Assembly (NCBI GenBank): GCA_048886685.1 | Contig: JBHLKM010000013.1 | Coordinates: 64,001 to 128,000, forward strand | DNA from: Candidatus Hodarchaeota archaeon | GTDB lineage: Archaea > Asgardarchaeota > Lokiarchaeia > Sigyniarchaeales > SOKP01 | DNA: 64,000 bases | Reading direction: 5' to 3' | In this document: positions 1 through 64,000 of the stretch, piece after piece | Layout of the letters: every line of letters starts with the position of its first letter | How positions within the stretch are numbered: the first letter of the stretch is position 1 | Notes under the pieces: model-generated | The model's input: only the letters and a program-made list of their open reading frames with translations | Told to the model about the DNA's origin: nothing | Databases searched by the model: none | Program-made: the position numbers and the translations under genes

Positions 1-3
1 GGT

Positions 4-450
4 GTGTGGATGTTAATATTCATTTTAATTATATCCCTAACTATTATATTATCTTTACTAATCAACCCCTTTTGGTGGATCTTGCTTCCTGTATCATTTT
101 TCTTGATTTTCGTAATTCAATTGACTTCGCGTTATTTCTGGTTAGAAAAAGAAACATGTCCACGTTGTAATGCTCCTATAAGTAAATATGGTGAGTTTTG
201 TAGAAATTGCGGCCTTAAACTATGGTTTAAGTGTCTTTCATGTGGTAAATATATGCGAGCTGATACTAAATTCTGCGATAATTGTAATATTGAGCTTGAA
301 CATTCTGAGAAAGAGAAAGAATCATTTCAGTATGAAATAATAAAAAAAGGTTCACCTTTGCCTAAACCTAATTTTTGCGCTAATTGTGGTGCTGAATTGC
401 GAAATAAAGAAAATATTAAATTTTGTGAAGAATGTGGAGAAAAAATATAG
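4..450 (+). CDS. Membrane-anchored zinc-ribbon (double zinc ribbon type) protein; may extend past the window's 5' edge
   Basis: Two N-terminal hydrophobic helices, then six CxxC motifs (CPRC, CRNC, CLSC, CDNC, CANC, CEEC); the frame is open from base 1. Confidence 0.8.
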   Translation: MWMLIFILIISLTIILSLLINPFWWILLPVSFFLIFVIQLTSRYFWLEKETCPRCNAPISKYGEFCRNCGLKLWFKCLSCGKYMRADTKFCDNCNIELEHSEKEKESFQYEIIKKGSPLPKPNFCANCGAELRNKENIKFCEECGEKI

Positions 451-457
451 CAAGCAT

Positions 458-1042
458 CTAACTATTCAACTTATTTTCTTTCTTAGAATTTAATAAAAAT
501 GATAATACGACCCATAGGATTAAATAAACAATAATATTTCTTAGAAAAATTAGGAAATCCTCGTTATAATAAGCCAATTTAAAAAAATAGACGATAAATA
601 ACCATGCTATATTTAATGTAATAATATGTGGGGCAAGCTTCCTGAAAAGAGTTTCTCTTCCCTTCCAAATTAAATATATATCAACAATAAGTGGAGTAAT
701 ATGAATATAATCGTAGTAGAGAAACAAAACAATAAATTCATAGATTACAATAATTCCCAAAGGCACGATAGAATAAATCAAGAAATTGTTTAAATAGGGA
801 TTTTCGCGATAAAAAAACCATGCGATTGAAAGTGAAAAATACCATTGACTAATTGTAAAAATTATAATGTTTGCTCCCGGATCTCCGTGTTTCTTGGCAC
901 CATATTGGAAAGTATCTAATGGTTGCCATGAAAATGGAATCAAAAACTGGAACAGTAGAGATATTGTTGTCGCAATACCTAACTGGATAATCGTTATAGT
1001 TCGAAGATTCAAGTTTAAGGGCATAATAATGGGTTTATTCAT
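458..1042 (-). CDS. Hypothetical integral membrane protein
   Basis: 194-aa ORF with about 5-6 hydrophobic segments. Confidence 0.7.
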   Translation of the reverse strand: MNKPIIMPLNLNLRTITIIQLGIATTISLLFQFLIPFSWQPLDTFQYGAKKHGDPGANIIIFTISQWYFSLSIAWFFYRENPYLNNFLIYSIVPLGIIVIYEFIVLFLYYDYIHITPLIVDIYLIWKGRETLFRKLAPHIITLNIAWLFIVYFFKLAYYNEDFLIFLRNIIVYLILWVVLSFLLNSKKENKLNS

Positions 1043-1170
1043 GATGTTTCATATAATTTTTCTTGTTAAAATAAATAAATCCTATAACAATTGAATATTT
1101 TTAATAGTTATAAATTAAAAATGGTGTTAAAACAATTTCAGAAAAGAATAAAAAGATATTCAATAAAAGT

Positions 1171-1755
1171 ATGGGTCAACGAAAATCAATATATCTTTCC
1201 AAACCAAGAATTCCTCCCTTAGAGGAATCAAAGTGGGATGATGATGCTCGAAGTTTGATTGAAGGGTGGCGAAATTTGAATAACAGAAAAGATGTGATAA
1301 ATATTTTGGCCACAATGGCGAACTATTCGAAATTATATAATCGGTGGCGCGTTTTTGGCAATCATGTTTTATACAAATCCTCACTTCCTATTAGAGAGAA
1401 AGAAATCCTTATTTTACGTACAGGATGGCTCTGTAATTCGAAGTATGAATGGGCTCAACACACATTTATAGCCAAGCGAGTCGAACTAAGTGAGGAGGAA
1501 ATATTACGGATTAAGGAAGGCCCAGATGCAGAAGGCTGGAGTTCTTTCGAATCTACACTACTTCGTGCTGCAGATGAGCTATATGCGGATTCCTTCATTA
1601 GCGATTCTACTTGGGATGAACTTGCTAAAAAGTATAATACTCAACAACTTATGGATGTAGTTTTTACTGTTGGTCAATACAATTTAACCGCAATGGTACT
1701 CAATTCTCTTGGTATTCAACTCGAAAAAGGTATGAAAGACTTTCCGGAGTTTTGA
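1171..1755 (+). CDS. Carboxymuconolactone decarboxylase / AhpD-like family protein
   Basis: PRIPPL..., REKEILILRTGWLCNSKYEWAQH and VFTVGQYN motifs typical of the CMD family. Confidence 0.85.
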   Translation: MGQRKSIYLSKPRIPPLEESKWDDDARSLIEGWRNLNNRKDVINILATMANYSKLYNRWRVFGNHVLYKSSLPIREKEILILRTGWLCNSKYEWAQHTFIAKRVELSEEEILRIKEGPDAEGWSSFESTLLRAADELYADSFISDSTWDELAKKYNTQQLMDVVFTVGQYNLTAMVLNSLGIQLEKGMKDFPEF

Positions 1756-1871
1756 ATTTTTAACCCTAATATTTAATTATTTTTCCTTTTACTCATTAAT
1801 TAACCTCAAATAAGATGATTAATTAAAAAAATATAAATTTCACAAAGTCTTAAAAAACTTAATCGTGCAAT

Positions 1872-2003
1872 GGGGACTTAGTATAGCCCGGTAGTACGTC
1901 AGGCTCCAGATCCTATAAGCAAACTGTACGTGCAGAAACCTGAAAGTCGGGGGTTCAATTCAGGATGCATTTCGCGTCCTTTGGATATATCCCTCAGTCC
2001 CCA
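1872..2003 (+). tRNA. tRNA-Trp(CCA) with two introns (37/38: about 1910-1937; T-loop: about 1960-1989)
   Basis: Acceptor GGGGACT/AGTCCCC+A73, D stem GTAT/GTAC, anticodon stem TCAGG/CCTGA with loop CT-CCA-G^A, T stem GGGGG/CCCTC; removing 28+30 nt leaves a 74-nt cloverleaf. Confidence 0.9.
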
Positions 2004-2096
2004 TTTATTTAAACCTTAATTCTTTAGTTCTATAAAAATTTATATTATCTATCTATTGAAGAGACAAAAAAAAAGAAAATTTAATTTATGAAATTG

Positions 2097-2555
2097 TTAT
2101 TTTAGTAAGAAAAGAATTTGAGTTTTTAGTTCTTCGGGAGGTGCTACTCTCGGATCGTCTAAGTATAATTCATAAGCAATTCCAGATGTCTCATATCCAT
2201 TCTTTTCAGTCCATTGAGTAAGTGTGTTATATGCAGGTTCAATTTTGTCATAGGGGCCGGTATAAATGCAACCTGCATATTTTCCAGCGGGAATTTCACT
2301 TACCTTGATATCCCCTTTTTCAGGAAGTTTTTTAGAGACAGGGATACCAATTTCTAAATCCAGATTCTGCAAATCCATATTAAAGTATCCAGCAAAAGGC
2401 GCACTTGCAGGAATTTCTCCTTGTTCACCTAAATACTGCATAATTTTCATATAAGATTCTCCCAGCAGTTGAGGTAATTGTTGTACTGAAGTTTTTGTAC
2501 GTATAGATAAAACTATTTGAGCATTTCGTTCTAAAATTTCACAATAATACGACAT
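2097..2555 (-). CDS. GyrI-like small-molecule-binding domain protein
   Basis: IPAGKYA..YTGPYDKIEPAY..L..W and YELYLDDP motifs; start placed at the ATG of MSYYCE. Confidence 0.85.
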   Translation of the reverse strand: MSYYCEILERNAQIVLSIRTKTSVQQLPQLLGESYMKIMQYLGEQGEIPASAPFAGYFNMDLQNLDLEIGIPVSKKLPEKGDIKVSEIPAGKYAGCIYTGPYDKIEPAYNTLTQWTEKNGYETSGIAYELYLDDPRVAPPEELKTQILFLLK

Positions 2556-2809
2556 AGGATTTTCCCTTATATTTTTTGATACTATTTTCAATTATTATAA
2601 TTAACAAATTAAGAAGATGCAAATTTCAAAATTAAATAATATTTTTTAAATGAATCTCTGTAAAAAATAAGTGATTTACTAAGCTTGACGAACAAAAATT
2701 ATAACTAGTACATGAATAAATTGAAATTTGATTTCAATCTTATTAAAAATAAGATAAAAGTGGAAAAAATAGCACAATAAATGATACGACAAATTATTGA
2801 ATAGATGAA

Positions 2810-4729
2810 TTATAAGTTTTTCAACCGTTCTTGTTCTTTTTGCTTCTTTTTTTCGATTTTTTTCTTCTGCTTGTCCAGCTTTTTTCGTCTTTTTGTTTCT
2901 TGTTTCATTTCTTTTTCCTTTAATTTTCTCTCTTGTTTCAGCTTTTCAAGTTCCATTTTTTCTTTTTCAATAGCTTCTATTTCTGCTCTTTCTCTTTCTA
3001 ATCGTTCCCTTTCTAATCTGATCTCCTCTTGTTTTTCTTTTTCAATTTTTTCTAATCGAGCTTTTTCCGCTTGTTCTTCCATTAACCTTTCCTTTTCTTT
3101 TCGTTCTCTTTCTAAACGTTCTCTTTCTTCCCGTTCCCTTTCTTGTTTTTCTCTTTCCTTTCTTTCTTTTTCTTCCCTTTCTTTTCTTTCCTTCTCCAAG
3201 CGAATTTTTTCTAACCTTTCCCGTTCCTTCCTCTCTTCTTCTTCTATCTCAAAGTACCATGAATCAATTTTTTGACTTAATTCTTGTTTTTCTTTTACTG
3301 GCAATCCAAGTTGGGGTTCTTTTTTCAGGTAGATATTAGTATATTTACTCATTTCCCATACTTTTGCCTGATGTGTTGTGGTTGCGCTGACCCCTATCTC
3401 TCTCATTTTCTCCCTAGCAATTTCAAAAGCTTGCCCAATCGATCTCATCTCATAATTTTCAACAATAACCTTTTTTAAATAGGTTAAAATTTGTTTAACA
3501 TCCGCTATAGGTGGATTGGGTAATGGTTTAAATTCTACTTTTTCAGATTTTAATGTGTCTAGCTCAAATTTTTTTTGTTTGTATTCAGGTATTTCCGTGA
3601 TTTTAATTTCAGGATTTTGAATAACCTCTTGTTGAATATATACAGGTTGTTCTACCATTTTTGGAGTAACTGGTAGTTCCTTTTTTGCTTTTCTCTTAAA
3701 TTCTATTGGCCAACTTGTAAATGCATAGGAACGATCTTCTGCAGAAACAAAAATAGAATGTTTAGATGACTTTCTAGTAATTGAATCTTGTTGTTTGTGA
3801 GGAATTTGTGAAACAGCAGAGCTTAACATCGTTGACGCTTTTTCTATAATTGAGAAAAGATACATCGGGTCAAACTCAAGATTAGAATAAATACTTTTCA
3901 AGGAATTGATATTACTTTCAATTACGGTGAGATTTACAGGAGATAATGTTTCTTGTAACAGTTGATCAGCTCCAAAAGCTATCCCATTTAAACCTGCTAC
4001 TGAATTTAAGTATGAAGAATCGGATTTATTTCTCAATTTATCAGAAACTAAAATTTGATTGTAAAAATCCCAATGAGTGCTGAGAAGCATATGTCCATCT
4101 TTTGCAATTTGATAGGAATAATCTCTACGGATTGTTTCCATCATCTCCAAAAATATATCTTTATTAGGTATGAATATATTTCTCATTAATACTCCCTTTA
4201 TGAAAGTTAAATGTTCCTCCGACTTCAAAGTTAAGTCAACTGGAACTTTAATCACTTTTTCTGCAATAATAACCTCTTGATCCTCTACTAAAGTTACATT
4301 TCCTGAGGTAGCCATATGGTCATAAATAAAGTCCGATAGAATTAATCCTGTTAATATCCTATTATCAGTAATATATTTCCCTGATTCTAATTCAAATTTT
4401 AGAAAATAATATCCTAATCCAAAGAGAAAATGAAGGGTTCCTCTTCCCACTTCAATGGAATAGTCATATCCACTGAAAAAAGTAACTGAATCAGAGATAA
4501 TTTTTGATACTTCATGATGGACGTAAGTGCCTAACGTTGGATAGCCTAATAATTCACTCCAACTAGGTATCATAAAAAGAGAATTGTTGGTAAATAATTT
4601 ATTCTCCATTTTCTGTTTTTCAATTCTCTCTTTTTCAAGTCGTTCTTTTTCTAACCTTTCAATTTCTAATTTCTCTTTCTCGAGTCTTTCTTTTTCCAAT
4701 TGGTCTTCATTTATTTTTTCTATCCCCAT
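2810..4729 (-). CDS. Hypothetical protein with N- and C-terminal E/K/R-rich (LEKER)n helical repeats
   Basis: 639-aa ORF; globular core flanked by charged low-complexity segments. Confidence 0.8.
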   Translation of the reverse strand: MGIEKINEDQLEKERLEKEKLEIERLEKERLEKERIEKQKMENKLFTNNSLFMIPSWSELLGYPTLGTYVHHEVSKIISDSVTFFSGYDYSIEVGRGTLHFLFGLGYYFLKFELESGKYITDNRILTGLILSDFIYDHMATSGNVTLVEDQEVIIAEKVIKVPVDLTLKSEEHLTFIKGVLMRNIFIPNKDIFLEMMETIRRDYSYQIAKDGHMLLSTHWDFYNQILVSDKLRNKSDSSYLNSVAGLNGIAFGADQLLQETLSPVNLTVIESNINSLKSIYSNLEFDPMYLFSIIEKASTMLSSAVSQIPHKQQDSITRKSSKHSIFVSAEDRSYAFTSWPIEFKRKAKKELPVTPKMVEQPVYIQQEVIQNPEIKITEIPEYKQKKFELDTLKSEKVEFKPLPNPPIADVKQILTYLKKVIVENYEMRSIGQAFEIAREKMREIGVSATTTHQAKVWEMSKYTNIYLKKEPQLGLPVKEKQELSQKIDSWYFEIEEEERKERERLEKIRLEKERKEREEKERKEREKQEREREERERLERERKEKERLMEEQAEKARLEKIEKEKQEEIRLERERLERERAEIEAIEKEKMELEKLKQERKLKEKEMKQETKRRKKLDKQKKKIEKKKQKEQERLKNL

Positions 4730-4929
4730 AATATCAACTATAAATTTGTAGGTATAATTTCTTTATAATTAATAATTTTGATTTTTTTATCATGTTTTGA
4801 TATAGTCTATAATAAATTTATTTCTAGTGTATAATTAAATCTAAATAGATCACTAATATATATAATAAAATTAATATGAACAATTAGCAATTATTTAATT
4901 TAGGATTAAATTAGTTTGAGGTTTCACTA

Positions 4930-5307
4930 ATGTATCGAATCGAGAACATTGGAGAGAATCAATTTTATATAAAAGCATTAGGCACATTCCCACCATCAGT
5001 ATCAAAACGTTTTATGAAAGAATTTAATAAAAAAACAAAAAAATCAAAGGAATTTTCAGTAATCGTAGATGGTGTCGACTTTATTCTACTCAATCTTGAA
5101 TCATTTGAAATAATTTTGGATTTCCTGAAAAAAAATAATGAGAGATTGCATAGATCTGCTTGGATTATTACCAAAAATCCACCATTGGATACAGAAATCC
5201 AAATACTTCTTGATAGAGCTAAATCTCCTAAAAGGAAAATCGTCCAAAATCTTAATGATGCAAAAAAATGGATTGGGGTAAAGGATATTATTATAGAATC
5301 AGAATAG
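4930..5307 (+). CDS. Hypothetical protein, possible STAS/SpoIIAA-like fold
   Basis: 125 aa with GAGGT SD; beta/alpha pattern ending L.DAKKWI as in STAS/SEC14-like proteins. Confidence 0.6.
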   Translation: MYRIENIGENQFYIKALGTFPPSVSKRFMKEFNKKTKKSKEFSVIVDGVDFILLNLESFEIILDFLKKNNERLHRSAWIITKNPPLDTEIQILLDRAKSPKRKIVQNLNDAKKWIGVKDIIIESE

Positions 5308-5316
5308 TTAATTTCA

Positions 5317-6114
5317 TTAAATATTCAATCTCTTTTTACATAAATCGATAGCTTTTGAATTATTATCTACACCAATCCATTTTCGATTTAATTTGTTAGC
5401 TACAGCTAAAGTTGTACCTGTTCCACAAAAAAAGTCAGCAACAATATCTCCTTCATTTGAAGATGCTAAAATTATTCTTTCAAGCAATTCTTCAGGTTTT
5501 TGTGTTGGGTATCCTAAATATTCTTTTGATCGAGTTCTTGTTTGATATGAATATATATCATTCCAAACATCTCCTAATACATTTCCAGGCTTTTCATCCA
5601 AGTATTGTTTTCCACCTCTTCTCTTCCTATAGAGACGTCCATCATCATCTTTATATCGAAACATCTTTCTAATATATTCTTCCTTATAAGGAGTAAATTG
5701 TTTATTGAAGGTATACTGATCGGATTTGGTATAAAATAAGATTGTATCGTGTTGCCGCACCCATCCTTTAACCTGACTTTTAAATCCGGATACACTTCGA
5801 ACATTCCATATTATTTCCCTTCTAAAAAACTGTCTTCCAAAGATTCTATCACATATAAGTTTAAGATCAAATACAGCATTCGCATCACTGTGACAATAAA
5901 AACTACCAGAATTTTTTAAAACTCGGTGTATTTCTTTTAATCTCTCTTCCATGAAGTTCAAGTAATCCTCTAATGAATTCCAGTCATCCAAAAATTCTTT
6001 ATAATCTACTCCTGTGTAAAAGGGAGGATCTATATAGATTAGATCAATACACTCCGAATCGAGTTTTCTTAAGAATTCTAAATTTTCTGCGAAATAGACA
6101 GTATTTAATTTCAT
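5317..6114 (-). CDS. Site-specific DNA methyltransferase (N6-A/N4-C, beta class)
   Basis: DLIYIDPPF (motif IV) precedes YPTQKPEELLERII and DFFCGTGTT (motif I); start at MKLNTVY. Confidence 0.92.
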   Translation of the reverse strand: MKLNTVYFAENLEFLRKLDSECIDLIYIDPPFYTGVDYKEFLDDWNSLEDYLNFMEERLKEIHRVLKNSGSFYCHSDANAVFDLKLICDRIFGRQFFRREIIWNVRSVSGFKSQVKGWVRQHDTILFYTKSDQYTFNKQFTPYKEEYIRKMFRYKDDDGRLYRKRRGGKQYLDEKPGNVLGDVWNDIYSYQTRTRSKEYLGYPTQKPEELLERIILASSNEGDIVADFFCGTGTTLAVANKLNRKWIGVDNNSKAIDLCKKRLNI

Positions 6115-6152
6115 GTGAGAGTTAAATAGAACTGATGATTTATACAATTATT

Positions 6153-6539
6153 ATGAGTAAGGAACGATTAAATAAGAATTTCTTGGATGAGTTTAAGGAT
6201 TATAATTTTTCCAAAATTCGAGAAAATAAAATATATTTAGTTGGATCAATTCGTTTTAAAGACTATTTCATCAAAATTGAGTCTATTTTGCAAATTTTAT
6301 ATAATAAAGTCGTGTATATTTGTTCGGTTGATGGATTATTAAACAAAAAAAAGTTTTCTCCAGAAGAATGGGAGAAATTACAAGAAATTGCTCTTAGGAA
6401 ATTACAGGATCAAGATGCTATGTTAGTCTTGGATATAGATGGTTATATTGGAGACCATTCTATGGAAGAAATCGAGATTTTTCAGAGAAAATACAAAAAA
6501 CCAATTTATTATTTATCTAAGTTAAGAAATCATAAATAG
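6153..6539 (+). CDS. Nucleoside 2-deoxyribosyltransferase-like / DUF4406-type protein
   Basis: KIYLVGSIRF ... DAMLVLDIDGYIGDHSMEEI ... KPIYY matches the NDT-like flavodoxin fold. Confidence 0.6.
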   Translation: MSKERLNKNFLDEFKDYNFSKIRENKIYLVGSIRFKDYFIKIESILQILYNKVVYICSVDGLLNKKKFSPEEWEKLQEIALRKLQDQDAMLVLDIDGYIGDHSMEEIEIFQRKYKKPIYYLSKLRNHK

Positions 6540-6678
6540 CATCTTAGACAAATCATTAATTTCATAGTATTAGTGCGCCTAAGATTGCTTGAATTCTCAT
6601 TAATTTTATGGCTCACAATATATGAATGACATTTCAACTCTAATAAAAATCTATTGATTAAAAAAAGATTACTATACC

Positions 6679-6885
6679 TTAAAGCACCTGATTTAAAGCG
6701 GTTTTAATGCTATTCAGATTAAAGATTGAGATATGATATATGCCAAATGGTGCACTGTTCTTTTCTAGTAAAGGTTCAATTTTTTCCAAGAATTTTCCCT
6801 TTAAATTTCGAATCATATCATCATAACCAGGGCTTACTTTATGAAAAAGAAAAAAAATATAACATTGATATCAATATTAATACCC
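6679..6885 (-). pseudogene. Remnant of the C-terminal half of a small (Rag/Arf-like) GTPase
   Basis: Unannotated frame reads IFFLFHKVSPGYDDMIRNLKGKFLEKIEPLLEKNSAPFGIYHISIFNLNSIKTALNQVL*, resembling degenerate G4 (HKxD) and G5 (TSI); G1-G3 are missing and a frameshift lies in the poly-T run near 6850. Confidence 0.5.
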
Positions 6886-6894
6886 GGATATGAA

Positions 6895-7794
6895 ATGAAA
6901 CCATTAATACTTTTAGTAGACAATGATCCAAAATTCCTAGAAATTACCAAGACAGTCTTAGAATTTAACGAAGCCAAAGTTCTAACAGCAAAAAATGGAA
7001 AAGAAGGATTAAAAATTCTCGCCGAGTTAAAAAAGGCACCTGATATTATAATCAGCGAGATAATGATGCCAGAAATGAATGGCTATGACTTTTTTGAAGC
7101 AGTTTCTAATGATCCTAATTTTAGTCATTTACCCTTCATTTTCTTATCAGAACTTGATTCTCCTGAAGAAATTCGAATGGGAAAAATGCTTGGAGTGGAC
7201 GATTATCTTACTAAACCAGTTAATGATGATGATTTACTTGCAATTGTTGCGGGAAAAGTAAAACGTAAACTGCAAAACGAACTTTTTGATATTAAGATTA
7301 AGGAAAAATTTACTTCGAAAAAAGAAGGAAAACTACTTGACTCTAAAGAACAGAGAGATTTTCTATTAGTAATTGAAGTCAATTGGGATGATAGATTAGG
7401 ACCAAACTTGGTAGATCATTTCCCTAAAGATATTTTGCTAGACTTTCCTCTCAGCCACGTTGCTGGTCAGCTTTACGCTACGATTAGCTCAATTTACGGG
7501 CAGGAACGTATCACAAAAGCAGAAAGTCTTTTGTTAAAAGTCAAAAATTTCAATATTATGGCGTATGTTTTTTTCGATTCTTATCCTGATGAAACATACA
7601 GAGGAGGAAATAAGGATTATATGTTTTCGGTTATTGCACCAAAAATTACCTATTTCCAGTCTTTACAAATAAAGCCTGTATTTAAGGAAATTTCCTCATT
7701 GTATAAGAAAATAAAAAGTTGGGATATAGAAGCATTTTGGTATAGATTTTCAGATATTTTTACGCAAGAAGCAAATAGTATCAATTTAGAATAA
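6895..7794 (+). CDS. Response-regulator receiver domain fused to a longin/uDENN-like domain
   Basis: ILLVDND...PDIIISEIMMPEMNG...DDYLTKP (REC); the C-terminal half starts IEVNWDDRLGPNLVDHFP (uDENN/longin xDxxxGP motif). Confidence 0.8.
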   Translation: MKPLILLVDNDPKFLEITKTVLEFNEAKVLTAKNGKEGLKILAELKKAPDIIISEIMMPEMNGYDFFEAVSNDPNFSHLPFIFLSELDSPEEIRMGKMLGVDDYLTKPVNDDDLLAIVAGKVKRKLQNELFDIKIKEKFTSKKEGKLLDSKEQRDFLLVIEVNWDDRLGPNLVDHFPKDILLDFPLSHVAGQLYATISSIYGQERITKAESLLLKVKNFNIMAYVFFDSYPDETYRGGNKDYMFSVIAPKITYFQSLQIKPVFKEISSLYKKIKSWDIEAFWYRFSDIFTQEANSINLE

Positions 7795-8047
7795 ATAATC
7801 ATATGATCAGAAGGGAATTGATGATTATTTAAAAAATATATGAGCTTTACTTCTGTTTATTGGACATGGAATATTATAAATATAGGATGAGTTTTTCTTC
7901 TATATGAGTTCACAACCAACTATACTTAATTTTCTTTGTGAATAAATATCTCAACGATAATCTAATTAGAAATTCAATTCAGTCCAAATAGTTATATCGC
8001 GCTTATTCCATTTTGTAAATAATCATTATTAAGGGTTTAAATGGAAA

Positions 8048-9028
8048 ATGGAATTGTTCCAAGTTTTTTGGGACGAGGGAAAAAGACTTTTTTTAGAATT
8101 CAAGAAAGATAAAAATGAAAATCAACTTCTTCTCCCTAAAAGAATTAAACGTTTAAACATAAAATTTGAGATATCAAAAGCAATCAAACATGATTTATTT
8201 TCTAATCAACCTCCTTATCTTGTTTCTATTAAAAAACTCTACTATTCAGATGAACATCTCTGTTTTTCAATTGATTTAAACGAGGTATATGGATATGACG
8301 ATTTACAAATAAGAATTTTAAAATTAACAGTATTTATGAGTTCTGGGCAGCGTATTGAATATAAATTCGAAGAAAAATTTAATATTTCAGATATTGGGAT
8401 TAATGAGGAATGTTATGCTGGATTTCAGTTCATTGACTTAGATATGAAGAAAAGCCAGCATAGCACTTTTACCAGAGAAAAAGTATTTCAGGAGGTAAAA
8501 ACCGATTTCAATAATGAAAAACGAGAGAGCACAGTTATCTATGAGAAGAATAGTATTAAAAGTATATCTTCAGATGAATCAATTATCTCAATGATTAGTG
8601 AAAGCAACAGAACTTTGAAAAACATTGAAAGCCATCTAAAGAATTTAAATCTAACACTTCAAAACATGCCATTGGGAAATATTTCATATGGTGTACGTAC
8701 TCGTCTTCCTAAGAGTACATCAGAACCTGCAATTGAGAGAAAAAGACTTCCAACAAAACCAACATTGATTCAAAGTCAAATGTCTTCGAATAAATTAATG
8801 GTGATTAAAGAAATGAAAACAATTTTTCAACAAAATATTGATAAAAATGAAATTTTTAATGTAAAAGAAATCTTAAAGCCATTGACAGAAGAAGAACTTA
8901 AAGAAATGATGGTGGAGGACGAAATTTTGAGGGAGAAAGAAGAAGAGGCAATTAATAATCAAATAAAAAGGCTTAAAAAACAGCAAGAAAAGAAAATTAA
9001 CTTGGATGATCTTAAAAAGCCTAAATAG
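8048..9028 (+). CDS. Hypothetical protein (beta-rich N-terminus, coiled coil, helical C-terminus)
   Basis: 326-aa ORF with no recognised catalytic motif. Confidence 0.75.
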   Translation: MELFQVFWDEGKRLFLEFKKDKNENQLLLPKRIKRLNIKFEISKAIKHDLFSNQPPYLVSIKKLYYSDEHLCFSIDLNEVYGYDDLQIRILKLTVFMSSGQRIEYKFEEKFNISDIGINEECYAGFQFIDLDMKKSQHSTFTREKVFQEVKTDFNNEKRESTVIYEKNSIKSISSDESIISMISESNRTLKNIESHLKNLNLTLQNMPLGNISYGVRTRLPKSTSEPAIERKRLPTKPTLIQSQMSSNKLMVIKEMKTIFQQNIDKNEIFNVKEILKPLTEEELKEMMVEDEILREKEEEAINNQIKRLKKQQEKKINLDDLKKPK

Positions 9029-9171
9029 AAGATGAATTTGAATTGGAATAATAGAATAATATGATTTACTGATTTTTTGACAGTTAATTCAAATCAATAA
9101 GTAGCAAATCTTTAATTATTTTCTAATATTGGATATAAAAGAGGAAATATATTCAAGCGAGGTTATCTAAA

Positions 9172-9948
9172 ATATTATTAAATTATTTCATAGGTACAGC
9201 CGGAAGTGGTAAGACTACTCTCACGGGTGAGTTAAAAGAATATGTTGTAAATCGAGATCCAGAGATTTCAGCAATTACTTTAAATCTCGATCCCGGTGCT
9301 AAAATCATTCCTTATGCTCCTGATATTGACATAAGGGATTACATTGTTTTAGAGGAAGTTATGGAGGAATATAGTTTAGGACCTAATGGTGGAATGATTT
9401 TAGCATCTGATTTGATGGTAAATTTTTTAGATGATATAAAAGATGAAATTGATGAATATAACCCGGAATGGATATTTGTAGATACTGCAGGACAACTTGA
9501 GCTATTTGCATTTCGAGAAACTGGACCTTTAATAGCTAGCGCATTAGGATTTGGTGATGTCCAAAGAGCTGTGAGTTTTCTCTTTGACTCGAGTTTTGTT
9601 CTCAGACCTAATGGTTTTATTTCAACTTTACTTTTAGCAGCTTCTGTACAATTTCGTTTTAGAAATATCTCGCAAATAAATATTTTATCCAAAGTTGATC
9701 TTATTGATGAAGATCAAATAGATATGGTTATTAATTGGAGTCAAGACTTTCAAGCGTTAGAGGATTCCACAAGCGAAAGAGAAAAGGGATTAATCAGAGA
9801 ATTATCAATGCTAGTTTCTGAGGTATTTATTCAAATGGGATCCACAAGTGAATTAATTCCATGTTCGGCAAAAGAAGATCATGGTTTGGATATTCTATTC
9901 GGCCATTTACAGAGAGTTTTTGATTCAGACAAATCAAAATTTTATTAA
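9172..9948 (+). CDS. GPN-loop GTPase (probable ATA start)
   Basis: Frame is open upstream of the listed ORF: YFIGTAGSGKTT (P-loop, 9184-9219), NLDPG, LGPNGG, DTAGQLE, SKVD; no ATG/GTG/TTG lies upstream of the P-loop. Confidence 0.9.
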   Translation: MLLNYFIGTAGSGKTTLTGELKEYVVNRDPEISAITLNLDPGAKIIPYAPDIDIRDYIVLEEVMEEYSLGPNGGMILASDLMVNFLDDIKDEIDEYNPEWIFVDTAGQLELFAFRETGPLIASALGFGDVQRAVSFLFDSSFVLRPNGFISTLLLAASVQFRFRNISQINILSKVDLIDEDQIDMVINWSQDFQALEDSTSEREKGLIRELSMLVSEVFIQMGSTSELIPCSAKEDHGLDILFGHLQRVFDSDKSKFY

Positions 9949-9996
9949 TCAAGTTTAAATTCCAAAAAATTGAAATAGAAGATTATACTAAGAAGC

Positions 9997-11097
9997 ATGA
10001 AAATTATTGGGCCTATCGCAGGCATCGGTTCAAGATTAAGACCGTTTACTTTAAGTAAACCAAAAGCTTTCCTAACAGTTGCAGGTAAAACAGTCTTGGA
10101 TCATATTCTTGAAAAATTTAGTAATACTTTTGATCCAAATACAGAATTAATACTTATTGTTGGGTATAAAAAGAGACAAATAATTGAATATGTAAAAAAG
10201 AAATATTCTGATAAGTTTAAACTCATTTTTATTGAACAAATTCCTCGAGGCTATTCCAATGATGACATTCCTTTTTATTGGGGATTAGGCGAGGCAGTTT
10301 ATCTGTCAAATATAAGATTTAAAAAACAACATTTTGAAACAAAAGAGCAAGATAAGAGAGAAGGAGCCCTTATTTTCTTAGGAGATATGCTCCCTGTCGA
10401 TGAAATCTCATATTTTATGTATCGTTTTTTTGAATCTGATGTAGATGGAATTATCGCAGTTATAGAAGTTCCAAATGAAGATGCAAGCTCATATGGTGTA
10501 GTAACTGTAGATGAAAACTCAATTATACAAAGTCTTGTGGAAAAACCACAAAATTTTATATCAAATTTAGCCATTATGGGTCCTTACGCTTTTTCAAATT
10601 CAGCTATAATGGCACTCTTTGAAAATATTAAATATTATTTAGATCAGAAGTCAGAAACTACAAAGGAAATATATTTAACACAAAGTTTGCAAGATTTAGT
10701 AGATAAAGGATTTAGAATCGCTGCTATTAAACTAAAAAAAGGAAATCTTGATTTTGGTAGACCTTCTGAATTACTTAAGGGTAATAGATATCTACTAACG
10801 CAAAATTCTGTTAAAAGAGAAGATTTTCCAGATTTGAACATAACAGTTGATAAATCTTTTTTAAAAAATCCTGTGTTTATTGGAGAGAACACTAAAGTTG
10901 TAAATTGCGTTATCGGCCCATATGTTTCAATAGGAGAAAATTCATATATAGAAAATTGTATTTTGGAAAATAGTGTTATCGAAAAAAGAGCACAGCTAAA
11001 AAATATTATAACTAAAAACTCAATCATAGGGAGTGATGTAATGGTTGAGAATATTAGTAAAAATAATTTAATTATTGGAGATAAAAGCAGCTCATAA
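9997..11097 (+). CDS. Sugar-phosphate nucleotidyltransferase (long RmlA/GlmU-like, C-terminal LbH repeats)
   Basis: AGIGSRLRPFTLSKPK, YGVV..VEKP, C-terminal hexapeptide repeats. Confidence 0.9.
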   Translation: MKIIGPIAGIGSRLRPFTLSKPKAFLTVAGKTVLDHILEKFSNTFDPNTELILIVGYKKRQIIEYVKKKYSDKFKLIFIEQIPRGYSNDDIPFYWGLGEAVYLSNIRFKKQHFETKEQDKREGALIFLGDMLPVDEISYFMYRFFESDVDGIIAVIEVPNEDASSYGVVTVDENSIIQSLVEKPQNFISNLAIMGPYAFSNSAIMALFENIKYYLDQKSETTKEIYLTQSLQDLVDKGFRIAAIKLKKGNLDFGRPSELLKGNRYLLTQNSVKREDFPDLNITVDKSFLKNPVFIGENTKVVNCVIGPYVSIGENSYIENCILENSVIEKRAQLKNIITKNSIIGSDVMVENISKNNLIIGDKSSS

Positions 11098-11258
11098 TAA
11101 AATTCTTTATCAGATCTTTTTCATCCAAAAATCTAGAAATTAATAATTTCTATAAAATATAGTTAAATATTAATTGTAGAAAGATTAAAATAGTAATTAA
11201 TAATATCAAGATTTTGAATATATAAGAATTTTAAATTATACTCGTCTTATTGTTTATC

Positions 11259-12635
11259 ATGTCATATCACATCGCATTTGATGTTGCTCATAAACCAAGA
11301 GGTCGAATTGATGATAATTTAACTGAAATTCGAGATCAATTAAATTCAAATGATTTTATATGTTATAATTTTTTAGAAGTTCCAATTACAGAAGAATCAT
11401 TAATGGCTTATGATATATTAGTATTTGTATGTCCTGATTTTTCAAGAATAACTGCTAATGAAATTACACATATAGTTAAGTGGGTTAAAAATTCTGGAGG
11501 TGGACTCCTATTGTTATCACATGCGGGAGGTGATAGGGGTCGTGGTAGCAACTTATCCGAAATATCGGAACAATTTGGAATAATTTTTGAAAATGATCAA
11601 GTTTTAGATGAAAAAGTTAATTTAGGAATGGAAAACATTCCATTGATTTCGACATTTAATATCCCTCATCCGATTACGTCTGAAATAGACACATTATGTT
11701 ACAGAACAGGGTGTTCTCTTTCAATTGTTGGGAGTGGAGCATTCTCTATAGCTGATTCGAACGAAACCTCAGAACCTTTTTCTTGCCCTCTAATTTGTGT
11801 ATCAGAAATAGGAAACGGAAGAGTTTGTTGTATTGGTAGCTATGAAATGTTTAGAGATAAAATCGGAGGGGGATTTCAGTGTTATGATCATCCTACGTTA
11901 GCATTAAATATCTTTAAATGGCTTGTTTCGGATTATCGGATGGAATTGAGGTCGACTCTGGATATCCCAACTCCTATTTCCCGTTCAGTTGAAGAAACTT
12001 TACAAGAGCAATCTGAAATATCAACCACACCGACTCCAAGTGAAGGAAGAAGAATCAACATAGACTTTTCTATGAAAATTTCTAAAAAGAGTGAATTGGT
12101 AGAATTATTGAAGATTTTTCAAAATCAAATAAACATAATTAAAACTACAATTGATAAATTAATAGATACAGCATCAGAGTCAGATGGAGATATAATTGAT
12201 TACAACCAACTCAAGAGTTATGAATCACAAGAATTTGCTCAAGACATTCAGGCTAATGACCAAGAGGTTCCTTCTATACCAGAATTAACTAGTGAAATAG
12301 CTGCTATCAGCAAAAATGAAGAAGACGAAGACACTCTTACAGCCTTACCACCTAAACCTGAAAGCTTGATAGAAAAAGAAGTTGAAGAGACAGGTTTAAA
12401 ACCAGTACCTAAACTTAAAACAAAAGATAAGACAAAAAAAGAGCTAAAAGACGAAAAAGAGGGATTAGTATCAAAACTTACTTCTGTTGAGGACTTACTA
12501 GAATTTATTGACAAAAAACATTCATCCGGAACGATTGACGACGAAGAATATTCAAAAAGAACAAAAAAACTGCAGAATGATGTAAAGAAAACAAAGAAAA
12601 AGATAAGCGTTATTGATAAGCTATTAGAAAAATAA
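11259..12635 (+). CDS. GATase-like (GIFT/IFT52, DUF4350) domain protein with acidic linker and C-terminal helical hairpin
   Basis: IAFDVAH, YDILVFVCP, WVKNSGGGLLLL, HPITSEI, GNGRVCCIGS. Confidence 0.7.
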   Translation: MSYHIAFDVAHKPRGRIDDNLTEIRDQLNSNDFICYNFLEVPITEESLMAYDILVFVCPDFSRITANEITHIVKWVKNSGGGLLLLSHAGGDRGRGSNLSEISEQFGIIFENDQVLDEKVNLGMENIPLISTFNIPHPITSEIDTLCYRTGCSLSIVGSGAFSIADSNETSEPFSCPLICVSEIGNGRVCCIGSYEMFRDKIGGGFQCYDHPTLALNIFKWLVSDYRMELRSTLDIPTPISRSVEETLQEQSEISTTPTPSEGRRINIDFSMKISKKSELVELLKIFQNQINIIKTTIDKLIDTASESDGDIIDYNQLKSYESQEFAQDIQANDQEVPSIPELTSEIAAISKNEEDEDTLTALPPKPESLIEKEVEETGLKPVPKLKTKDKTKKELKDEKEGLVSKLTSVEDLLEFIDKKHSSGTIDDEEYSKRTKKLQNDVKKTKKKISVIDKLLEK

Positions 12636-12660
12636 ATATTCGAAAAATTCTTAAAGAAAT

Positions 12661-13983
12661 TTAATCTTTAGGCTTCACTGGGTGCCCTTCTGGAATATAA
12701 GGCTGTGCATATTTATTAACGATTTCAAAAAAATCTTTATCACTAACTCCTTTAGTAACCTTCTTTAACTCTTCTTTAATTGTATCGAATGATTTTCTTA
12801 GTTCTTCTTTCGACGTCGTCTCGTGCTTCCTCTTAACTTCTGTAGAGATTTTTCTTATTATTTCTATAGGGATATCTAGATCTAATACTTTTATCTTCTG
12901 TTGTAATGCATGGGAGACTGATTTTGTTCCTGAAAATTTTCCCAAATAAAACTTTCTTCTCCTACCTACCATATGAGGATTTATTGGTTCATAAGTTAGT
13001 GGGTGAGCAAGAATTGCAGCAATATGGAGTCCGCTTTCATGAGAAAATGCATAATCTCCTACTATTGGTTTATATTGTGATAAAGGTTTACAGAAATATT
13101 TTTCACAAACTTCACTTAATTCTGGTAACCTAGTTAGATCAATTCCAGTTCTTATTCCTATTCTTTCTAAAATTGTAGCTACTTCTTCTAGCGCTGCATT
13201 TCCTGCGCGTTCTCCATATCCATTTATACAGGTATGAGGATATTTACATCCTTCTATAACACCTGTTATAGTATTTGAAACAGCTAGACCAAAATCATTA
13301 TGAGTATGTATTCCTATTGGAATTTTTTCCTTTAGGGGTGAAATGACTTCCTCTTTAATACGTTTTATTAGGTATGAAGTGGAGTAGGGTGTTAAAACAC
13401 CAACAGTATCTCCTAAAACTATACGTTCTGCTCCTGATTCTATTGCTGTTGAAAAAACATTTTTTAAATGACTAAAATCGCACCTAGTTCCATCTTCAGA
13501 AACCCAATTAACTTTAAATCCATTATCTTTTGCATATTGAATAGATGCTTTAATCTGTTCCAATTGTTCTTTTTCATTTTGTTTTAATGTTTTTCTAAAA
13601 ATCGGAGATATTGGCATAAAGATAACAATTTCTTTAAGATCTGTCTCTATACATGCATCGATATCATCTTTTCTTGGTCGAGCTATGCCTAATATTGTAG
13701 CATTATTAATATTTTCATTAACGATTGTTTTTACTATATTCTTTTCCGATTCTGAAACTGCTGGAAATCCTACTGCAATAAGGTTAACTCCTATTTCATC
13801 CATTAATTTTGCTAAATGTATTTTTTCATCAAGGGTTAAATATACAGTTGGGCTTTGTTCTCCATCACGTAATGTTTCATCCCAAATTTCGATACTATCA
13901 GGTAAGTCATAATTTTCCAAGGCGATTTTATTGTAATCAATAAGGAGTTCCCGAAGCTCTTCCTTTGAGAATTTGTACGACAT
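12661..13983 (-). CDS. Homocitrate synthase-like LeuA/DRE-TIM enzyme lacking the C-terminal regulatory domain
   Basis: DETLRDGEQ, HTHNDFGLA, GERAGNA, HESGLH, LGKFSG. Confidence 0.85.
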   Translation of the reverse strand: MSYKFSKEELRELLIDYNKIALENYDLPDSIEIWDETLRDGEQSPTVYLTLDEKIHLAKLMDEIGVNLIAVGFPAVSESEKNIVKTIVNENINNATILGIARPRKDDIDACIETDLKEIVIFMPISPIFRKTLKQNEKEQLEQIKASIQYAKDNGFKVNWVSEDGTRCDFSHLKNVFSTAIESGAERIVLGDTVGVLTPYSTSYLIKRIKEEVISPLKEKIPIGIHTHNDFGLAVSNTITGVIEGCKYPHTCINGYGERAGNAALEEVATILERIGIRTGIDLTRLPELSEVCEKYFCKPLSQYKPIVGDYAFSHESGLHIAAILAHPLTYEPINPHMVGRRRKFYLGKFSGTKSVSHALQQKIKVLDLDIPIEIIRKISTEVKRKHETTSKEELRKSFDTIKEELKKVTKGVSDKDFFEIVNKYAQPYIPEGHPVKPKD

Positions 13984-14098
13984 ACTTTTATCCTTATATA
14001 TTTTAATGATTATTAAAATTATTGAATACAAATAAATTTCATTTATAGAAAGACTATATATTGATTAAGTAACAAGAAGAGGACTAATATTATAAAGA

Positions 14099-14112
14099 AA
14101 ATTCACGAATTT
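14099..14112. promoter_or_regulatory. Palindrome AAATTC-AC-GAATTT, candidate Lrp-family operator
   Basis: Perfect 6-bp inverted repeat just upstream of a minus-strand TTTATAA box; near-copy at 14556-14569. Confidence 0.4.
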
Positions 14113-14129
14113 AATAAAAAAGACAGAAA

Positions 14130-14549
14130 TTATTTGATTACATCAGTAATAAAACATGTTTCAACAATTTTAACGCCCTTAATTTGTGAGATCTTCTCTT
14201 CGATGAGAGGATTAAATTGTTCAATAGAAGGTATCTCAACTTTCATAAATAATCCACAATCTCCTGAAAGTCTCCAGAGATTGGTAATTTCTTCAATCTC
14301 TAACAATTCCTTTAAAATTCTCTTGATTTCTTTAAAATCCGGCTCAACTTTCACAGTAGCTCGAGTTCGAGGTTTGTTATCTATAGCGTAATCAATAGTA
14401 AACTTTCTAATTACTCCTTCTTCTGTTAATTTTTTTACACGTCTTCTAACAGTTGCTTCAGTTTTGCCTACACTTTTAGAAATCTCATTAAAGGACATTC
14501 TACTATCATCTTTTAATAATTCCAAAATTTTTAGATCAACAATATCCAT
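14130..14549 (-). CDS. Lrp/AsnC family transcriptional regulator (LysM-like)
   Basis: D.KILELLKDDSRMSF.EI....G.TEATVRRRVKKL..EGVI.KF HTH plus RAM domain. Confidence 0.92.
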   Translation of the reverse strand: MDIVDLKILELLKDDSRMSFNEISKSVGKTEATVRRRVKKLTEEGVIRKFTIDYAIDNKPRTRATVKVEPDFKEIKRILKELLEIEEITNLWRLSGDCGLFMKVEIPSIEQFNPLIEEKISQIKGVKIVETCFITDVIK

Positions 14550-14893
14550 AATATCGAAATCACGAATTTTTTATATTTTTTTTATAAAAATAATTTAACT
14601 TTATTATTAAATGTGATGAAATCTGTATATAAAAACTTTAATGAAATTCTCAAATTCAAATATTTTTTTGCGAATTGAAAATAATATTGTCAGAAAATGT
14701 TTATCAATCTATTAATAAAGAAATAAGTAAGTACAAATACGGTAAAAGGAACTAAAATTTGGGATTTGTTGATAATTAATATTAATAAAAAATGCTTTCA
14801 GCATTTAATTTTTAAAAGAAATTGTACTGCCATTAATATTATTAGAGATGCATCAATTTTTCAATATATAATCATATAGAAAGTAGTAAAATA

Positions 14894-15691
14894 ATGTCAA
14901 ATGAAATTCCAGAAAATGTGAAGGATTCTTTAAGATCAATAGGTCTTACAGATTATGAAATCTCAATTTATCTTACTTTGATCTCAAAAGGTCCAATGGA
15001 TGCTCGAGAGTTATCAGATGCATCAGGTGTTCCTTATTCACGGATATATAACATACTTACACAGCTAGAAAAAGAAAAAATGTGGATAATCAAGGAAGAT
15101 TCCAGACCTAGTCGTTATTTTGCCAAATCCCCCGATGAAGCTTTAGTTATTGCTAAAAAGCAATATAGTGAAAACTTCAATGATCATTCAAACAAAATTA
15201 TGCAATCTCTTACACCCATTTACCAATCACATGATACTCCTATCAAGATCGCTCTATATGTTCATAGAGGCAGAGATGTCTGTATCAATAGAGCTCTTTC
15301 TTTAATTAATTTAGCAAAAACCTCAATATATTTTACTTCAACAGAATTCGAACTGTTGGAATTGTTTTTTGATGACATAAAAAAAGCAAGAGCTAGAGGT
15401 GTAACTGATATAAAACTCCTAGTTGAATCAAAAGCTTTAGAAGCAAAAAATTTTAAATCATTACTGAAGAAATATAATCCCATCAGTGAAATTAGATGGA
15501 GAGACCAAATTTTTGGCAGTTCGGTTATAATTGATGAAGGAGAAGATGCTTTTATTATTCTTTCTGAAAGTTTTTTTCCAAAAAAAATGTCTTATTTCGG
15601 TATTGTTACGGATCATGTAGCTTTTGGCCCTTCTTCTTTATATTATTATGATTATCTCTATAAAAGTGCAAAAGAAGTAAAATTGGATTAA
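14894..15691 (+). CDS. TrmB family transcriptional regulator
   Basis: GLTDYE..IYL.L, ELSDASGVPYSRIY, RPSRYFAKSP, PLD-like effector domain. Confidence 0.92.
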   Translation: MSNEIPENVKDSLRSIGLTDYEISIYLTLISKGPMDARELSDASGVPYSRIYNILTQLEKEKMWIIKEDSRPSRYFAKSPDEALVIAKKQYSENFNDHSNKIMQSLTPIYQSHDTPIKIALYVHRGRDVCINRALSLINLAKTSIYFTSTEFELLELFFDDIKKARARGVTDIKLLVESKALEAKNFKSLLKKYNPISEIRWRDQIFGSSVIIDEGEDAFIILSESFFPKKMSYFGIVTDHVAFGPSSLYYYDYLYKSAKEVKLD

Positions 15692-15732
15692 CAAATAATT
15701 TTAATTAATTAATATAAAATAAAGAGTTTCTT

Positions 15733-15987
15733 TTACCATTTAATCTGTATTGCTTGTTCTGGACAAGCTTCAATGCACTTAAAACAACGTGTACATACAG
15801 AAGGCCATACAGCTGTAATTTTCCAATGCTGAGGATCGTATATATTTTCTTCCTTGTATTTAAGATCTTCATGTCTTAAGAATACACATGGATCACATAC
15901 ATTAAGGCATCTTCCACATTCTCTTGGATCCACATCGCTCTCAGGACCACATTTTGAATAATCTATTTTAATCTTTGTTTTCCCCAT
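15733..15987 (-). CDS. Ferredoxin (2x[4Fe-4S]-like)
   Basis: C..CGRCLNVC and CTRCFKCIEACP; AGGTGAT SD. Confidence 0.85.
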   Translation of the reverse strand: MGKTKIKIDYSKCGPESDVDPRECGRCLNVCDPCVFLRHEDLKYKEENIYDPQHWKITAVWPSVCTRCFKCIEACPEQAIQIKW

Positions 15988-15995
15988 AAAATCAC

Positions 15996-16865
15996 CTAAA
16001 AATGTCCATTAAACCCAGGAAATTCCTTTCTTGGGATAAGATTTAACGCATCATGTTTACAAACATGACGGCAAACACCACATCCAAAGCATTTATTATA
16101 ATCTATAATAACTCTATTTACTGATGGAATAAATCTGATCGCATTCCATTGACACGTAGCCACACATGACTTGCACCCTTGACAATTATCCTGATTTAAA
16201 TTGATGATATATTCCGCTTTTGACATTACCATTAAATTAAAATCATTTCTCAATCGTAATGCCCCGCACTCAGGACTTTCGCAATTGCATATAGCATTAA
16301 TATATGGAACTGGTTGATACCATACAGTTGAAACCAATCCATTTTTATTATGTTCTTCTAATCTTTCAACTGCTTCCTCTCGAGAGATTCTATATGCTCT
16401 CTCTTTTGGAATAAATCGAGGGAGTTTTTCTATTATCTCTGAAAGTACTCCAAAATTAATACAACTCTGAGTTTTTACCCCTCTTTGCATCATTCGACAC
16501 ATGCAATAGGTTTCAACAATAGGTTCAGTAGCTAACTCAGATAGAATGATTTTCGCATCCTCCATAGGAATTACTTGTCCAATATGACCATCTGCTCTTA
16601 TAGGTTTTGGGTGCCTAACAGTACCATGGATCATCTTTTCAGCAGCATGGCGAATTATTTTTCCAATAAGTGGTATTTCTAGTTTGTATCCTAATCCCTT
16701 GGATGATAATCCTGCAATTTTTCGAATAAAGACTGTTTCAAAATTCATCCATTGTTCTGTTAGATATTCTTTCATATCTAACTCTTTCGCAAGTTGATCA
16801 GAATAATTTTTTGCATTCATGTACCATTTCTGACCGATTCCATGCTTAAAACACCATTTACACAT
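15996..16865 (-). CDS. 4Fe-4S dicluster domain protein
   Basis: N-terminal MCKWC..HG..KWY, CMCR, ICNC, two C-terminal CxxCxxCxxxC motifs. Confidence 0.85.
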   Translation of the reverse strand: MCKWCFKHGIGQKWYMNAKNYSDQLAKELDMKEYLTEQWMNFETVFIRKIAGLSSKGLGYKLEIPLIGKIIRHAAEKMIHGTVRHPKPIRADGHIGQVIPMEDAKIILSELATEPIVETYCMCRMMQRGVKTQSCINFGVLSEIIEKLPRFIPKERAYRISREEAVERLEEHNKNGLVSTVWYQPVPYINAICNCESPECGALRLRNDFNLMVMSKAEYIINLNQDNCQGCKSCVATCQWNAIRFIPSVNRVIIDYNKCFGCGVCRHVCKHDALNLIPRKEFPGFNGHF

Positions 16866-17015
16866 AGAACAGATCCCCTATATTTATCAAAATTTTTTAT
16901 GTTTTATTTTTGATTAAATATTAAATAAATTTTAAAATCTACTAAATTTACCTAAAAGTACGTAAATGTTCCATCATTCCAGAACCAACTTCTCCCGTAA
17001 CCAAGTTTTTCATAA

Positions 17016-17981
17016 CAACCATTTGTTCAAATAACTCAGTATCCATCATTATTCGGTGGAAAGGGTTCTAACCTAATAAAACTCATAAATTCCAATATTA
17101 ACGTCCCTCCAGGATTTATTATAAATACAAAATCCTATAAAAATTTTTTAAAAACATCCCAAATAAAGGAAAAGCTCCTTCATATTTTATCAAACGGCTA
17201 CCATGCAAAAGATATTATAGGTATTTCTAATAGAATAAAAGAATTATATCTTCGAGCACAAAGTACACAAGAAATTACTGAGGAAATAAAGATTGCCTAT
17301 ACCAAACTAGTTAGAAAAACTAGTAAAAACACCTCGTTTTCTGTTAGATCATCTACAGATATTGAAGATTCAAACTGTTTCTCCTTTGCTGGACAAGCAG
17401 AAAGTTATTTGAATATCAAAACTTTTAAGGGTATTATAAATTATATTAAAAACTGCTGGATATCATTATACAGTCCACAGGCATTACTAAATTTCCTTAA
17501 AATGAATAAAGAAAATAAAAAAATTTCTTTAATAGAATTAAAAATGGCAGTAATAATTCAAAAAATGATTAACTCTCAAAAATCAGGTGTTTTGTTTACA
17601 GTAAATATATTAAATAATGATAAAAATGAAATGCTGATTAACTCAACCTGGGGTCTTGGTGATACAAATACCAACAATATTTTCGTCCCTGATATGATAA
17701 ATCTTGATAAGAAGCAATTCAAAATTGTAAAAATAGTGATTGTGAAAAAAGAAAAAATGTCCCTTATCAACTCTAATAGGCCATTAACTGGACTATCAAA
17801 AATAAAACAAAAGCTTAAAGAAATTTGTTCTTTAAATAACCATCAGCTTTTCCAGCTTTATAATCTAGGGTTAAATATTGAGTCAGTCTTTAATTACCCT
17901 CAAGATATTGAATGGGCTATAGAAAAGGATATCTTATACACCCTCCAAAGTCGCCCCATTATAACTCTGAGAAAAATATAA
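17016..17981 (+). pseudogene. Stand-alone PEP/pyruvate-binding (PPDK_N, ATP-grasp) domain gene with disrupted 5' end
   Basis: Frame open from 17016: FGGKGSNL, VPPGF, VRSS..ED...SFAGQ, SGVLFT, WGLG, PQDIEWA, LQSRPI; no canonical start lies before GGKG and there is an in-frame TAA at 17013. Confidence 0.7.
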
Positions 17982-18004
17982 TAAGAAAAGAATAAACTTA
18001 TTAA

Positions 18005-18460
18005 TTACTTCAGAAATGTTCTCTTTCCTAAATAAATAAAAAGTTCTGATAACTCAAAGAGCGTCAATGGCATTACTAAATTTGCCATATCAGTACGAAG
18101 CTCTTCTTTGTCTTTTCCTGCAAGTATTAAAGTCCGTATATCTTCGACATAATCATCCATATTTAAGAATAATATTTCTATCTTATCTACTCCCGTCAGC
18201 TCTTCAATATCTTTATCTAAATGTTGTTCAACATCATTAAGTAAGCCCAACTTCAATTTAGGATTAAGATTATATTTAATAATAAGTTTATTCATTTCTT
18301 CGATGATGATATTCAAAGATAAATTCCAATCTGCATTTTCTTTATATTTAGGAATAAGAATATCACTAATAATAATTTCAAAAAGGGTTGTTGGTGCCTT
18401 TTGGTCAAAATCTACTTCAATCCCTGTACTTAATTTTATCTTTTTGGTATCTTCAGTCAT
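18005..18460 (-). CDS. Hypothetical helical protein
   Basis: About 150-aa ORF with normal composition. Confidence 0.7.
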   Translation of the reverse strand: MTEDTKKIKLSTGIEVDFDQKAPTTLFEIIISDILIPKYKENADWNLSLNIIIEEMNKLIIKYNLNPKLKLGLLNDVEQHLDKDIEELTGVDKIEILFLNMDDYVEDIRTLILAGKDKEELRTDMANLVMPLTLFELSELFIYLGKRTFLK

Positions 18461-18632
18461 ACCCAATCTCAACTTGAATCTAAAATTATAATATCCTTAA
18501 TAATTAATGGATTACGATTTAATAAATATTTTTAATCATCATTCCATTTGAAAAATTTACAATTAATTTTTTAAGGATCGATAATAATTCAATCAGTAAA
18601 TTATATATCCAAACTTAGCTTTATTACGGTAT

Positions 18633-19901
18633 ATGGGACTAAATATATTACTAGTAAATCCTAATAGGTTTCACAGTCCTCCAGTAATCCCAATAGGTTT
18701 AGAATATTTAGCTACTGCATTAGAAAAACACAACCATGATGTTGAGATCTTAGACCTATGTTTTTCAGATAAACCAGAAAAGGATTTGGACAATATCCTT
18801 AAGAAGAAATCATTTGATTTAGTAGGATTTACTATTCGTAATATTGATTCAGCAATTTACTTTAATAACGAATTTTTTTTACCCGACTTCAAGCCTCTAG
18901 TCCAGAGTGTTAAGGAACAAAATATTCCTGTAGTACTAGGAGGTTCAGGATTCTCTGCCATGCCTAACGAAATTCTCAACTTTCTTAAAGCTGATTATGG
19001 TATTATTGGTCCAGGGGAGATAATTTTTCCGAAGTTTTTAGAGTTAATGCAATCTAATAGTACAACACAAAAAATATTCGATGGTTGGGAGTCAGGTGTG
19101 GATAACTCATTAGTAAATATAAGGGGAAATAGAGTAGATTATCCCCAGTATTTAAAGGAGGAAGGTATAGTCGGATTTGAAACTCACACTGGCTGTAATA
19201 ATCAATGTCCCTACTGTATAGAAGCTAATACCCGAGTACATTTCAAAGGTATTTCAAAAATTATAGAAGAACTAGCTCATCTTGTCAGTCAAGGGTATAA
19301 TCATTTCCATACCTGTGATACTGAGTTTAATACTAACTTAAAGTTTTCAATAGATTTTTGTTTAGCGTTAATTAAAAGAAATTTAGATATGAAATGGGCT
19401 CTTTATATGAAACCAACCCCATATAACGAAAAATTTTTTGAACTTTTACATAAATCAAAAGCTTATTTAATTACTCTTTCAGTTGATAGTGATGAGAGAA
19501 TTCAGAAATCAAATAAATATAATTATGATGATTTAAAGAAAATTGTAAACTATTGTCACAAATATGACCTTACATTGGCTATAGATTTATTAATTGGATA
19601 TCCTAATGAACCATTAAAATCAATAAAAAAAATTATAGACTTCTTTAAAAATAATCGCCCTTTTACAGTCGGAATAAGTTATAATTATCGCGCTTATAAC
19701 TACACACCACTAGCAACCTTAATAAAGGAGGATCTTTCCTTACAAAAGAACTTAAATAAACAATATAGAGATGGTGAAACCTTTTTGGAACCAATTTTCT
19801 ATAACCAACTGTCTCAGGAGACAATAGAAGAATTAATTGACAACGATGATCTGTTTAAGATTGCTGGAATTACCCCTGGGGTGAATTATCAACAAATTTA
19901 A
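18633..19901 (+). CDS. Cobalamin-binding radical SAM protein
   Basis: N-terminal B12-binding-like domain (PIGLEYLA, VVLGGSGF, GPGE) and CNNQCPYC. Confidence 0.9.
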   Translation: MGLNILLVNPNRFHSPPVIPIGLEYLATALEKHNHDVEILDLCFSDKPEKDLDNILKKKSFDLVGFTIRNIDSAIYFNNEFFLPDFKPLVQSVKEQNIPVVLGGSGFSAMPNEILNFLKADYGIIGPGEIIFPKFLELMQSNSTTQKIFDGWESGVDNSLVNIRGNRVDYPQYLKEEGIVGFETHTGCNNQCPYCIEANTRVHFKGISKIIEELAHLVSQGYNHFHTCDTEFNTNLKFSIDFCLALIKRNLDMKWALYMKPTPYNEKFFELLHKSKAYLITLSVDSDERIQKSNKYNYDDLKKIVNYCHKYDLTLAIDLLIGYPNEPLKSIKKIIDFFKNNRPFTVGISYNYRAYNYTPLATLIKEDLSLQKNLNKQYRDGETFLEPIFYNQLSQETIEELIDNDDLFKIAGITPGVNYQQI

Positions 19902-19951
19902 AGATTTAAATTAAATAAAAAAACCGCAAAATTTTGATCGAGATCTAGAAC

Positions 19952-20856
19952 CTATCCACCAATCTGAGCCTTTACTCCACAAGATTCAACAATCTTCTTG
20001 AGTCTTATCATATGGTCGTCGCTAGGGGGTTTAACATTTATAAGTTTATAATCTCTATCAAGTTGACCATATATTTGTGTACCAAAAATATGGTAGGGTA
20101 AAAGTTCAATCCTTTTGAGGTTATCTCCTAATTTAAAAGCGAATTTCGCTGTATTTAATATGTTATCATCTGAATCATTACATCCTAGTACCAAGGGTAT
20201 ACGAATTATAATAGGACGGATAACAGAAGCTTTCCTTGCGTTTTTTAGGATTAATTCACTAGAAACACCAGTGAGCTCTTTGTGCGCAAGAGTATCCATA
20301 TGCTTTATGTCAAAATATATGAGATCTACATATGAAAGAAGTTTCTCCAGATATTCCCACTTCACATATCCACAGGTTTCTATCGCAGTGTGTATATAGC
20401 TCTGCTTACACCTTTTAAGAAAAGCTGTAATAAATTCATGTTGCATTGTGGGCTCACCACCACCTACAGTGATCCCTCCATTTGAACGCCTATAAAACGG
20501 GCTATCTTTGATAACCTCTTGGAACAGTTCCTCAACTGTCATATATTTTCCCACAAGATTCAGAGCTTGGTTAAGGCAGGTTTCAACACATTGACCGCAA
20601 CTTGTACAGACCTCTCTGTCAATTATAATACCTTCCTCTTCGAATAATGTAATCGCATCAAGAGGATATATCTCAATACAGCGTCCACACATTTTGCAGT
20701 TAAGCCTAATATGAAGAATCTCAAAGGACGGTTTCTGGGTTTGGGAGATGAACACCGTAGGCACATTAAGGGATATCCTTTCATATATATAAGGGTTCGA
20801 ATTCCAGGACCATCATGGATGGCGAACCTTTGTATATCGTGTATTAAGCCTTTCAT
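19952..20856 (-). pseudogene. Glycyl-radical enzyme activating enzyme, frameshifted
   Basis: MKGLIHDIQRFAIHDGPGIRT..KGYPLMCLRC lies in one frame (first Cys changed to Tyr); the ferredoxin insert, GGITVGGGEP and ELLPYH lie in another; shift near 20740. Confidence 0.85.
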
Positions 20857-21108
20857 TTCTCCACAGTGTATGCTCCTTATTATTTTGTAAAAATCTTTTC
20901 CCCTATTAATAACTTTTATTTTGAAATTAATGATTTTTTTATGATTATGAAATCTGGATTATTTACATCTTCTTATTTAAATCAATAATTTCTCGTATTT
21001 AAAATGGTATATTCTTATTCTGGGTAAGTAGAATAGAAAAAGCAAAAAATCGGAAACCATGAATCTTAAAAAATTAAAAAGAGGAGACGTATTTATCTAA
21101 TAACAGGG

Positions 21109-21171
21109 TTAAGGGTTGAGGTATTTAGCCGATTGCTCGACTTTAGGTATAAGAATATATTGTCGTTTCAT
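21109..21171 (-). CDS. Candidate 20-aa small protein MKRQYILIPKVEQSAKYLNP
   Basis: GGAGA SD before the ATG, upstream TTTAAATA box, downstream T-rich tract. Confidence 0.3.
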   Translation of the reverse strand: MKRQYILIPKVEQSAKYLNP

Positions 21172-21326
21172 GGTTCTCCGATCTTTTATTTTTGACAATA
21201 TATGTTGAATTTTTCTACTATTTAAAAATTTCCTTTTTTTCATGTGAAAAAATTGAAAATTGTGTAAACAAGTATTCTCTAAATTTTGGAAAATTCTGAA
21301 AAATATATCAAAATAGAATAGAGGAT

Positions 21327-22544
21327 TTATAAAGATCCATAAACATTTTTTAAACCTTTATTTAAACCGAAGAGAAATTTTTCATTAGAATGCTCTATTA
21401 GAGAATTTGTATACTCAATGATCTTTTTAGCAATTTCAGGGTTTCGAAGCATTTGAACCTCGACCTTTTCAGCTCTATCCCATAATAGGTATGGCGTATC
21501 TTCATATGGAACCTCTTTTTTAACTTCTTTTATCCAACTATCTGGTAATTCATTAGTTAATTCTACATCAAGCATTTTTGCTAAAAAAATACTCCAAGCT
21601 CTAGGGACAACAGTTATTAAATATCCTCCTCCTCCGAATGCAACCCATTTATCTTGACAATATTCTTTTGCACAAGTTTTCATCGTCTGGGCTATATCTC
21701 TATAAACTGCTAATGAAAAGCCCATCTGTGTTAAGGGATCATCAAAATAGGTATCTACTCCTAACTGCGTTATTAAAATATCTGGGCTGTATGCTTCTAA
21801 TAATTTTGGTGCTGTTTTCCTGAATAATTTTATGAAAGATTTATTATTTGTCCCTGGCAGTAATGGGAAATTAATAGAATAACCATTCCCATCTCCTTCT
21901 CCAGTTTCATTAATAAATCCCGTTCCAGGAAAGAGAAACCTTCCATCTTGATGGTATGATATTGTTAAAACGTTAGGATCGTCATAAAAAAGCCATTGAA
22001 CACCATCACCATGATGACAATCAATATCAACATAGGCAATTTTAATGTCTTTTTTCAAAGTTTTTAAATGCTGAATAGAAATGGCAATGTCATTAAAGAT
22101 ACAAAAACCGGAAGCTTTTTCTCTCATTGCATGGTGAAGACCGCCTGCTGGATTGAATGCCACTTTTACCTCTTCTTCATTCCACACTTTATCTGCGGCA
22201 ATAATACTTCCTCCAGATATTAAAGCAGAAGCTTCATACATTCCTTTGAAAATAGGGTTATCTCCTGGTCCTAAACCATATATATAAGGAGATAATGATT
22301 TGTCGTTAGGATTTTCACTTAATTTTTTTACGACATCAATATATTTCGGAGAATGAACTCTTTCTAACTCTTCTCTGGTGGCCATTCGAGGCTCCAGAAT
22401 ATCTAATCTTTCATTTTCTAACAATTTTAGCTTATCCATAAGACTATACGTCAGCTTTAGCCTTAAGGGTCTCAGGGGATGATCTTTTCCAAAATTATAC
22501 TTTTGATATTCTTTGGTATAAACAAGCCCGACTTTATCCACCAT
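21327..22544 (-). CDS. Histone deacetylase family protein (AcuC-like)
   Basis: HPLRP.RL, GGLHHA, SGFCIFND, DIDCHHGDG, FPGTG, GGGGY. Confidence 0.95.
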   Translation of the reverse strand: MVDKVGLVYTKEYQKYNFGKDHPLRPLRLKLTYSLMDKLKLLENERLDILEPRMATREELERVHSPKYIDVVKKLSENPNDKSLSPYIYGLGPGDNPIFKGMYEASALISGGSIIAADKVWNEEEVKVAFNPAGGLHHAMREKASGFCIFNDIAISIQHLKTLKKDIKIAYVDIDCHHGDGVQWLFYDDPNVLTISYHQDGRFLFPGTGFINETGEGDGNGYSINFPLLPGTNNKSFIKLFRKTAPKLLEAYSPDILITQLGVDTYFDDPLTQMGFSLAVYRDIAQTMKTCAKEYCQDKWVAFGGGGYLITVVPRAWSIFLAKMLDVELTNELPDSWIKEVKKEVPYEDTPYLLWDRAEKVEVQMLRNPEIAKKIIEYTNSLIEHSNEKFLFGLNKGLKNVYGSL

Positions 22545-22741
22545 TATAGTAAGTAAAATTAGGAGTACTATAAATTTTTTTTACATATTTTATAAGACAT
22601 GATTTCAAAATTGCTTTATCTGTTTGATAATTTTAAGAAAAAAAAAGTAATATATAAGAGAACTTGTATTATCAAAATATCATAAGAAAAAATAAATATA
22701 TAATATATAGTTCATACAAAATTATTTTATCACTTTAAAGA

Positions 22742-23296
22742 ATGAGTGTTATATTTCGAAAATTTTTAACTCGGGTTGGGCAACAGTCTGAATTTAAGCC
22801 TTTGAAGAATCAATTACTTAATTATTTGAAGAAGGAAAGTGAAAACAAATACAGGAATTACCCGAGATTAATAAAACTCATGAAGGATTATTGGCCTGAA
22901 TATCAAGACCGTTCACGTATTTCTCATCTTTTAAAAGATCACCACGAGGAAATTTTTAAATTGTATTTAAATACCTTTTTTCATTTCCGTAAGCGAGGGC
23001 TTTCTTTTGAAGATCCAGAAGCCCCTACCCCTGTTGATTTTAAGTTAGTGTTTAAATACAGATATAATTCTAAAGAAATTGAAGTAGTAGAAGAAGTAAT
23101 AAAGGATTTGAATATTGAAGCTAATACTGAATCAATACTGAAAAGGGTTTTTATATTTGCCATAAGCTCTTTCGGCTTTTTAGTAGAACAAATTTTTGGG
23201 AGACCATTTGCCTTTCAATTTTTCGATATAACAGCAAATCCTCTTCCTAATGATGAGTGTGAAGTAGTAGCTATAATATCAGGAAGAGAGCAATAA
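22742..23296 (+). CDS. Hypothetical protein
   Basis: 184-aa ORF with an upstream TATA-like tract. Confidence 0.7.
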   Translation: MSVIFRKFLTRVGQQSEFKPLKNQLLNYLKKESENKYRNYPRLIKLMKDYWPEYQDRSRISHLLKDHHEEIFKLYLNTFFHFRKRGLSFEDPEAPTPVDFKLVFKYRYNSKEIEVVEEVIKDLNIEANTESILKRVFIFAISSFGFLVEQIFGRPFAFQFFDITANPLPNDECEVVAIISGREQ

Positions 23297-23307
23297 TAAT
23301 TCCATTG

Positions 23308-23733
23308 TTATTTAGTTAAAAATGATCCAAGGTCCATCAGATCATCACCACGTTTTACTTGGATCTTGCCTCTTATTCCTTTAACTTTCCGCTCTAAATA
23401 TATTATGGCATCAAGAGGAATTTTTTTGGGAACCCCTCCTCTTTGTTGAATAATTGCTAATAAATAATCTATGTTTTGTATGACCTCGGGATTTATTAAC
23501 TCATTATAAATTGCGTGATATACATTCGGTTGCTTGTTTTTCAGACCATTCAAGTAATTATAAGCATCTGGAGCTAACACCACCTTGAGAACATATTCAA
23601 CTTTTTCTGAAATTGTAACTACTCTATCTTTTACAAGTTCCTGATGTTTCTTCGCATCTATTATTGCTTTCATTTTTCTCATACGTATTTTTTCTAACTC
23701 ATGCTGTTCAAAATCTTTATCGCTTTCATTCAT
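23308..23733 (-). CDS. PDCD5/TFAR19-like DNA-binding protein
   Basis: ELEKIRMRKMK..., VLAPDA...L..LK...P and KI.VKR patterns. Confidence 0.65.
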   Translation of the reverse strand: MNESDKDFEQHELEKIRMRKMKAIIDAKKHQELVKDRVVTISEKVEYVLKVVLAPDAYNYLNGLKNKQPNVYHAIYNELINPEVIQNIDYLLAIIQQRGGVPKKIPLDAIIYLERKVKGIRGKIQVKRGDDLMDLGSFLTK

Positions 23734-23897
23734 TTTATTGATTATCTCTGCTTATTTAATCGTATATCTAAATAATTATATTAATAATTAATGGAGGTTA
23801 AAATAATAATTTTTTGAGAAATTTAATTCTAAATGAAAAATAATAATGATATCTTTACATCTTCTTATAAGAAGTTACATGAAAAATTAGAAAAAAA

Positions 23898-24081
23898 TGG
23901 TCCCTCCCCCCGGATTCTAGCGTGATCCGATATGGACCCTTATTTCGAGCCGGGGACCGTTCCCGGTATGGTCGATATGCACCATAACTCTCGGTTACGG
24001 CTGACGTAACTTCATTAGCTACAAGCTTTAGTACGCGACATTATCTACAGCCGAGCACTCTGACCACTGAGTTAGGGAGGG
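23898..24081 (-). tRNA. tRNA-Tyr(GTA) with three introns (37/38: 23996-24044; about 45/46: 23958-23987; about 59/60: 23915-23943) and encoded CCA
   Basis: C1-G72 acceptor CCCTCCC/GGGAGGG, A73, CCA; D stem ACTC/GAGT; anticodon stem CTCGG/CCGAG with loop CT-GTA-G^A; T stem CCCGG/CCGGG; 184-(49+30+29)=76 nt. Confidence 0.9.
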
Positions 24082-24369
24082 GATATGTTTTAAAATAAAA
24101 TAATAATCTAATTAATTTATGTTTTATGTTTTTAGATTTAGACTAAGTAATAACAAAAAGAAATCGATAGTTTTTTTGTACCCACAAAATTCTACCTTTT
24201 GATTAAGAAAACTTCAAATATGTTTACTTTATAAGAATATTAAACAAAAAATTTTCCAATAAAAAAAAGCAAATTACTTTTGTTGTGAAAAATTTTTATT
24301 GTCATAATTAATATTTTTATAAAAATTAACTATTATAATAATTACAATTTAAATGTAAATTTTTTAAAG

Positions 24370-24888
24370 GTGATTATCATCAGGGAAGAAACTGATTATA
24401 CTGAAGCAATCGAGGCGTATAAGAACGAACCTACTGTCATTCTAGAACCATGGGGTAGAAGTATCGATCACTTACGCTTAACAATCATCGGTAAAAAAGG
24501 AACTCCTTATGCAGATGGCAAATTTGTGTTTGAAATTAAATTTCCAGACAATTATCCTTTCGCCCCTCCATATGCTTATGCTGTTACTCTAATGTGGCAT
24601 CCTAATATCGATAGCTCTATTCCACCAGGAAAACTCAACATTTGTTTAGATTTGATTAATCCAGATTTAGTTGGAAAAGTAGATGCATCAACTGGAGCAA
24701 GTGGTTGGACACCAAGTAAAACATTAACTAACATTATCGAAGCTCTCAAGGGAATGATGCATGTTGAACCTCCATTCTTTAATCCCGGAGATCCATTGAA
24801 TCACGAGGCAGGTGAGCAATATTTTAGGGCTCAGAAAAAGTTTGAGGCTAAAGCAACTGCTTGGACTAAGAAGTATGCCATGGACTAA
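24370..24888 (+). CDS. Ubiquitin-conjugating enzyme E2
   Basis: GTPYADGKF...FPDNYPFAPP, WHPNI, catalytic ICLD, WTPS, PGDPLN.EA, WTKKYA. Confidence 0.95.
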   Translation: MIIIREETDYTEAIEAYKNEPTVILEPWGRSIDHLRLTIIGKKGTPYADGKFVFEIKFPDNYPFAPPYAYAVTLMWHPNIDSSIPPGKLNICLDLINPDLVGKVDASTGASGWTPSKTLTNIIEALKGMMHVEPPFFNPGDPLNHEAGEQYFRAQKKFEAKATAWTKKYAMD

Positions 24889-25074
24889 AAGATTTCAACC
24901 ATTTTTTATATTCTATTTTTATTTTTTAAGTTATGAGATTTTAAACTTAGGAAATTTCATTTTTCTAGATTTTATCAAATAGTTAAACATCCCAAATTCT
25001 TATAAATTTAGGATACCTATTTTTTTTCAATCAGAAATTTTAACAATTTTATCATGCTCCCCTAATAAAGGCGT

Positions 25075-25470
25075 TTGATATTAAGATTTAAGTGGTATGA
25101 TGTGAAGGGCGTAATAGGAATAGCTGATTCAATACCTGAGGAAATAGAACGAGGATGGCGCCTATTAAACGAAGGGAAAGAAGATGAAGCGTATGATTTA
25201 ATAACTGAATTCGAAAGTAAAGGAAACTTAACTCCAGAGGAGATTCTTAGATCCCTTTTAGAACCTATTGCAAACTTTTCAGTGTGTTATTTATATAAAG
25301 GACAGACTTATCTTGTTAAACAAAAATTAGCAAATTTTAAAACTCTCATCCAAGAGAATGCATCAATAGAACAAATTCTCGAGAAATTCGAAAAGACTAG
25401 TCAAGTACTTCAAATAGAGGATTTTCCTTTTCTTAAACCATTAATTACACAAATCTTTATTAAAAAATGA
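25075..25470 (+). pseudogene. Truncated TPR-like protein fragment
   Basis: IPEEIERGWRLLNEGKEDEAYDLI resembles the N-terminus of long TPR proteins; the ORF ends after about 115 aa. Confidence 0.4.
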
Positions 25471-25616
25471 ATAAAAGATCTAAATGACATTTTTGCCGTA
25501 GTCTAATCTGATATATTTATTTTTTCATTTTATATCATTCTTCTTGTAATTAAAATAAAATTATAAACCAAATATTTAAAATGATAAATGGATTAACCTA
25601 ACTACTTAATCTTATA

Positions 25617-26498
25617 GTGGTTCGATTGATTAAAAAATCAAAAGGATTAAAAGCAAAGTTTATTGACAATACTAAATTCAAGATTTCTGTATTTCAGGAC
25701 GAATTAGCAAAGGATGCCTCACAGATAATCCCTAAAATTTTTAAAGGGATTCAAAAAGCAAGAAAAGATTATAGAGAAGAGACTAAGGACTTGCCTCAAG
25801 AAACGAAATCAGCCCCAGAGGAATTATGGGATGAGATTATTCATATGGCAGAATCATTAGGCATCGATCTCATTGGATTTGCTCCTATAGAGGAGAATCT
25901 AATTTTTGAGAATGATTATGTAGGTGGTATTGAGCTATTATATGAAAATGGAATTGTTTTAGGGATGGAAATGGATTATGATGCTATTAATACTGCTCCT
26001 AATCCCCCTGCTGGTTTGGAATCGTTAAGAATATATGCAGAATTAGGAGAAGCTACAAATAAACTGGCAGATTTTATAAGATCGAAAGGTTATAGAGCTA
26101 TAGCATGCCATCCATTAGGTGGCCCTATTCTTTATCCTGCTATGGCAACTAAGGCTAATTTAGGGCAAATTGGTAGCCACGGCCTATTGATTACAAAGAA
26201 ATTTGGACCAAGACAGCGATTATCATTGATCTCAATTAATGCAGGACCACTTCCAGAAACGAACCACGAAGAATTTGAAATTTCTAAGTTTTGTGAGAAA
26301 TGTAAAAGGTGTATTAATTTTTGTCCCGTTAATGCTATTTTCGATAAACCAATTGCTAATGAAAATGGAACAATAACAAGAATAGATAGTGAGAAATGTT
26401 TTGAGTATTTTTATGAAACGACTGGATGTTCTGTATGCATAGAAAAATGTCCTTTACATAAAGTTGGGTACAAAGTACTGTTTTATAGGCAGATATAA
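25617..26498 (+). CDS. QueG / reductive-dehalogenase-like 4Fe-4S protein
   Basis: GIDLIGFA, A.LGQIG.HGLLIT..FGPRQRL, FCEKCKRCINFCP, CSVCIEKCP. Confidence 0.85.
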   Translation: MVRLIKKSKGLKAKFIDNTKFKISVFQDELAKDASQIIPKIFKGIQKARKDYREETKDLPQETKSAPEELWDEIIHMAESLGIDLIGFAPIEENLIFENDYVGGIELLYENGIVLGMEMDYDAINTAPNPPAGLESLRIYAELGEATNKLADFIRSKGYRAIACHPLGGPILYPAMATKANLGQIGSHGLLITKKFGPRQRLSLISINAGPLPETNHEEFEISKFCEKCKRCINFCPVNAIFDKPIANENGTITRIDSEKCFEYFYETTGCSVCIEKCPLHKVGYKVLFYRQI

Positions 26499-26525
26499 AA
26501 GAGTTAAATACTTAGGAGAATAATC

Positions 26526-27128
26526 ATGAATAATATCTCATTCACAGGCAAAAAACTCATAGTATTTGATCTTGACGGTACTATCGTTAAACTATCAGCA
26601 GATTGGATGATTTTAAAAAATATTTTAGTTGAAAAATACAGAGAAATATATAAAGAACAATGTGATGTTGATAGGGTTTCAAAATGTTTAGATAAAATAG
26701 TAGAAAAAAATGATGAGCAAGTATTAGAGAAATTCTTTGACGAAATACGTAATTATGAGCAAAAATTTCTAAAAGAAACCCAATTAATAGAAGAGACGAT
26801 TTTTTTCATAAAGAATAAGAATTTGTTTAATGTAAAAAATGATGTTAAATTTGCAATTCTATCACTTAACACGAGAAACACAATAATCCAGGCTTTGAAA
26901 TTAGCAAATATACAAGATAAAATAGATTACATTATAGGTAGAGAAGATGTAAGAAAATGGAAACCAGCTCCAGAGGGTCTCATAAAAATTAAAAATCACT
27001 TCAATGTAAAAAAAGAAGAAATGGTGTATTTTGGTGATTTAAAAATTGACCTTTTAACAGGAGAAAATGCAGGAATTGATACATATGTAATAAATGTTTT
27101 AATAAATCTAGTAAAAGAAATTGGATGA
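26526..27128 (+). CDS. HAD-superfamily hydrolase
   Basis: FDLDGT, KPAPEG, FGD...D...GENAG. Confidence 0.92.
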   Translation: MNNISFTGKKLIVFDLDGTIVKLSADWMILKNILVEKYREIYKEQCDVDRVSKCLDKIVEKNDEQVLEKFFDEIRNYEQKFLKETQLIEETIFFIKNKNLFNVKNDVKFAILSLNTRNTIIQALKLANIQDKIDYIIGREDVRKWKPAPEGLIKIKNHFNVKKEEMVYFGDLKIDLLTGENAGIDTYVINVLINLVKEIG

Positions 27129-27148
27129 AAAATAGAAAGAAATATTAT

Positions 27149-28732
27149 TCACATAAAAGCAATAACAACATTAAACTTTTTAATTTCTGATTCTGCTAAT
27201 GCTTTTCCTAATGGACTCAGTGTAATTATGTCATTGCTTTTTATTTTGAGAGAAGTCAGTTTAATATTTGGGTCCTTTAATGAGGGCATATAGGGATTCC
27301 AATAGATTTCTTTAGTCATAGGATTTGTAATCATCCATAATTCTGAATCTAAGGTGTGTCCTGATATTTCCATTGCTTCGAATATATAACCTACATTTGC
27401 ATCAAATGGAACTACAATTTGAACATTTTCTTCGCCTTCTATTTTTCCACAGGCAAGACAATCATCCCTTTTCAGGATATTTAAGTGATCAAATTGACCA
27501 TATATGCCATTATAATTGACATATGGTGGATCCATTGGAGCACCAATATTTCGTCCATTAACTCTAAATAAAAGTTTTAGCGCTTCTTGAGATTGAATGC
27601 TAGAGATGACAGAGCTAACTGTTTGTATCGCAGCTATTTTATTTCCTAAAATATTTTCCATCTCCTCAAATTTATAATTCGGTCCGAATGTTTCTCTAAT
27701 ATTATTTTTCCAATCTTCAATTTGTTCTTCGGTTAAAGAATCTCTTTCTTCTAGAGGGACGTTCTCATCAAAAACTCTTTCTCTTAATTTTTCCAATTCC
27801 ATTTGGGCAATCTCTTTTAACTTAAGCACCTCATCATTTAAATTCAGATCTGGCTTATGACCATATTTTTTTTCAAATTCAACCTCAGCTTTAATAACAC
27901 AATGATTTCTGTTGCGGGGTAATCCTTTTAAAGTGCACGCAGCAACTAACTTATCATCAGCAGGAGGAATTGGAACTAAACACCTATAACATGGGGTTTG
28001 ATCTAATAATTCAGGTGCAAACTTCCAATCAAAAACCAATTCTATTTCTTTTCTTATTTTATTGACAATAGGATCGATTCTAGTGGATTTTATTCGCTCA
28101 ATTTCTTCTTCTAATAATTCAATTTCTCTTTGAGCTCTATAATAATCGGGATATTCAGTATCGGTAATTTCCCAAAGTCTTGCTTCTACTAAATTTTCGA
28201 TTTCATTTTCTCTGCTTTTATATTTTAATCCTCCACCCTCAGGAATTACGATTTGTACATGTCCTTCAAAACCAACTGTTCCTCCCTCAACCATAGGTTT
28301 TTTCATTCTAAGGCATATTTTATTCAAATCTAATCTAGCATTAAAATTATCTAACGCAGCAACAATAACATCTGATTCTTCATAAACTGACATAGGTAAT
28401 TTCTGAAGTTTTTCAAAATAAAAATCAACATTTAAATACGGATTCATTTCTTTCAATCGTTCTGCGGCAACTTCTGCTTTTGGGCGTCCTTCATCTCCAG
28501 GTCTAAATAGCATTTGACGCGATAAGTTAGAAGTCTCAATTGTGTCAAGATCGACTAATATCAATTTACCTATTCCCATGAGTGTAAAGTCTTTTGCAAT
28601 TTCGCATCCTAAAGCCCCAACTCCAACGATCATAATGCAACCATTATTGATTACTTCTTGATCCCATCCATCAATGAGCTGCTGTCGAGCATACATACGT
28701 GCTTTAACAATATCTTCGATTTTTTCAGTCAT
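27149..28732 (-). CDS. Ubiquitin-like activating enzyme E1 (Uba3/Uba2-type)
   Basis: YARQ, VGVGALGCE, DLDTIETSNLSRQ, CYRC/CLAC zinc pair, catalytic CTLKGLPRNRNHC, C-terminal UFD-like region. Confidence 0.92.
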   Translation of the reverse strand: MTEKIEDIVKARMYARQQLIDGWDQEVINNGCIMIVGVGALGCEIAKDFTLMGIGKLILVDLDTIETSNLSRQMLFRPGDEGRPKAEVAAERLKEMNPYLNVDFYFEKLQKLPMSVYEESDVIVAALDNFNARLDLNKICLRMKKPMVEGGTVGFEGHVQIVIPEGGGLKYKSRENEIENLVEARLWEITDTEYPDYYRAQREIELLEEEIERIKSTRIDPIVNKIRKEIELVFDWKFAPELLDQTPCYRCLVPIPPADDKLVAACTLKGLPRNRNHCVIKAEVEFEKKYGHKPDLNLNDEVLKLKEIAQMELEKLRERVFDENVPLEERDSLTEEQIEDWKNNIRETFGPNYKFEEMENILGNKIAAIQTVSSVISSIQSQEALKLLFRVNGRNIGAPMDPPYVNYNGIYGQFDHLNILKRDDCLACGKIEGEENVQIVVPFDANVGYIFEAMEISGHTLDSELWMITNPMTKEIYWNPYMPSLKDPNIKLTSLKIKSNDIITLSPLGKALAESEIKKFNVVIAFM

Positions 28733-28864
28733 TTAAAATATCCTCATTTCTTACAAATATACTATTATAATTTAAACATCTAAATATAAACTCTTTCAGT
28801 TGATTAATTAAACTATAAGGATTATAGTTAAAATTTGAATTGTAATACAAAATAAAATGAGTTA

Positions 28865-31800
28865 TTATTTTTCTTTCCTTTTCTCGGCTTCCTTAATCAT
28901 CCGTTTTAAATTATCTACTTCTTCTCTCTCTTTCGCCATTTGTAACTTTTCTTGGAATTCTTGTCTTTTATTTTCTTTTAACTTTAATTCTTCAATAAGT
29001 TCTTCTTTGATTTTTATCATGTCTCCCATCATACGTCTAAATTCTTTTGCCTCATACTTTATCTCCTCCCTTTTCTGGGTATCTGCAATTTCCTGTTGTT
29101 TTCTCCTTTCTTCAATTAGATTAATAACTTCATTAGCAAGGGTACTAACTTCTCCGATAGTTTCTTTTAATTGCGCTTCCTCTGCTTTTCTGCGGCTTTC
29201 TTCAGAGGTTCTCTGCTTATCTAGTTGTTCTTGAATGCTTTGAATTTTTAATTCTTCACTTTCAACTCTTTTTTCGAGTTCTTTTGTATTTCTTATTTCA
29301 GTTTCAATATATTTTGTTTCTTCAAGCCAACCAATTTCTTTAAACTTTTCTTTTGCAGTCTCAAAATTCTGATAAGCTCTCTCAAAGTCATGATATGCTG
29401 CCCACTTTTTGCCCTCATCTATTAATTTTAATCCCTTGTCTCTAATTTCTTCCATTCGACGTTTACTCAGGATTAATTCTCTATATTGCCTTTCCTGTTC
29501 TCTCTTTAGCTTTTCTTGTTCTATTCTTCTTGCTTTAATTTCCTTTTGAAAAACTTCATACTCTTTTTGCCTTTGAATAAGAGTTTGTTCTTCTAAACGC
29601 TTCTTTTCTTGAAAACTAACTTGTTCTTGTTGTAGATCTTTGATTAATGCATTTAGATTATTTATTTCAGGTTCCCATCCAATATTATCTGCTAAAAGAT
29701 TCCTAGCTTCAATATACAATGATATAGCTTTAGTATAGTCAGGACTTAATTGTTTCAAATATTTCCCAGCTTCATCTAACATGGAATATGCTGATTCTCT
29801 TATACTAGCTTGTTCTTGGACGATTCTTTCTCTTTCCTGAAGTGCTAACAATTGAGCTTTTTTCTTTTCCCTTTCTTGTCCTTGTCTTTCTTCAATAAGT
29901 AACTGTAAATCTTTTTCTTCTTGAATTTTTTCTATTTCTCTCTGAAATTGAAATTCTTGCATTTCTTCTTTTTGTTTCATTAGCTGTTGTACTTTTGTTA
30001 CCATGCCTTTAATGGAATCTGTGGGGAAATGCAACTCATTTAATATTAATTCTGCTTTTCTATAACTTTCGATAGCTTTATCATATTCAAAATTCTTTAG
30101 TAATTCCTCAGCAGCATCTAATATCTTGAATGCATCTTGTTTTGTTAATTCAAGTTTCTCTTTCAATTTTTCCATTTCTTCAAGTTGAACTTGCTTTGTT
30201 TGTAATCGCCCTGATTCTTTTTTAAACTCATCAGCGATATTGCGTTGGAATTCCCATTCTTCTTTTTCCTTTTGGATACTTGATTCTAGCTCCTTCTGTT
30301 TTTGTATTTGATGTTGTTTTTTCTTCTCTTGAACTTTTTGGATCATTTCGCGAATTACTTCGGTTGGAAAGGCTATTTCATTTAAAATAATTTCAGCAGA
30401 GTGATAAGATTCAAGTGATTTATCATATTGAGCTTGATTCATATAGATTTCTGCTTCTTCAAGGAGGTTAAAAGCTTCTTCTTTTCTTCTTTCCATGTAT
30501 TCATAAGACTCTCGTTGCTTTTCAAGCTTTTTCTGTTTAGATTTCATTTTTATCTCATTTATTTTTACATTTTCAGCGATTTTTCTCTGAAATTGAATTT
30601 CCTCTCTCTCTTTTTGTAAATTTATCTCTAAATCTTTCTGTTTCGACATAATCTCTTCTCTACTTTTTGATTGAATTTTATTTATCATTTCCTTAATTGC
30701 TCCAGTAGGAAATCCGATTTCGTATAAAATTAATTCTGCTTGACGATATTTTTCAATTGCTTTTTCATATTGCCTTGTATTTAAAGCTTTTTGAGCATTC
30801 TCTATTAATTGAAATGCATCTGACTTCTTTCTTTCAAAAATTGTTAGTAAATCCTCACGCTTTTGGATTTGGACTTTTTTTTCTCTTAATCTATTATTTT
30901 CACTCTGTATTAATTCATAAACCTTCCTCTGGAATTTTTCTTCCTCTTCTTTTTGGTTAAGTAATAATTGTTGCTTAGCTTTTTCACTTAATTCTAATTT
31001 TCTTTTCCTGATCTTAATAGTCTTGATAGTATCATTTAACAATTTTAAATAGGACTCAGTCCAACCAATTTCGGTTAAAATATTAATAGCTTCGTTGTAC
31101 TTGTTTAAAGCATCTTCAAAACTACTTTGTTTAAGAAATACTTCAGCATCCTCAATAATCTTAAATGCTTCTTGTTGCTTAATTAGATTTTGCGCAGACA
31201 TTTTTCTTTGCATTTCTATTGACTTTAATTCTTTCATAGCTATTTCTTTTTCAAGTTCTTTATGTAGATTGATTTGTTCTATAAATGAATAATTAGCCTT
31301 TTCTTCTTCAATTGCTTTTTCTAATTCTCTTTGTTGAATGATTATCTCTTTTCTTTTTCTCTTCTGGATATCATTTATAGCCTCTTGAATTATAGGTATT
31401 TCATCAACCCATTGTATTTGGGCAAATATATTAGTTACCTCATTATATAATCTGAGTGCATTATCATAATTACCTTGTGAAAGATGTACTTGAGCTTCAT
31501 CTAATAATTTGAATGCGAGGTTCTTTTTTTCTTCGCGAAAAGCAAGTTCTTCTTCTTGCTTTCTGAGTTTAATTTCTCTTTGTTTTAATCGTTCTTGCTG
31601 AGTAGAAATTTCAAGTGCAATTTGAGCTTGAAAAGCCTTTTCAAGTTTTTCTTTTTCCAAAAGTTCTTCTAAATCTTTCTGTTTCTTTAATTCTGCTTCG
31701 CGCTTTTTATCTTCAACAGCTCTAATTGAATTCTGAATTAATTTTATTTCATCATCCCAATGAATTTCTTTAAAGATTTTTAATGCCTCTTGATATAACA

Positions 31801-34800
31801 CAATTGCTTTATCAAATTCTCCTGTGCCAATTTTGGTTTGTGCTTCTTCTAATAAATGAAATGCTTTTTCTTCCATTTTTTCAGTTTTTACTCTAATTTC
31901 TTCCTGTTTTTTTAGTTCCTCTTGCTTTTCCCTCATTTTTTCCTTTTCGATTCTTACTTTTTCAGAAATCTGCTGTTGAAACCTTAGATCCTCCTGTTCT
32001 TTCCTAAAGCTTAATTCTAATTCTTTCAGTCTATTCAATTCTTCTTCTCTTCTTCTTTCTTGAATCTTTTGAATCATTTCTCTAATTAATTCAGACGGAT
32101 AACCAATTTCATTTAATATTAATTCAGCTTGTCTATATTTTTCTATAGATTTATTATATTGACCTTGGTTTAATGAATTTTCTGCTTCATCCATTATAGT
32201 AAAAGCCTCTGCCTTACGAATTTCTATGATATTTAACATTTCTTCACGTTTTTGGAGCTGGATTTGTTTTTCTTTAATTCGATTTTGTTCTGTTTTCAAA
32301 TATTCTGAAATTTTATTTTGAAATTCTTCTTCTTCTTGTTGATGTTTTAATTTTAATTCAAATTCAATTTGCTTTGATGTTTCGTCTTCTACTTTTTTAT
32401 TTTGTATTGTAATAATTGTATCATCCAATAATTTCAAATAATCTATCCCCCAACCAATAACTTTTAAAATCTCTCTCGCATTTTGATAATTTTTTATAGC
32501 TTCATCATATTTATAAACCTGAACTAAATTTTCTCCATCCTCCATTAGATCAAATGCTTCTTCTTGTTTAGCCAAATTTTGTGCTGATAACGATTTTTGT
32601 TTCTCTTTAAATTCTAAATCTCTAAGAGCTTCTTGTTTTTCTCTTTCTCTCTGATATTTTATTTTTTCGATAAAAGCTTTATCATTAACTTCTTTATTGA
32701 TTGATTTTTGCAATTGTTTTTGTTTAAAGATTAATTCGTTCCTCCTCTTTTCCTCAATATCTTGGATTGCTTCTTTTAATAGTGGAATTTCATCTTTCCA
32801 TTGAATTTGGGCAAAGATATTTAAAACCTTATAATAAATCTCGAGTACAGAATCATAGTTATTAACAGCAACTAATTTTTGCGCCTCATCTAGCAATATA
32901 AATGCTTCTTCTTTCTTCTTTTCACGATATACGATTTCTTTTTCATGCTCTCTAATAACTATTTCTTCTTTCTTTAGTCTTTCTTGACGTGTTTTTATTT
33001 CATTGGTTACTACTTTTTGAAATTCCTTTTCTTGCTTCTCTCTTTCTAACTCTGCTTGTAATCTTATCTGTGCCTGTAATTCAGCTTCCCTTTTTTTATT
33101 CTCAATTTCTATTATTGAAGCTTGAATTAAACTAATTTCATTTTGCCAATGAGCTTCCGCGAAAAAATTTAAGGCATCTTGAAGTATTTCAATAGCTTTG
33201 TCGAAATTTCCCTCAGATACTTCATTTTGTGCTTGTTCAAGTAGTTTAAATCCCGTTTCTCTTCTTTCTTCACGAAACTTTAATTCTTCTTCACGTTCTT
33301 TTAACTCTATTTCTCTTTTCTTAATTTTTTCACGTTCTTGTTTTAAATATTGAGTAATCTGCTTCTGGAATGCTTCTTCTTCTTTCTGTTTTTCTATCGT
33401 TTCTTGCATTCTTATTTGTTTTTGAATTCTCTGGTTTCTTCGTAGCTCCTCAACTTTAAATATCGCATTTTCAATTAGAGGGATCTCATCTTTCCAATGA
33501 ATTTCAGCAAAAATATTAGCCGTAGTTTGATAAGCTAATATCGCATTATCATAATCTCCTTGATTTATATAATTAATTGCAGAATCCAATGATTTAAAAG
33601 CTTCTTTTTTACGTTGCTCCAGATAAATTATTTCTTTTTCTTTATCTTTCAATATAATTTCTTTTTGTTGTAATAGCTTGCGTTCCTTATCTAATTGATC
33701 TGCAATTTGCTTTTGAAATTCCAGTTCTTCTTTTTCTCTTTTTTCTAATTTCTCTTGCATATCATATTTCTTCTTAAGTTGTGAATTCTCTATCTTTTGT
33801 ATATTAGAGATAATATTATTAATGTTTGAAACATAAGTGTTCCATCCAGAACCCAATTTTTCTATGAATTTTAAAGCTTTCTGATATTCGTCTATCGCTT
33901 CCTCATATTTTTTCTTTTGTAAAGTACTATCTGCATTACTCAGTATCTTAAAAAATTCTTTTTCTATTTTTACTTCATGATCTCTTTCTTCTTCAAACTT
34001 TAGTCTTCGTTTTTCTAGTTCCAATGCAGTTTGTTGAATTTCTTCTTCTTGCCTTCTATATATAGAATTTTGTAGAATTTTAAGATCTTTTTCTCTCTTT
34101 TCTTTTAACTGGAATGCTTTTCTTTCTCGTTCCTGCTTTTTTTTTATATCTTCTATTAAAGTAATGATAGGATGGATGTATGAGTCCCATTCTATTGATT
34201 TGAATAATTCAACAGCTAATTCAAACTTTTGTATTGCTTGTTCATAATCTTTCTCCCTATCGAATTTTTTTCCAATATCTATTAAATTAAATGCTTTAGT
34301 TTGAATTTCTTCTTCCCTTCGCTTTTTTTCTTCAAATTCAATCAACTTAGCTTTTTTCAAATCTGATTCTGACTTATCAACAAATTTTTCTCCCACAGTT
34401 TTGCTTAAAATCTCAGTAGATGCTTGTTTTTGTCGATTTTGAAAATCTTCAAATTGTTGCTTATCTTTCCTAAGTTTCTCAATAATAATTTCTATCTTCT
34501 TAGTCTGTTCATCCCAACCTATTGAATTCAATAACTCTATGGCGCTTTCATAATTCATAATTGCGTTATCGAATTTTCTTTCTTTTTCAAATTCTTTAGC
34601 TTTATCTATATGAGCAAATGCGTGATTTTGTGTTTCTTCCTCTTGTTTCTTCCTTGATCTGTAACGGGCTATAGATTCTGCTTTTTCTCTGCTTGATCTT
34701 TCCCCGAATATGCCGACAACTTCAGGTTTTATATCTTCTATTTTTTGTAAATATTCTTCAGGAGGAGACAATTCTTTTTGTTGTCTCTGGTGAATAAATT

Positions 34801-35233
34801 GTTCCTTTTTTAAAATATCAAAAAGGTTTTTTATTTTTAATCTTAAATTTTCTAACTGAGTCTCAGACCAACCAGATTGATTTAATAAGTTAATGGCTGA
34901 AACGTATTGATTGATAGCCTCCTCAAAATAGCCACCAGATTCTAGTGTTTTCGCCCCTTCTAATAAGGCAAAAGCTTGGTTTTGAAGTTGTTCGGCTTGA
35001 GATTTTATTTGAGTCTGTTCAAACAATTTTTCTTGTTTTAAGGAGCTTTTTAATTCCTCTATTCTTTCATATATTTCATTAACTCTATGCATTAAGTATC
35101 CACTTTGTTTTAGATAATCAGCAGCTTTTTGATAATTTGAGATTGCCTGTTCAATATATTTTTCTTCTTCAAAATTTTGCGCAAGTTCTAAAAATTTTAA
35201 AGCTTCTTGAGCTAATTCTTCTGGATTTTGCAT
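28865..35233 (-). CDS. Giant (2122 aa) repeat protein of alternating TPR/MIT-like helical units and coiled coils
   Basis: About 18 copies of AF.LL..A......Y..AI..Y..A..I...I.(W/F/Y) separated by E/K/Q/R-rich helices. Confidence 0.9.
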   Translation of the reverse strand: MQNPEELAQEALKFLELAQNFEEEKYIEQAISNYQKAADYLKQSGYLMHRVNEIYERIEELKSSLKQEKLFEQTQIKSQAEQLQNQAFALLEGAKTLESGGYFEEAINQYVSAINLLNQSGWSETQLENLRLKIKNLFDILKKEQFIHQRQQKELSPPEEYLQKIEDIKPEVVGIFGERSSREKAESIARYRSRKKQEEETQNHAFAHIDKAKEFEKERKFDNAIMNYESAIELLNSIGWDEQTKKIEIIIEKLRKDKQQFEDFQNRQKQASTEILSKTVGEKFVDKSESDLKKAKLIEFEEKKRREEEIQTKAFNLIDIGKKFDREKDYEQAIQKFELAVELFKSIEWDSYIHPIITLIEDIKKKQERERKAFQLKEKREKDLKILQNSIYRRQEEEIQQTALELEKRRLKFEEERDHEVKIEKEFFKILSNADSTLQKKKYEEAIDEYQKALKFIEKLGSGWNTYVSNINNIISNIQKIENSQLKKKYDMQEKLEKREKEELEFQKQIADQLDKERKLLQQKEIILKDKEKEIIYLEQRKKEAFKSLDSAINYINQGDYDNAILAYQTTANIFAEIHWKDEIPLIENAIFKVEELRRNQRIQKQIRMQETIEKQKEEEAFQKQITQYLKQEREKIKKREIELKEREEELKFREERRETGFKLLEQAQNEVSEGNFDKAIEILQDALNFFAEAHWQNEISLIQASIIEIENKKREAELQAQIRLQAELEREKQEKEFQKVVTNEIKTRQERLKKEEIVIREHEKEIVYREKKKEEAFILLDEAQKLVAVNNYDSVLEIYYKVLNIFAQIQWKDEIPLLKEAIQDIEEKRRNELIFKQKQLQKSINKEVNDKAFIEKIKYQREREKQEALRDLEFKEKQKSLSAQNLAKQEEAFDLMEDGENLVQVYKYDEAIKNYQNAREILKVIGWGIDYLKLLDDTIITIQNKKVEDETSKQIEFELKLKHQQEEEEFQNKISEYLKTEQNRIKEKQIQLQKREEMLNIIEIRKAEAFTIMDEAENSLNQGQYNKSIEKYRQAELILNEIGYPSELIREMIQKIQERRREEELNRLKELELSFRKEQEDLRFQQQISEKVRIEKEKMREKQEELKKQEEIRVKTEKMEEKAFHLLEEAQTKIGTGEFDKAIVLYQEALKIFKEIHWDDEIKLIQNSIRAVEDKKREAELKKQKDLEELLEKEKLEKAFQAQIALEISTQQERLKQREIKLRKQEEELAFREEKKNLAFKLLDEAQVHLSQGNYDNALRLYNEVTNIFAQIQWVDEIPIIQEAINDIQKRKRKEIIIQQRELEKAIEEEKANYSFIEQINLHKELEKEIAMKELKSIEMQRKMSAQNLIKQQEAFKIIEDAEVFLKQSSFEDALNKYNEAINILTEIGWTESYLKLLNDTIKTIKIRKRKLELSEKAKQQLLLNQKEEEEKFQRKVYELIQSENNRLREKKVQIQKREDLLTIFERKKSDAFQLIENAQKALNTRQYEKAIEKYRQAELILYEIGFPTGAIKEMINKIQSKSREEIMSKQKDLEINLQKEREEIQFQRKIAENVKINEIKMKSKQKKLEKQRESYEYMERRKEEAFNLLEEAEIYMNQAQYDKSLESYHSAEIILNEIAFPTEVIREMIQKVQEKKKQHQIQKQKELESSIQKEKEEWEFQRNIADEFKKESGRLQTKQVQLEEMEKLKEKLELTKQDAFKILDAAEELLKNFEYDKAIESYRKAELILNELHFPTDSIKGMVTKVQQLMKQKEEMQEFQFQREIEKIQEEKDLQLLIEERQGQEREKKKAQLLALQERERIVQEQASIRESAYSMLDEAGKYLKQLSPDYTKAISLYIEARNLLADNIGWEPEINNLNALIKDLQQEQVSFQEKKRLEEQTLIQRQKEYEVFQKEIKARRIEQEKLKREQERQYRELILSKRRMEEIRDKGLKLIDEGKKWAAYHDFERAYQNFETAKEKFKEIGWLEETKYIETEIRNTKELEKRVESEELKIQSIQEQLDKQRTSEESRRKAEEAQLKETIGEVSTLANEVINLIEERRKQQEIADTQKREEIKYEAKEFRRMMGDMIKIKEELIEELKLKENKRQEFQEKLQMAKEREEVDNLKRMIKEAEKRKEK

Positions 35234-35439
35234 TTTAACAAAACTCCTTTAATCGTAATTTGAAATAAAAAATAACAATTCACTTTCTTACTTTAATTTA
35301 TCCCAACTAAGTAATTAAATTTTTTATATTGTTATAATTATTTTAACTAAATTACTAAATACGTTAATTTTTATCTAATTTACAAGAAGAATGAACACAG
35401 ATTTTAAGAAAAAACATAAATTATTTATAAATATAGAAT

Positions 35440-37398
35440 ATGGATTTAAAAAATAAAAAGATCATTATTGATTTTGAACCTATTTCAAGGAGGGTAATAT
35501 TAACAAGTGATAAAGCACTTTATGATCTACTTTCAGATTTAAGTGTTCCAATTAGATCCATATGTGGTGGTTTAGGTACTTGTGGAAAATGTAAGTTATT
35601 AATTCAAAAAGGTAAAGAATTTTTTAACATACCAACTAGCACTGAAAGAAAATTCTTAGATCTAATAGATCTTGAAAATGGTTGGCGTTTAGCATGTCAA
35701 GCAAAAATAAATAAAAATAAACTTCAATTAATAGAAAAAATTGATGCGCCTCAATTTCGAATATTTTTACCGAATGAGTTAATGTTGGAGGATTTTAATA
35801 TCCTCACTGCCGGTGTCGGAAAGGGAGTAAATTTACTTCCCGCAATTAAGAAATACTATCTTGAGGTTGATCCCGCTTCCTTAGAAAAACCTCAAGCAGA
35901 TTTTGAAAGGATTATTGAGAAGTTAATTTCTTCGAATAAAGAATTTAATAGAAATAATCAATTTAATATCAATTTTGATTTATTAAGCGATTTACCTAAC
36001 ATTTTAAGAGAAAATAACCATAAAATCACTATTGCTTTATGGGATAACAAAACCATAATCGCTTGTGAACCGGGTAATACCGTTGAGGAAAATTTTGGAA
36101 TAGCCTTTGACATAGGAACGACAACTTTAGTCGGTTATTTAATCAATTTAAATAATGGGAAGATTTATGCTTTAGATTCAAGTTTAAACAGCCAAACAGC
36201 ATATGGAGAAGATGTGATCACCAGACTAACTTTTATAAAGAATGATAGAAATAACCTTAAGGTATTGAATTCCTTAGTAATAAAAGACTTAAACGAAATA
36301 CTTTTAAAAACATGTTCTCAAGCTAATATTAATCCATCTCGAGTTTATGAAGCCAGCATTGTTGGTAATTCTGTTATGCATCATATTTTTTTAAGGCTAG
36401 ATCCTACTAATATTGGATTAAGTCCCTTTATTCCTATTATTCAAACGGGATTAAATGTGAGTGCTAAAGATTTGAACCTTCATATTTCTAAAAATGGTAA
36501 TGTGTATACTGCTCCAGTTATATCTGGTTTTGTTGGGGCAGATACCATTGGAGTTATTCTTTCTTCAAATATATGTAAGGAAAGAGACCTCACTTTAGCT
36601 ATTGATATTGGGACTAATGGAGAGATTATAATAGGCAATCGGAAAGTCTTAGCTGTTGGTTCGTGCGCTGCTGGTTCAGCATTAGAAGGTGCTCATATTA
36701 GTGATGGCATGAGGGCTGCTGCTGGCGCAATTGATTCTTTAAAAATTGATCCTGATAATCTAAAGGCGTCTTTTTCGACAATAATGGGTAAAAAACCAAC
36801 AGGGATTTGTGGATCTGGTTTAGTAGATGCGGTTGCAGAGATGTTGAAATCCAAAATTCTTACAAGGAGTGGTAACTTCAATAAAGAACTTGTCAACCAT
36901 GAGAGAATAATTAAAAATGGTAAATTTTTTGAGTTTATTATTGTTAAAAAAGACGAAACTTCTATAGGAAAAGATATTACTATTTCTCAAAATGACATCA
37001 GGCAAATTCAAATGGCAAAAGCCGCATTTTATTCGGGTACAAGAATCATATTACATAACTCGGGTAATAAAGACATAGAAATCAAACAAGTATTTCTAGC
37101 TGGAGCTTTTGGAAATTATATCAAACCTGGAAATGCAAAATTTATCGGAATGATCCCAGATATACCAGATGAAAAAATATATCAGATTGGTAATGCAGCG
37201 GGTATTGGAGCTCAATATTGTTTGTTAAATAAAGAATTAAGAAATAAAGCAAAACAATTGTTAAATAGAATTCAATATATAGAAATAGCAGTTAAAGAAG
37301 AATTTCAAAAAGAATATGCAGAGGCTATGTATTTTCCTCATCTGAATCTCGATTATTTTCCTACATTAAATGAGTATAAGGAAATCCAAAAGAGATAA
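35440..37398 (+). CDS. ASKHA-domain corrinoid reductive activator (RACo, DUF4445) with N-terminal 2Fe-2S
   Basis: CGGLGTCGKC..RLACQ, DIGTTT, YGEDVITR, DIGTNGE, GICGSG, LAGAFG, GNAA. Confidence 0.93.
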   Translation: MDLKNKKIIIDFEPISRRVILTSDKALYDLLSDLSVPIRSICGGLGTCGKCKLLIQKGKEFFNIPTSTERKFLDLIDLENGWRLACQAKINKNKLQLIEKIDAPQFRIFLPNELMLEDFNILTAGVGKGVNLLPAIKKYYLEVDPASLEKPQADFERIIEKLISSNKEFNRNNQFNINFDLLSDLPNILRENNHKITIALWDNKTIIACEPGNTVEENFGIAFDIGTTTLVGYLINLNNGKIYALDSSLNSQTAYGEDVITRLTFIKNDRNNLKVLNSLVIKDLNEILLKTCSQANINPSRVYEASIVGNSVMHHIFLRLDPTNIGLSPFIPIIQTGLNVSAKDLNLHISKNGNVYTAPVISGFVGADTIGVILSSNICKERDLTLAIDIGTNGEIIIGNRKVLAVGSCAAGSALEGAHISDGMRAAAGAIDSLKIDPDNLKASFSTIMGKKPTGICGSGLVDAVAEMLKSKILTRSGNFNKELVNHERIIKNGKFFEFIIVKKDETSIGKDITISQNDIRQIQMAKAAFYSGTRIILHNSGNKDIEIKQVFLAGAFGNYIKPGNAKFIGMIPDIPDEKIYQIGNAAGIGAQYCLLNKELRNKAKQLLNRIQYIEIAVKEEFQKEYAEAMYFPHLNLDYFPTLNEYKEIQKR

Positions 37399-37655
37399 TT
37401 AAGAGTATAAATGTATACAATTTTTTTTAATTTAAATTTTTTAAATGCCACAATAATGTATAAATAAGGATTAGAACGATTATAATTCAAGCTAAATTTA
37501 TATAAAAATATTTAACTTTTTAATATATTAAATCTATAATTTAATTTGTATTAGTAAATTAAATAAATTATTAAATATCATAATTTTATAATTAATTTAT
37601 ATACATAACTAAAAAATATTAAAAATACCAAAATAATCGACGAGAGTGGAGCTTA

Positions 37656-38180
37656 ATGTCAAGTTTTAAACTAAAGGTATTACTCACTGGCGCTGCTGCC
37701 GTTGGAAAAACCTCACTTGTACAAAGATTTATTAAGAATCGTTTTCAAGCTAATTATAAACTGACTGTAGGAGTTGATATTCTTACAAAAGATGTAGAAT
37801 TTAGATCTGGTGAAGTAGCAACGCTTTCTATATGGGATATTGGAGGTCAGCAGCGATTTGAGTTTATACGTAGTACTTTTTACAAAGGAGCTGCGGGTGC
37901 ACTTTTAGTATTTGATTTAACGAGAGAGCAAACATACACAGAAACTAGAAAATGGTTGACGGAGATACGTCAATTTGCGGGAGAGAATATTCCTTTTGTA
38001 TTTATCGGAAATAAAGCAGATTTAATCGAGGATGTTGGATTAGTTATAGATAAAGATGATGCTCGTTCGTTTGCAGAAAACGAAGGGAGTATTTACATTG
38101 AAACATCTGCTAAAACGGGTGTAAATGTTGATGAAGTATTTACTGAATTAACCCGTCGAATTATAGATTCCAGAACTTAG
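37656..38180 (+). CDS. Rab-like small GTPase
   Basis: GAAAVGKT, YKLTVGVD, WDIGGQ.RF, NKAD, ETSAK; no C-terminal prenylation Cys. Confidence 0.95.
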   Translation: MSSFKLKVLLTGAAAVGKTSLVQRFIKNRFQANYKLTVGVDILTKDVEFRSGEVATLSIWDIGGQQRFEFIRSTFYKGAAGALLVFDLTREQTYTETRKWLTEIRQFAGENIPFVFIGNKADLIEDVGLVIDKDDARSFAENEGSIYIETSAKTGVNVDEVFTELTRRIIDSRT

Positions 38181-38268
38181 TAGATATTATTTGTTTTCTT
38201 TTTCTTAATCTGTAATAGTTTTAAGGATATTATATAGGTATTTAAAGTGTATTAAATTCTATTTAGGA

Positions 38269-39672
38269 TTAAAATTCTTCATATAAATCGTCATGAATTA
38301 TTGTAATTGCTTCTGATAATTTTTCTCTATTTATGACAATTGATAAATTTAATTCATCATAGCTCTGAGAAATTGCTTTAACTTTAATGTGTTTTTTATC
38401 TAATGCATTGAATATTTCTGCTTTAGTTTTAGTTTCAAGGATTTTTGATCCTGTTATATTTATTACTGCCACATCATCACTTTTTATATCAAAAAATTCT
38501 GAAAAAGACTTTGAATTGTTTAATGCTTGGATTGCTTTTTCCGAATCTTCTGCACTCACAATAAAAGAAGTGCTTATTTCAGAAGAACTTTGTGCTACTA
38601 AAGATACACTTATTTTATTTTTGCTCATAGTTTTGAAAATTTTTGCTAAAACTCCAGGAACATCAACTAAACTTCCGGAACTTACTGTTATTATTGTTGC
38701 CAACTCAACAGCAGAAATTCCCTTAATCTGTTCTTTATCTGTCCGATCTGAAATTTCAGTAAAATCCTCATCTAAAGGTTTATCAAAATTCCTAATCTCA
38801 AGGGGTATTTTATATCTCTCTATTGCTTCTAAACATTTTGGATGAAGAATTTTAGCTCCAAAATTAGCAATGTGTTTCGCTTCATTGTAATCTAGATTCT
38901 TTATAAGTGAAGATCCAGAGACATATTTTGGATTTATCGCCAATAATCCATCAACATCTTTCCATAATATAACTTTAATATCCTTATCATCCCCAATACT
39001 AAAAAGAGAATGAGCTACTATTGTAGCAGTATAATCTGAACCTCCTCTTCCTAAGGTCGTAATATATCCTATTTTATTTCTTCCAATAAACCCGGTTAAA
39101 CATATTATGGTATCTTTTTTAGGATTCTCTAAAAGAGGGGTTAAAAGATTTTTAATTCGAGAATTTGTTAATTCATACAATGGATAAGCATTATTAAATT
39201 CATCATTTGTAATTATAATTTTATTTGCTGGAATATATACAGAATCTAATCCATTGCTTAGAAGATATTGATTCAAAATATAGGTTGAAAGTATCTCCCC
39301 AAAACTAAGAACAAAATCTCTATAATACGGCTCCAATCCAAATTCTTTTATATCAGCAAAAGCGTCGTCTAACTCACTTAATTTATCGTCAATCCAATCT
39401 TTGGCTTTCATATAATATTCAGAATCTTCTTCAAATATCTGTTCAATTATATCAATATGCCGTTTTTCAATTAAAGAGATAGATTCATCAGTTATTTTAG
39501 TATCTTCTAATTTTTGAGCTGTTTTCAGAAGTAAATCTGTTATCCCGTTTAATGCTGAAATAACATAAATTTTCCTTACATCTTTATAGAGATTAGTAAT
39601 GTTGAGAATCTTTTTAAAAGCCATTTTGTCGGTCAAACATGAACCTCCAAATTTCATAATAATTATCGGCAT
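38269..39672 (-). CDS. lysC: Aspartate kinase
   Basis: MKFGGS, TTLGRGGSDYTA, DVDG, FGAKILHP, two ACT domains. Confidence 0.92.
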   Translation of the reverse strand: MPIIIMKFGGSCLTDKMAFKKILNITNLYKDVRKIYVISALNGITDLLLKTAQKLEDTKITDESISLIEKRHIDIIEQIFEEDSEYYMKAKDWIDDKLSELDDAFADIKEFGLEPYYRDFVLSFGEILSTYILNQYLLSNGLDSVYIPANKIIITNDEFNNAYPLYELTNSRIKNLLTPLLENPKKDTIICLTGFIGRNKIGYITTLGRGGSDYTATIVAHSLFSIGDDKDIKVILWKDVDGLLAINPKYVSGSSLIKNLDYNEAKHIANFGAKILHPKCLEAIERYKIPLEIRNFDKPLDEDFTEISDRTDKEQIKGISAVELATIITVSSGSLVDVPGVLAKIFKTMSKNKISVSLVAQSSSEISTSFIVSAEDSEKAIQALNNSKSFSEFFDIKSDDVAVINITGSKILETKTKAEIFNALDKKHIKVKAISQSYDELNLSIVINREKLSEAITIIHDDLYEEF

Positions 39673-39785
39673 ATATTTTTAACACCTCTGTTTAAACTGT
39701 AATTCTTGTACACTTATATTTTTTTCAAATCCTGCTATGAACTTTTAAAGAAAGAGTAAAAATTTAGAATTAATTTTTATATCAT

Positions 39786-40658
39786 GTGATTGATCTTCAC
39801 CTTCATTCAACTGCTTCTGATGGTTTAAATACACCGTCCCAATTAATCAAAAAAGCATTAGAACTGAACTTAAAGGGTATTGCCTTAACAGATCATGATA
39901 CAATTGATGGTTTGGGAGAATTTTTATCTTATGGGGAAAAAAAAGATTTAATTGTATTACCGGGAATTGAAATCTCAGTAAAACATGAACCACAAAGGGA
40001 ATTAATAGATATACATATTCTTGGCTTAAATATTGATCACAATTCAACAAAATTAATAAATTCAATAGAGAATCAAATTAAAGGCAGATGGGAACAAAAA
40101 AAAGCGATTTGTAGTCGTCTTAGAAATGAATTTAATTATGATATTACTTTCAAAGAAGTTAAAGCTTTAGCAGGAGGAAAGGTTGTTGGACGCCCTCATA
40201 TTGTTGAGATTTTGATAAAAAATAATCCAGATAAGATTAAAGGACAATCTAAAAAGGATCTTTTTAAGATGATTAGTATGGGTGGTGCCGCATTTGTAGA
40301 AAGAGAAATAGAACTTAATTTTGAAGAATCTATTGATTTAATTAAATCTGTCGGAGGTATTCCTATTCTTGCCCATCCAGGAGTCTATCAAGTATCAAAT
40401 CGAGAAAAGTTTATCCAATTATGTGTTGATGTAGGAATCGAAGGGATTGAAATTGAATACACTTATGGGAATAATAGACCATTTTATGAAACAGATAAAG
40501 CTAAATGGGCACAAGAATTTTTTCCAAATTATTACAGAGATATTGCTGAAAAATATAGTTTAATAAAATCAGGTGGTTCCGATTATCATGGAGGGAAAAA
40601 GGGAATAAAGATTGGGGGTGCGAGGGTACCAGATAAATATTTAAATAGTTTTATTTAA
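39786..40658 (+). CDS. PHP domain protein
   Basis: DLHLHSTASDG, ALTDHD, GRPH, LAHP, GGSDYHG. Confidence 0.92.
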   Translation: MIDLHLHSTASDGLNTPSQLIKKALELNLKGIALTDHDTIDGLGEFLSYGEKKDLIVLPGIEISVKHEPQRELIDIHILGLNIDHNSTKLINSIENQIKGRWEQKKAICSRLRNEFNYDITFKEVKALAGGKVVGRPHIVEILIKNNPDKIKGQSKKDLFKMISMGGAAFVEREIELNFEESIDLIKSVGGIPILAHPGVYQVSNREKFIQLCVDVGIEGIEIEYTYGNNRPFYETDKAKWAQEFFPNYYRDIAEKYSLIKSGGSDYHGGKKGIKIGGARVPDKYLNSFI

Positions 40659-40745
40659 TTTTTGAATCCATAAATATTCTTTATAAGGAGTCTTACTGGT
40701 TTATTATGCTAAAATTTTATTAGCTAGGATTAATTACTATTAAAG

Positions 40746-42689
40746 TTAATCTTTTAAGAGTTTTTCCAGCTCTTTAATTTGATTATCAATTTTTTCTTCA
40801 TAATCCTTTATTTTTTTTTTTTTCTCGTCAAGTTCATGTTCAGAAAGTTCGCCCATAAGTGCTTTCATATCAAAATCTATGCTCATTTTGTTTAAATCTG
40901 CTTTTTTTAGTTTTAGTTCAATCAATGTTTTTTTGGCATGCTCTATTTGAAGCTCATCAATCTTAGGTTTTTGTTGTTCAGACGTAATAATATCTTTCGA
41001 ATTTGTCTCCGAAATAGTTTCTTTAGGCATTTCATTTGATTTTAATGTTTCCTGGGTTATAGGGGATTGAATAGATATTGATGGGATGTCTACTTTTATT
41101 AATTCTGAAGGATGGGAAGGTTTTTCTACTTTTGATGCTTCTTCAGTAATTTCTATTGATAAAGGATCTTTTATTTTTGTTTGACTAACACTTACTTCAT
41201 TTTTGGAGGGGGATATATTTTTAACATGACCAAATGCAGAAGTTTTTAATTTTGATTTAGCATCTTTTGGAACAGATCCTAGAGTTTTTGGTCTGATTTT
41301 TACCATAAAATCATCAGGATTTAATTTCAAACCAACATCCTTAGTTTCGATTTGAGATTCCGTAATTTTATTTTGTTCCTGCATAATCTGGGGAGACTTA
41401 ATCAAATCTATTGAAGAACCTTGCTCTGTTTGTGGTAACTCTGTTGTATTATGGTCTATCGCTTGTTCTATTATTTCTTTTTGAGCTGGAAGTTTAGGCG
41501 CAGGTGATTTAGGCATTTCTAATGTTTCAATTGTAATAGTTGGTTTTGAAACAATAGCTTTTTTTGGTGATTCTGGTTTCTCTGAAGCTTTAGATTGTTC
41601 TGTTCTGTCTGTTTCTATTGGAATGGCTGGTGTTGGTTGAGGAGCTCCAACTTGTTCTAACATAACCTTAATTTTTTGTGATTTCTCAAAAAATTCCTTC
41701 CCTAATGAATCATCTCCCAATTCTACGCATAGAAAGCTAATTTTATCAAACAGAAATGCAGCTTTTTCAAAATCTGCGGACTTCAATGCTGCTGTCGCTT
41801 CTTCTATTAACTTGTCTCGCTCTAGAAGCGGCTTTAACAAAGGAGAGATTTCTGCGCTCATTTCCAATATATCTGCAATAATTTGTATCATTTTATCCCG
41901 ATTTTGAGGATCTTTTGCGATCATGGAGTATGCTTTTAACCCTAAAATCCTTTCAATTTGAGTAGGATGAATAGCACCTTTCAAATCTTGTTTGTTTCCA
42001 ATTACTGCTGTATGTGCATGTGGAGATTGTTGTTTTATTAATTCTAAGAAAAACTTGCTTTTCTCAACATTTTCTAAGGTCGAATCCGTAATTAAAAGCG
42101 CAGCATCGCTACCTTTAATAAAATTATTCCAAAGATAACTAAATTGTTCTTGACCAGCAAAATCCCATAAATGAAAATGCAACTTTCCTATTCTTACAGT
42201 AGCAATATCACCTGTAATTGTAGGTATATGTTGCATTGGTATCTCTTCTGCCCTTATCAATTTAGTTATAGTTGTTTTTCCTACTCCAGAAAAGCCAATT
42301 AAAGATATCTTTGGTCGAAGATTCTTGTGGATTGTATCTACTATGGGATCAAACACTTCGAATGTTTTTGCATCAAAACGAAGTTGTAATATTTCTTCAA
42401 ATAAATTAACAAATTCATTCCTACACTTCACTAACTCTTTTTTAATATTATCAAATTTGTCGGTTAAACCAGTAACAAATAAAACTATTATTCCAATACT
42501 TTTTTGGGTTATGTATGATACTCTAAATTTATAATAATCATGGAATTCCAATCTATCTTCCTCTCGAGTAGATTCATCTTCCATAATTTCAGATATAAGA
42601 TAATCAAGAGCTTCATGTTTTAATGCCTTTCCAAAATGCCTATAATACAGAAGTTCCTCTCCCTTATAAATGAATACTTGTCTTAACAT
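40746..42689 (-). CDS. Longin-like domain - small GTPase - helical unit - disordered linker - C-terminal helical hairpin
   Basis: N-terminal MLRQVFIY..LLYYRHFG longin pattern; GFSGVGKT, HIPTI, WDFAGQ, NKQD. Confidence 0.88.
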   Translation of the reverse strand: MLRQVFIYKGEELLYYRHFGKALKHEALDYLISEIMEDESTREEDRLEFHDYYKFRVSYITQKSIGIIVLFVTGLTDKFDNIKKELVKCRNEFVNLFEEILQLRFDAKTFEVFDPIVDTIHKNLRPKISLIGFSGVGKTTITKLIRAEEIPMQHIPTITGDIATVRIGKLHFHLWDFAGQEQFSYLWNNFIKGSDAALLITDSTLENVEKSKFFLELIKQQSPHAHTAVIGNKQDLKGAIHPTQIERILGLKAYSMIAKDPQNRDKMIQIIADILEMSAEISPLLKPLLERDKLIEEATAALKSADFEKAAFLFDKISFLCVELGDDSLGKEFFEKSQKIKVMLEQVGAPQPTPAIPIETDRTEQSKASEKPESPKKAIVSKPTITIETLEMPKSPAPKLPAQKEIIEQAIDHNTTELPQTEQGSSIDLIKSPQIMQEQNKITESQIETKDVGLKLNPDDFMVKIRPKTLGSVPKDAKSKLKTSAFGHVKNISPSKNEVSVSQTKIKDPLSIEITEEASKVEKPSHPSELIKVDIPSISIQSPITQETLKSNEMPKETISETNSKDIITSEQQKPKIDELQIEHAKKTLIELKLKKADLNKMSIDFDMKALMGELSEHELDEKKKKIKDYEEKIDNQIKELEKLLKD

Positions 42690-42714
42690 GATGGTTCACC
42701 AATGAAATATAAAA

Positions 42715-43206
42715 TTAGCTAGAGACGTGTTTTACTAGATCTTTTATAATTGAATATTTTTCTTTTTTTATTTCTTCTTGTTTTAGGGTATCTTCTATTT
42801 TTGATAACTCTTTTGAGAAATTAAAGATTGAAAATTCTTTTATCTCCTCATCTTTCGAACTTTCGCTTAACTTTTTTAAGAAAACACTAATGCTGGGCAT
42901 AAATTTTGCTAAATTAACATTTAGATCAAGTTTTGAAATCAAAATCAATTTTTCTGAAAATGAAAATAAATAATTGTTTTCTTGAGCCTCGAGTGCGAAT
43001 GAGTTTATCTTTTCTAATCTTAATTCTTTAGCAATCTCATTCGAACCTGAGATTAGTGATAGAATTTTTTGAGGAATTACTTTCCCCTTAGAAAATTCTT
43101 TTATTTTGGTGCCTAATATGACACCATACTTATTCGCTATAGCACACTCAGCATTTAAATCAGATTTTAATTGTGTGATAATTTCCTCGTAATTAATTTG
43201 ACTCAT
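42715..43206 (-). CDS. Roadblock/LC7- or profilin-like protein
   Basis: Helix, AIANKYGVILG hairpin, helix, three strands, helix; 25 bp upstream of the longin-GTPase. Confidence 0.55.
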   Translation of the reverse strand: MSQINYEEIITQLKSDLNAECAIANKYGVILGTKIKEFSKGKVIPQKILSLISGSNEIAKELRLEKINSFALEAQENNYLFSFSEKLILISKLDLNVNLAKFMPSISVFLKKLSESSKDEEIKEFSIFNFSKELSKIEDTLKQEEIKKEKYSIIKDLVKHVSS

Positions 43207-43316
43207 AAAATAGAATTTTATTTTTTATTAAATAATGAAACCCAATTTATTTATATTTATTTGTTATTAAACTCATTATATCAATTAGATTTTGATGAAT
43301 TAAAAATATACTCAAA

Positions 43317-44114
43317 TTGAAAGTATACAAAACACACTTTTCAGAAAAAGAATCTGACATAACTATTTTTTCAGAATCAAAAACTGCAATATTAAAAGCA
43401 AAACAAATTTTTTACATACATCGGAGAAGTTTAGAGAAATATGTGTCTAAAAATAATCTGTTTTTAACATCACTATCTCCTATTAAAGTGAATACGGAAA
43501 TAAAAATTATTAATCTAATGGCTGATGCTGCTTATATTTGTGATGTGGGTCCTATGGCTGCAGTTGCGGGTGCTCTAGCAGATCTTATGTTAGAGGCTAT
43601 GAAAAATGAAAATGAGGCAGAAGAGTCCGATTTTATTGAAGCTCAAATTGCTTTAGTTGAAAATGGTGGTGAAATAGCGGTAGATACTATAGAACCTATG
43701 AATATTGCGTTATTTGCTGGAAATAATGAATTAAATTTGAATATTGGATTCATAATTGAAAAAAAAGATTGTCCCCTTGGTATTGGAACAAGTTCTGCAA
43801 CAATTGGGCATGCTATTAGTTTTGGACAAGCTGATACAGTTACTATTTTTGCTACAAATGCAACTTTAGCTGATGCAGCGGCAACTAGAGTGGCAAATTC
43901 AGTAAAAGGAAAAGATGTTGAGAAATCAATAAAACTAGGATTAGATATTGCTGATGATATTGAGGGTGTCATAGGTACTTTCATTAGCAGGGATGATAAG
44001 ATAGGGCAAGCAGGCAAATTACCAAAATTGATGAAAATTGAAGGAGATAAAAGACAAATTTTACGAGGAAAAGTAGATGATAAATTTCTTGGAGATTATG
44101 AGATTTTTAAATGA
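43317..44114 (+). CDS. UPF0280 / ApbE-like protein
   Basis: VGPMAAVAGA, VENGGEIA, TSSATIGHAISFG.AD, ADAAAT. Confidence 0.92.
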   Translation: MKVYKTHFSEKESDITIFSESKTAILKAKQIFYIHRRSLEKYVSKNNLFLTSLSPIKVNTEIKIINLMADAAYICDVGPMAAVAGALADLMLEAMKNENEAEESDFIEAQIALVENGGEIAVDTIEPMNIALFAGNNELNLNIGFIIEKKDCPLGIGTSSATIGHAISFGQADTVTIFATNATLADAAATRVANSVKGKDVEKSIKLGLDIADDIEGVIGTFISRDDKIGQAGKLPKLMKIEGDKRQILRGKVDDKFLGDYEIFK

Positions 44115-46392
44115 CCCAAAATATTGGTGTTTCCCCACCCTCCTCTATTTTTGAGGAACATATTTTATCTAAATAATCAAGACTGTAATATGTTTCTAAT
44201 TCATCTTGTGATAACTTTCCAAATAGTTCAAATCCTTTATTTATTATATACGTATCAGAAAACATAATATATACATCTGTATTATAATCTTCCTTAACTT
44301 GTTTTAAGATATTCGTTCCATTTTCATCAAAATGATTTTCAGGGGGAAATAAATCAATTTCGTACTTTAGATTGTAAACATTCCCTTCATATGGAGGGGT
44401 AACATTTATATTATTATGGGTATAACTATAGTATTTAAATACATTAGTCCAACCGAATTCAGTAATTAAAACATTTTTATCAGAAGTATTGTTCGAATAC
44501 CATTGAATAGGGCTTATATCTCTTCTCCTTAAAGTAAAAACCTCAAAACTAACAGATTCATAGAAGTAAGTAGTTAATAATGAAAAAACAATGATAAAGA
44601 AAATTATAAATTTCATACGAATTGTCTCGATCTTTTTTAATTTAATAATTTTATATATATAAGAAATAAATCCAATCACGATAATAGGAGGGATTAGATA
44701 TAATATTCTCTGCCAAATCATATTACTTAATATCAGTATATTGAAAACAAATCCTATACCTAATAAAATGAAAAGACCTATACCCCAGATAAATAATGGT
44801 TTTCCTCTTGGCTTTTTTTGATATACTATTAAACCCCATATAGCAAAAGCACTAAGTAATATGATTTCAGATATGTAAAATATATTAGTAATTTCTATTT
44901 CTATCCAAATTAGATTTACAATTAGTAAGCTAATAGTAATTACGATTAAAATACTGAAAATAAGAGGAATTATAACTTTATCTTCAATTTTTTTAAAATA
45001 CTTGTTTTTTTTCCCTAATATTGCTGACTTAAATCTACTTTTATTGAACTTAATTGATTTCTGTAATTTCCATAGTAAAATTCCCCCCGCCAAAATCCCC
45101 CCTCCCCCAATTAAAAGTAAGAAATACCAAGAGAAGTTAAGTGGGATGAAGAACCAATAATGACCACTCCCTATGCCAAAAATATTTAAAATCAAAAAAA
45201 TCCCCATTAGACTACATAGGAAAATAAAATCTATTCCTCTTCTATAATCCTTCAAGAAATAAATTAGATATAGCCATAAAAATGAAAACAAAAAGATTAT
45301 AGACGTAATTACATGTGTGAGTACTGAACTTACAAATACCATAAGAGTTAAAATGTAAATCAAAAAAACGTTTGAAATAATTTCCCTTTTAGTTGGACGT
45401 TCTAATTGAATGAATTTCTGTAATCTAATATAAAGAAGGAGAAATATTGCTAAACATTTAATTAATGCTGATCCTGAAGGCCAATACTGAAGCATCATGT
45501 TAGAAAATCCCAGAGAAGAAAATTCAATAATAAAAACGCTAAAGAGAGATAGATTCTTCCTTTTAAATATCCTCAATGAGATGCTATAGAAGAGAATAGC
45601 AGAAAGAAAGAATGTATAAATTAAAAAATATTTTGGAATCAATATGTGACTTACTCCTGAAAAAAAATTGATAACTGCTCCAAAAATACTAATTCCCATC
45701 GTTCCATGGTATCCTTTAAGCGGAAGAATATTCTCTTCAGTTATTATTCTACTATTAAGAATGTGAAGCCATGGGTCAGTTCCAAGGAAGATACTAAATT
45801 TAGTTATATTGAGAATACAAATTAGGGATAAAAAAACAACAAGTAATAATGAATTTAAAGTAATTTTATTTTTAAGGTATTTAAAGAGGGAAAACTTATC
45901 TAGTTTCTCACTATTGTCTATTAAATGATATATTGGTTTAAAAAATACGTAGGTCTCCTTTTTAAACTCAAAAAAGACTATATAGCATATAATAATTAGA
46001 AATGGAATCATTGTTCCAAAGAAGAATAAAAAACCTGATATTGAAATACCAACCCAATATCCGAAATATCCTAAAAATATAAAGAAAGCGGAATTTACAA
46101 CAATAGTCAAACCTAATTTTTCTAAAACAGTGAACACCTGCCTTTTTAGAATTATGAAAAAAATGGGATAGAAGGGTAAAAATAATATAACAAAGATAGA
46201 ACTAAAAATTACTATAAGCTGATATATAACTTCAAGGCCAATTATATCTGATATACCTATAATGGTGTTAAAATCTATTAATTTAAAAAAAACAAACAAC
46301 ATAGATACAATCGAAACTAAGAAGATGAAGCAATTAATTCTAGAATGGATGAAGAAAAGAATTCTATTAAACCTTAGTCTCATATGGCTCAT
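44107..46392 (-). CDS. Polytopic membrane protein, GT-C-like fold
   Basis: More than 15 hydrophobic segments, GTDPWLH loop after an early TM, soluble C-terminal domain; lies at the edge of the glycan locus. Confidence 0.6.
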   Translation of the reverse strand: MSHMRLRFNRILFFIHSRINCFIFLVSIVSMLFVFFKLIDFNTIIGISDIIGLEVIYQLIVIFSSIFVILFLPFYPIFFIILKRQVFTVLEKLGLTIVVNSAFFIFLGYFGYWVGISISGFLFFFGTMIPFLIIICYIVFFEFKKETYVFFKPIYHLIDNSEKLDKFSLFKYLKNKITLNSLLLVVFLSLICILNITKFSIFLGTDPWLHILNSRIITEENILPLKGYHGTMGISIFGAVINFFSGVSHILIPKYFLIYTFFLSAILFYSISLRIFKRKNLSLFSVFIIEFSSLGFSNMMLQYWPSGSALIKCLAIFLLLYIRLQKFIQLERPTKREIISNVFLIYILTLMVFVSSVLTHVITSIIFLFSFLWLYLIYFLKDYRRGIDFIFLCSLMGIFLILNIFGIGSGHYWFFIPLNFSWYFLLLIGGGGILAGGILLWKLQKSIKFNKSRFKSAILGKKNKYFKKIEDKVIIPLIFSILIVITISLLIVNLIWIEIEITNIFYISEIILLSAFAIWGLIVYQKKPRGKPLFIWGIGLFILLGIGFVFNILILSNMIWQRILYLIPPIIVIGFISYIYKIIKLKKIETIRMKFIIFFIIVFSLLTTYFYESVSFEVFTLRRRDISPIQWYSNNTSDKNVLITEFGWTNVFKYYSYTHNNINVTPPYEGNVYNLKYEIDLFPPENHFDENGTNILKQVKEDYNTDVYIMFSDTYIINKGFELFGKLSQDELETYYSLDYLDKICSSKIEEGGETPIFWVI

Positions 46393-46568
46393 TTCTCAAA
46401 TATACATTAAGGTAAATTTAAATTAAATTTTATCATAAAAAATCTCATATCCTATAAAAATATTCATAAAATTGAAATTCTGAGAAAAGCTATTATTTTT
46501 TTTCTTTTTAAATGCTTCTATGCTTCAAAATATAAAAATAGAGCAAAAAAATTTGGGTAAAGTTATTT

Positions 46569-47882
46569 TTATAAATACTCTTTTCTTTCTGGAAGACTTT
46601 TCCAATCCAATAATAGAACTAAGCCACCTATTAATGCTACGGTTATCCAAAGTAAAAAAGCAGCCCAAGAACCCGCAGCACCAATAAGAGCTCCTGAAGT
46701 AAATGTTGTAATTGCAGCTCCAATATATCCCCAACCATCGATAAATCCCGTAGCAGCAGATGCTGCTTTTCGCGTCCCAAATTCCATAGGTATTGTAGAA
46801 ACTAGAAGTGCATGCGGCGCAAAATTCAAAATTCCAATTAAGATCAATACAGGAATCCCAAAAACAATATCAAGTGGGGGAAGTAATGTATAAATCAACA
46901 ATATTATAGATAATAATATAAAAAAAGCACATATTACAGGTATTCTTCTTTTTCCAGCAAATTTATCAGAAATCCACGCACCTACAAGAACACCAATTGT
47001 ACCTCCAATGGGGTAGAATATAGATTTCCATACAACAAATTTATCAGCACCAGTTACTTCAGGACTGAGTAAATATGGAAGCCAATCTGTCAATCCATAT
47101 CTAACCATATTCAAACAAAATAAACCAAAACAAGCAAAAAGAACGGTTTTTGTAAAGAACACTGTTTTAGCCGTGTACTTAAAACCTACAAATTCATCAT
47201 CACGGCAATCACCCAATTCCATTTTCCCCTCAAATTCTTCTTCAATAGTTGGTAAGCCACATTCTTCTGGAGCATTTCGACAACGGATGAAAAAATGAAT
47301 TGCCATGAATAACATAATTACTCCGGGAGTAATAAAAGAGAATCGCCAATCTAAATTAAGTCTTTCAGTTATAAATATAGCAATTATCCACGATACTACA
47401 CCCCCAAGTAAATATGACGTAGCAAGTCTACTTGACCACTTCCCTCTCTCTTCTGCTGGGTGCCAATTTGCAATCGTTTTTACAGAAGGAGCCCATCCCA
47501 TTGATTGGAAATATCCATTCAAACCCCACAGTAAAAATGCAACCCAAATAAAATCAAAAGCAACTCCCATAAATATATTGATGACGGAAGAAACTATCAA
47601 TCCTATTGTAATAAAACGTCTTGCCCCTACTTTATCACCTAAAAATCCATTAACAAATTGACCAAATGCGTAAGCAAGAAAAAAAGTTGAACCGATAAGG
47701 CCCATAACTGCTTCTTCAATTCCGAATTCAGTTATGATAAATGGTTTCGCTATTGAAATATTTGTACGTCCAATATAGTAGATCATATAGGTAATCCAAA
47801 CCGTAAAAAATATACGCGTTCTCCATGATTTAAATGTTTTCTTTACCTCAATCTCACTACTAGAATTTAAGTTTTTACTCAT
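46569..47882 (-). CDS. MFS transporter, organophosphate:Pi antiporter (GlpT/UhpT) family
   Basis: YYIGRTN, GYFQSMGWAP, W....ERG, RYGLTDWLP, AATGFIDGWGYIG. Confidence 0.88.
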   Translation of the reverse strand: MSKNLNSSSEIEVKKTFKSWRTRIFFTVWITYMIYYIGRTNISIAKPFIITEFGIEEAVMGLIGSTFFLAYAFGQFVNGFLGDKVGARRFITIGLIVSSVINIFMGVAFDFIWVAFLLWGLNGYFQSMGWAPSVKTIANWHPAEERGKWSSRLATSYLLGGVVSWIIAIFITERLNLDWRFSFITPGVIMLFMAIHFFIRCRNAPEECGLPTIEEEFEGKMELGDCRDDEFVGFKYTAKTVFFTKTVLFACFGLFCLNMVRYGLTDWLPYLLSPEVTGADKFVVWKSIFYPIGGTIGVLVGAWISDKFAGKRRIPVICAFFILLSIILLIYTLLPPLDIVFGIPVLILIGILNFAPHALLVSTIPMEFGTRKAASAATGFIDGWGYIGAAITTFTSGALIGAAGSWAAFLLWITVALIGGLVLLLDWKSLPERKEYL

Positions 47883-47912
47883 ATTTTATTTCACTTAGCT
47901 AATTATTTTTTA

Positions 47913-48836
47913 TTATATTTTACCATCTTTTATTAATTCTTTAGCATATTCATAATCTTCTTCTGTATCCATCTCTACCCATTCTCTCTGAATATCAACT
48001 GAATGCATCGAATATCCTCGTAAAATAAGTTCTTCAATCATATCTGTTAAGTATGCTTTTTGCATTGTCGTTGCATCGTGAAATCTTCCCTCAAATTTAC
48101 AAGTTTTATTGTATTTCGCACGATTATAATTACGGATTAAGATTTCTGCACCTTTTTTTGTAAATTTACCAAGTCCTATGAATTCTCCATATGCAACATC
48201 TGGATTATAAAATTTTGATAGATTCTTTATTTTCCCGTGTTCTACAATAGCTAATTCAGCTTCGTCTGTAGGATGTTTCATACGTCCTTCATATCTTTTC
48301 CTCCAGTCAGTATCTATGATAAAACTAAAATCATGAGGTGAATCCAATAGTTTTTTAACGACATTTTTACTGTACAAGATATCTGAATAGGTGAAAATAA
48401 ATCCATCTTTCATTGCCTCCTCAGCATAAAACAAGGATTCGAGAATATTATTGTTATAATAATCATCATTATCATAGTATGTAATATTTGGTAAGTCAAT
48501 TTTTTCTTTTTGATATCCTCGAATAATTACAAAATCATCAAGACCAAAATATTTAAAATTATCCAAAGTCCGTTCAAGAATGCTTTTTCCTTCAATTTCT
48601 AATAAACACTTTGGTTTATATTCAGTTAGAGGTCTTAATCTTGTACTTGGGCCAGCAGCTATAATAATTACTTTCATCTCTTTTACATCTATATTTTCCT
48701 CATATCTTCTTACAACGCGCTCTAGAAGCGAAATGTGCTCATTGAATTTTTCAGATGTTTTTTTATATCCGACTTTTTTAACACTCTCATAAATCTTCTT
48801 AATTTCTTCAGGATCTGTATATTTTCGTGTCGGCAT
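47913..48836 (-). CDS. Phosphocholine/phosphonate cytidylyltransferase family (LicC/PntC-like) with N-terminal HTH-like extension
   Basis: AAGPSTRL...KPKCLL, YYNNNILESL, YSDI, GEFIGL, WVEMDT.EDY. Confidence 0.85.
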   Translation of the reverse strand: MPTRKYTDPEEIKKIYESVKKVGYKKTSEKFNEHISLLERVVRRYEENIDVKEMKVIIIAAGPSTRLRPLTEYKPKCLLEIEGKSILERTLDNFKYFGLDDFVIIRGYQKEKIDLPNITYYDNDDYYNNNILESLFYAEEAMKDGFIFTYSDILYSKNVVKKLLDSPHDFSFIIDTDWRKRYEGRMKHPTDEAELAIVEHGKIKNLSKFYNPDVAYGEFIGLGKFTKKGAEILIRNYNRAKYNKTCKFEGRFHDATTMQKAYLTDMIEELILRGYSMHSVDIQREWVEMDTEEDYEYAKELIKDGKI

Positions 48837-49116
48837 ATTTTTTTATGAATAGTTTGATAACTTCAAAAGTACACTTACCTATATAAACTTTTACAATTTT
48901 GATCTTCAACAAAAACTTTTATTAGATAGAAATCTATGAAATCTTATATAGGTAAGCTAATTAAATTTTCACTTAATTATTAGGTATTCTGATTATTATT
49001 TGCCTAAACTCAATTATATCATCATTCTTATTCAACAATCTATTAAAACTCTTAGGAGCGTCAAAAGAAATTTGTTTTTAATTAAATCGGATCTTTAAGA
49101 GGAATTCAAGAATTAG

Positions 49117-50619
49117 TTATTTGTAAAATTTTCTAATATGCTTATTAAAATATAGAGGGAAATACAAAATCCAGACCAGAATTTCCTTCCATCTTTGCAA
49201 TAGAAGTTTTCTTCGCTTGATTAAAGATCTGATTACAAATTTCAAATAACCTGTGTCTTTAATTTGATCTGATACATTATTTAATTCTGTATCTAATATT
49301 ATGAATTTTTTCGTGTATTTTTGATATTTCCTTCGTAATTTTTTTAAACCATAACCAGTCATTCTATTATAGATTAAGATCGTAATGAGACTGTAATTTT
49401 TAATGGAATTGAAAGTATTAACCTCAGATAATTTTATTATTTTATTTTTATTTTTTAGATTTTCTTTAAGAAATATTACTAATTGAGGAGGGAACTGGTT
49501 TGGAATTAGGATGTTCTCAGACTCTAGAGAAGCTAAGAAACTTTGATTATATATATCATTTAAAGTATTTTTTAATATTTCATAAGCTTTTTTTTCAGTT
49601 TTTAAATAGAATCGAAACATTTCATTAAAGATTTTTGGATTTGAATTCCTTAAATCTAATTTTTCCAATGGGTCTTCACTTAAATTATATAAAGTAAATT
49701 TTCCATTAATATTCAGAAGTTTCCACTCATCTTTGGTGATCATCGTTTTTTTAATCGTTTGAAACATTAAATAACAGTCTCCTCTTATTTTTCTTTCTTT
49801 ATTAACATCGTTGTCTTCCTCAATTAATTCCTTGAAAGAAATTGATTCTCTTTCATGACTTGCTTCGATATTTAAATAATCAAGAACAGTCTCCATAACA
49901 TCTATTAAATAAACTTGCCTTTCAATTGTTTTTGGTTGTGTTTTTGTTAAATTTGGTGGAATTTTAATAAATAAAATTGGGCGCATTGAAGATTGGTGAA
50001 TATCGTCGAAATGCATTATTTTTCTCTTTTTATATAAATTGTGATCATAATAACCATGATCAGAACTAAAAATGAAAATAGAATTATCCCATAAACTTTT
50101 ATCTTTAAAATAATCTATAGTTTTGTTTAAATATAAATCAGTATGAGGGTCACTTGCCCTGAAAAATAAAAGAAAGAAATTGTTTTCGCTAGGTATAAAA
50201 TGTTCCATTTTTTGGATGAAAATTTGATATACTTCCTTCGCATCTAACCAACGATCTCCCGGATATAAATTTTTAGTGTAATATGGATTGAGAATATTTT
50301 TAGTAATAATTACTTGTTCTCTTCCAAATATAATTGATTGGATATTGTAATTAGCTTTTTTCAAAGGAGAAATATTATTATCTTTAAAACTCGGAAGTTT
50401 ATCAATAGAACGATAATAATCAGGAATTAAGTAATAAGGGAATCGCCCAGTTAAAAATGAAAGAAGAGATAAGTTAGTTGATGGGAATTGAGAAATTGCA
50501 TTTTCAAAATAAAAGCCTTCCTTATTTTTTTTTAAACTATTGAAGACAGGAAGTAACCCATGTAAATCAGTTCTTTCATAATTGCAGATTCCATCAATTA
50601 TAATCCAAAAAATATTCAT
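49117..50619 (-). CDS. Alkaline-phosphatase/sulfatase-fold protein (Thr at the nucleophile position)
   Basis: IIIDG, QFPSTNLS...LTG, SSDHG, LYNLSEDPLE. Confidence 0.8.
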   Translation of the reverse strand: MNIFWIIIDGICNYERTDLHGLLPVFNSLKKNKEGFYFENAISQFPSTNLSLLSFLTGRFPYYLIPDYYRSIDKLPSFKDNNISPLKKANYNIQSIIFGREQVIITKNILNPYYTKNLYPGDRWLDAKEVYQIFIQKMEHFIPSENNFFLLFFRASDPHTDLYLNKTIDYFKDKSLWDNSIFIFSSDHGYYDHNLYKKRKIMHFDDIHQSSMRPILFIKIPPNLTKTQPKTIERQVYLIDVMETVLDYLNIEASHERESISFKELIEEDNDVNKERKIRGDCYLMFQTIKKTMITKDEWKLLNINGKFTLYNLSEDPLEKLDLRNSNPKIFNEMFRFYLKTEKKAYEILKNTLNDIYNQSFLASLESENILIPNQFPPQLVIFLKENLKNKNKIIKLSEVNTFNSIKNYSLITILIYNRMTGYGLKKLRRKYQKYTKKFIILDTELNNVSDQIKDTGYLKFVIRSLIKRRKLLLQRWKEILVWILYFPLYFNKHIRKFYK

Positions 50620-50785
50620 TTAGATACCTTCATAATATTTACTTTGCGAGAATTACTATTTTCATAAAGAAAATTTTTGAAAGGATAAAAACTTAATTCC
50701 TTTTTATTGAATAAGAGATTTAAAATAGCGAGGGAATATAAATTTAAAATCAACAATTAATTAATTGCTTCAATTTTCAAACTTT

Positions 50786-51898
50786 TTATTGCTTTAGACA
50801 TTTATCATAAATATTTAATACCGTTTGAGCACTTTCTTCCCAGGAATATAATTTAACGCGTTCCAATCCTTTTTTTATTAAAATATTTCGCAATTTATCA
50901 TTTTCTAGTACTTCTATCATTTTATTTGCTAATTCAACGTGATCAGAATTGTTTTTTAGAATTAATGCCGCATCTCCTACTATTTCTGGAATAGCAAAGG
51001 CGTTTGAAGTAATAACTGGACAACCACAAGCCATGGCCTCTAAATTGGGCATACCAAAACCCTCAAAAAAAGAAGGAAAAACAAACACTTCTGCCAAATT
51101 TAGAAGTCCAATAACATCTCTTCTAGGGATAAAACCAGGAAAAACAATATCATTAAGTAAATTTTGTTGTCTGGTAAATTCAATTACTTCTTTATTTTTC
51201 CATCCACTTCCTCCTAAAACTAATTTTATTGAATTTTCTTGTTTTTTTAGTATTTGAAATGCTTTTAGTAGTGTCCAGGGATTTTTTCTCATACTATACC
51301 TACTTAAATGAAAAATGAAAGGAGAATCTATGCCATATTTTTTTTTTAATTCTATTGGTTTTTTATTATAAACCTTGAAATCATCATCTACGGCATTATA
51401 TGTGAGATAGATTTTATCTTTATTTACTCGATAATAGTTTATAATCTGTCTTTTAGTAATTCGAGAAACAGTAAAAATATATTCCAATTTTCGCGCATAA
51501 TAAGGTCTAATTGTTTTGGCATGCAACCTTTTAATAATATTATATTTACGGGCAAAATAAAGTTCATATGCACCACCGCCATGAATTGTAGCAATCTTCT
51601 TCGGTTTTTTTAACCAGACAGGAGATAATATAGTTAAAGGAGAAAAATGTAATATATCAAATTTTTCTTTTCTGAGTTTAGAGGATGCGATAATTGGATT
51701 TTTAGATATGATCAATTCATCAGTTCTTTTATAAATCTCCTTATTATTCTTAGAATGGTGTATTAGAATTATGTTAAATCTATCATTAATATCCAAGATA
51801 CGATTTACTAGTTGCCTTAAATGACTACCACTTCCACTAGTTCCTTGATCTATTGGTTTAGTAAAAATACCAACTTTGGGTTTGTTATTTAACGGCAT
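50786..51898 (-). CDS. Glycosyltransferase family 4
   Basis: RKN, FVFPSFFEGFGMPNLEAMACG. Confidence 0.95.
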   Translation of the reverse strand: MPLNNKPKVGIFTKPIDQGTSGSGSHLRQLVNRILDINDRFNIILIHHSKNNKEIYKRTDELIISKNPIIASSKLRKEKFDILHFSPLTILSPVWLKKPKKIATIHGGGAYELYFARKYNIIKRLHAKTIRPYYARKLEYIFTVSRITKRQIINYYRVNKDKIYLTYNAVDDDFKVYNKKPIELKKKYGIDSPFIFHLSRYSMRKNPWTLLKAFQILKKQENSIKLVLGGSGWKNKEVIEFTRQQNLLNDIVFPGFIPRRDVIGLLNLAEVFVFPSFFEGFGMPNLEAMACGCPVITSNAFAIPEIVGDAALILKNNSDHVELANKMIEVLENDKLRNILIKKGLERVKLYSWEESAQTVLNIYDKCLKQ

Positions 51899-51931
51899 AT
51901 ATCTTCATTAATCTTAATTTGCTCACCAATT

Positions 51932-52744
51932 CTACTTAGATTGTTGAATGGCAATGATATCTTTTGTAATACTTCTTGATTTGATAATAATAAATGATGA
52001 AAAAACAAGAGACATAAACACAAAATAACAAATCATGATGATTTCTAATATCTGAAAATGACCAGAATATATAAATATTATATTCCCAACAAAAAACACT
52101 GTCGTAATGAGATGAGTATGACTAAAAGCATTGATAAGATTAAATATAATTTTTTTTATCAGCTTGAAAAAACTTTTTGAGGATTTTTCTTGGTTAACTT
52201 CTTCTTTTTGATTAATTATCTCTTTTACCTCTTTCTTGGTAGAAGCTATAATAGCTATCTTTCGAACCGTTCTTATTCCTAATATAAATATTGTCGTAAG
52301 AAAACCAAATATTATGTATAGAAATTCTGAATTAATTCTATAAATATTAAATCCAAAAGAAGAGAAAAAGCATCCCAAAAAGATAAAATGGCACACTTGA
52401 TCATAATACATCCCTTTTATTGACACCTGTTTTTTATATCTTGCTACTTCTCCATCGATTTCATCACTAAGAAAGTATAGATATAGTAAAATAAAACCAA
52501 CGATAATGAATAAGCTATTACCAAATCCTATAAATAATAACCCAAGTAAGCCAATCATACAACCAAAAATAGTGACGAAATTTGCAGTAATAGGCGTTTT
52601 TACTAAAATCCATGTTATATATTTGGATATAAATGTAAATGGATAATGCCACCAATCATTTCTTCTTTTTCTATCTTCCAGTTTTTTACCTTGAGTTATC
52701 TCTTTGAATTCTTTAAAGCTTTGAGATGTCATTTTAATCTTCAA
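51932..52744 (-). CDS. CDP-alcohol phosphatidyltransferase family protein
   Basis: ITANFVT, DEIDGEVAR....S..G.YYD. Confidence 0.88.
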   Translation of the reverse strand: MKIKMTSQSFKEFKEITQGKKLEDRKRRNDWWHYPFTFISKYITWILVKTPITANFVTIFGCMIGLLGLLFIGFGNSLFIIVGFILLYLYFLSDEIDGEVARYKKQVSIKGMYYDQVCHFIFLGCFFSSFGFNIYRINSEFLYIIFGFLTTIFILGIRTVRKIAIIASTKKEVKEIINQKEEVNQEKSSKSFFKLIKKIIFNLINAFSHTHLITTVFFVGNIIFIYSGHFQILEIIMICYFVFMSLVFSSFIIIKSRSITKDIIAIQQSK

Positions 52745-53041
52745 TTTTTCTTTAATGATTCAATAAAATGATTTTAAACATAATAATTAACTTGAAATAA
52801 AATCAATTAGAAAACTTGAAATCCTACTGATTTTTGTTGTGAATCTAATCATTCAAATTTACCTTGAATCTTATTATTCTCCTATATAATGCAGAAAAAT
52901 ATTTTAAAAATATATTTTTTATTAATTTGGTTCTAATTACATTCTGAAACTTTAAGATTCATAAAATCATAAATTTAATTTTATAATAACAATTCCCAAT
53001 TTAAAATAATTTAGATTCTGCAATTCTTTTTAATTCTTGCA

Positions 53042-54691
53042 ATGTCAATTGAAGATAATAACCCATTACATGACAATAAAGAGTATAAAAATCTAGCTAG
53101 GAACACTTTTTATGCTTTTTTAATGAATTATGGATCACATTTTTTTACATTTATAATCTCTTTTCTATTGGCACGATTGATTACAGATGCAAATTGGCAA
53201 TTCCTAATATTAGCACTCTCTTATATGGCAATTATTACAATTATAACCTCATTATTACCACCAGGTCAAGATTATTCCCTGAATTATTATATTCCAAGAT
53301 ATCTTGCTTTAAATCAAAAATCAAAAATCAAATCTTTGATTAAAAATGCATTTATTATAAAAATTTTATTTCTAATTCCTGTTTTTATTGTAAGTATCAT
53401 CATCTTTTCTGTTTTTGCTGATATTTTCGCAATTAATTTGGAGACAAAAGTAGTTCTTTTATATATTTTATCACCCGTCATTATCACCAATGGATTAACT
53501 AAAATATTGGATGCTATTAACCGAGGTTTTAGTAGGTTCAAATTGCTATTTATTTTATTGATGGTGAAAAATGCTTTTCACATCACACCTCTATTTCTTT
53601 ACTACTTCTTCAGAATTGGCATTACTGTAGAAACTATTGCACTAATATATATGATATCCTACTTGATTCCTTTTAGCTTAAACCTCTTATTCGTAATAAA
53701 AAAAGTTTATAATATTGAATCAATAAAAAGTGAAAAAGAATCATTGAAAGAAGATTTCAACAAAGCTATTAGATATGGTAGCTTTATAGGATTTTCTAAT
53801 ATTATTGCAAGACTTTGGAAAGAAGCACAGTTTCAAGGAATTGGCTTTTTTGAATCACCAGGTGCGGTAACAGGATACAACATTGCTTGGAATTATAAAG
53901 ATATAGGAGCCTATTCGGTACATTCATTCAATCTTCCCTTATTAACTTCATTTACCAGTCTAAATACTAAAGAGAATTACGATCAAATTAAGAAGATTTT
54001 TAAGGTTTCATATAAAATTACACTATTTTTATTATTAATAATAGCTGGTTTCTTATTTTTTAGTGTAGATTTTCTAATAGATTTTATTTTTTTAGAAACC
54101 CGACTCGTTTATTCAATATTTCTCAAATTAATGTTAATAGCGACAGTATTTAGTGTTTTAGAGAAATTCGTTCAAAATCTCTTAAATTCAAGTAATAAAG
54201 TCAAAATACCTTTTCTGTTAAAAATATTTGATATGTCCTATTCTGTACCACTCTTCTTCATTGGACTGATATATTTTGGAGTTGAGGGAGCTATAATCTT
54301 TGGATTGATAATAGGATTTATTATATCTACAATAATCCAAATCATAGCAACTCGAAGATTTGGAAATGTTACGCTAAATATTAGGAAGATTTTTGTTCAA
54401 TATTTATCATTCTTTATACCTTTGGGTATAACTATGGTTTTTGAATTCTTATTATTCAAGAGAATGAGTTTTAGAATAATCGAAGGTCTAGGACTCTCAC
54501 TCTTTAAAAACTTTGATTTTTTTTCAATAGGAACCTTTATTATACTCTTCGTTTCAATGAATTTAGTTTTAAAAACAGTTACCTCTGCCGATATCGAAAT
54601 CTTTGAGTCCCTTTTAAATAAAGATCGATCTATTGATAGAATTCTAATTAAAGGTCTTAACCTTTTAAAAAAATTTACAAGAAAACAGTAA
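53042..54691 (+). CDS. Oligosaccharide flippase (Wzx/MOP family)
   Basis: About 14 TM segments, LARN.F, LARL, GYNIA. Confidence 0.85.
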   Translation: MSIEDNNPLHDNKEYKNLARNTFYAFLMNYGSHFFTFIISFLLARLITDANWQFLILALSYMAIITIITSLLPPGQDYSLNYYIPRYLALNQKSKIKSLIKNAFIIKILFLIPVFIVSIIIFSVFADIFAINLETKVVLLYILSPVIITNGLTKILDAINRGFSRFKLLFILLMVKNAFHITPLFLYYFFRIGITVETIALIYMISYLIPFSLNLLFVIKKVYNIESIKSEKESLKEDFNKAIRYGSFIGFSNIIARLWKEAQFQGIGFFESPGAVTGYNIAWNYKDIGAYSVHSFNLPLLTSFTSLNTKENYDQIKKIFKVSYKITLFLLLIIAGFLFFSVDFLIDFIFLETRLVYSIFLKLMLIATVFSVLEKFVQNLLNSSNKVKIPFLLKIFDMSYSVPLFFIGLIYFGVEGAIIFGLIIGFIISTIIQIIATRRFGNVTLNIRKIFVQYLSFFIPLGITMVFEFLLFKRMSFRIIEGLGLSLFKNFDFFSIGTFIILFVSMNLVLKTVTSADIEIFESLLNKDRSIDRILIKGLNLLKKFTRKQ

Positions 54692-54718
54692 AGATAATAG
54701 TTGTGAACTTGATTACAC

Positions 54719-55900
54719 TCACCATTCCGGAGACTTGTTTCCTATTAATTTATAATTAACTTCAAAAGTTTTAATATTATTCTCCCATAGATATTCTTCT
54801 TCAATTTTTCTTATTCCATTTTCTTTAAATTTTTTTCGTAGATTTTCGTCCTTTAGAAGTCTTTCTATAGACATTGCGTAGCATTTGTAATTTTCAGTTT
54901 CACATAGAAGCCCGTTTTTCAAATGAGTAATTAAATCTCTTGTACCCGTAATATTACTTGTTACTATTGGAACTTGATAAATCATTGCTTCCATTAAAAC
55001 ACCAGCTAAGCCCTCACCTCTACTGGGAAGAAAAAATATATCTGCTATTTTATAAAAATTATGAACATCAAATCTATTCCCTACAAATATGACTTTGTCA
55101 TCTAAACCAGAATTAGAGACAGATTTAATAGATTTTTCTCTCTCAGGTCCATCGCCGACCACTAAAAATTTGATATTTTTATCCTTTAATAACTGAGCAG
55201 TTTTTATGATTAAGTCAATGCCCTTCCTTTTATTAATATGTCCTACAAATAAAACTATTTTATCACTATGTTTAATATTAAAAACTTCTCTGATATCTTT
55301 ATCTGGAGTCTTTGTATCTAAATTGATCCCTGTAGGAGTAACTCTTACTTTATTCTCAGGGACTCTTATCTTTTCTGTATATTTGAGAAAGGAATTCCCA
55401 TAAACTGTTATATAATTGGAAGCGAAAAATGCAAGTTTTCCTATGGTTCTATAAAAAATTTTAAATAACACATCTAAGACATTAGATATCTTAAAAGAAT
55501 AGGAAGGGATTGTATCCATAGTAAGAATTAATTTTTTTTTTTTAAAAAATAAGATTTTTAACATGCAGATTGAAAATGTATTTGGATAGAATGGGACCCA
55601 AACATGTATTATATCATTTTCCTTTAAAATCTTCCAACTTTTTTTAAAAAACTCCCAGTTAGTAGGAATAGGCCAAATATAACCAGAAGATTTCGTCCAG
55701 ATAGGATATGTTAATAGGTTAATTCCTTTAAAATTGTCGTAATGTCTAGATTCTTTTCTCTTTATATCAGATTTTTTTCTTGGTGTTAAAATTGATACAC
55801 TATAATCTTTTTCCTTTAAAATATTCATTATGGCAGAAATTGGTCTTCTGATGTGAATACCAGTATTCACAAAACATATTCTTTTGTATTGTTTGCTCAC
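54719..55900 (-). CDS. Glycosyltransferase family 4
   Basis: RKG, VVGDGPE, PSRGEGLAGVLMEAM. Confidence 0.93.
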   Translation of the reverse strand: MSKQYKRICFVNTGIHIRRPISAIMNILKEKDYSVSILTPRKKSDIKRKESRHYDNFKGINLLTYPIWTKSSGYIWPIPTNWEFFKKSWKILKENDIIHVWVPFYPNTFSICMLKILFFKKKKLILTMDTIPSYSFKISNVLDVLFKIFYRTIGKLAFFASNYITVYGNSFLKYTEKIRVPENKVRVTPTGINLDTKTPDKDIREVFNIKHSDKIVLFVGHINKRKGIDLIIKTAQLLKDKNIKFLVVGDGPEREKSIKSVSNSGLDDKVIFVGNRFDVHNFYKIADIFFLPSRGEGLAGVLMEAMIYQVPIVTSNITGTRDLITHLKNGLLCETENYKCYAMSIERLLKDENLRKKFKENGIRKIEEEYLWENNIKTFEVNYKLIGNKSPEW

Positions 55901-55955
55901 AAATAAGGAAAAGAATTATGAAATATTTATATTATTCTTTTTAAATACATTATGT

Positions 55956-56747
55956 CTAACTATTTTTTATTGCTTTAATTAAGACAATTGGATTAATATC
56001 TTTTAAAAAGTTAATTGGGACAAATCTTGTTCTTATAATTTTAAAACGTAAGCCTATTTTGCGTTTGATAACTCTCCAATCAAAATTTTTATGTCCAGTC
56101 TCTCTCGCATATTCTTTATGTCCTATATATTCAGGTCTTATTTTTGGTCTTTTTAAAATGATAATTCGAATCAGTTCTTTTAAACCATATTTTGGTCTTT
56201 TGAAATTAACCATTTTCCCTATCATAGTCCTTATTAATAAAGAAATGCCAATTTCAACAGGAAGAGTGCAGATTAATATTCCGTTTCTTCTTAAAACGCG
56301 AAAAACTTCATTTATAAATTGATCTGGATTTTTTACATGCTCTAAAACTTCAAGACAAAAAACTAAATCAAATTTATTATCTCTAAATGGTAATGCTTGA
56401 CCATCTGAGCAAGCTAAATTAATCTTTTTTACATTTTTTAATTTATTATCAACTAAATTTTTTGATTCTCTAATAAATTCTTCATTTATATCATTGGCAA
56501 CAATTGATCTTGCATATTGATTCAGAGTTGGTAAAAATGGTCCATCAGCACAACCAATATCGAGAACTCGGGAATGTTCTGAAAATCTTATGTACTTTAA
56601 CGAAAAAACAAAAGGAAGATAGGCATAATACCTAATTAGAAATGATTTGGAGTTATACAAATAACAAGAGTATTGATCTTTTAAAGATTCATCATTGCTA
56701 CCATCTGCGGGTACCCTAATAATTCTATATTTTTCCCGTAATTTCAT
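55956..56747 (-). CDS. Class I SAM-dependent methyltransferase
   Basis: VLDIGCADG, LPF.D..FDLVFCLEVLEH, RVLR.NG. Confidence 0.92.
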   Translation of the reverse strand: MKLREKYRIIRVPADGSNDESLKDQYSCYLYNSKSFLIRYYAYLPFVFSLKYIRFSEHSRVLDIGCADGPFLPTLNQYARSIVANDINEEFIRESKNLVDNKLKNVKKINLACSDGQALPFRDNKFDLVFCLEVLEHVKNPDQFINEVFRVLRRNGILICTLPVEIGISLLIRTMIGKMVNFKRPKYGLKELIRIIILKRPKIRPEYIGHKEYARETGHKNFDWRVIKRKIGLRFKIIRTRFVPINFLKDINPIVLIKAIKNS

Positions 56748-56778
56748 ATTAAATAATAACTGAGAAATTTTCTTTTTA

Positions 56779-57747
56779 TTAATTTTTATCTATCTCTATT
56801 TGCCATTCATAAGTTTTTCTTAAGCCCTCATCAATAGGAACTTGAGGGGAATAATTTAAAACTTTGGTTGCTTTTGTAATATCTGCATGAGTTATGTCCA
56901 TATCTCCTTTTTTCTTTTCTTTATATTTAACTCTCTTAGGCTTATTAGTAATATCATAAATTTTGTTTACTAATTGATTAATACTTATTGGATTAGACAA
57001 ACCCAAGTTAAATGCTTGACCTGAAGATTCTTTTATTTCAGACGCTAATATTAATCCATTTATGATATCTGAAATATAAGTAAAGTCTCTCAATTGTTCT
57101 CCATCTCCGTATATTATTAATTCTTTATTCTGTAAAACTAAGTTAAAAAATTTTCCCACAACCATATCTGGTCTTCCTCTAGGTCCGTATACGGAGTAAA
57201 ATCGAAGTGAGGTTATAGGTGTTGAATATTCTCTAAAATAATAATCTGCATAAATCTCACCGCATAATTTTGATAAACCATAGGGACATATCGGATTTTT
57301 TGGATGATCTTCATCTACAGGGGTATAAGTTGGATTACCATAAACTGTAGAAGATGATGCATAAACAAACTTTTTAATATCTTTATTTTTTATAAATTCT
57401 AAAAGATTTAATAAACCTCCTATATTATTCCTAGTAACTTGTTCAGCATTGTGCATTGAATATTGTACTCCCGCATGAGCAGCAAGGTGGAAGACGATAT
57501 CAATTTTATCTGAAATTTTGCTATAAATTGAGTTATCTAATAAATCACCTTTGATTAAATTATACTCTTTTATATTTTCATAATCTTGCGTAACACTTGC
57601 TAAATTTTCTTCTTTTCCGGAATAATAACATTGATTAAAGTTATCAATCATCTCAATATAATTATTTTCTTGTATAAGGGTCTTAAAAAGATGCGTTCCA
57701 ATAAATCCTGCTCCACCTGTAATTAATACATTTTTATTTTTTATCAT
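56779..57747 (-). CDS. NAD-dependent nucleotide-sugar epimerase/dehydratase
   Basis: TGGAGFIG, HLAA.AGV, YGLSK, VYGPRGRPDM. Confidence 0.95.
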   Translation of the reverse strand: MIKNKNVLITGGAGFIGTHLFKTLIQENNYIEMIDNFNQCYYSGKEENLASVTQDYENIKEYNLIKGDLLDNSIYSKISDKIDIVFHLAAHAGVQYSMHNAEQVTRNNIGGLLNLLEFIKNKDIKKFVYASSSTVYGNPTYTPVDEDHPKNPICPYGLSKLCGEIYADYYFREYSTPITSLRFYSVYGPRGRPDMVVGKFFNLVLQNKELIIYGDGEQLRDFTYISDIINGLILASEIKESSGQAFNLGLSNPISINQLVNKIYDITNKPKRVKYKEKKKGDMDITHADITKATKVLNYSPQVPIDEGLRKTYEWQIEIDKN

Positions 57748-58032
57748 TTTAACTTAAAGTTTAATATTTTAACTAAAAGATTATATAATATATTAAAATA
57801 AAATTTTAAGCAGTCTTTAAAGATTACCTAATAAATATTTGGCTTCATGGAAATTTTAAGAGATTAAAAGTCTTTTGTTAACTATTAGGATTATAATTTT
57901 TTAAATTTTTGACTTAATAGCAATAAATTGTATTTGGGATTCGAACTTAAGAAAAATTTAAGTTTTTCAAATTTTTTTTAATAATAATTAAAAAGTTTTT
58001 GAAATTTTCAAATTTCTACAAATTCTAACACA

Positions 58033-59571
58033 ATGGAGAAGCCAAACATTATTTTAATAATTCTGGACACTTTTAGAGCAGATAAACTCTTAACTAACAA
58101 TGAGGGTAGAGAATTAACCCCTTTTATTAAAACTTTAATGAAAAACTCATATTATTTTGAAAATTGCATAGCTAATAGTCCATGGACAGTACCATCTCAT
58201 ATTAATATATTTACAGGACTGTATGCAACTCAAATGAAAAATTTGACTAAAAAGGTTGATACCCTTGGTAATAAAATTCCAGTTTTAACTGAAATTCTTA
58301 AAGATTGGGGATACCATACAATCTGTTTCACAGAAAATCCCCACATTAATAAAAAGGAGGGCTTTGCAAGAGGTTTTGAAATATTCATTGATAATTGGCA
58401 GAGTTTTTTAACACATCCCAAAAGATTCTGGGTGGATCGAATTGAAAAAATCCTTCCAATCTCAAAAATTGCATCTCGAGTTAGTACCTATATAAAGAAA
58501 AGAATAGAATCTTCGGACGTTATTCTATTTAAAATAAAAAAAATATTAAAAAATTTAAAAAATCAATTATTTTGGAAAAAAATTCTTTCGAATAAAACAA
58601 CAACTCTCGATCAATTAGAAAAAATAGGAGATATATTAAAAAAAAAAAATAATACAAACCCATTTTATCTTTTTTTAAACATAATGGCGACGCATTATCC
58701 TTATGTTCCTACAAGACAAATTCTTAATAAGTTTAAAATTAGAAATAAGCAAATAAAGACCATTAGGAATTTTCTTCTAACAAATCCTAAAGATCTTATA
58801 AATTTAACAGAATCTAAACCTTTATCGGAAAATAAAATTGATATAATTAAAAAATTATACAATACAAGTGTATTTTACGCTGATCAAATAGTAAAAGAAT
58901 TATTCTCAATTTTAGAAAATCTCGGTTTATTAGAAAACTCATATGTAGTTATTACATCCGATCATGGAGAACATTTATGTGATGAATCAGATCATTTCTT
59001 ATGTGATCATACAACATATTTCAGTCTATATGAATCTCTATTACGGGTACCCCTACTTATATATCATAAAAATTATAAAAATAAAGTTATCAAGAATCAG
59101 GTACAATTGAAAGATCTTTATCATACTATTCTTTCATTTACAAATCATAACTCAACTAATATTAAGTATTTTAAAAAAGAAAAATCACTATTATATCAAA
59201 TTGAAACTAATTCTACTCCAAAATTTATTTTGGGGGAATATTTGAAACCAAAAAATAAAGTATATAATTTAATTCATAGATATCGAAATATTATAAAAAA
59301 GAATCTAATCTCTAAGATAATAAATGATGTGTACTTTCTGAGAACTGAAAAATTAAAATTTATTGATTTTAATTCAATAAAGGAATTATATCAAATAGAA
59401 ACTGATCCTCAAGAGCGATTTAATATTACAGGCAAAAATCTTAAAGTTCAAAAAGAGATAAAAAAGGCCTATGACTTAATTAAAGAAAAAATTAATAAGA
59501 AAGAAGATTTAATAGAATTGACTACAGAAAAAGAAAAAGATTTAATTAAGAGAAGTATTAAATTACTCTAA
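58033..59571 (+). CDS. Sulfatase-like hydrolase/transferase (Thr at the nucleophile position)
   Basis: LDTFRAD, NSPWTVPSH..FTG, ATHYPY, TSDHGE. Confidence 0.88.
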   Translation: MEKPNIILIILDTFRADKLLTNNEGRELTPFIKTLMKNSYYFENCIANSPWTVPSHINIFTGLYATQMKNLTKKVDTLGNKIPVLTEILKDWGYHTICFTENPHINKKEGFARGFEIFIDNWQSFLTHPKRFWVDRIEKILPISKIASRVSTYIKKRIESSDVILFKIKKILKNLKNQLFWKKILSNKTTTLDQLEKIGDILKKKNNTNPFYLFLNIMATHYPYVPTRQILNKFKIRNKQIKTIRNFLLTNPKDLINLTESKPLSENKIDIIKKLYNTSVFYADQIVKELFSILENLGLLENSYVVITSDHGEHLCDESDHFLCDHTTYFSLYESLLRVPLLIYHKNYKNKVIKNQVQLKDLYHTILSFTNHNSTNIKYFKKEKSLLYQIETNSTPKFILGEYLKPKNKVYNLIHRYRNIIKKNLISKIINDVYFLRTEKLKFIDFNSIKELYQIETDPQERFNITGKNLKVQKEIKKAYDLIKEKINKKEDLIELTTEKEKDLIKRSIKLL

Positions 59572-59963
59572 AATAAATTCCCAATTTTATTGTTTGCTTA
59601 ATTCCATCATAGAAACTTTTTCTATTGAAAATAGTCGAGCTGGACCATCTCTCTAAAAATAACGAAAAGAGTTATAAAATTTTTAAATTACTATTTTCAA
59701 GAAGAAATTGAAAGCCTTAGTATATAATTAGCTAAACTTAAATTTAGTTAAAAAAGTATTAATTAAAGTGCACCTCGTTAAGTCTATGGGAATATCAAAC
59801 GCAGAAAATTATTAAGAAGACTATTAAATAAAGATTTAATTATTAAAATAAAATTATTTTTTATATTACGGAATATTTTAACAAATATCAAAACTTTAAT
59901 AATTAATTTAAGGAAAAATAATTACATAAATATCCTCCTTTAAGTTTTAATGGGGTTTCTATA

Positions 59964-60800
59964 TTGAAGACGACGTTGCCATCTGAGAATACAGAACATC
60001 GCATAAAAAAAAACAATGTAAAATCAAGTAATATAAATTATCTTTTTCCTGGATTAAAAGTTGGTATAATAATTCCTGCTTTTAATGAAGAAATGAATAT
60101 TGGGGGAACATTAGCCCAAATTCCTAAAAATATATCTGAAGAATTGGAGATTATTGTTGTAGACGATGGCTCATCTGATAATACAATTTCAATTGCTAAT
60201 AAATACAACATCACTCTTTTAAAACACCCAAAAAATCGGGGTAATGGTGCTGCAACTAAAACAGGATTAGAATTTTGTAAAGATAGGGATCATAAAATTG
60301 CTATCATACTGGATGCTGATGGTCAACACAATCCAAAATATATAAGTGATTTTATAATACCTATTATGGAGGATAGTATAGAATTTGTAATAGGTAATCG
60401 ATTTCAACATTATTATAATATGGATATCAACAGGAAATTATGTTCGAAATTGATGACAGCCTTCTATTTCTTGTTCTTGCATAGAAAGATAGCAGATCCT
60501 ACAAATGGTTATAGAGCTTTATCTTCCGAGTTAATACAAAATCTTGAATTTGAATCTGAATATTCTCTTACCCAAGAAATGCTTTTTAAAATTGTGCCTA
60601 CTTATAAATATAAGCAAATTCCGATAAAAGTAAATCCGAGAGGTCAAGGAGAATCTTTTATAAAAATTAAAAATTATTTACTCAAAATAGTATTACTATT
60701 TATAAAGTTCTATATTTTTCCCAAAATTAAGAGATTAACTCACAAAATCTTAAGTGAAGAGTTCAGAAATAGAGTCAAAACATATTATTTGAAAACTTAA
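59964..60800 (+). CDS. Glycosyltransferase family 2 (DPM1-like)
   Basis: IPAFNEE, VDDGSSDNT, LDADGQH, DPTNGYRA. Confidence 0.93.
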   Translation: MKTTLPSENTEHRIKKNNVKSSNINYLFPGLKVGIIIPAFNEEMNIGGTLAQIPKNISEELEIIVVDDGSSDNTISIANKYNITLLKHPKNRGNGAATKTGLEFCKDRDHKIAIILDADGQHNPKYISDFIIPIMEDSIEFVIGNRFQHYYNMDINRKLCSKLMTAFYFLFLHRKIADPTNGYRALSSELIQNLEFESEYSLTQEMLFKIVPTYKYKQIPIKVNPRGQGESFIKIKNYLLKIVLLFIKFYIFPKIKRLTHKILSEEFRNRVKTYYLKT

Positions 60801-60924
60801 TTTGATTTCACCATGATTCTGGAATTGATTTCCGTAATTTAAATAAATCCTTTCATTTCAAGGTATTGTAAATATTTTTAAGAAGAAAGTCTATGTTTCT
60901 TATATGGGAAATAACACATAATTT

Positions 60925-62559
60925 GTGAGAAATAACTTGGATAAACAACGAATTCTAAGGGAAGCTCAAAGAATAGCAAAAGAATTCTCTTTTTGGATGG
61001 TTTCTGGAAATATTGCTCATCTGTATGGATATATTTATGAAACTCCAGAGAAAAAATTTGAATTAGAGATAAAATTTGATGAAACATTTCCAAATAATCC
61101 CCCTCAGTTGTTATATCATAGTGAGATTAAGGAATTATTAGGAGAAATTCAATTAGAAAGATATAAAAATTGGACACCAGAATCTAAAGTTGTTGATATC
61201 ATAAATGAGCTTAAGCTTAAAATTCAAGAAGCGATACAAATTCCTAAAACAATATCAGAAGAAGAATTGAGTCCCATAAAGACTAGTGAAAAATCTAATG
61301 ATTTTTTAGAGCCTGAAGAATATATTAATCCAGATCTAAATGCATACCCTCCAGATTATCAAACAGAAGATTATATAATACCTTCAGAATCTAATAACAA
61401 TTTATTGAATGATTTATCGGAAAGTGATGAGGAAAGATCGAATGATGAGCCTTTTTATGATGGGAGTGAGCAATTAAGCTTAGAATTGACAACAGAATTA
61501 GGATTGATTCAACAAGAGTATGCTTATGACCAAGAAGGTTCAAGGGCTTCTCAAATTAATGTCTATATTACAATTACACTCACAAAAACCTTTATTGTCG
61601 CTATTGATTTTACCAATTTTCCTCAGAAGCCAAAAATTTCATTAACTGATGAAGTTATAGATATTATAAAAGACCCAAATACTTCATTAACTACATTGAG
61701 CACCTGGAATTCAAAAAAGCCTCCTCATATTGTAGATGTAATACGTGAGTTGGAAAAGAAACTCTATTTCATTAAAGATATAGAATCTCAATACAAAAAT
61801 ATATCTGGAGAATATCGGTGTACAAAAACTTCAGATAGTTTAACTATTATAAATGTACATCTACTTACATACGGATTTAAGGAATATTCTGTAAAGGTGG
61901 ATTTAGAACCTTATCCTAAACCCCCTACAGTAGAATTACCTATTGAGCTTCAACAAATCATCAATAAACCAATTCAAGAATTAAACGCTTATAAAAATTG
62001 GATAGATAATGATTCTAATGTAGTAGAAATAATAAGAGAGATTTCTTGGCTAGTAGATAAAAATTCTCGAATCAATTTTGAAATTGATCTTCTAAAAGAT
62101 CATTATAAAAACATAAGATTTGAACCCTCAGCGGCAATTTTACATGTTGAGATGGAAGGAAAAATGAAAACTGAAGATCTCACTTTTGAATTTCAAATTA
62201 ATTTACCTCCAGATTACCCTATGAAAATGCCTGAAGTGAAAGTTATAAATGAATTTGAAATAGAAGCTCATGAGAAAATAAAAAATGATTTACATGTCTC
62301 ATTTAATAACTTTTTCAAAGAATGGACCCCTTTTAGTTATCTTGTTGATTTATTTAATTTAATTTCAAAGAAAATTTTCGAAGTTTCAGTAGTATCATGT
62401 GTAATATGTCACAAAATTGAATGCCCAAGTTGTACAAAAAAAATCGCTGGTGAAGATAGTTGTCATATAGAGTGCCCACATTGTAACAGAGCTTACCATC
62501 GTCACTGTTGGGAACAAACAATACAATCATTTGGCAAATGTGGTTTCTGTCTCAGATAA
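60925..62559 (+). CDS. Four E2-like (UEV/RWD) domains plus C-terminal C4HC3 RING-type finger; FANCL-like candidate E3 ligase
   Basis: Four (F/Y)PxxPP-like motifs, each followed by W....(V/I/L)V(D/E)(I/V/L); no HPN/Cys active site; ends CVIC...CPHCNRAYHRHCW...CGFC. Confidence 0.75.
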   Translation: MRNNLDKQRILREAQRIAKEFSFWMVSGNIAHLYGYIYETPEKKFELEIKFDETFPNNPPQLLYHSEIKELLGEIQLERYKNWTPESKVVDIINELKLKIQEAIQIPKTISEEELSPIKTSEKSNDFLEPEEYINPDLNAYPPDYQTEDYIIPSESNNNLLNDLSESDEERSNDEPFYDGSEQLSLELTTELGLIQQEYAYDQEGSRASQINVYITITLTKTFIVAIDFTNFPQKPKISLTDEVIDIIKDPNTSLTTLSTWNSKKPPHIVDVIRELEKKLYFIKDIESQYKNISGEYRCTKTSDSLTIINVHLLTYGFKEYSVKVDLEPYPKPPTVELPIELQQIINKPIQELNAYKNWIDNDSNVVEIIREISWLVDKNSRINFEIDLLKDHYKNIRFEPSAAILHVEMEGKMKTEDLTFEFQINLPPDYPMKMPEVKVINEFEIEAHEKIKNDLHVSFNNFFKEWTPFSYLVDLFNLISKKIFEVSVVSCVICHKIECPSCTKKIAGEDSCHIECPHCNRAYHRHCWEQTIQSFGKCGFCLR

Positions 62560-62716
62560 GAACCTCAAGCCATATTATTACAATAAATTACAAGTCTTTA
62601 ATTCATACCTTTTTATTTCTTCTTAAACTTAACGATTCATACTTAAAAATTTATTGAGTCTTCATTAAATTTTTTAGTTTTAACTTCTTATTATAAACAT
62701 TCACATTTTTAACTAG

Positions 62717-64000
62717 ATGATTTACGTGGAATTATTAGAGAAGAAGCTAAATTTACCTGAATTAGAAGAAAAAATATTGAAATTCTGGGAAGAAAAAAAG
62801 ATCTATTCAATGATAAAAAAAAAAGAAGAAGGAAAAGAGACTTGGAGATTTATTGATGGACCCCCTTATACTACGGGTTCAATTCATTTAGGAACTGCTT
62901 GGAATAAAATTCTCAAAGATTATCTTATAAAATACAAAAGAATGAGAGGATTCAAGGTCACAGACACTCCTGGTTATGACACTCATGGATTACCAATAGA
63001 AGTACAAATGGAAAAGGAGTTGGGAATAGAAAATAAGCAAGAAATCTTAGAATATGGTGTTGACAAGTTTATCCGAAACTGCAAGGAATTTGCTCAAAAG
63101 AATTTAGTAATAATGAATGACCAATTTAAACGTTTAGGATGCTTTTTTTGGGATTGGGATAATCCATATATTACCTTCAAAAATAGTTATATTGAAGGAA
63201 TTTGGTGGACTTTAAAGAAAGCTTGGGAGAATAATTTGCTTTACCAATTTTACAGACCCTTAAATTGTTGTCCTAGATGTGCAACTGCTCTTGCTAAACA
63301 TGAACATGATTATAAAAACATAATCGATGTGAGTTTATTCCTTAAAATAAAATCTGTTGATTTGAAAGATACGTATTTTATCATTTGGACGACAACTCCA
63401 TGGACTCTAGTTGCTAATGAGGCTATAATGGCAAATCCAATTGCAGAATATGCTAGAGTGTATATTGAAGATTTAGATGAATATTGGATATTGTCTAAAG
63501 CTTCGATAGTGCATTTAATTTCAGGAGAATTAGGGTATAAATATAAAATTGTACAAGAATATATTGGTGAAGATTTAGAGGGGATGAGATATATTCATCC
63601 ATTAGTAGAGGAAGTCCCATATCAAAGAGAACTAGAAAAAGAAAGTGAAAAAGTTCATACAATAATCCTTTCTAGTGAGTATGTTTCTGCTTCTGAGGGT
63701 GTTGGGCTAGTCCATTCTGCCCCAGGGCACGGACCTGAAGATTTTGAAGTAGGTGTGGTAAATGATATTCCTGTGTTTAATCCAGTTGATATTAGAGGTA
63801 GATATACGAAAGAAGCAGGTATTTATGAAGGCAAGTTTGTTTTCGATGCTAATGCAGAAATATTAGATCTTTTAAAAAAAAAAGGAACTCTTATATTCAC
63901 TAGTGAAATAGAGCATGAATATGCTCATTGTTGGAGATGTGATTCAAAATTAGTTTATAGAGCCACTAATCAATGGTTTTTTAAAACAGAAAGTCTTGTG
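62717..64000 (+). CDS. ileS: Isoleucine--tRNA ligase (partial, runs off the window; start 62717 or GTG 62726)
   Basis: FIDGPPYTTGSIHLGTAWNKILKD, GYDTHGLPIE, IWTTTPWTL, GLVHSAPGHG, HCWRC. Confidence 0.95.
   Translation, partial: MIYVELLEKKLNLPELEEKILKFWEEKKIYSMIKKKEEGKETWRFIDGPPYTTGSIHLGTAWNKILKDYLIKYKRMRGFKVTDTPGYDTHGLPIEVQMEKELGIENKQEILEYGVDKFIRNCKEFAQKNLVIMNDQFKRLGCFFWDWDNPYITFKNSYIEGIWWTLKKAWENNLLYQFYRPLNCCPRCATALAKHEHDYKNIIDVSLFLKIKSVDLKDTYFIIWTTTPWTLVANEAIMANPIAEYARVYIEDLDEYWILSKASIVHLISGELGYKYKIVQEYIGEDLEGMRYIHPLVEEVPYQRELEKESEKVHTIILSSEYVSASEGVGLVHSAPGHGPEDFEVGVVNDIPVFNPVDIRGRYTKEAGIYEGKFVFDANAEILDLLKKKGTLIFTSEIEHEYAHCWRCDSKLVYRATNQWFFKTESLV

Follow-up and report, generated by a model that had tools for sequence, protein, structure and literature searches.

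The first of the three introns in the tRNA-Tyr gene described here contains a conserved kink-turn module that, judged from its sequence, is probably an atypical H/ACA guide for the formation of pseudouridine at position 35 (Psi35) of its own tRNA. We give a probability of about 0.7 to the explanation as a whole, in which a Lokiarchaeia (Promethearchaeota) host has this locus as its one functional tRNA-Tyr(GUA) gene, introns 2 and 3 are ordinary, patchy insertions of the BHB type, and intron 1 is old and functional. The narrower proposal, that the guide acts in cis and is coupled to splicing (the RNA having to refold before it is spliced) in the tRNA-Tyr intron of most Asgard lineages, has in our view about an even chance of being correct. 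An earlier note on the window (i.e. the whole 64,000 nt stretch of DNA that was analysed) described the gene and its introns, but the features listed there omit this module of the 49 nt intron, which is the most informative of all.

The gene is 184 nt long and lies on the minus strand, running from 24081 to 23898 (Table 1). Excision of introns of 49, 30 and 29 nt (gene nucleotides 38-86, 93-122 and 139-167, 108 nt in total) leaves exons that join as a 76 nt cloverleaf with C1-G72, A73, the anticodon GUA and an encoded CCA, and the cloverleaf is the MFE structure of the joined tRNA, at -35.9 kcal/mol. The three introns of the earlier note are borne out by this joining and by orthologues that lack introns; the exact 76 nt tRNA of archaeal Tyr identity and the genome-encoded CCA were likewise recovered, as were the hairpins TATGGT/ACCATA of intron 2 and GGTCC/GGATC of intron 3. 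It had been stated too that standard scans often miss such genes, and both ARAGORN and Rfam (in gathering and E-value modes) were blind to this one. A genome-wide census recovered 29 candidate tRNA-like genes. Whether this is the only tRNA-Tyr gene had been left to be checked; no second copy with a GUA anticodon was found in the assembly, which is 100% complete by markers. A Tyr(ata) call made by ARAGORN on another contig (C33) was rejected as a second Tyr gene, being a tRNA-Glu with an intron in the D-arm. The U7 run that follows CCA is likely to be an archaeal terminator. The named orthologues of the gene belong to Promethearchaeota, of which MK-D1 is from the same order and a different family.

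Two genes flanking tRNA-Tyr encode an E2-like ubiquitin protein (UQ_con; 24370-24888, plus strand) and an E1-like protein (ThiF; 27149-28732, minus strand). Ubiquitin E1- and E2-like genes are typical of Asgard genomes. Downstream of the tRNA gene is an ORF of 141 aa (23308-23733, minus strand) that is PDCD5-like by eye, without a Pfam match, and an ORF of 2122 aa (28865-35233, minus strand) has a repetitive, charged, helical sequence that appears TPR- or coiled-coil-like by eye.

Table 1. Features of the tRNA-Tyr(GUA) gene and of the module in its first intron, in window coordinates and in order of transcription.
Feature	Position	Strand	Remarks
Exon 1, tRNA positions 1-37	24045..24081	-	From sequence, orthologues near-identical; acceptor 5' strand with C1, D-arm, GUA at 24048-24046, G37
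U35-A36	24046..24047	-	Sole unpaired nucleotides between the guide duplexes; predicted as the Psi-N target
Intron 1, 49 nt, at 37/38	23996..24044	-	Relaxed BHB; holds kink-turn guide-like module
5' guide segment, GUC	24037..24039	-	Pairs with G37, +1 and +2; covariation
Upper stem, 5' strand, 7 nt	24030..24036	-	Covariation
Kink-turn	24012..24029	-	2n=A variant; AA 24029-24028, C-stem hairpin 24027-24017, bulge AAU 24016-24014, GA 24013-24012
Upper stem, 3' strand, 8 nt with a bulged U	24004..24011	-	Covariation
3' guide segment, CAGCCG	23998..24003	-	Complementary to exon positions 29-34
Exon 2, positions 38-43, 6 nt	23990..23995	-	
Intron 2, 30 nt, at 43/44	23960..23989	-	Relaxed HBh'; most orthologues lack it
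Exon 3, positions 44-59	23944..23959	-	C54 at 23949
Intron 3, 29 nt, at 59/60	23915..23943	-	BHB, h 4/4, H 3/4
Exon 4, positions 60-76	23898..23914	-	G72, A73, CCA at 23900-23898
U7 run	23891..23897	-	Adjoins the 3' end of CCA; orthologue tails U-rich

Intron 1 differs from introns 2 and 3 in that it occurs, and can be aligned, throughout the class. The 41 distinct introns of a first set all have the same layout, with a short leader, a stem of 7-8 bp, (G/A)A, then a hairpin or loop, a 3 nt bulge ending in U, GA, the 3' strand of the stem and then CAG(C/U). A phylum-wide search using a pattern of exon letters only extended this set to 87 distinct introns, drawn from 13 Asgard families and one unassigned locus; for the loci L035-L061 the letters CGC and GTCAG formed part of the search pattern. 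The module was present in 50 of the 50 distinct Lokiarchaeia introns that were parsed, including those of MK-D1 and Loki-B35. The kink-turn (or kink-loop) is of the GA/GA type in 55 of the 87 and of the AA/GA type in 32, the host among them, and 2n=A kink-turns bind L7Ae (PMC3985660). The last base of the bulge is U in 85/87.

At the base of the kink-turn stem the two guide segments would pair with the exon and the start of the intron on either side of U35-A36, forming duplexes of 6 bp (3') and 3 bp (5') in the host and of 4-8 and 1-4 bp in its relatives. This is the layout of a bipartite guide that leaves U-N unpaired, with duplexes in the H/ACA range of 3-10 bp. The pairings show, as read from the sequences, a three-way junction in which exactly U35 and A36 are free at the base of the stem, and the predicted structure of the module (kink-turn and pairings together) is well supported. 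Its geometry is that of an H/ACA guide, since two duplexes flank an unpaired U-N and a kink-turn lies in the upper stem (PMC11077068). The stem from the pocket to the tandem (G/A)A-GA pairs measures 7-8 nt in the 87 introns; the literature value for the pocket-to-kink-turn helix of H/ACA guides is 5-6 bp (PMC2651775). There is no H/ACA lower stem within intron 1, nor an ACA or ANA box 14-16 nt from the target; the host intron ends 8 nt past the pocket, and the sequence that follows is exon or intron 2 and is not conserved. Because lower stem and ACA are both absent we do not class the module as a classic H/ACA guide. It has instead the parts of an atypical H/ACA-like guide, i.e. a kink-turn hairpin whose flanking strands are complementary around a U. 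A covariance model built from the intron gave no further element of this kind in the genome (next match, E 0.58), and among 30 genome matches to a loose regular expression the full layout was seen by eye at the tRNA-Tyr locus alone.

The 3' segment pairs with G34, U33, C32 and G31 in 97-100% of introns, often reaching as far as 29 or 28. On the 5' side of the stem the segment is paired with G37 in 100%, and its pairing at +1 is Watson-Crick in 97% (84/87) compared with 60% in shuffled sequences. The pair at +2 is formed in 69% (41% when shuffled), while +3 and slid registers lack such pairing. All four Watson-Crick combinations occur at +1 (A:U 64, U:A 17, G:C 2 and C:G 1), and A:U coexists with another type within seven families, so that if the families are monophyletic there have been at least seven independent double changes. 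Changes on the exon side are also matched, i.e. A31:U and G29:C in family f14 and U29:A in family f19. In a MAFFT alignment of 36 sequences that was not fitted to structure 95% of cells pair, against 24-49% in slid registers, and there are 45 two-sided cell changes compared with 12 in shuffles (0/500). Shuffle tests ignore kinship, and we therefore place the weight on recurrence across families. The pairing of G37 and +1 is not a splice motif, because both are bulged or unpaired in a BHB.

The guide fold and the BHB fold compete for some of the same nucleotides in the host, where the 3' guide segment overlaps the strand of the BHB central helix at an offset of 3 nt in register. Of 78 introns, 40 have a BHB strand near the 3' splice site that is distinct from the guide segment. 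On folding, the guide pair was favoured over the BHB pair in 69/78, with a median probability of 0.97 versus approximately zero. For the host precursor ViennaRNA gave -12.8 kcal/mol for the guide fold, -7.4 for the BHB and -18.0 for the MFE, with a guide probability of ~0.08; the program does not model kink-turns, and folding of the single host sequence does not select the guide fold. Neither fold is the MFE, and the guide fold lies 5.4 kcal/mol below the BHB.

We propose the following sequence of events. In the precursor the 3' segment would pair with exon positions 29-34 and the 5' segment with G37, +1 and +2, with the kink-turn hairpin between them. L7Ae would bind the kink-turn and recruit Cbf5-Nop10-Gar1, and these proteins would pseudouridylate U35, most likely in cis. 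A change of register would then put the RNA in the weaker BHB fold for splicing, and the (alpha-beta)2 splicing endonuclease would mature the tRNA. Nucleotides 39-41 form part of the central helix of intron 2 and are needed in the anticodon stem for the BHB of intron 1, so the two motifs are mutually exclusive and splicing is probably ordered. Intron 2 would probably leave before intron 1, since 39-41 are free for it while the guide fold holds.

The host encodes the proteins that such a scheme would use. Cbf5 with a PUA domain, L7Ae-family proteins and Nop10 all scored over the cut-off, and a probable Gar1 fell just short, at 28.3 bits (cut-off 29.3). A stand-alone aPus7 may offer an alternative route to Psi35. 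The kink-turn could instead serve, on binding L7Ae, as a switch of folding or timing that keeps the precursor from being spliced, with Psi35 made by aPus7 on the exposed U35-A36 or absent. An aPus7 was found in 60/60 genomes checked and in the host genome, the Pyrococcus abyssi enzyme modifies U35 and requires an A 3' to it (PMC2651775), several Asgard families have the anticodon-arm pairing without a kink-turn, and the kink-turn RNA sR666 binds Cbf5 without guiding (PMC11077068). Nevertheless we consider the switch unlikely. It leaves unexplained both the fixed spacing of 7-8 nt between pocket and kink-turn and the fact that precisely two nucleotides are free at the stem base. Moreover, the KR/RH pair of aPus7 is altered in 23/30 genomes that have the module as opposed to 8/30 that do not. 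The host enzyme retains the catalytic Asp and the Lys of motif IIIa, and has DKQ in motif II in place of DKR/DRH. The motif IIIa Lys is the most important aPus7 residue (PMC2651775), and since it is kept, and the KR/RH pair is kept in three module-bearing families, the difference in motif II can be taken as a trend only.

The module was missing from ten families (f8, f20, f21, f23-f27, f30 and f31), some of which have no intron at the site. Introns of the loci L062 and L127-L141 (f8, f20, f21 and f23-f27) have a hairpin starting at or just after G37, and an internal segment complementary to approximately positions 22-34, i.e. into the 3' strand of the D-stem, with matched changes (U25:A versus C25:G). 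They are possibly a reduced or an ancestral form of the module. In one genome of family f13 a second tRNA-Tyr gene (L073, G060:C117) has an intron that lacks it; this gene may be contamination or a mobile copy.

The same guide could also act in trans, with the intron of one molecule, either excised or still part of another precursor, directing modification of U35 in a second pre-tRNA-Tyr. There is a precedent, as the intron guide of tRNA-Trp was first proposed to act in cis and was later shown to act in trans (PMC7994747). Four introns (f14 and L112) retain complementarity at +1 even though the cis loop would be just 1 nt, too short to close. In the remaining 83 of 87 the leader allows a workable loop, and the whole fold is nested and forms within one molecule. 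The 5' duplex of 2-3 bp is plausible when tethered but would be weak between molecules, and we regard action in trans as quite improbable. Action of the guide in cis is the form that we prefer.

The positions of the three introns are well defined by comparison with related genomes, 28/40 of which gave matches. Orthologues of the same genus that lack intron 2, intron 3 or both join exactly at these sites, which fixes the junctions and rules out chance, and the junction of intron 1 is matched by Asgard tRNA-Tyr genes without introns. Most orthologues have introns 1 and 3 only, two (L004 and L012) have 1 and 2, and some (L016 and L023) have 1 only; three other Lokiarchaeia genes in the sample (L003, L017 and L036) have the same three. 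Introns at 43/44 were counted by eye in L001, L003, L004, L012, L017, L021, L036 and L042. The relaxed BHB of intron 1 has h 4/4 and H 3/4, with a U33.C mismatch. The motif of intron 2, which is patchy across the genus, has H 3/4 and no exon helix h. This intron had been placed in the variable loop; its length of 30 nt stands, and the site is refined to the boundary of anticodon stem and variable loop at 43/44 by orthologues that read ACCGAG|CGGTC. Similarly, the 29 nt T-loop intron stands as described, its register now being placed at 59/60, where the BHB score is best and where position 54 is Watson-Crick paired with intron position -3 in 30/30 genes. Junctions at 44/45 and 45/46 for intron 2, and from 53/54 to 58/59 for intron 3, were rejected from the orthologues and the BHB scores. 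An intron nested within intron 1, considered because TGTAG and CGTA each recur, was also rejected: no register gave a BHB or the correct anticodon loop, and orthologues provided no support.

There are two EndA paralogues in the genome, one having by eye the Tyr/His/Lys triad and an N-terminal loop, and the other lacking the His. Asgard EndA is reported to be an (alpha-beta)2-type enzyme with an L1 loop (PMC5829648), and three relaxed motifs fit with this and with the two paralogues. For the MK-D1 orthologue, an RNA search covered one run, as contigs only, which gave one unspliced contig of genomic length, plus two small-share runs.

The layout with three introns is ordinary for this lineage, as are C54 and the encoded CCA. 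Triple-intron tRNA genes had been presented earlier as best known from Thermoproteales, a framing that does not hold because multi-intron Asgard tRNA genes have already been published. Of the tRNA genes of three Asgard genomes, 92-95% contain introns and more than half contain several (PMC11291895); a census of 90 genomes gave up to five introns per gene, with 0.91 per gene in families other than the focal ones (bioRxiv 10.64898/2026.10.13.758758). As here, these genes contain several BHB-type introns of ~30 nt at non-canonical sites, are patchy among relatives and are missed by standard scans, and the multi-intron genes of Thermoproteales likewise have several ~30 nt BHB-type introns per gene at non-canonical positions. 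Both Asgard reports focus on Jordi-, Freyr- and Atabeyarchaea and in their accessible parts describe no functional intron module; the text of the bioRxiv report makes no mention of Tyr, guide or kink. CCA is encoded in 36/52 Lokiarchaeia tRNA-Tyr genes.

Most of the tRNA genes recovered from the host genome have an intron. A tRNA-Trp(CCA) gene elsewhere in the window (1872-2003, plus strand), also undetected by ARAGORN and Rfam, has two, one of 28 nt at 37/38 (1910-1937) and one of 30 nt in the T-loop (~1959-1988, best register 58/59). Its CCA end is not encoded, and no C/D guide is evident in the short anticodon intron. A tRNA-Phe(GAA) gene (C1:17820-17980, minus strand), miscalled as His by ARAGORN, has ~87 extra nt, comprising a long insertion in the D-loop (perhaps two introns) and a 28 nt insert in the anticodon stem.

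The T-loop begins with C54 in every junction register of the host tRNA-Tyr, as the earlier note had claimed and a scan of the registers confirmed. The accompanying suggestion that C54 might be edited is not supported. Post-transcriptional conversion to U would accord with the U54 of 61/62 other Asgard tRNA-Tyr genes and of nearly all other host tRNAs, and C-to-U editing of tRNA at position 8 is known in Methanopyrus (PMC3695527). We nonetheless think it very unlikely. Among 52 distinct Lokiarchaeia tRNA-Tyr genes, 27 have C at position 54, as MK-D1 does, 19 have A and 6 have U; A cannot be deaminated to U, so that deamination leaves A54 unexplained, and as the lineage tolerates C, A or U the constraint on this position is relaxed. 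Only one of ~28 recovered host tRNA genes has C54, the sole departures from U54 being Tyr (C54) and His (A54). The latter, tRNA-His(GUG), starts at C6:112780 on the minus strand and has a T-loop intron of 30 nt. The -3 base of the T-loop intron follows the encoded base 54 (C:G 18, A:U 10 and U:A 2), and in the host gene it is a G that pairs with C54. No deaminase-THUMP fusion was found in the genome, the sole PF00383 deaminase being a dCMP-deaminase-like protein of 149 aa; the hallmarks of CDAT8-type edited tRNAs (a systematic C in many tRNAs together with a deaminase-THUMP enzyme) are not seen. C54 is an encoded trait of the lineage and most likely stays C. In the relatives L026/L049 and L059 the tRNA-Tyr T-loop begins U54-G55, not U54-U55.

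That intron 1 might be a box C/D-type guide for 2'-O-methylation of the anticodon loop, for which the kink-turn strands resemble D' (CUAA) and C' (UAAUGA) boxes and for which the C/D guide of the tRNA-Trp intron is a precedent (PMC7994747), is extremely improbable, given that the region 5' of the D'-like box sits in a covarying stem where single-stranded guides of 10-12 nt would be required, and neither a conserved terminal C or D box nor an Rfam match was found.

If the H/ACA reading is correct, the closest prokaryotic relatives of eukaryotes would retain intron 1 because the intron is itself the Psi35 guide. It would be a new placement for H/ACA-type guides, within the substrate and excised by the splicing endonuclease. 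Since the cultured MK-D1 has the module, this reading is directly testable. No report of an intron-encoded pseudouridylation guide was found in the literature searched, the coverage of which was incomplete. The Psi35 of eukaryotic tRNA-Tyr, like m1A58, is intron-dependent (PMC12168002), and the module could provide a possible ancestral basis for this conserved dependence; the eukaryotic modification is, however, made by stand-alone Pus7, and no kink-turn guide has been described in the eukaryotic intron (PMC12168002).

The nearest known systems share the target, the architecture or the location of the module. H/ACA sRNAs acting in trans on U35 of pre-tRNA-Tyr are known, namely Sso1, Sto1, Sac1, Mse2 and Ape7 (PMC2651775) and sR115 (PMC11077068). 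Like the module they target U35 of the intron-containing precursor, are bipartite with the stronger guide on the 3' side, and have a kink-turn above the pocket; the Sulfolobales guides pair into the intron too (PMC2651775). They differ in being separate genes with both a lower stem and, 14 nt from the target, an ACA, whereas the module lies inside the intron of its own target and has neither. Guides without a lower stem or ACA are active in vivo and in vitro, requiring L7Ae and Gar1, and the H/ACA proteins of P. furiosus are active on heterologous atypical guides (PMC11077068). These guides (sR109, sR136, sR148, sR563 and those of Pyrobaculum; PMC11077068) resemble the module in consisting of a kink-turn hairpin and flanking guide strands only, short duplexes being sufficient, and self-modification through intramolecular pairing was demonstrated for sR109 and sR563 (PMC11077068). 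By contrast with the module they are free small RNAs of Thermoproteota with rRNA targets, and none is reported to be a tRNA intron or to be excised by EndA (PMC11077068). The C/D guide sR50 in the tRNA-Trp intron of Euryarchaeota (PMC7994747) is, like the module, located in an anticodon intron and guides modification of its own tRNA species. It is of the C/D class, directing 2'-O-methylation at positions 34 and 39 in trans (PMC7994747), while the module has H/ACA-type geometry and, if correctly read, would be its H/ACA counterpart.

What the first reader, a model, noticed from the sequence alone, without database searches (positions are those of the whole stretch)
60925..62559. FANCL-like archaeal E3 candidate: four tandem E2-fold domains plus a C4HC3 RING
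Seen: four units of about 95-105 aa. Their core motifs are FDETFPNNPP, FTNFPQKP, LEPYPKPP and LPPDYPMKMP, each followed by a W-x4-6-VVDII-type helix. None has the HPN/Cys of an active E2. Unit 1 is set off by an acidic linker and units 2-4 are contiguous. The protein ends (from 62398) in CxxC...CxxC-x4-HxxCW-x8-CxxC, with an extra CPSC/C that may bind further zinc. Established: FANCL is built of E2-like folds (ELF + double RWD) plus a C4HC3 RING. Inference: a stand-alone archaeal E3 with FANCL-like architecture, possibly working with the E1 and E2 encoded in this window.
Basis: partly seen in the sequence, partly recalled or inferred. Interest (0 to 1): 0.85.

Follow-up and report, generated by a model that had tools for sequence, protein, structure and literature searches.

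The report
Asgard four-pseudo-E2, three-zinc RING ligase
An Asgard archaeon encodes a protein with four inactive copies of the ubiquitin-carrier (E2) fold and a three-zinc RING finger, so it is probably a ubiquitin ligase built like the human enzymes FANCL and Listerin, although neither its activity nor shared ancestry with them is shown.

Summary
Observation confirmed. The gene (60925/60937-62559, +) encodes four mutually homologous E2/RWD-fold units with no active-site Cys, and an acidic linker after unit 1. The C-terminal finger is a RING, not a PHD: all 50 listed VIA-align matches are RING/U-box folds, best Listerin, then FANCL among others. Its four spare ligands (C500, C503, C513, H527) align with Rbx1's third zinc site and co-vary. 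The gene is common and usually single-copy in Lokiarchaeia, beside a tRNA-synthetase gene, with no ubiquitin genes nearby (0/75 loci). Its conserved core is three units plus RING, the FANCL order. At 4 of 13 distant loci it adjoins E1 or whole Ubl/E1/E2/JAB operons, and the window's E2 (24370) groups with those operon E2s. Best reading: a multi-RWD RING E3 ligase (about 0.7). Against: the RING lacks the usual helix Trp and an in-register linchpin, co-folding with the E2 is only weak support, and there is no FANCL-specific sequence signal. FANCL-like in layout; membership unproven (about 0.2). No paper describing it was found. This scan has already reported the family several times on other genomes.

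The parts
60925..62559 (+). Gene for the four-pseudo-E2 RING protein (544 aa from GTG; probable start TTG 60937, 540 aa)
   Evidence: ORF list; 330 homologues; model mean pLDDT 85.6
60937..61242 (+). Unit 1 (res 5-106): Cys-less UBC/UEV-like fold; Gln76 at the E2 catalytic position; absent from most distant relatives
   Evidence: Pfam UQ_con 42-97; Rad6 alignment; VIA-align Z about 10-11 to E2s; domain map
61243..61473 (+). Acidic, mostly disordered linker (res 107-183), variable in length
   Evidence: 29% D+E; pLDDT <50 at 108-136 and 144-180
61315..61350 (+). Conserved short motif in the linker (res 131-142, consensus EEYITPDLNAYP); candidate docking peptide (inference)
   Evidence: P136 and P142 invariant; E132, D137, L138, Y141 at least 90% conserved in 51 homologues
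61474..61767 (+). Unit 2 (res 184-281): Cys-less UBC/RWD-like fold
   Evidence: hhalign to units 1 and 3, probability 99%; same helix/strand order in the model
61768..62055 (+). Unit 3 (res 282-377): UBC/RWD-like fold without catalytic Cys
62056..62388 (+). Unit 4 (res 378-488): RWD-like fold leading into the RING, as in Listerin
   Evidence: Pfam RWD 374-479 and UBC_like PF23009; VIA-align Z 11.4 to RWDD1, residues 380-544 onto Listerin RWD-RING Z 8.8, rmsd 9.2
62398..62550 (+). C4HC3 RING finger: C492, C495, C517, C520, H525, C528, C539, C542
   Evidence: Invariant in 92 homologues except C517 (at least 90%); model pLDDT 94.5; best match yeast Listerin RING Z 7.1, rmsd 1.8, 52 aligned; FANCL RING Z 5.5
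62422..62505 (+). Rbx1-type insertion with probable third zinc site: C500, C503, C513, H527
   Evidence: Profile aligns these four positions to Cys/His of Rbx1, E 1.4e-5; position 527 is His/Cys in 37 of 38 fingers with the insert and in 0 of 9 without; Rbx1 third zinc is 3 Cys + 1 His (PMC5462531)
24370..24888 (+). Active-type E2 (HPN and Cys92); most likely cognate E2 (inference); unlinked, 36 kb away
   Evidence: Pfam UQ_con 2e-26; 50% identical to the operon E2 of L083; groups with L076 and L083 operon E2s at 100/88
27149..28732 (-). E1-like (ThiF/UBA-type) enzyme; candidate upstream enzyme; unlinked
   Evidence: Sequence; N-terminal part 46-53% identical to operon E1s of L076 and L083
62717..64000 (+). 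Class I aminoacyl-tRNA synthetase (IleRS-like), the usual downstream neighbour; probably not functionally linked
   Evidence: Pfam tRNA-synt_1; in 57 of 75 homologue loci plus the window

Best explanation
A single-chain RING-type E3 ligase of the Asgard ubiquitin system. Likely mechanism: (1) an E1 activates a ubiquitin-like protein and loads the E2; the genes are shown in the genome, the chemistry is established for archaeal homologues. (2) The C-terminal three-zinc RING binds the loaded E2, most likely the window's E2 at 24370, via loop 1 (I494), helix 526-536 and loop 2 (F541); the fold is shown, binding is inferred. (3) The contiguous dead E2-fold units 2-4 act as a platform that holds the substrate and perhaps ubiquitin, as FANCL's RWD domains do (inferred from own knowledge of FANCL). 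(4) Unit 1 on its acidic tether, with the conserved linker motif, is a lineage-specific extra binding or autoinhibitory module (speculative). The substrate is unknown.
For: Units are UBC/RWD folds without catalytic Cys. All 50 listed VIA-align matches of the finger are RING/U-box folds, led by Listerin and including FANCL; profile hits are Rbx1, Pirh2, Arkadia and RNF4. Whole-protein Foldseek ranks FANCL (E 3e-8), BRE (7e-7) and Listerin (9e-5) first. RING-bearing relatives adjoin ubiquitin genes at 4 of 13 distant loci: Ub-E1-E2-JAB (L076), Ubl-E1-E2-JAB (L083), E1 (L116), Ub-E2-E1 with JAB nearby (L119). The host genome has at least 2 E1s, 2 E2s, several Ubls and JABs. The loop-1 Ile is kept in 77 of 92 homologues; the equivalent Ile is essential in the Caldiarchaeum RING E3 (PMC5654768). 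RING + window E2 co-fold: weak support, score 0.40 against best control 0.00, runs agree in at least 85% of contacts, partner pLDDT at least 85. The mark was reached by 58 of 80 solved complexes and 2 of 110 mismatched pairs, but at 0.60 or under by only 7 solved complexes and both mismatches; RING-E2 is a textbook pair, so the pass may be from memory.
Against: No activity data. By register counting (inference), the helix position that is Trp in c-Cbl/FANCL-type RINGs is Thr (76/92), the loop-2 Pro is Gly (78/92), and the residue right after the last Cys is Leu (81/92), with Lys/Arg one place later (79/92); Trp and Arg mutants impair the Caldiarchaeum E3 (PMC5654768). None of 75 close loci has E1, E2, Ubl or JAB genes in its flanks, and 9 of 13 distant loci lack them. 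RING-less tandem-unit relatives also sit in ubiquitin operons (L120), so the units have a role without a RING. The genome holds at least five other C4HC3-type finger proteins that could be the working E3s.
Confidence: 0.7

Rival explanations
1. A non-catalytic scaffold or ubiquitin reader in the style of BRE/BABAM2: the tandem UEV/RWD units bind ubiquitin-like proteins, E2s or JAB deubiquitinases, and the RING is structural or works only as the silent half of a heterodimer.
For: BRE is the third Foldseek hit (E 7e-7) and Pfam BRE matches 9 of 92 members. The RING lacks the usual Trp, Pro and in-register linchpin. RING-less relatives occur in Ubl operons (L120), and the same unit is fused to a JAB domain (P0238). 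Some RING folds among the matches are not known as stand-alone ligases (TFIIH p44; own knowledge).
Against: The RING with all eight core ligands is retained in every full-length member examined, with a conserved loop-1 Ile. RWD followed by a C-terminal RING is the layout of active ligases (FANCL, Listerin). Weak co-folding support with the E2 (with its caveats).
Confidence: 0.22
2. A protein-interaction module that has left the ubiquitin system in Lokiarchaeia and now serves another process (for example translation, given the synthetase neighbour, or Roadblock/GTPase signalling).
For: 0 of 75 close loci have ubiquitin genes nearby; the steady neighbour is a tRNA synthetase. Two distant loci put it behind a Roadblock gene (L082, L124). 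The unit is also fused to longin and ABC-like domains.
Against: Lokiarchaeia keep a full, dispersed ubiquitin system, including the orthologue of the operon E2. The synthetase gene is 157 bp downstream, and several loci lack it or carry it on the other strand.
Confidence: 0.08

Closest known systems
FANCL (Fanconi anaemia core-complex E3; ELF + double RWD + C4HC3 RING; PDB 3k1l, 3zqs, 7kzp_L)
   Same: Three contiguous Cys-less E2 folds then a C-terminal C4HC3 RING, about 360 aa. Top Foldseek hit (E 3e-8). VIA-align maps residues 190-544 onto FANCL 3-364 (Z 9.4, 300 aligned, rmsd 24.6). Nearest eukaryotic clusters by language-model features, 0.90-0.92.
   Different: A fourth unit and an acidic linker; a third zinc site; 11-14% identity and TM 0.19-0.28; no FANCL Pfam model hits the query; the units are still recognisably homologous to one another; no FANCD2 match listed in the genome (uninformative control).
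Listerin/Ltn1 C-terminal RWD-RING module (PDB 8aaf_e, 9gy4_F)
   Same: Best structural match of the finger (Z 7.1, rmsd 1.8, 52 aligned); unit 4 + RING align to its last 160 residues (Z 8.7-8.8, rmsd about 9); unit 4 hits PF23009, the model carried by Listerin clusters.
   Different: No HEAT-repeat arm; four units rather than one RWD next to the RING; a third zinc; no evidence for ribosome binding.
Rbx1/Rbx2/Apc11 three-zinc RING
   Same: Best sequence-profile match of the finger (E 1.4e-5); the four extra ligands align one to one; Rbx1 binds a third zinc with 3 Cys + 1 His (PMC5462531).
   Different: The core here is C4HC3 rather than RING-H2; no cullin-binding strand, the RING is fused to RWD units; no cullin match listed in the genome (uninformative control).
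BRE/BABAM2 (tandem UEV/RWD scaffold of BRISC and BRCA1-A; PDB 6gvw_C, 6h3c_C)
   Same: Several tandem dead E2 folds (E 7e-7; residues 182-490, Z 8.4, rmsd 15.6).
   Different: BRE has no RING.
Archaeal small RING E3s (Caldiarchaeum srfp, PMC5654768; Helarchaeia RING E3 of UEV-Vps23, 10.1101/2023.07.25.550441); Pfam Prok-RING_1
   Same: RING proteins in archaeal Ub-E1-E2 operons, shown to be active in vitro; Prok-RING_1 matches weakly (E 0.002, below cut-off).
   Different: Those E3s are not described as carrying tandem E2-fold domains; the single UEV in UEV-Vps23 is on the substrate.

Membership tests
UBC/RWD superfamily, non-catalytic | Helix, beta-meander, YPxxxP-type turn and following helices | tested here: met
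   Model; Pfam UQ_con and RWD above cut-off; VIA-align Z 10-11.5, rmsd 2-3.5 for units 1 and 4; units 2 and 3 by homology to them and by double-RWD matches (Knl1, Z 10.3)
UBC/RWD superfamily, non-catalytic | No HPN and no catalytic Cys | tested here: met
RING finger | Eight Cys/His ligands in RING spacing with a central helix; RING rather than PHD fold | tested here: met
   (all 50 listed rows RING/U-box)
RING E3 ligase | E2-binding surface (loop-1 Ile, helix Trp, loop-2 Pro) and linchpin residue | tested here: inconclusive
   Ile kept; Trp, Pro and linchpin positions differ by register counting; co-fold weak, 0.40 vs 0.00
RING E3 ligase | Promotes ubiquitin transfer from E2 to a lysine | not testable with these tools
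   needs an in vitro assay
FANCL | Three E2-like folds followed by a C4HC3 RING | tested here: met
   Core of units 2-4 + RING in about 20 distant members; the query has one more unit
FANCL | Match to FANCL-specific profiles (FANCL_d1-d3, FANCL_C) | tested here: not met
   None for the query at E up to 1; FANCL_d1 in only 4 of 92 members, best E 2e-4; FANCL_d3 no match in the genome; FANCL not in the best 60 PDB profile hits
FANCL | Same three-dimensional arrangement of domains | tested here: inconclusive
   TM 0.19-0.28, rmsd about 25, but the model's inter-domain packing is uncertain (pTM 0.60)
FANCL | Acts in the Fanconi core complex on FANCD2/FANCI | tested here: inconclusive
   No FancD2 match, but the control also rang nowhere
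Listerin/Ltn1 | Long HEAT-repeat body before RWD-RING | tested here: not met
   544 aa fully accounted for by four units, linker and RING
Rbx1/Apc11 | Third zinc site in the RING insertion | tested here: met
   Alignment and covariation; zinc binding itself not measured
Rbx1/Apc11 | RING-H2 core on a small cullin-binding protein | tested here: not met
   Fourth ligand is Cys520; the RING is fused to unit 4

The most novel reading that the evidence does not exclude
The three-unit + RING core is the archaeal orthologue of the ancestor of FANCL, and possibly of the RWD-RING end of Listerin and the three-zinc RING of Rbx1, so that multi-domain E3 ligases with built-in substrate-binding domains existed before eukaryotes.
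Probability: 0.2. Interest if true: 0.85.

Novelty: new variant of a known kind. Interest (0 to 1): 0.62.

Why it matters
The archaeal E3s characterised in the papers I read are small RING proteins. A conserved Asgard RING protein that carries its own tandem RWD platform would show that the eukaryotic way of building ligases (catalytic RING plus substrate-binding domains) has archaeal precedent. It gives a concrete candidate for the archaeal non-catalytic E2 from which RWD domains and FANCL were proposed to radiate (PMC6601020), and the whole Ubl-E1-E2-JAB-E3 operons at L076 and L083 make the claim directly testable in vitro. If it arose independently, it is still a clear case of convergent ligase architecture.

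Tried and rejected
PHD finger: rejected; no PHD among the 50 listed VIA-align rows, PHD hits in Foldseek have rmsd about 6-7 and in the profile search rank far below RINGs. Active E2 or E2-E3 fusion: rejected; no HPN or catalytic Cys in any unit. Prok-RING_1 register, with C500/C503 as the first ligand pair: rejected in favour of C492/C495, from the Rbx1 alignment and structural alignments that start at model residues 1-5. Sequence bridge to FANCL: profile searches of the PDB and of 1.84 billion representatives (the hits I inspected were archaeal) gave none. A word-index search with the divergent alignment returned only two input proteins, which is uninformative. Genomic linkage to the window's E1/E2: none. 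Promoter/terminator scan: nothing above chance, and the scan is bacterial-type. Expression: no RNA holder listed. FancD2 and cullin searches: blank with blank controls. Literature: seven searches; FANCL + Asgard and RWD + Asgard returned only PMC6601020, which mentions one Asgard RWD-like sequence whose identity I could not check (no supplement held). The 2026 structural-clustering preprint has no RWD, Fanconi or BABAM mention. Subscription papers are not searched. The unit tree has 106 columns and many unresolved forks, contains no eukaryotic sequences, and was used only for the E2 grouping and the unit-4 cluster.

Full report
Observation. The ORF 60925-62559 (+) encodes 544 aa; database copies are 540 aa, so translation probably starts at TTG 60937. 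The pattern occurs four times, against at most once in 5000 shuffles. Profiles of the four units match one another (hhalign 94-99%, E 1e-7 to 6e-22; units 1-3 closest, unit 4 more distant). There is no HPN. The one Cys before the finger, C299, is in the first strand of unit 3 and is kept in only 44 of 92 homologues. In unit 1 the E2 catalytic position is Gln76. The linker 107-183 is 29% acidic and disordered in the model, apart from a conserved 12-residue motif at 131-142.

Fold of the units. Pfam gives UQ_con (6e-11) and RWD (3e-7) above cut-off. The AlphaFold2 model (92 sequences, mean pLDDT 85.6, pTM 0.60) shows four units with the same order of helix, three-stranded meander, short strand and helices; units 2-4 are contiguous. 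Units 1 and 4 align to E2, UEV and RWD domains at Z 10-11.5. Foldseek ranks FANCL first (E 3e-8), then BRE/BABAM2 (7e-7) and Listerin (9e-5), but with TM 0.16-0.28 and rmsd up to 25. So the match to FANCL is in domain type and order, not in a shown common shape.

The finger. Folded alone it is confident (pLDDT 94.5). All 50 listed VIA-align matches are RING or U-box folds: yeast Listerin Z 7.1 (rmsd 1.8, 52 aligned), human Listerin 6.2, FANCL 5.5. These Z values are modest, as expected for 59 residues; the uniformity of the list carries the point. A profile of 60 fingers hits Rbx1 best (E 1.4e-5) and aligns C500, C503, C513 and H527 onto the extra Cys/His of Rbx1, whose third zinc is held by three Cys and one His (PMC5462531). 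Position 527 is His or Cys in 37 of 38 fingers with the insert and in none of 9 without it; three further rows were not classified by the script, five of the nine are other finger proteins of this genome, and kin are not independent. The core ligands are therefore C492, C495, C517, C520, H525, C528, C539, C542 (C4HC3), plus a probable third zinc. The E2-binding surface is only partly canonical: I494 is kept (77/92), but by register counting the helix Trp is Thr, the loop-2 Pro is Gly, and the basic residue lies one place after the usual linchpin position.

Distribution and context. There are 330 homologues, named Promethearchaeota and related Asgard labels where named. The finger profile finds a match in 44 of 67 genomes of the host family, nearly always once. 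The three-unit core profile also finds relatives in two other families of the class and in all 6 genomes of one more distant family, and none above the threshold in most other Asgard families searched. One relative is labelled Thermoplasmata and one carries an automatic name 'E3 ubiquitin-protein ligase'. Close homologues sit among glycosylation genes, upstream of an IleRS-like gene in most loci; none of 75 has E1, E2, Ubl or JAB genes in its flanks. Distant relatives mostly have three units plus RING in 350-430 aa, the FANCL count and order. Four of 13 distant RING-bearing loci adjoin ubiquitin genes: first gene of a Ub-E1-E2-JAB-RING run (L076), last gene after Ubl-E1-E2-JAB (L083), directly upstream of an E1 (L116), and convergent with Ub-E2-E1 (L119, a two-unit form). 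A RING-less form heads a Ubl-E1 pair beside E2 and JAB (L120). The host genome has at least two E1s, two E2s, several Ubls and JABs. The window's E2 is 50% identical to the L083 operon E2 (the other genome E2, 31%) and groups with the L076 and L083 E2s at 100/88.

Binding prediction. RING plus window E2 with three zinc ions: weak support, score 0.40 against best control 0.00; runs agree in at least 85% of contacts, partner pLDDT at least 85. The mark was reached by 58 of 80 solved complexes and 2 of 110 mismatched pairs, but at 0.60 or under by only 7 solved complexes and both mismatches. RING-E2 is a textbook pair, so the pass may reflect likeness to solved structures.

Mechanism. Shown: dead E2 folds, a RING fold, recurrent operon linkage in relatives, and a full ubiquitin system in the host. 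Established elsewhere: archaeal E1/E2/RING cascades are active (PMC5654768; 10.1101/2023.07.25.550441). Inferred: the RING binds and activates E2~Ubl, and units 2-4 present substrate. Speculative: unit 1 and the linker motif regulate or add binding. I put the E3 reading at 0.70, a non-catalytic scaffold or silent RING at 0.22, and a role outside ubiquitylation at 0.08.

Relation to known systems. It is built like FANCL, and FANCL clusters are the nearest eukaryotic neighbours by language-model features (0.90-0.92, one source of evidence, no alignment). Membership is not shown: no FANCL-specific profile matches the query, the units are nearer to E2 enzymes in sequence, and the finger is nearer to Listerin in fold and Rbx1 in sequence. 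The unit is a mobile Asgard module, also fused to JAB, longin and ABC-like domains, and the finger is also fused to membrane and LRR proteins, so independent assembly of the same layout is quite possible. I give orthology with FANCL about 0.2. PMC6601020 proposed that FANCL and other RWDs radiated from an archaeal non-catalytic E2 and noted one Asgard RWD-like sequence; I could not check whether it is this family.

Novelty and score. I found no paper describing a multi-RWD RING protein in archaea in the library searched. The scan's own notes report this family several times on other genomes; they are not independent evidence. Verdict: a real, conserved new variant of the RWD-RING ligase kind; interest 0.62.

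Noticed in passing
P0178, P0179, P0182; P0205: The same three-zinc finger ends proteins with beta-helix (NosD) repeats and an apparent membrane segment, and an LRR protein: candidate membrane-anchored or LRR RING ligases.
   Followed up: partly
P0238, P0239, P0201, P0209, P0218: The pseudo-E2 unit is fused to a JAB domain, a longin domain, an ABC-like domain and longin-like N-termini in other proteins.
   Followed up: partly
L115:3923-7022 (G000:C1:129922-133021): A second ubiquitin-type operon in the host (Ubl, E1, E2, JAB). Its Ubls end in STAG, not GG; a second such Ubl and a membrane protein ending in a Ubl-like domain lie just upstream.
   Followed up: partly
G000 C4:251424, C19:53251, C13:36361, C33:3834, C1:246018, C27:28093: At least five other C4HC3-like finger proteins in the genome, including a VWA-like protein with two fingers and a long coiled-coil protein.
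   Followed up: no
L082:5240-7284; L124:5213-7290: Three-unit relatives sit behind a Roadblock/LC7 gene and an orphan 91-95 aa gene, near archease, RtcB and small GTPases.
   Followed up: partly
L083:6001-8076; P0143, P0166, P0168: A lineage with an extra N-terminal finger; its four-unit forms may have gained their first unit independently of the Lokiarchaeia form (weak tree support). One member is labelled Thermoplasmata.
   Followed up: partly
L119:1920-11754: Cluster of JAB, Ubl, E2, E1, three finger proteins and an SMC-like ATPase; L084 also has an SMC gene 5 kb away.
   Followed up: no
L023:1534-1905: A 123-aa truncated copy of unit 1 plus the linker motif lies 4 kb upstream of an intact gene.
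   Followed up: no
window 37656-38180, 40746-43206, 28865-35233, 21327-22544: A Rab-like GTPase, a longin/Arf-like GTPase next to a roadblock-like gene, a 2122-aa charged helical-repeat protein beside the E1, and a histone-deacetylase-like gene, judged from sequence only.
   Followed up: no
window 44107-60800: The gene closes a long cell-surface glycosylation cluster (glycosyltransferases, sulfatases, flippase-like and epimerase genes) whose content varies among relatives.
   Followed up: partly
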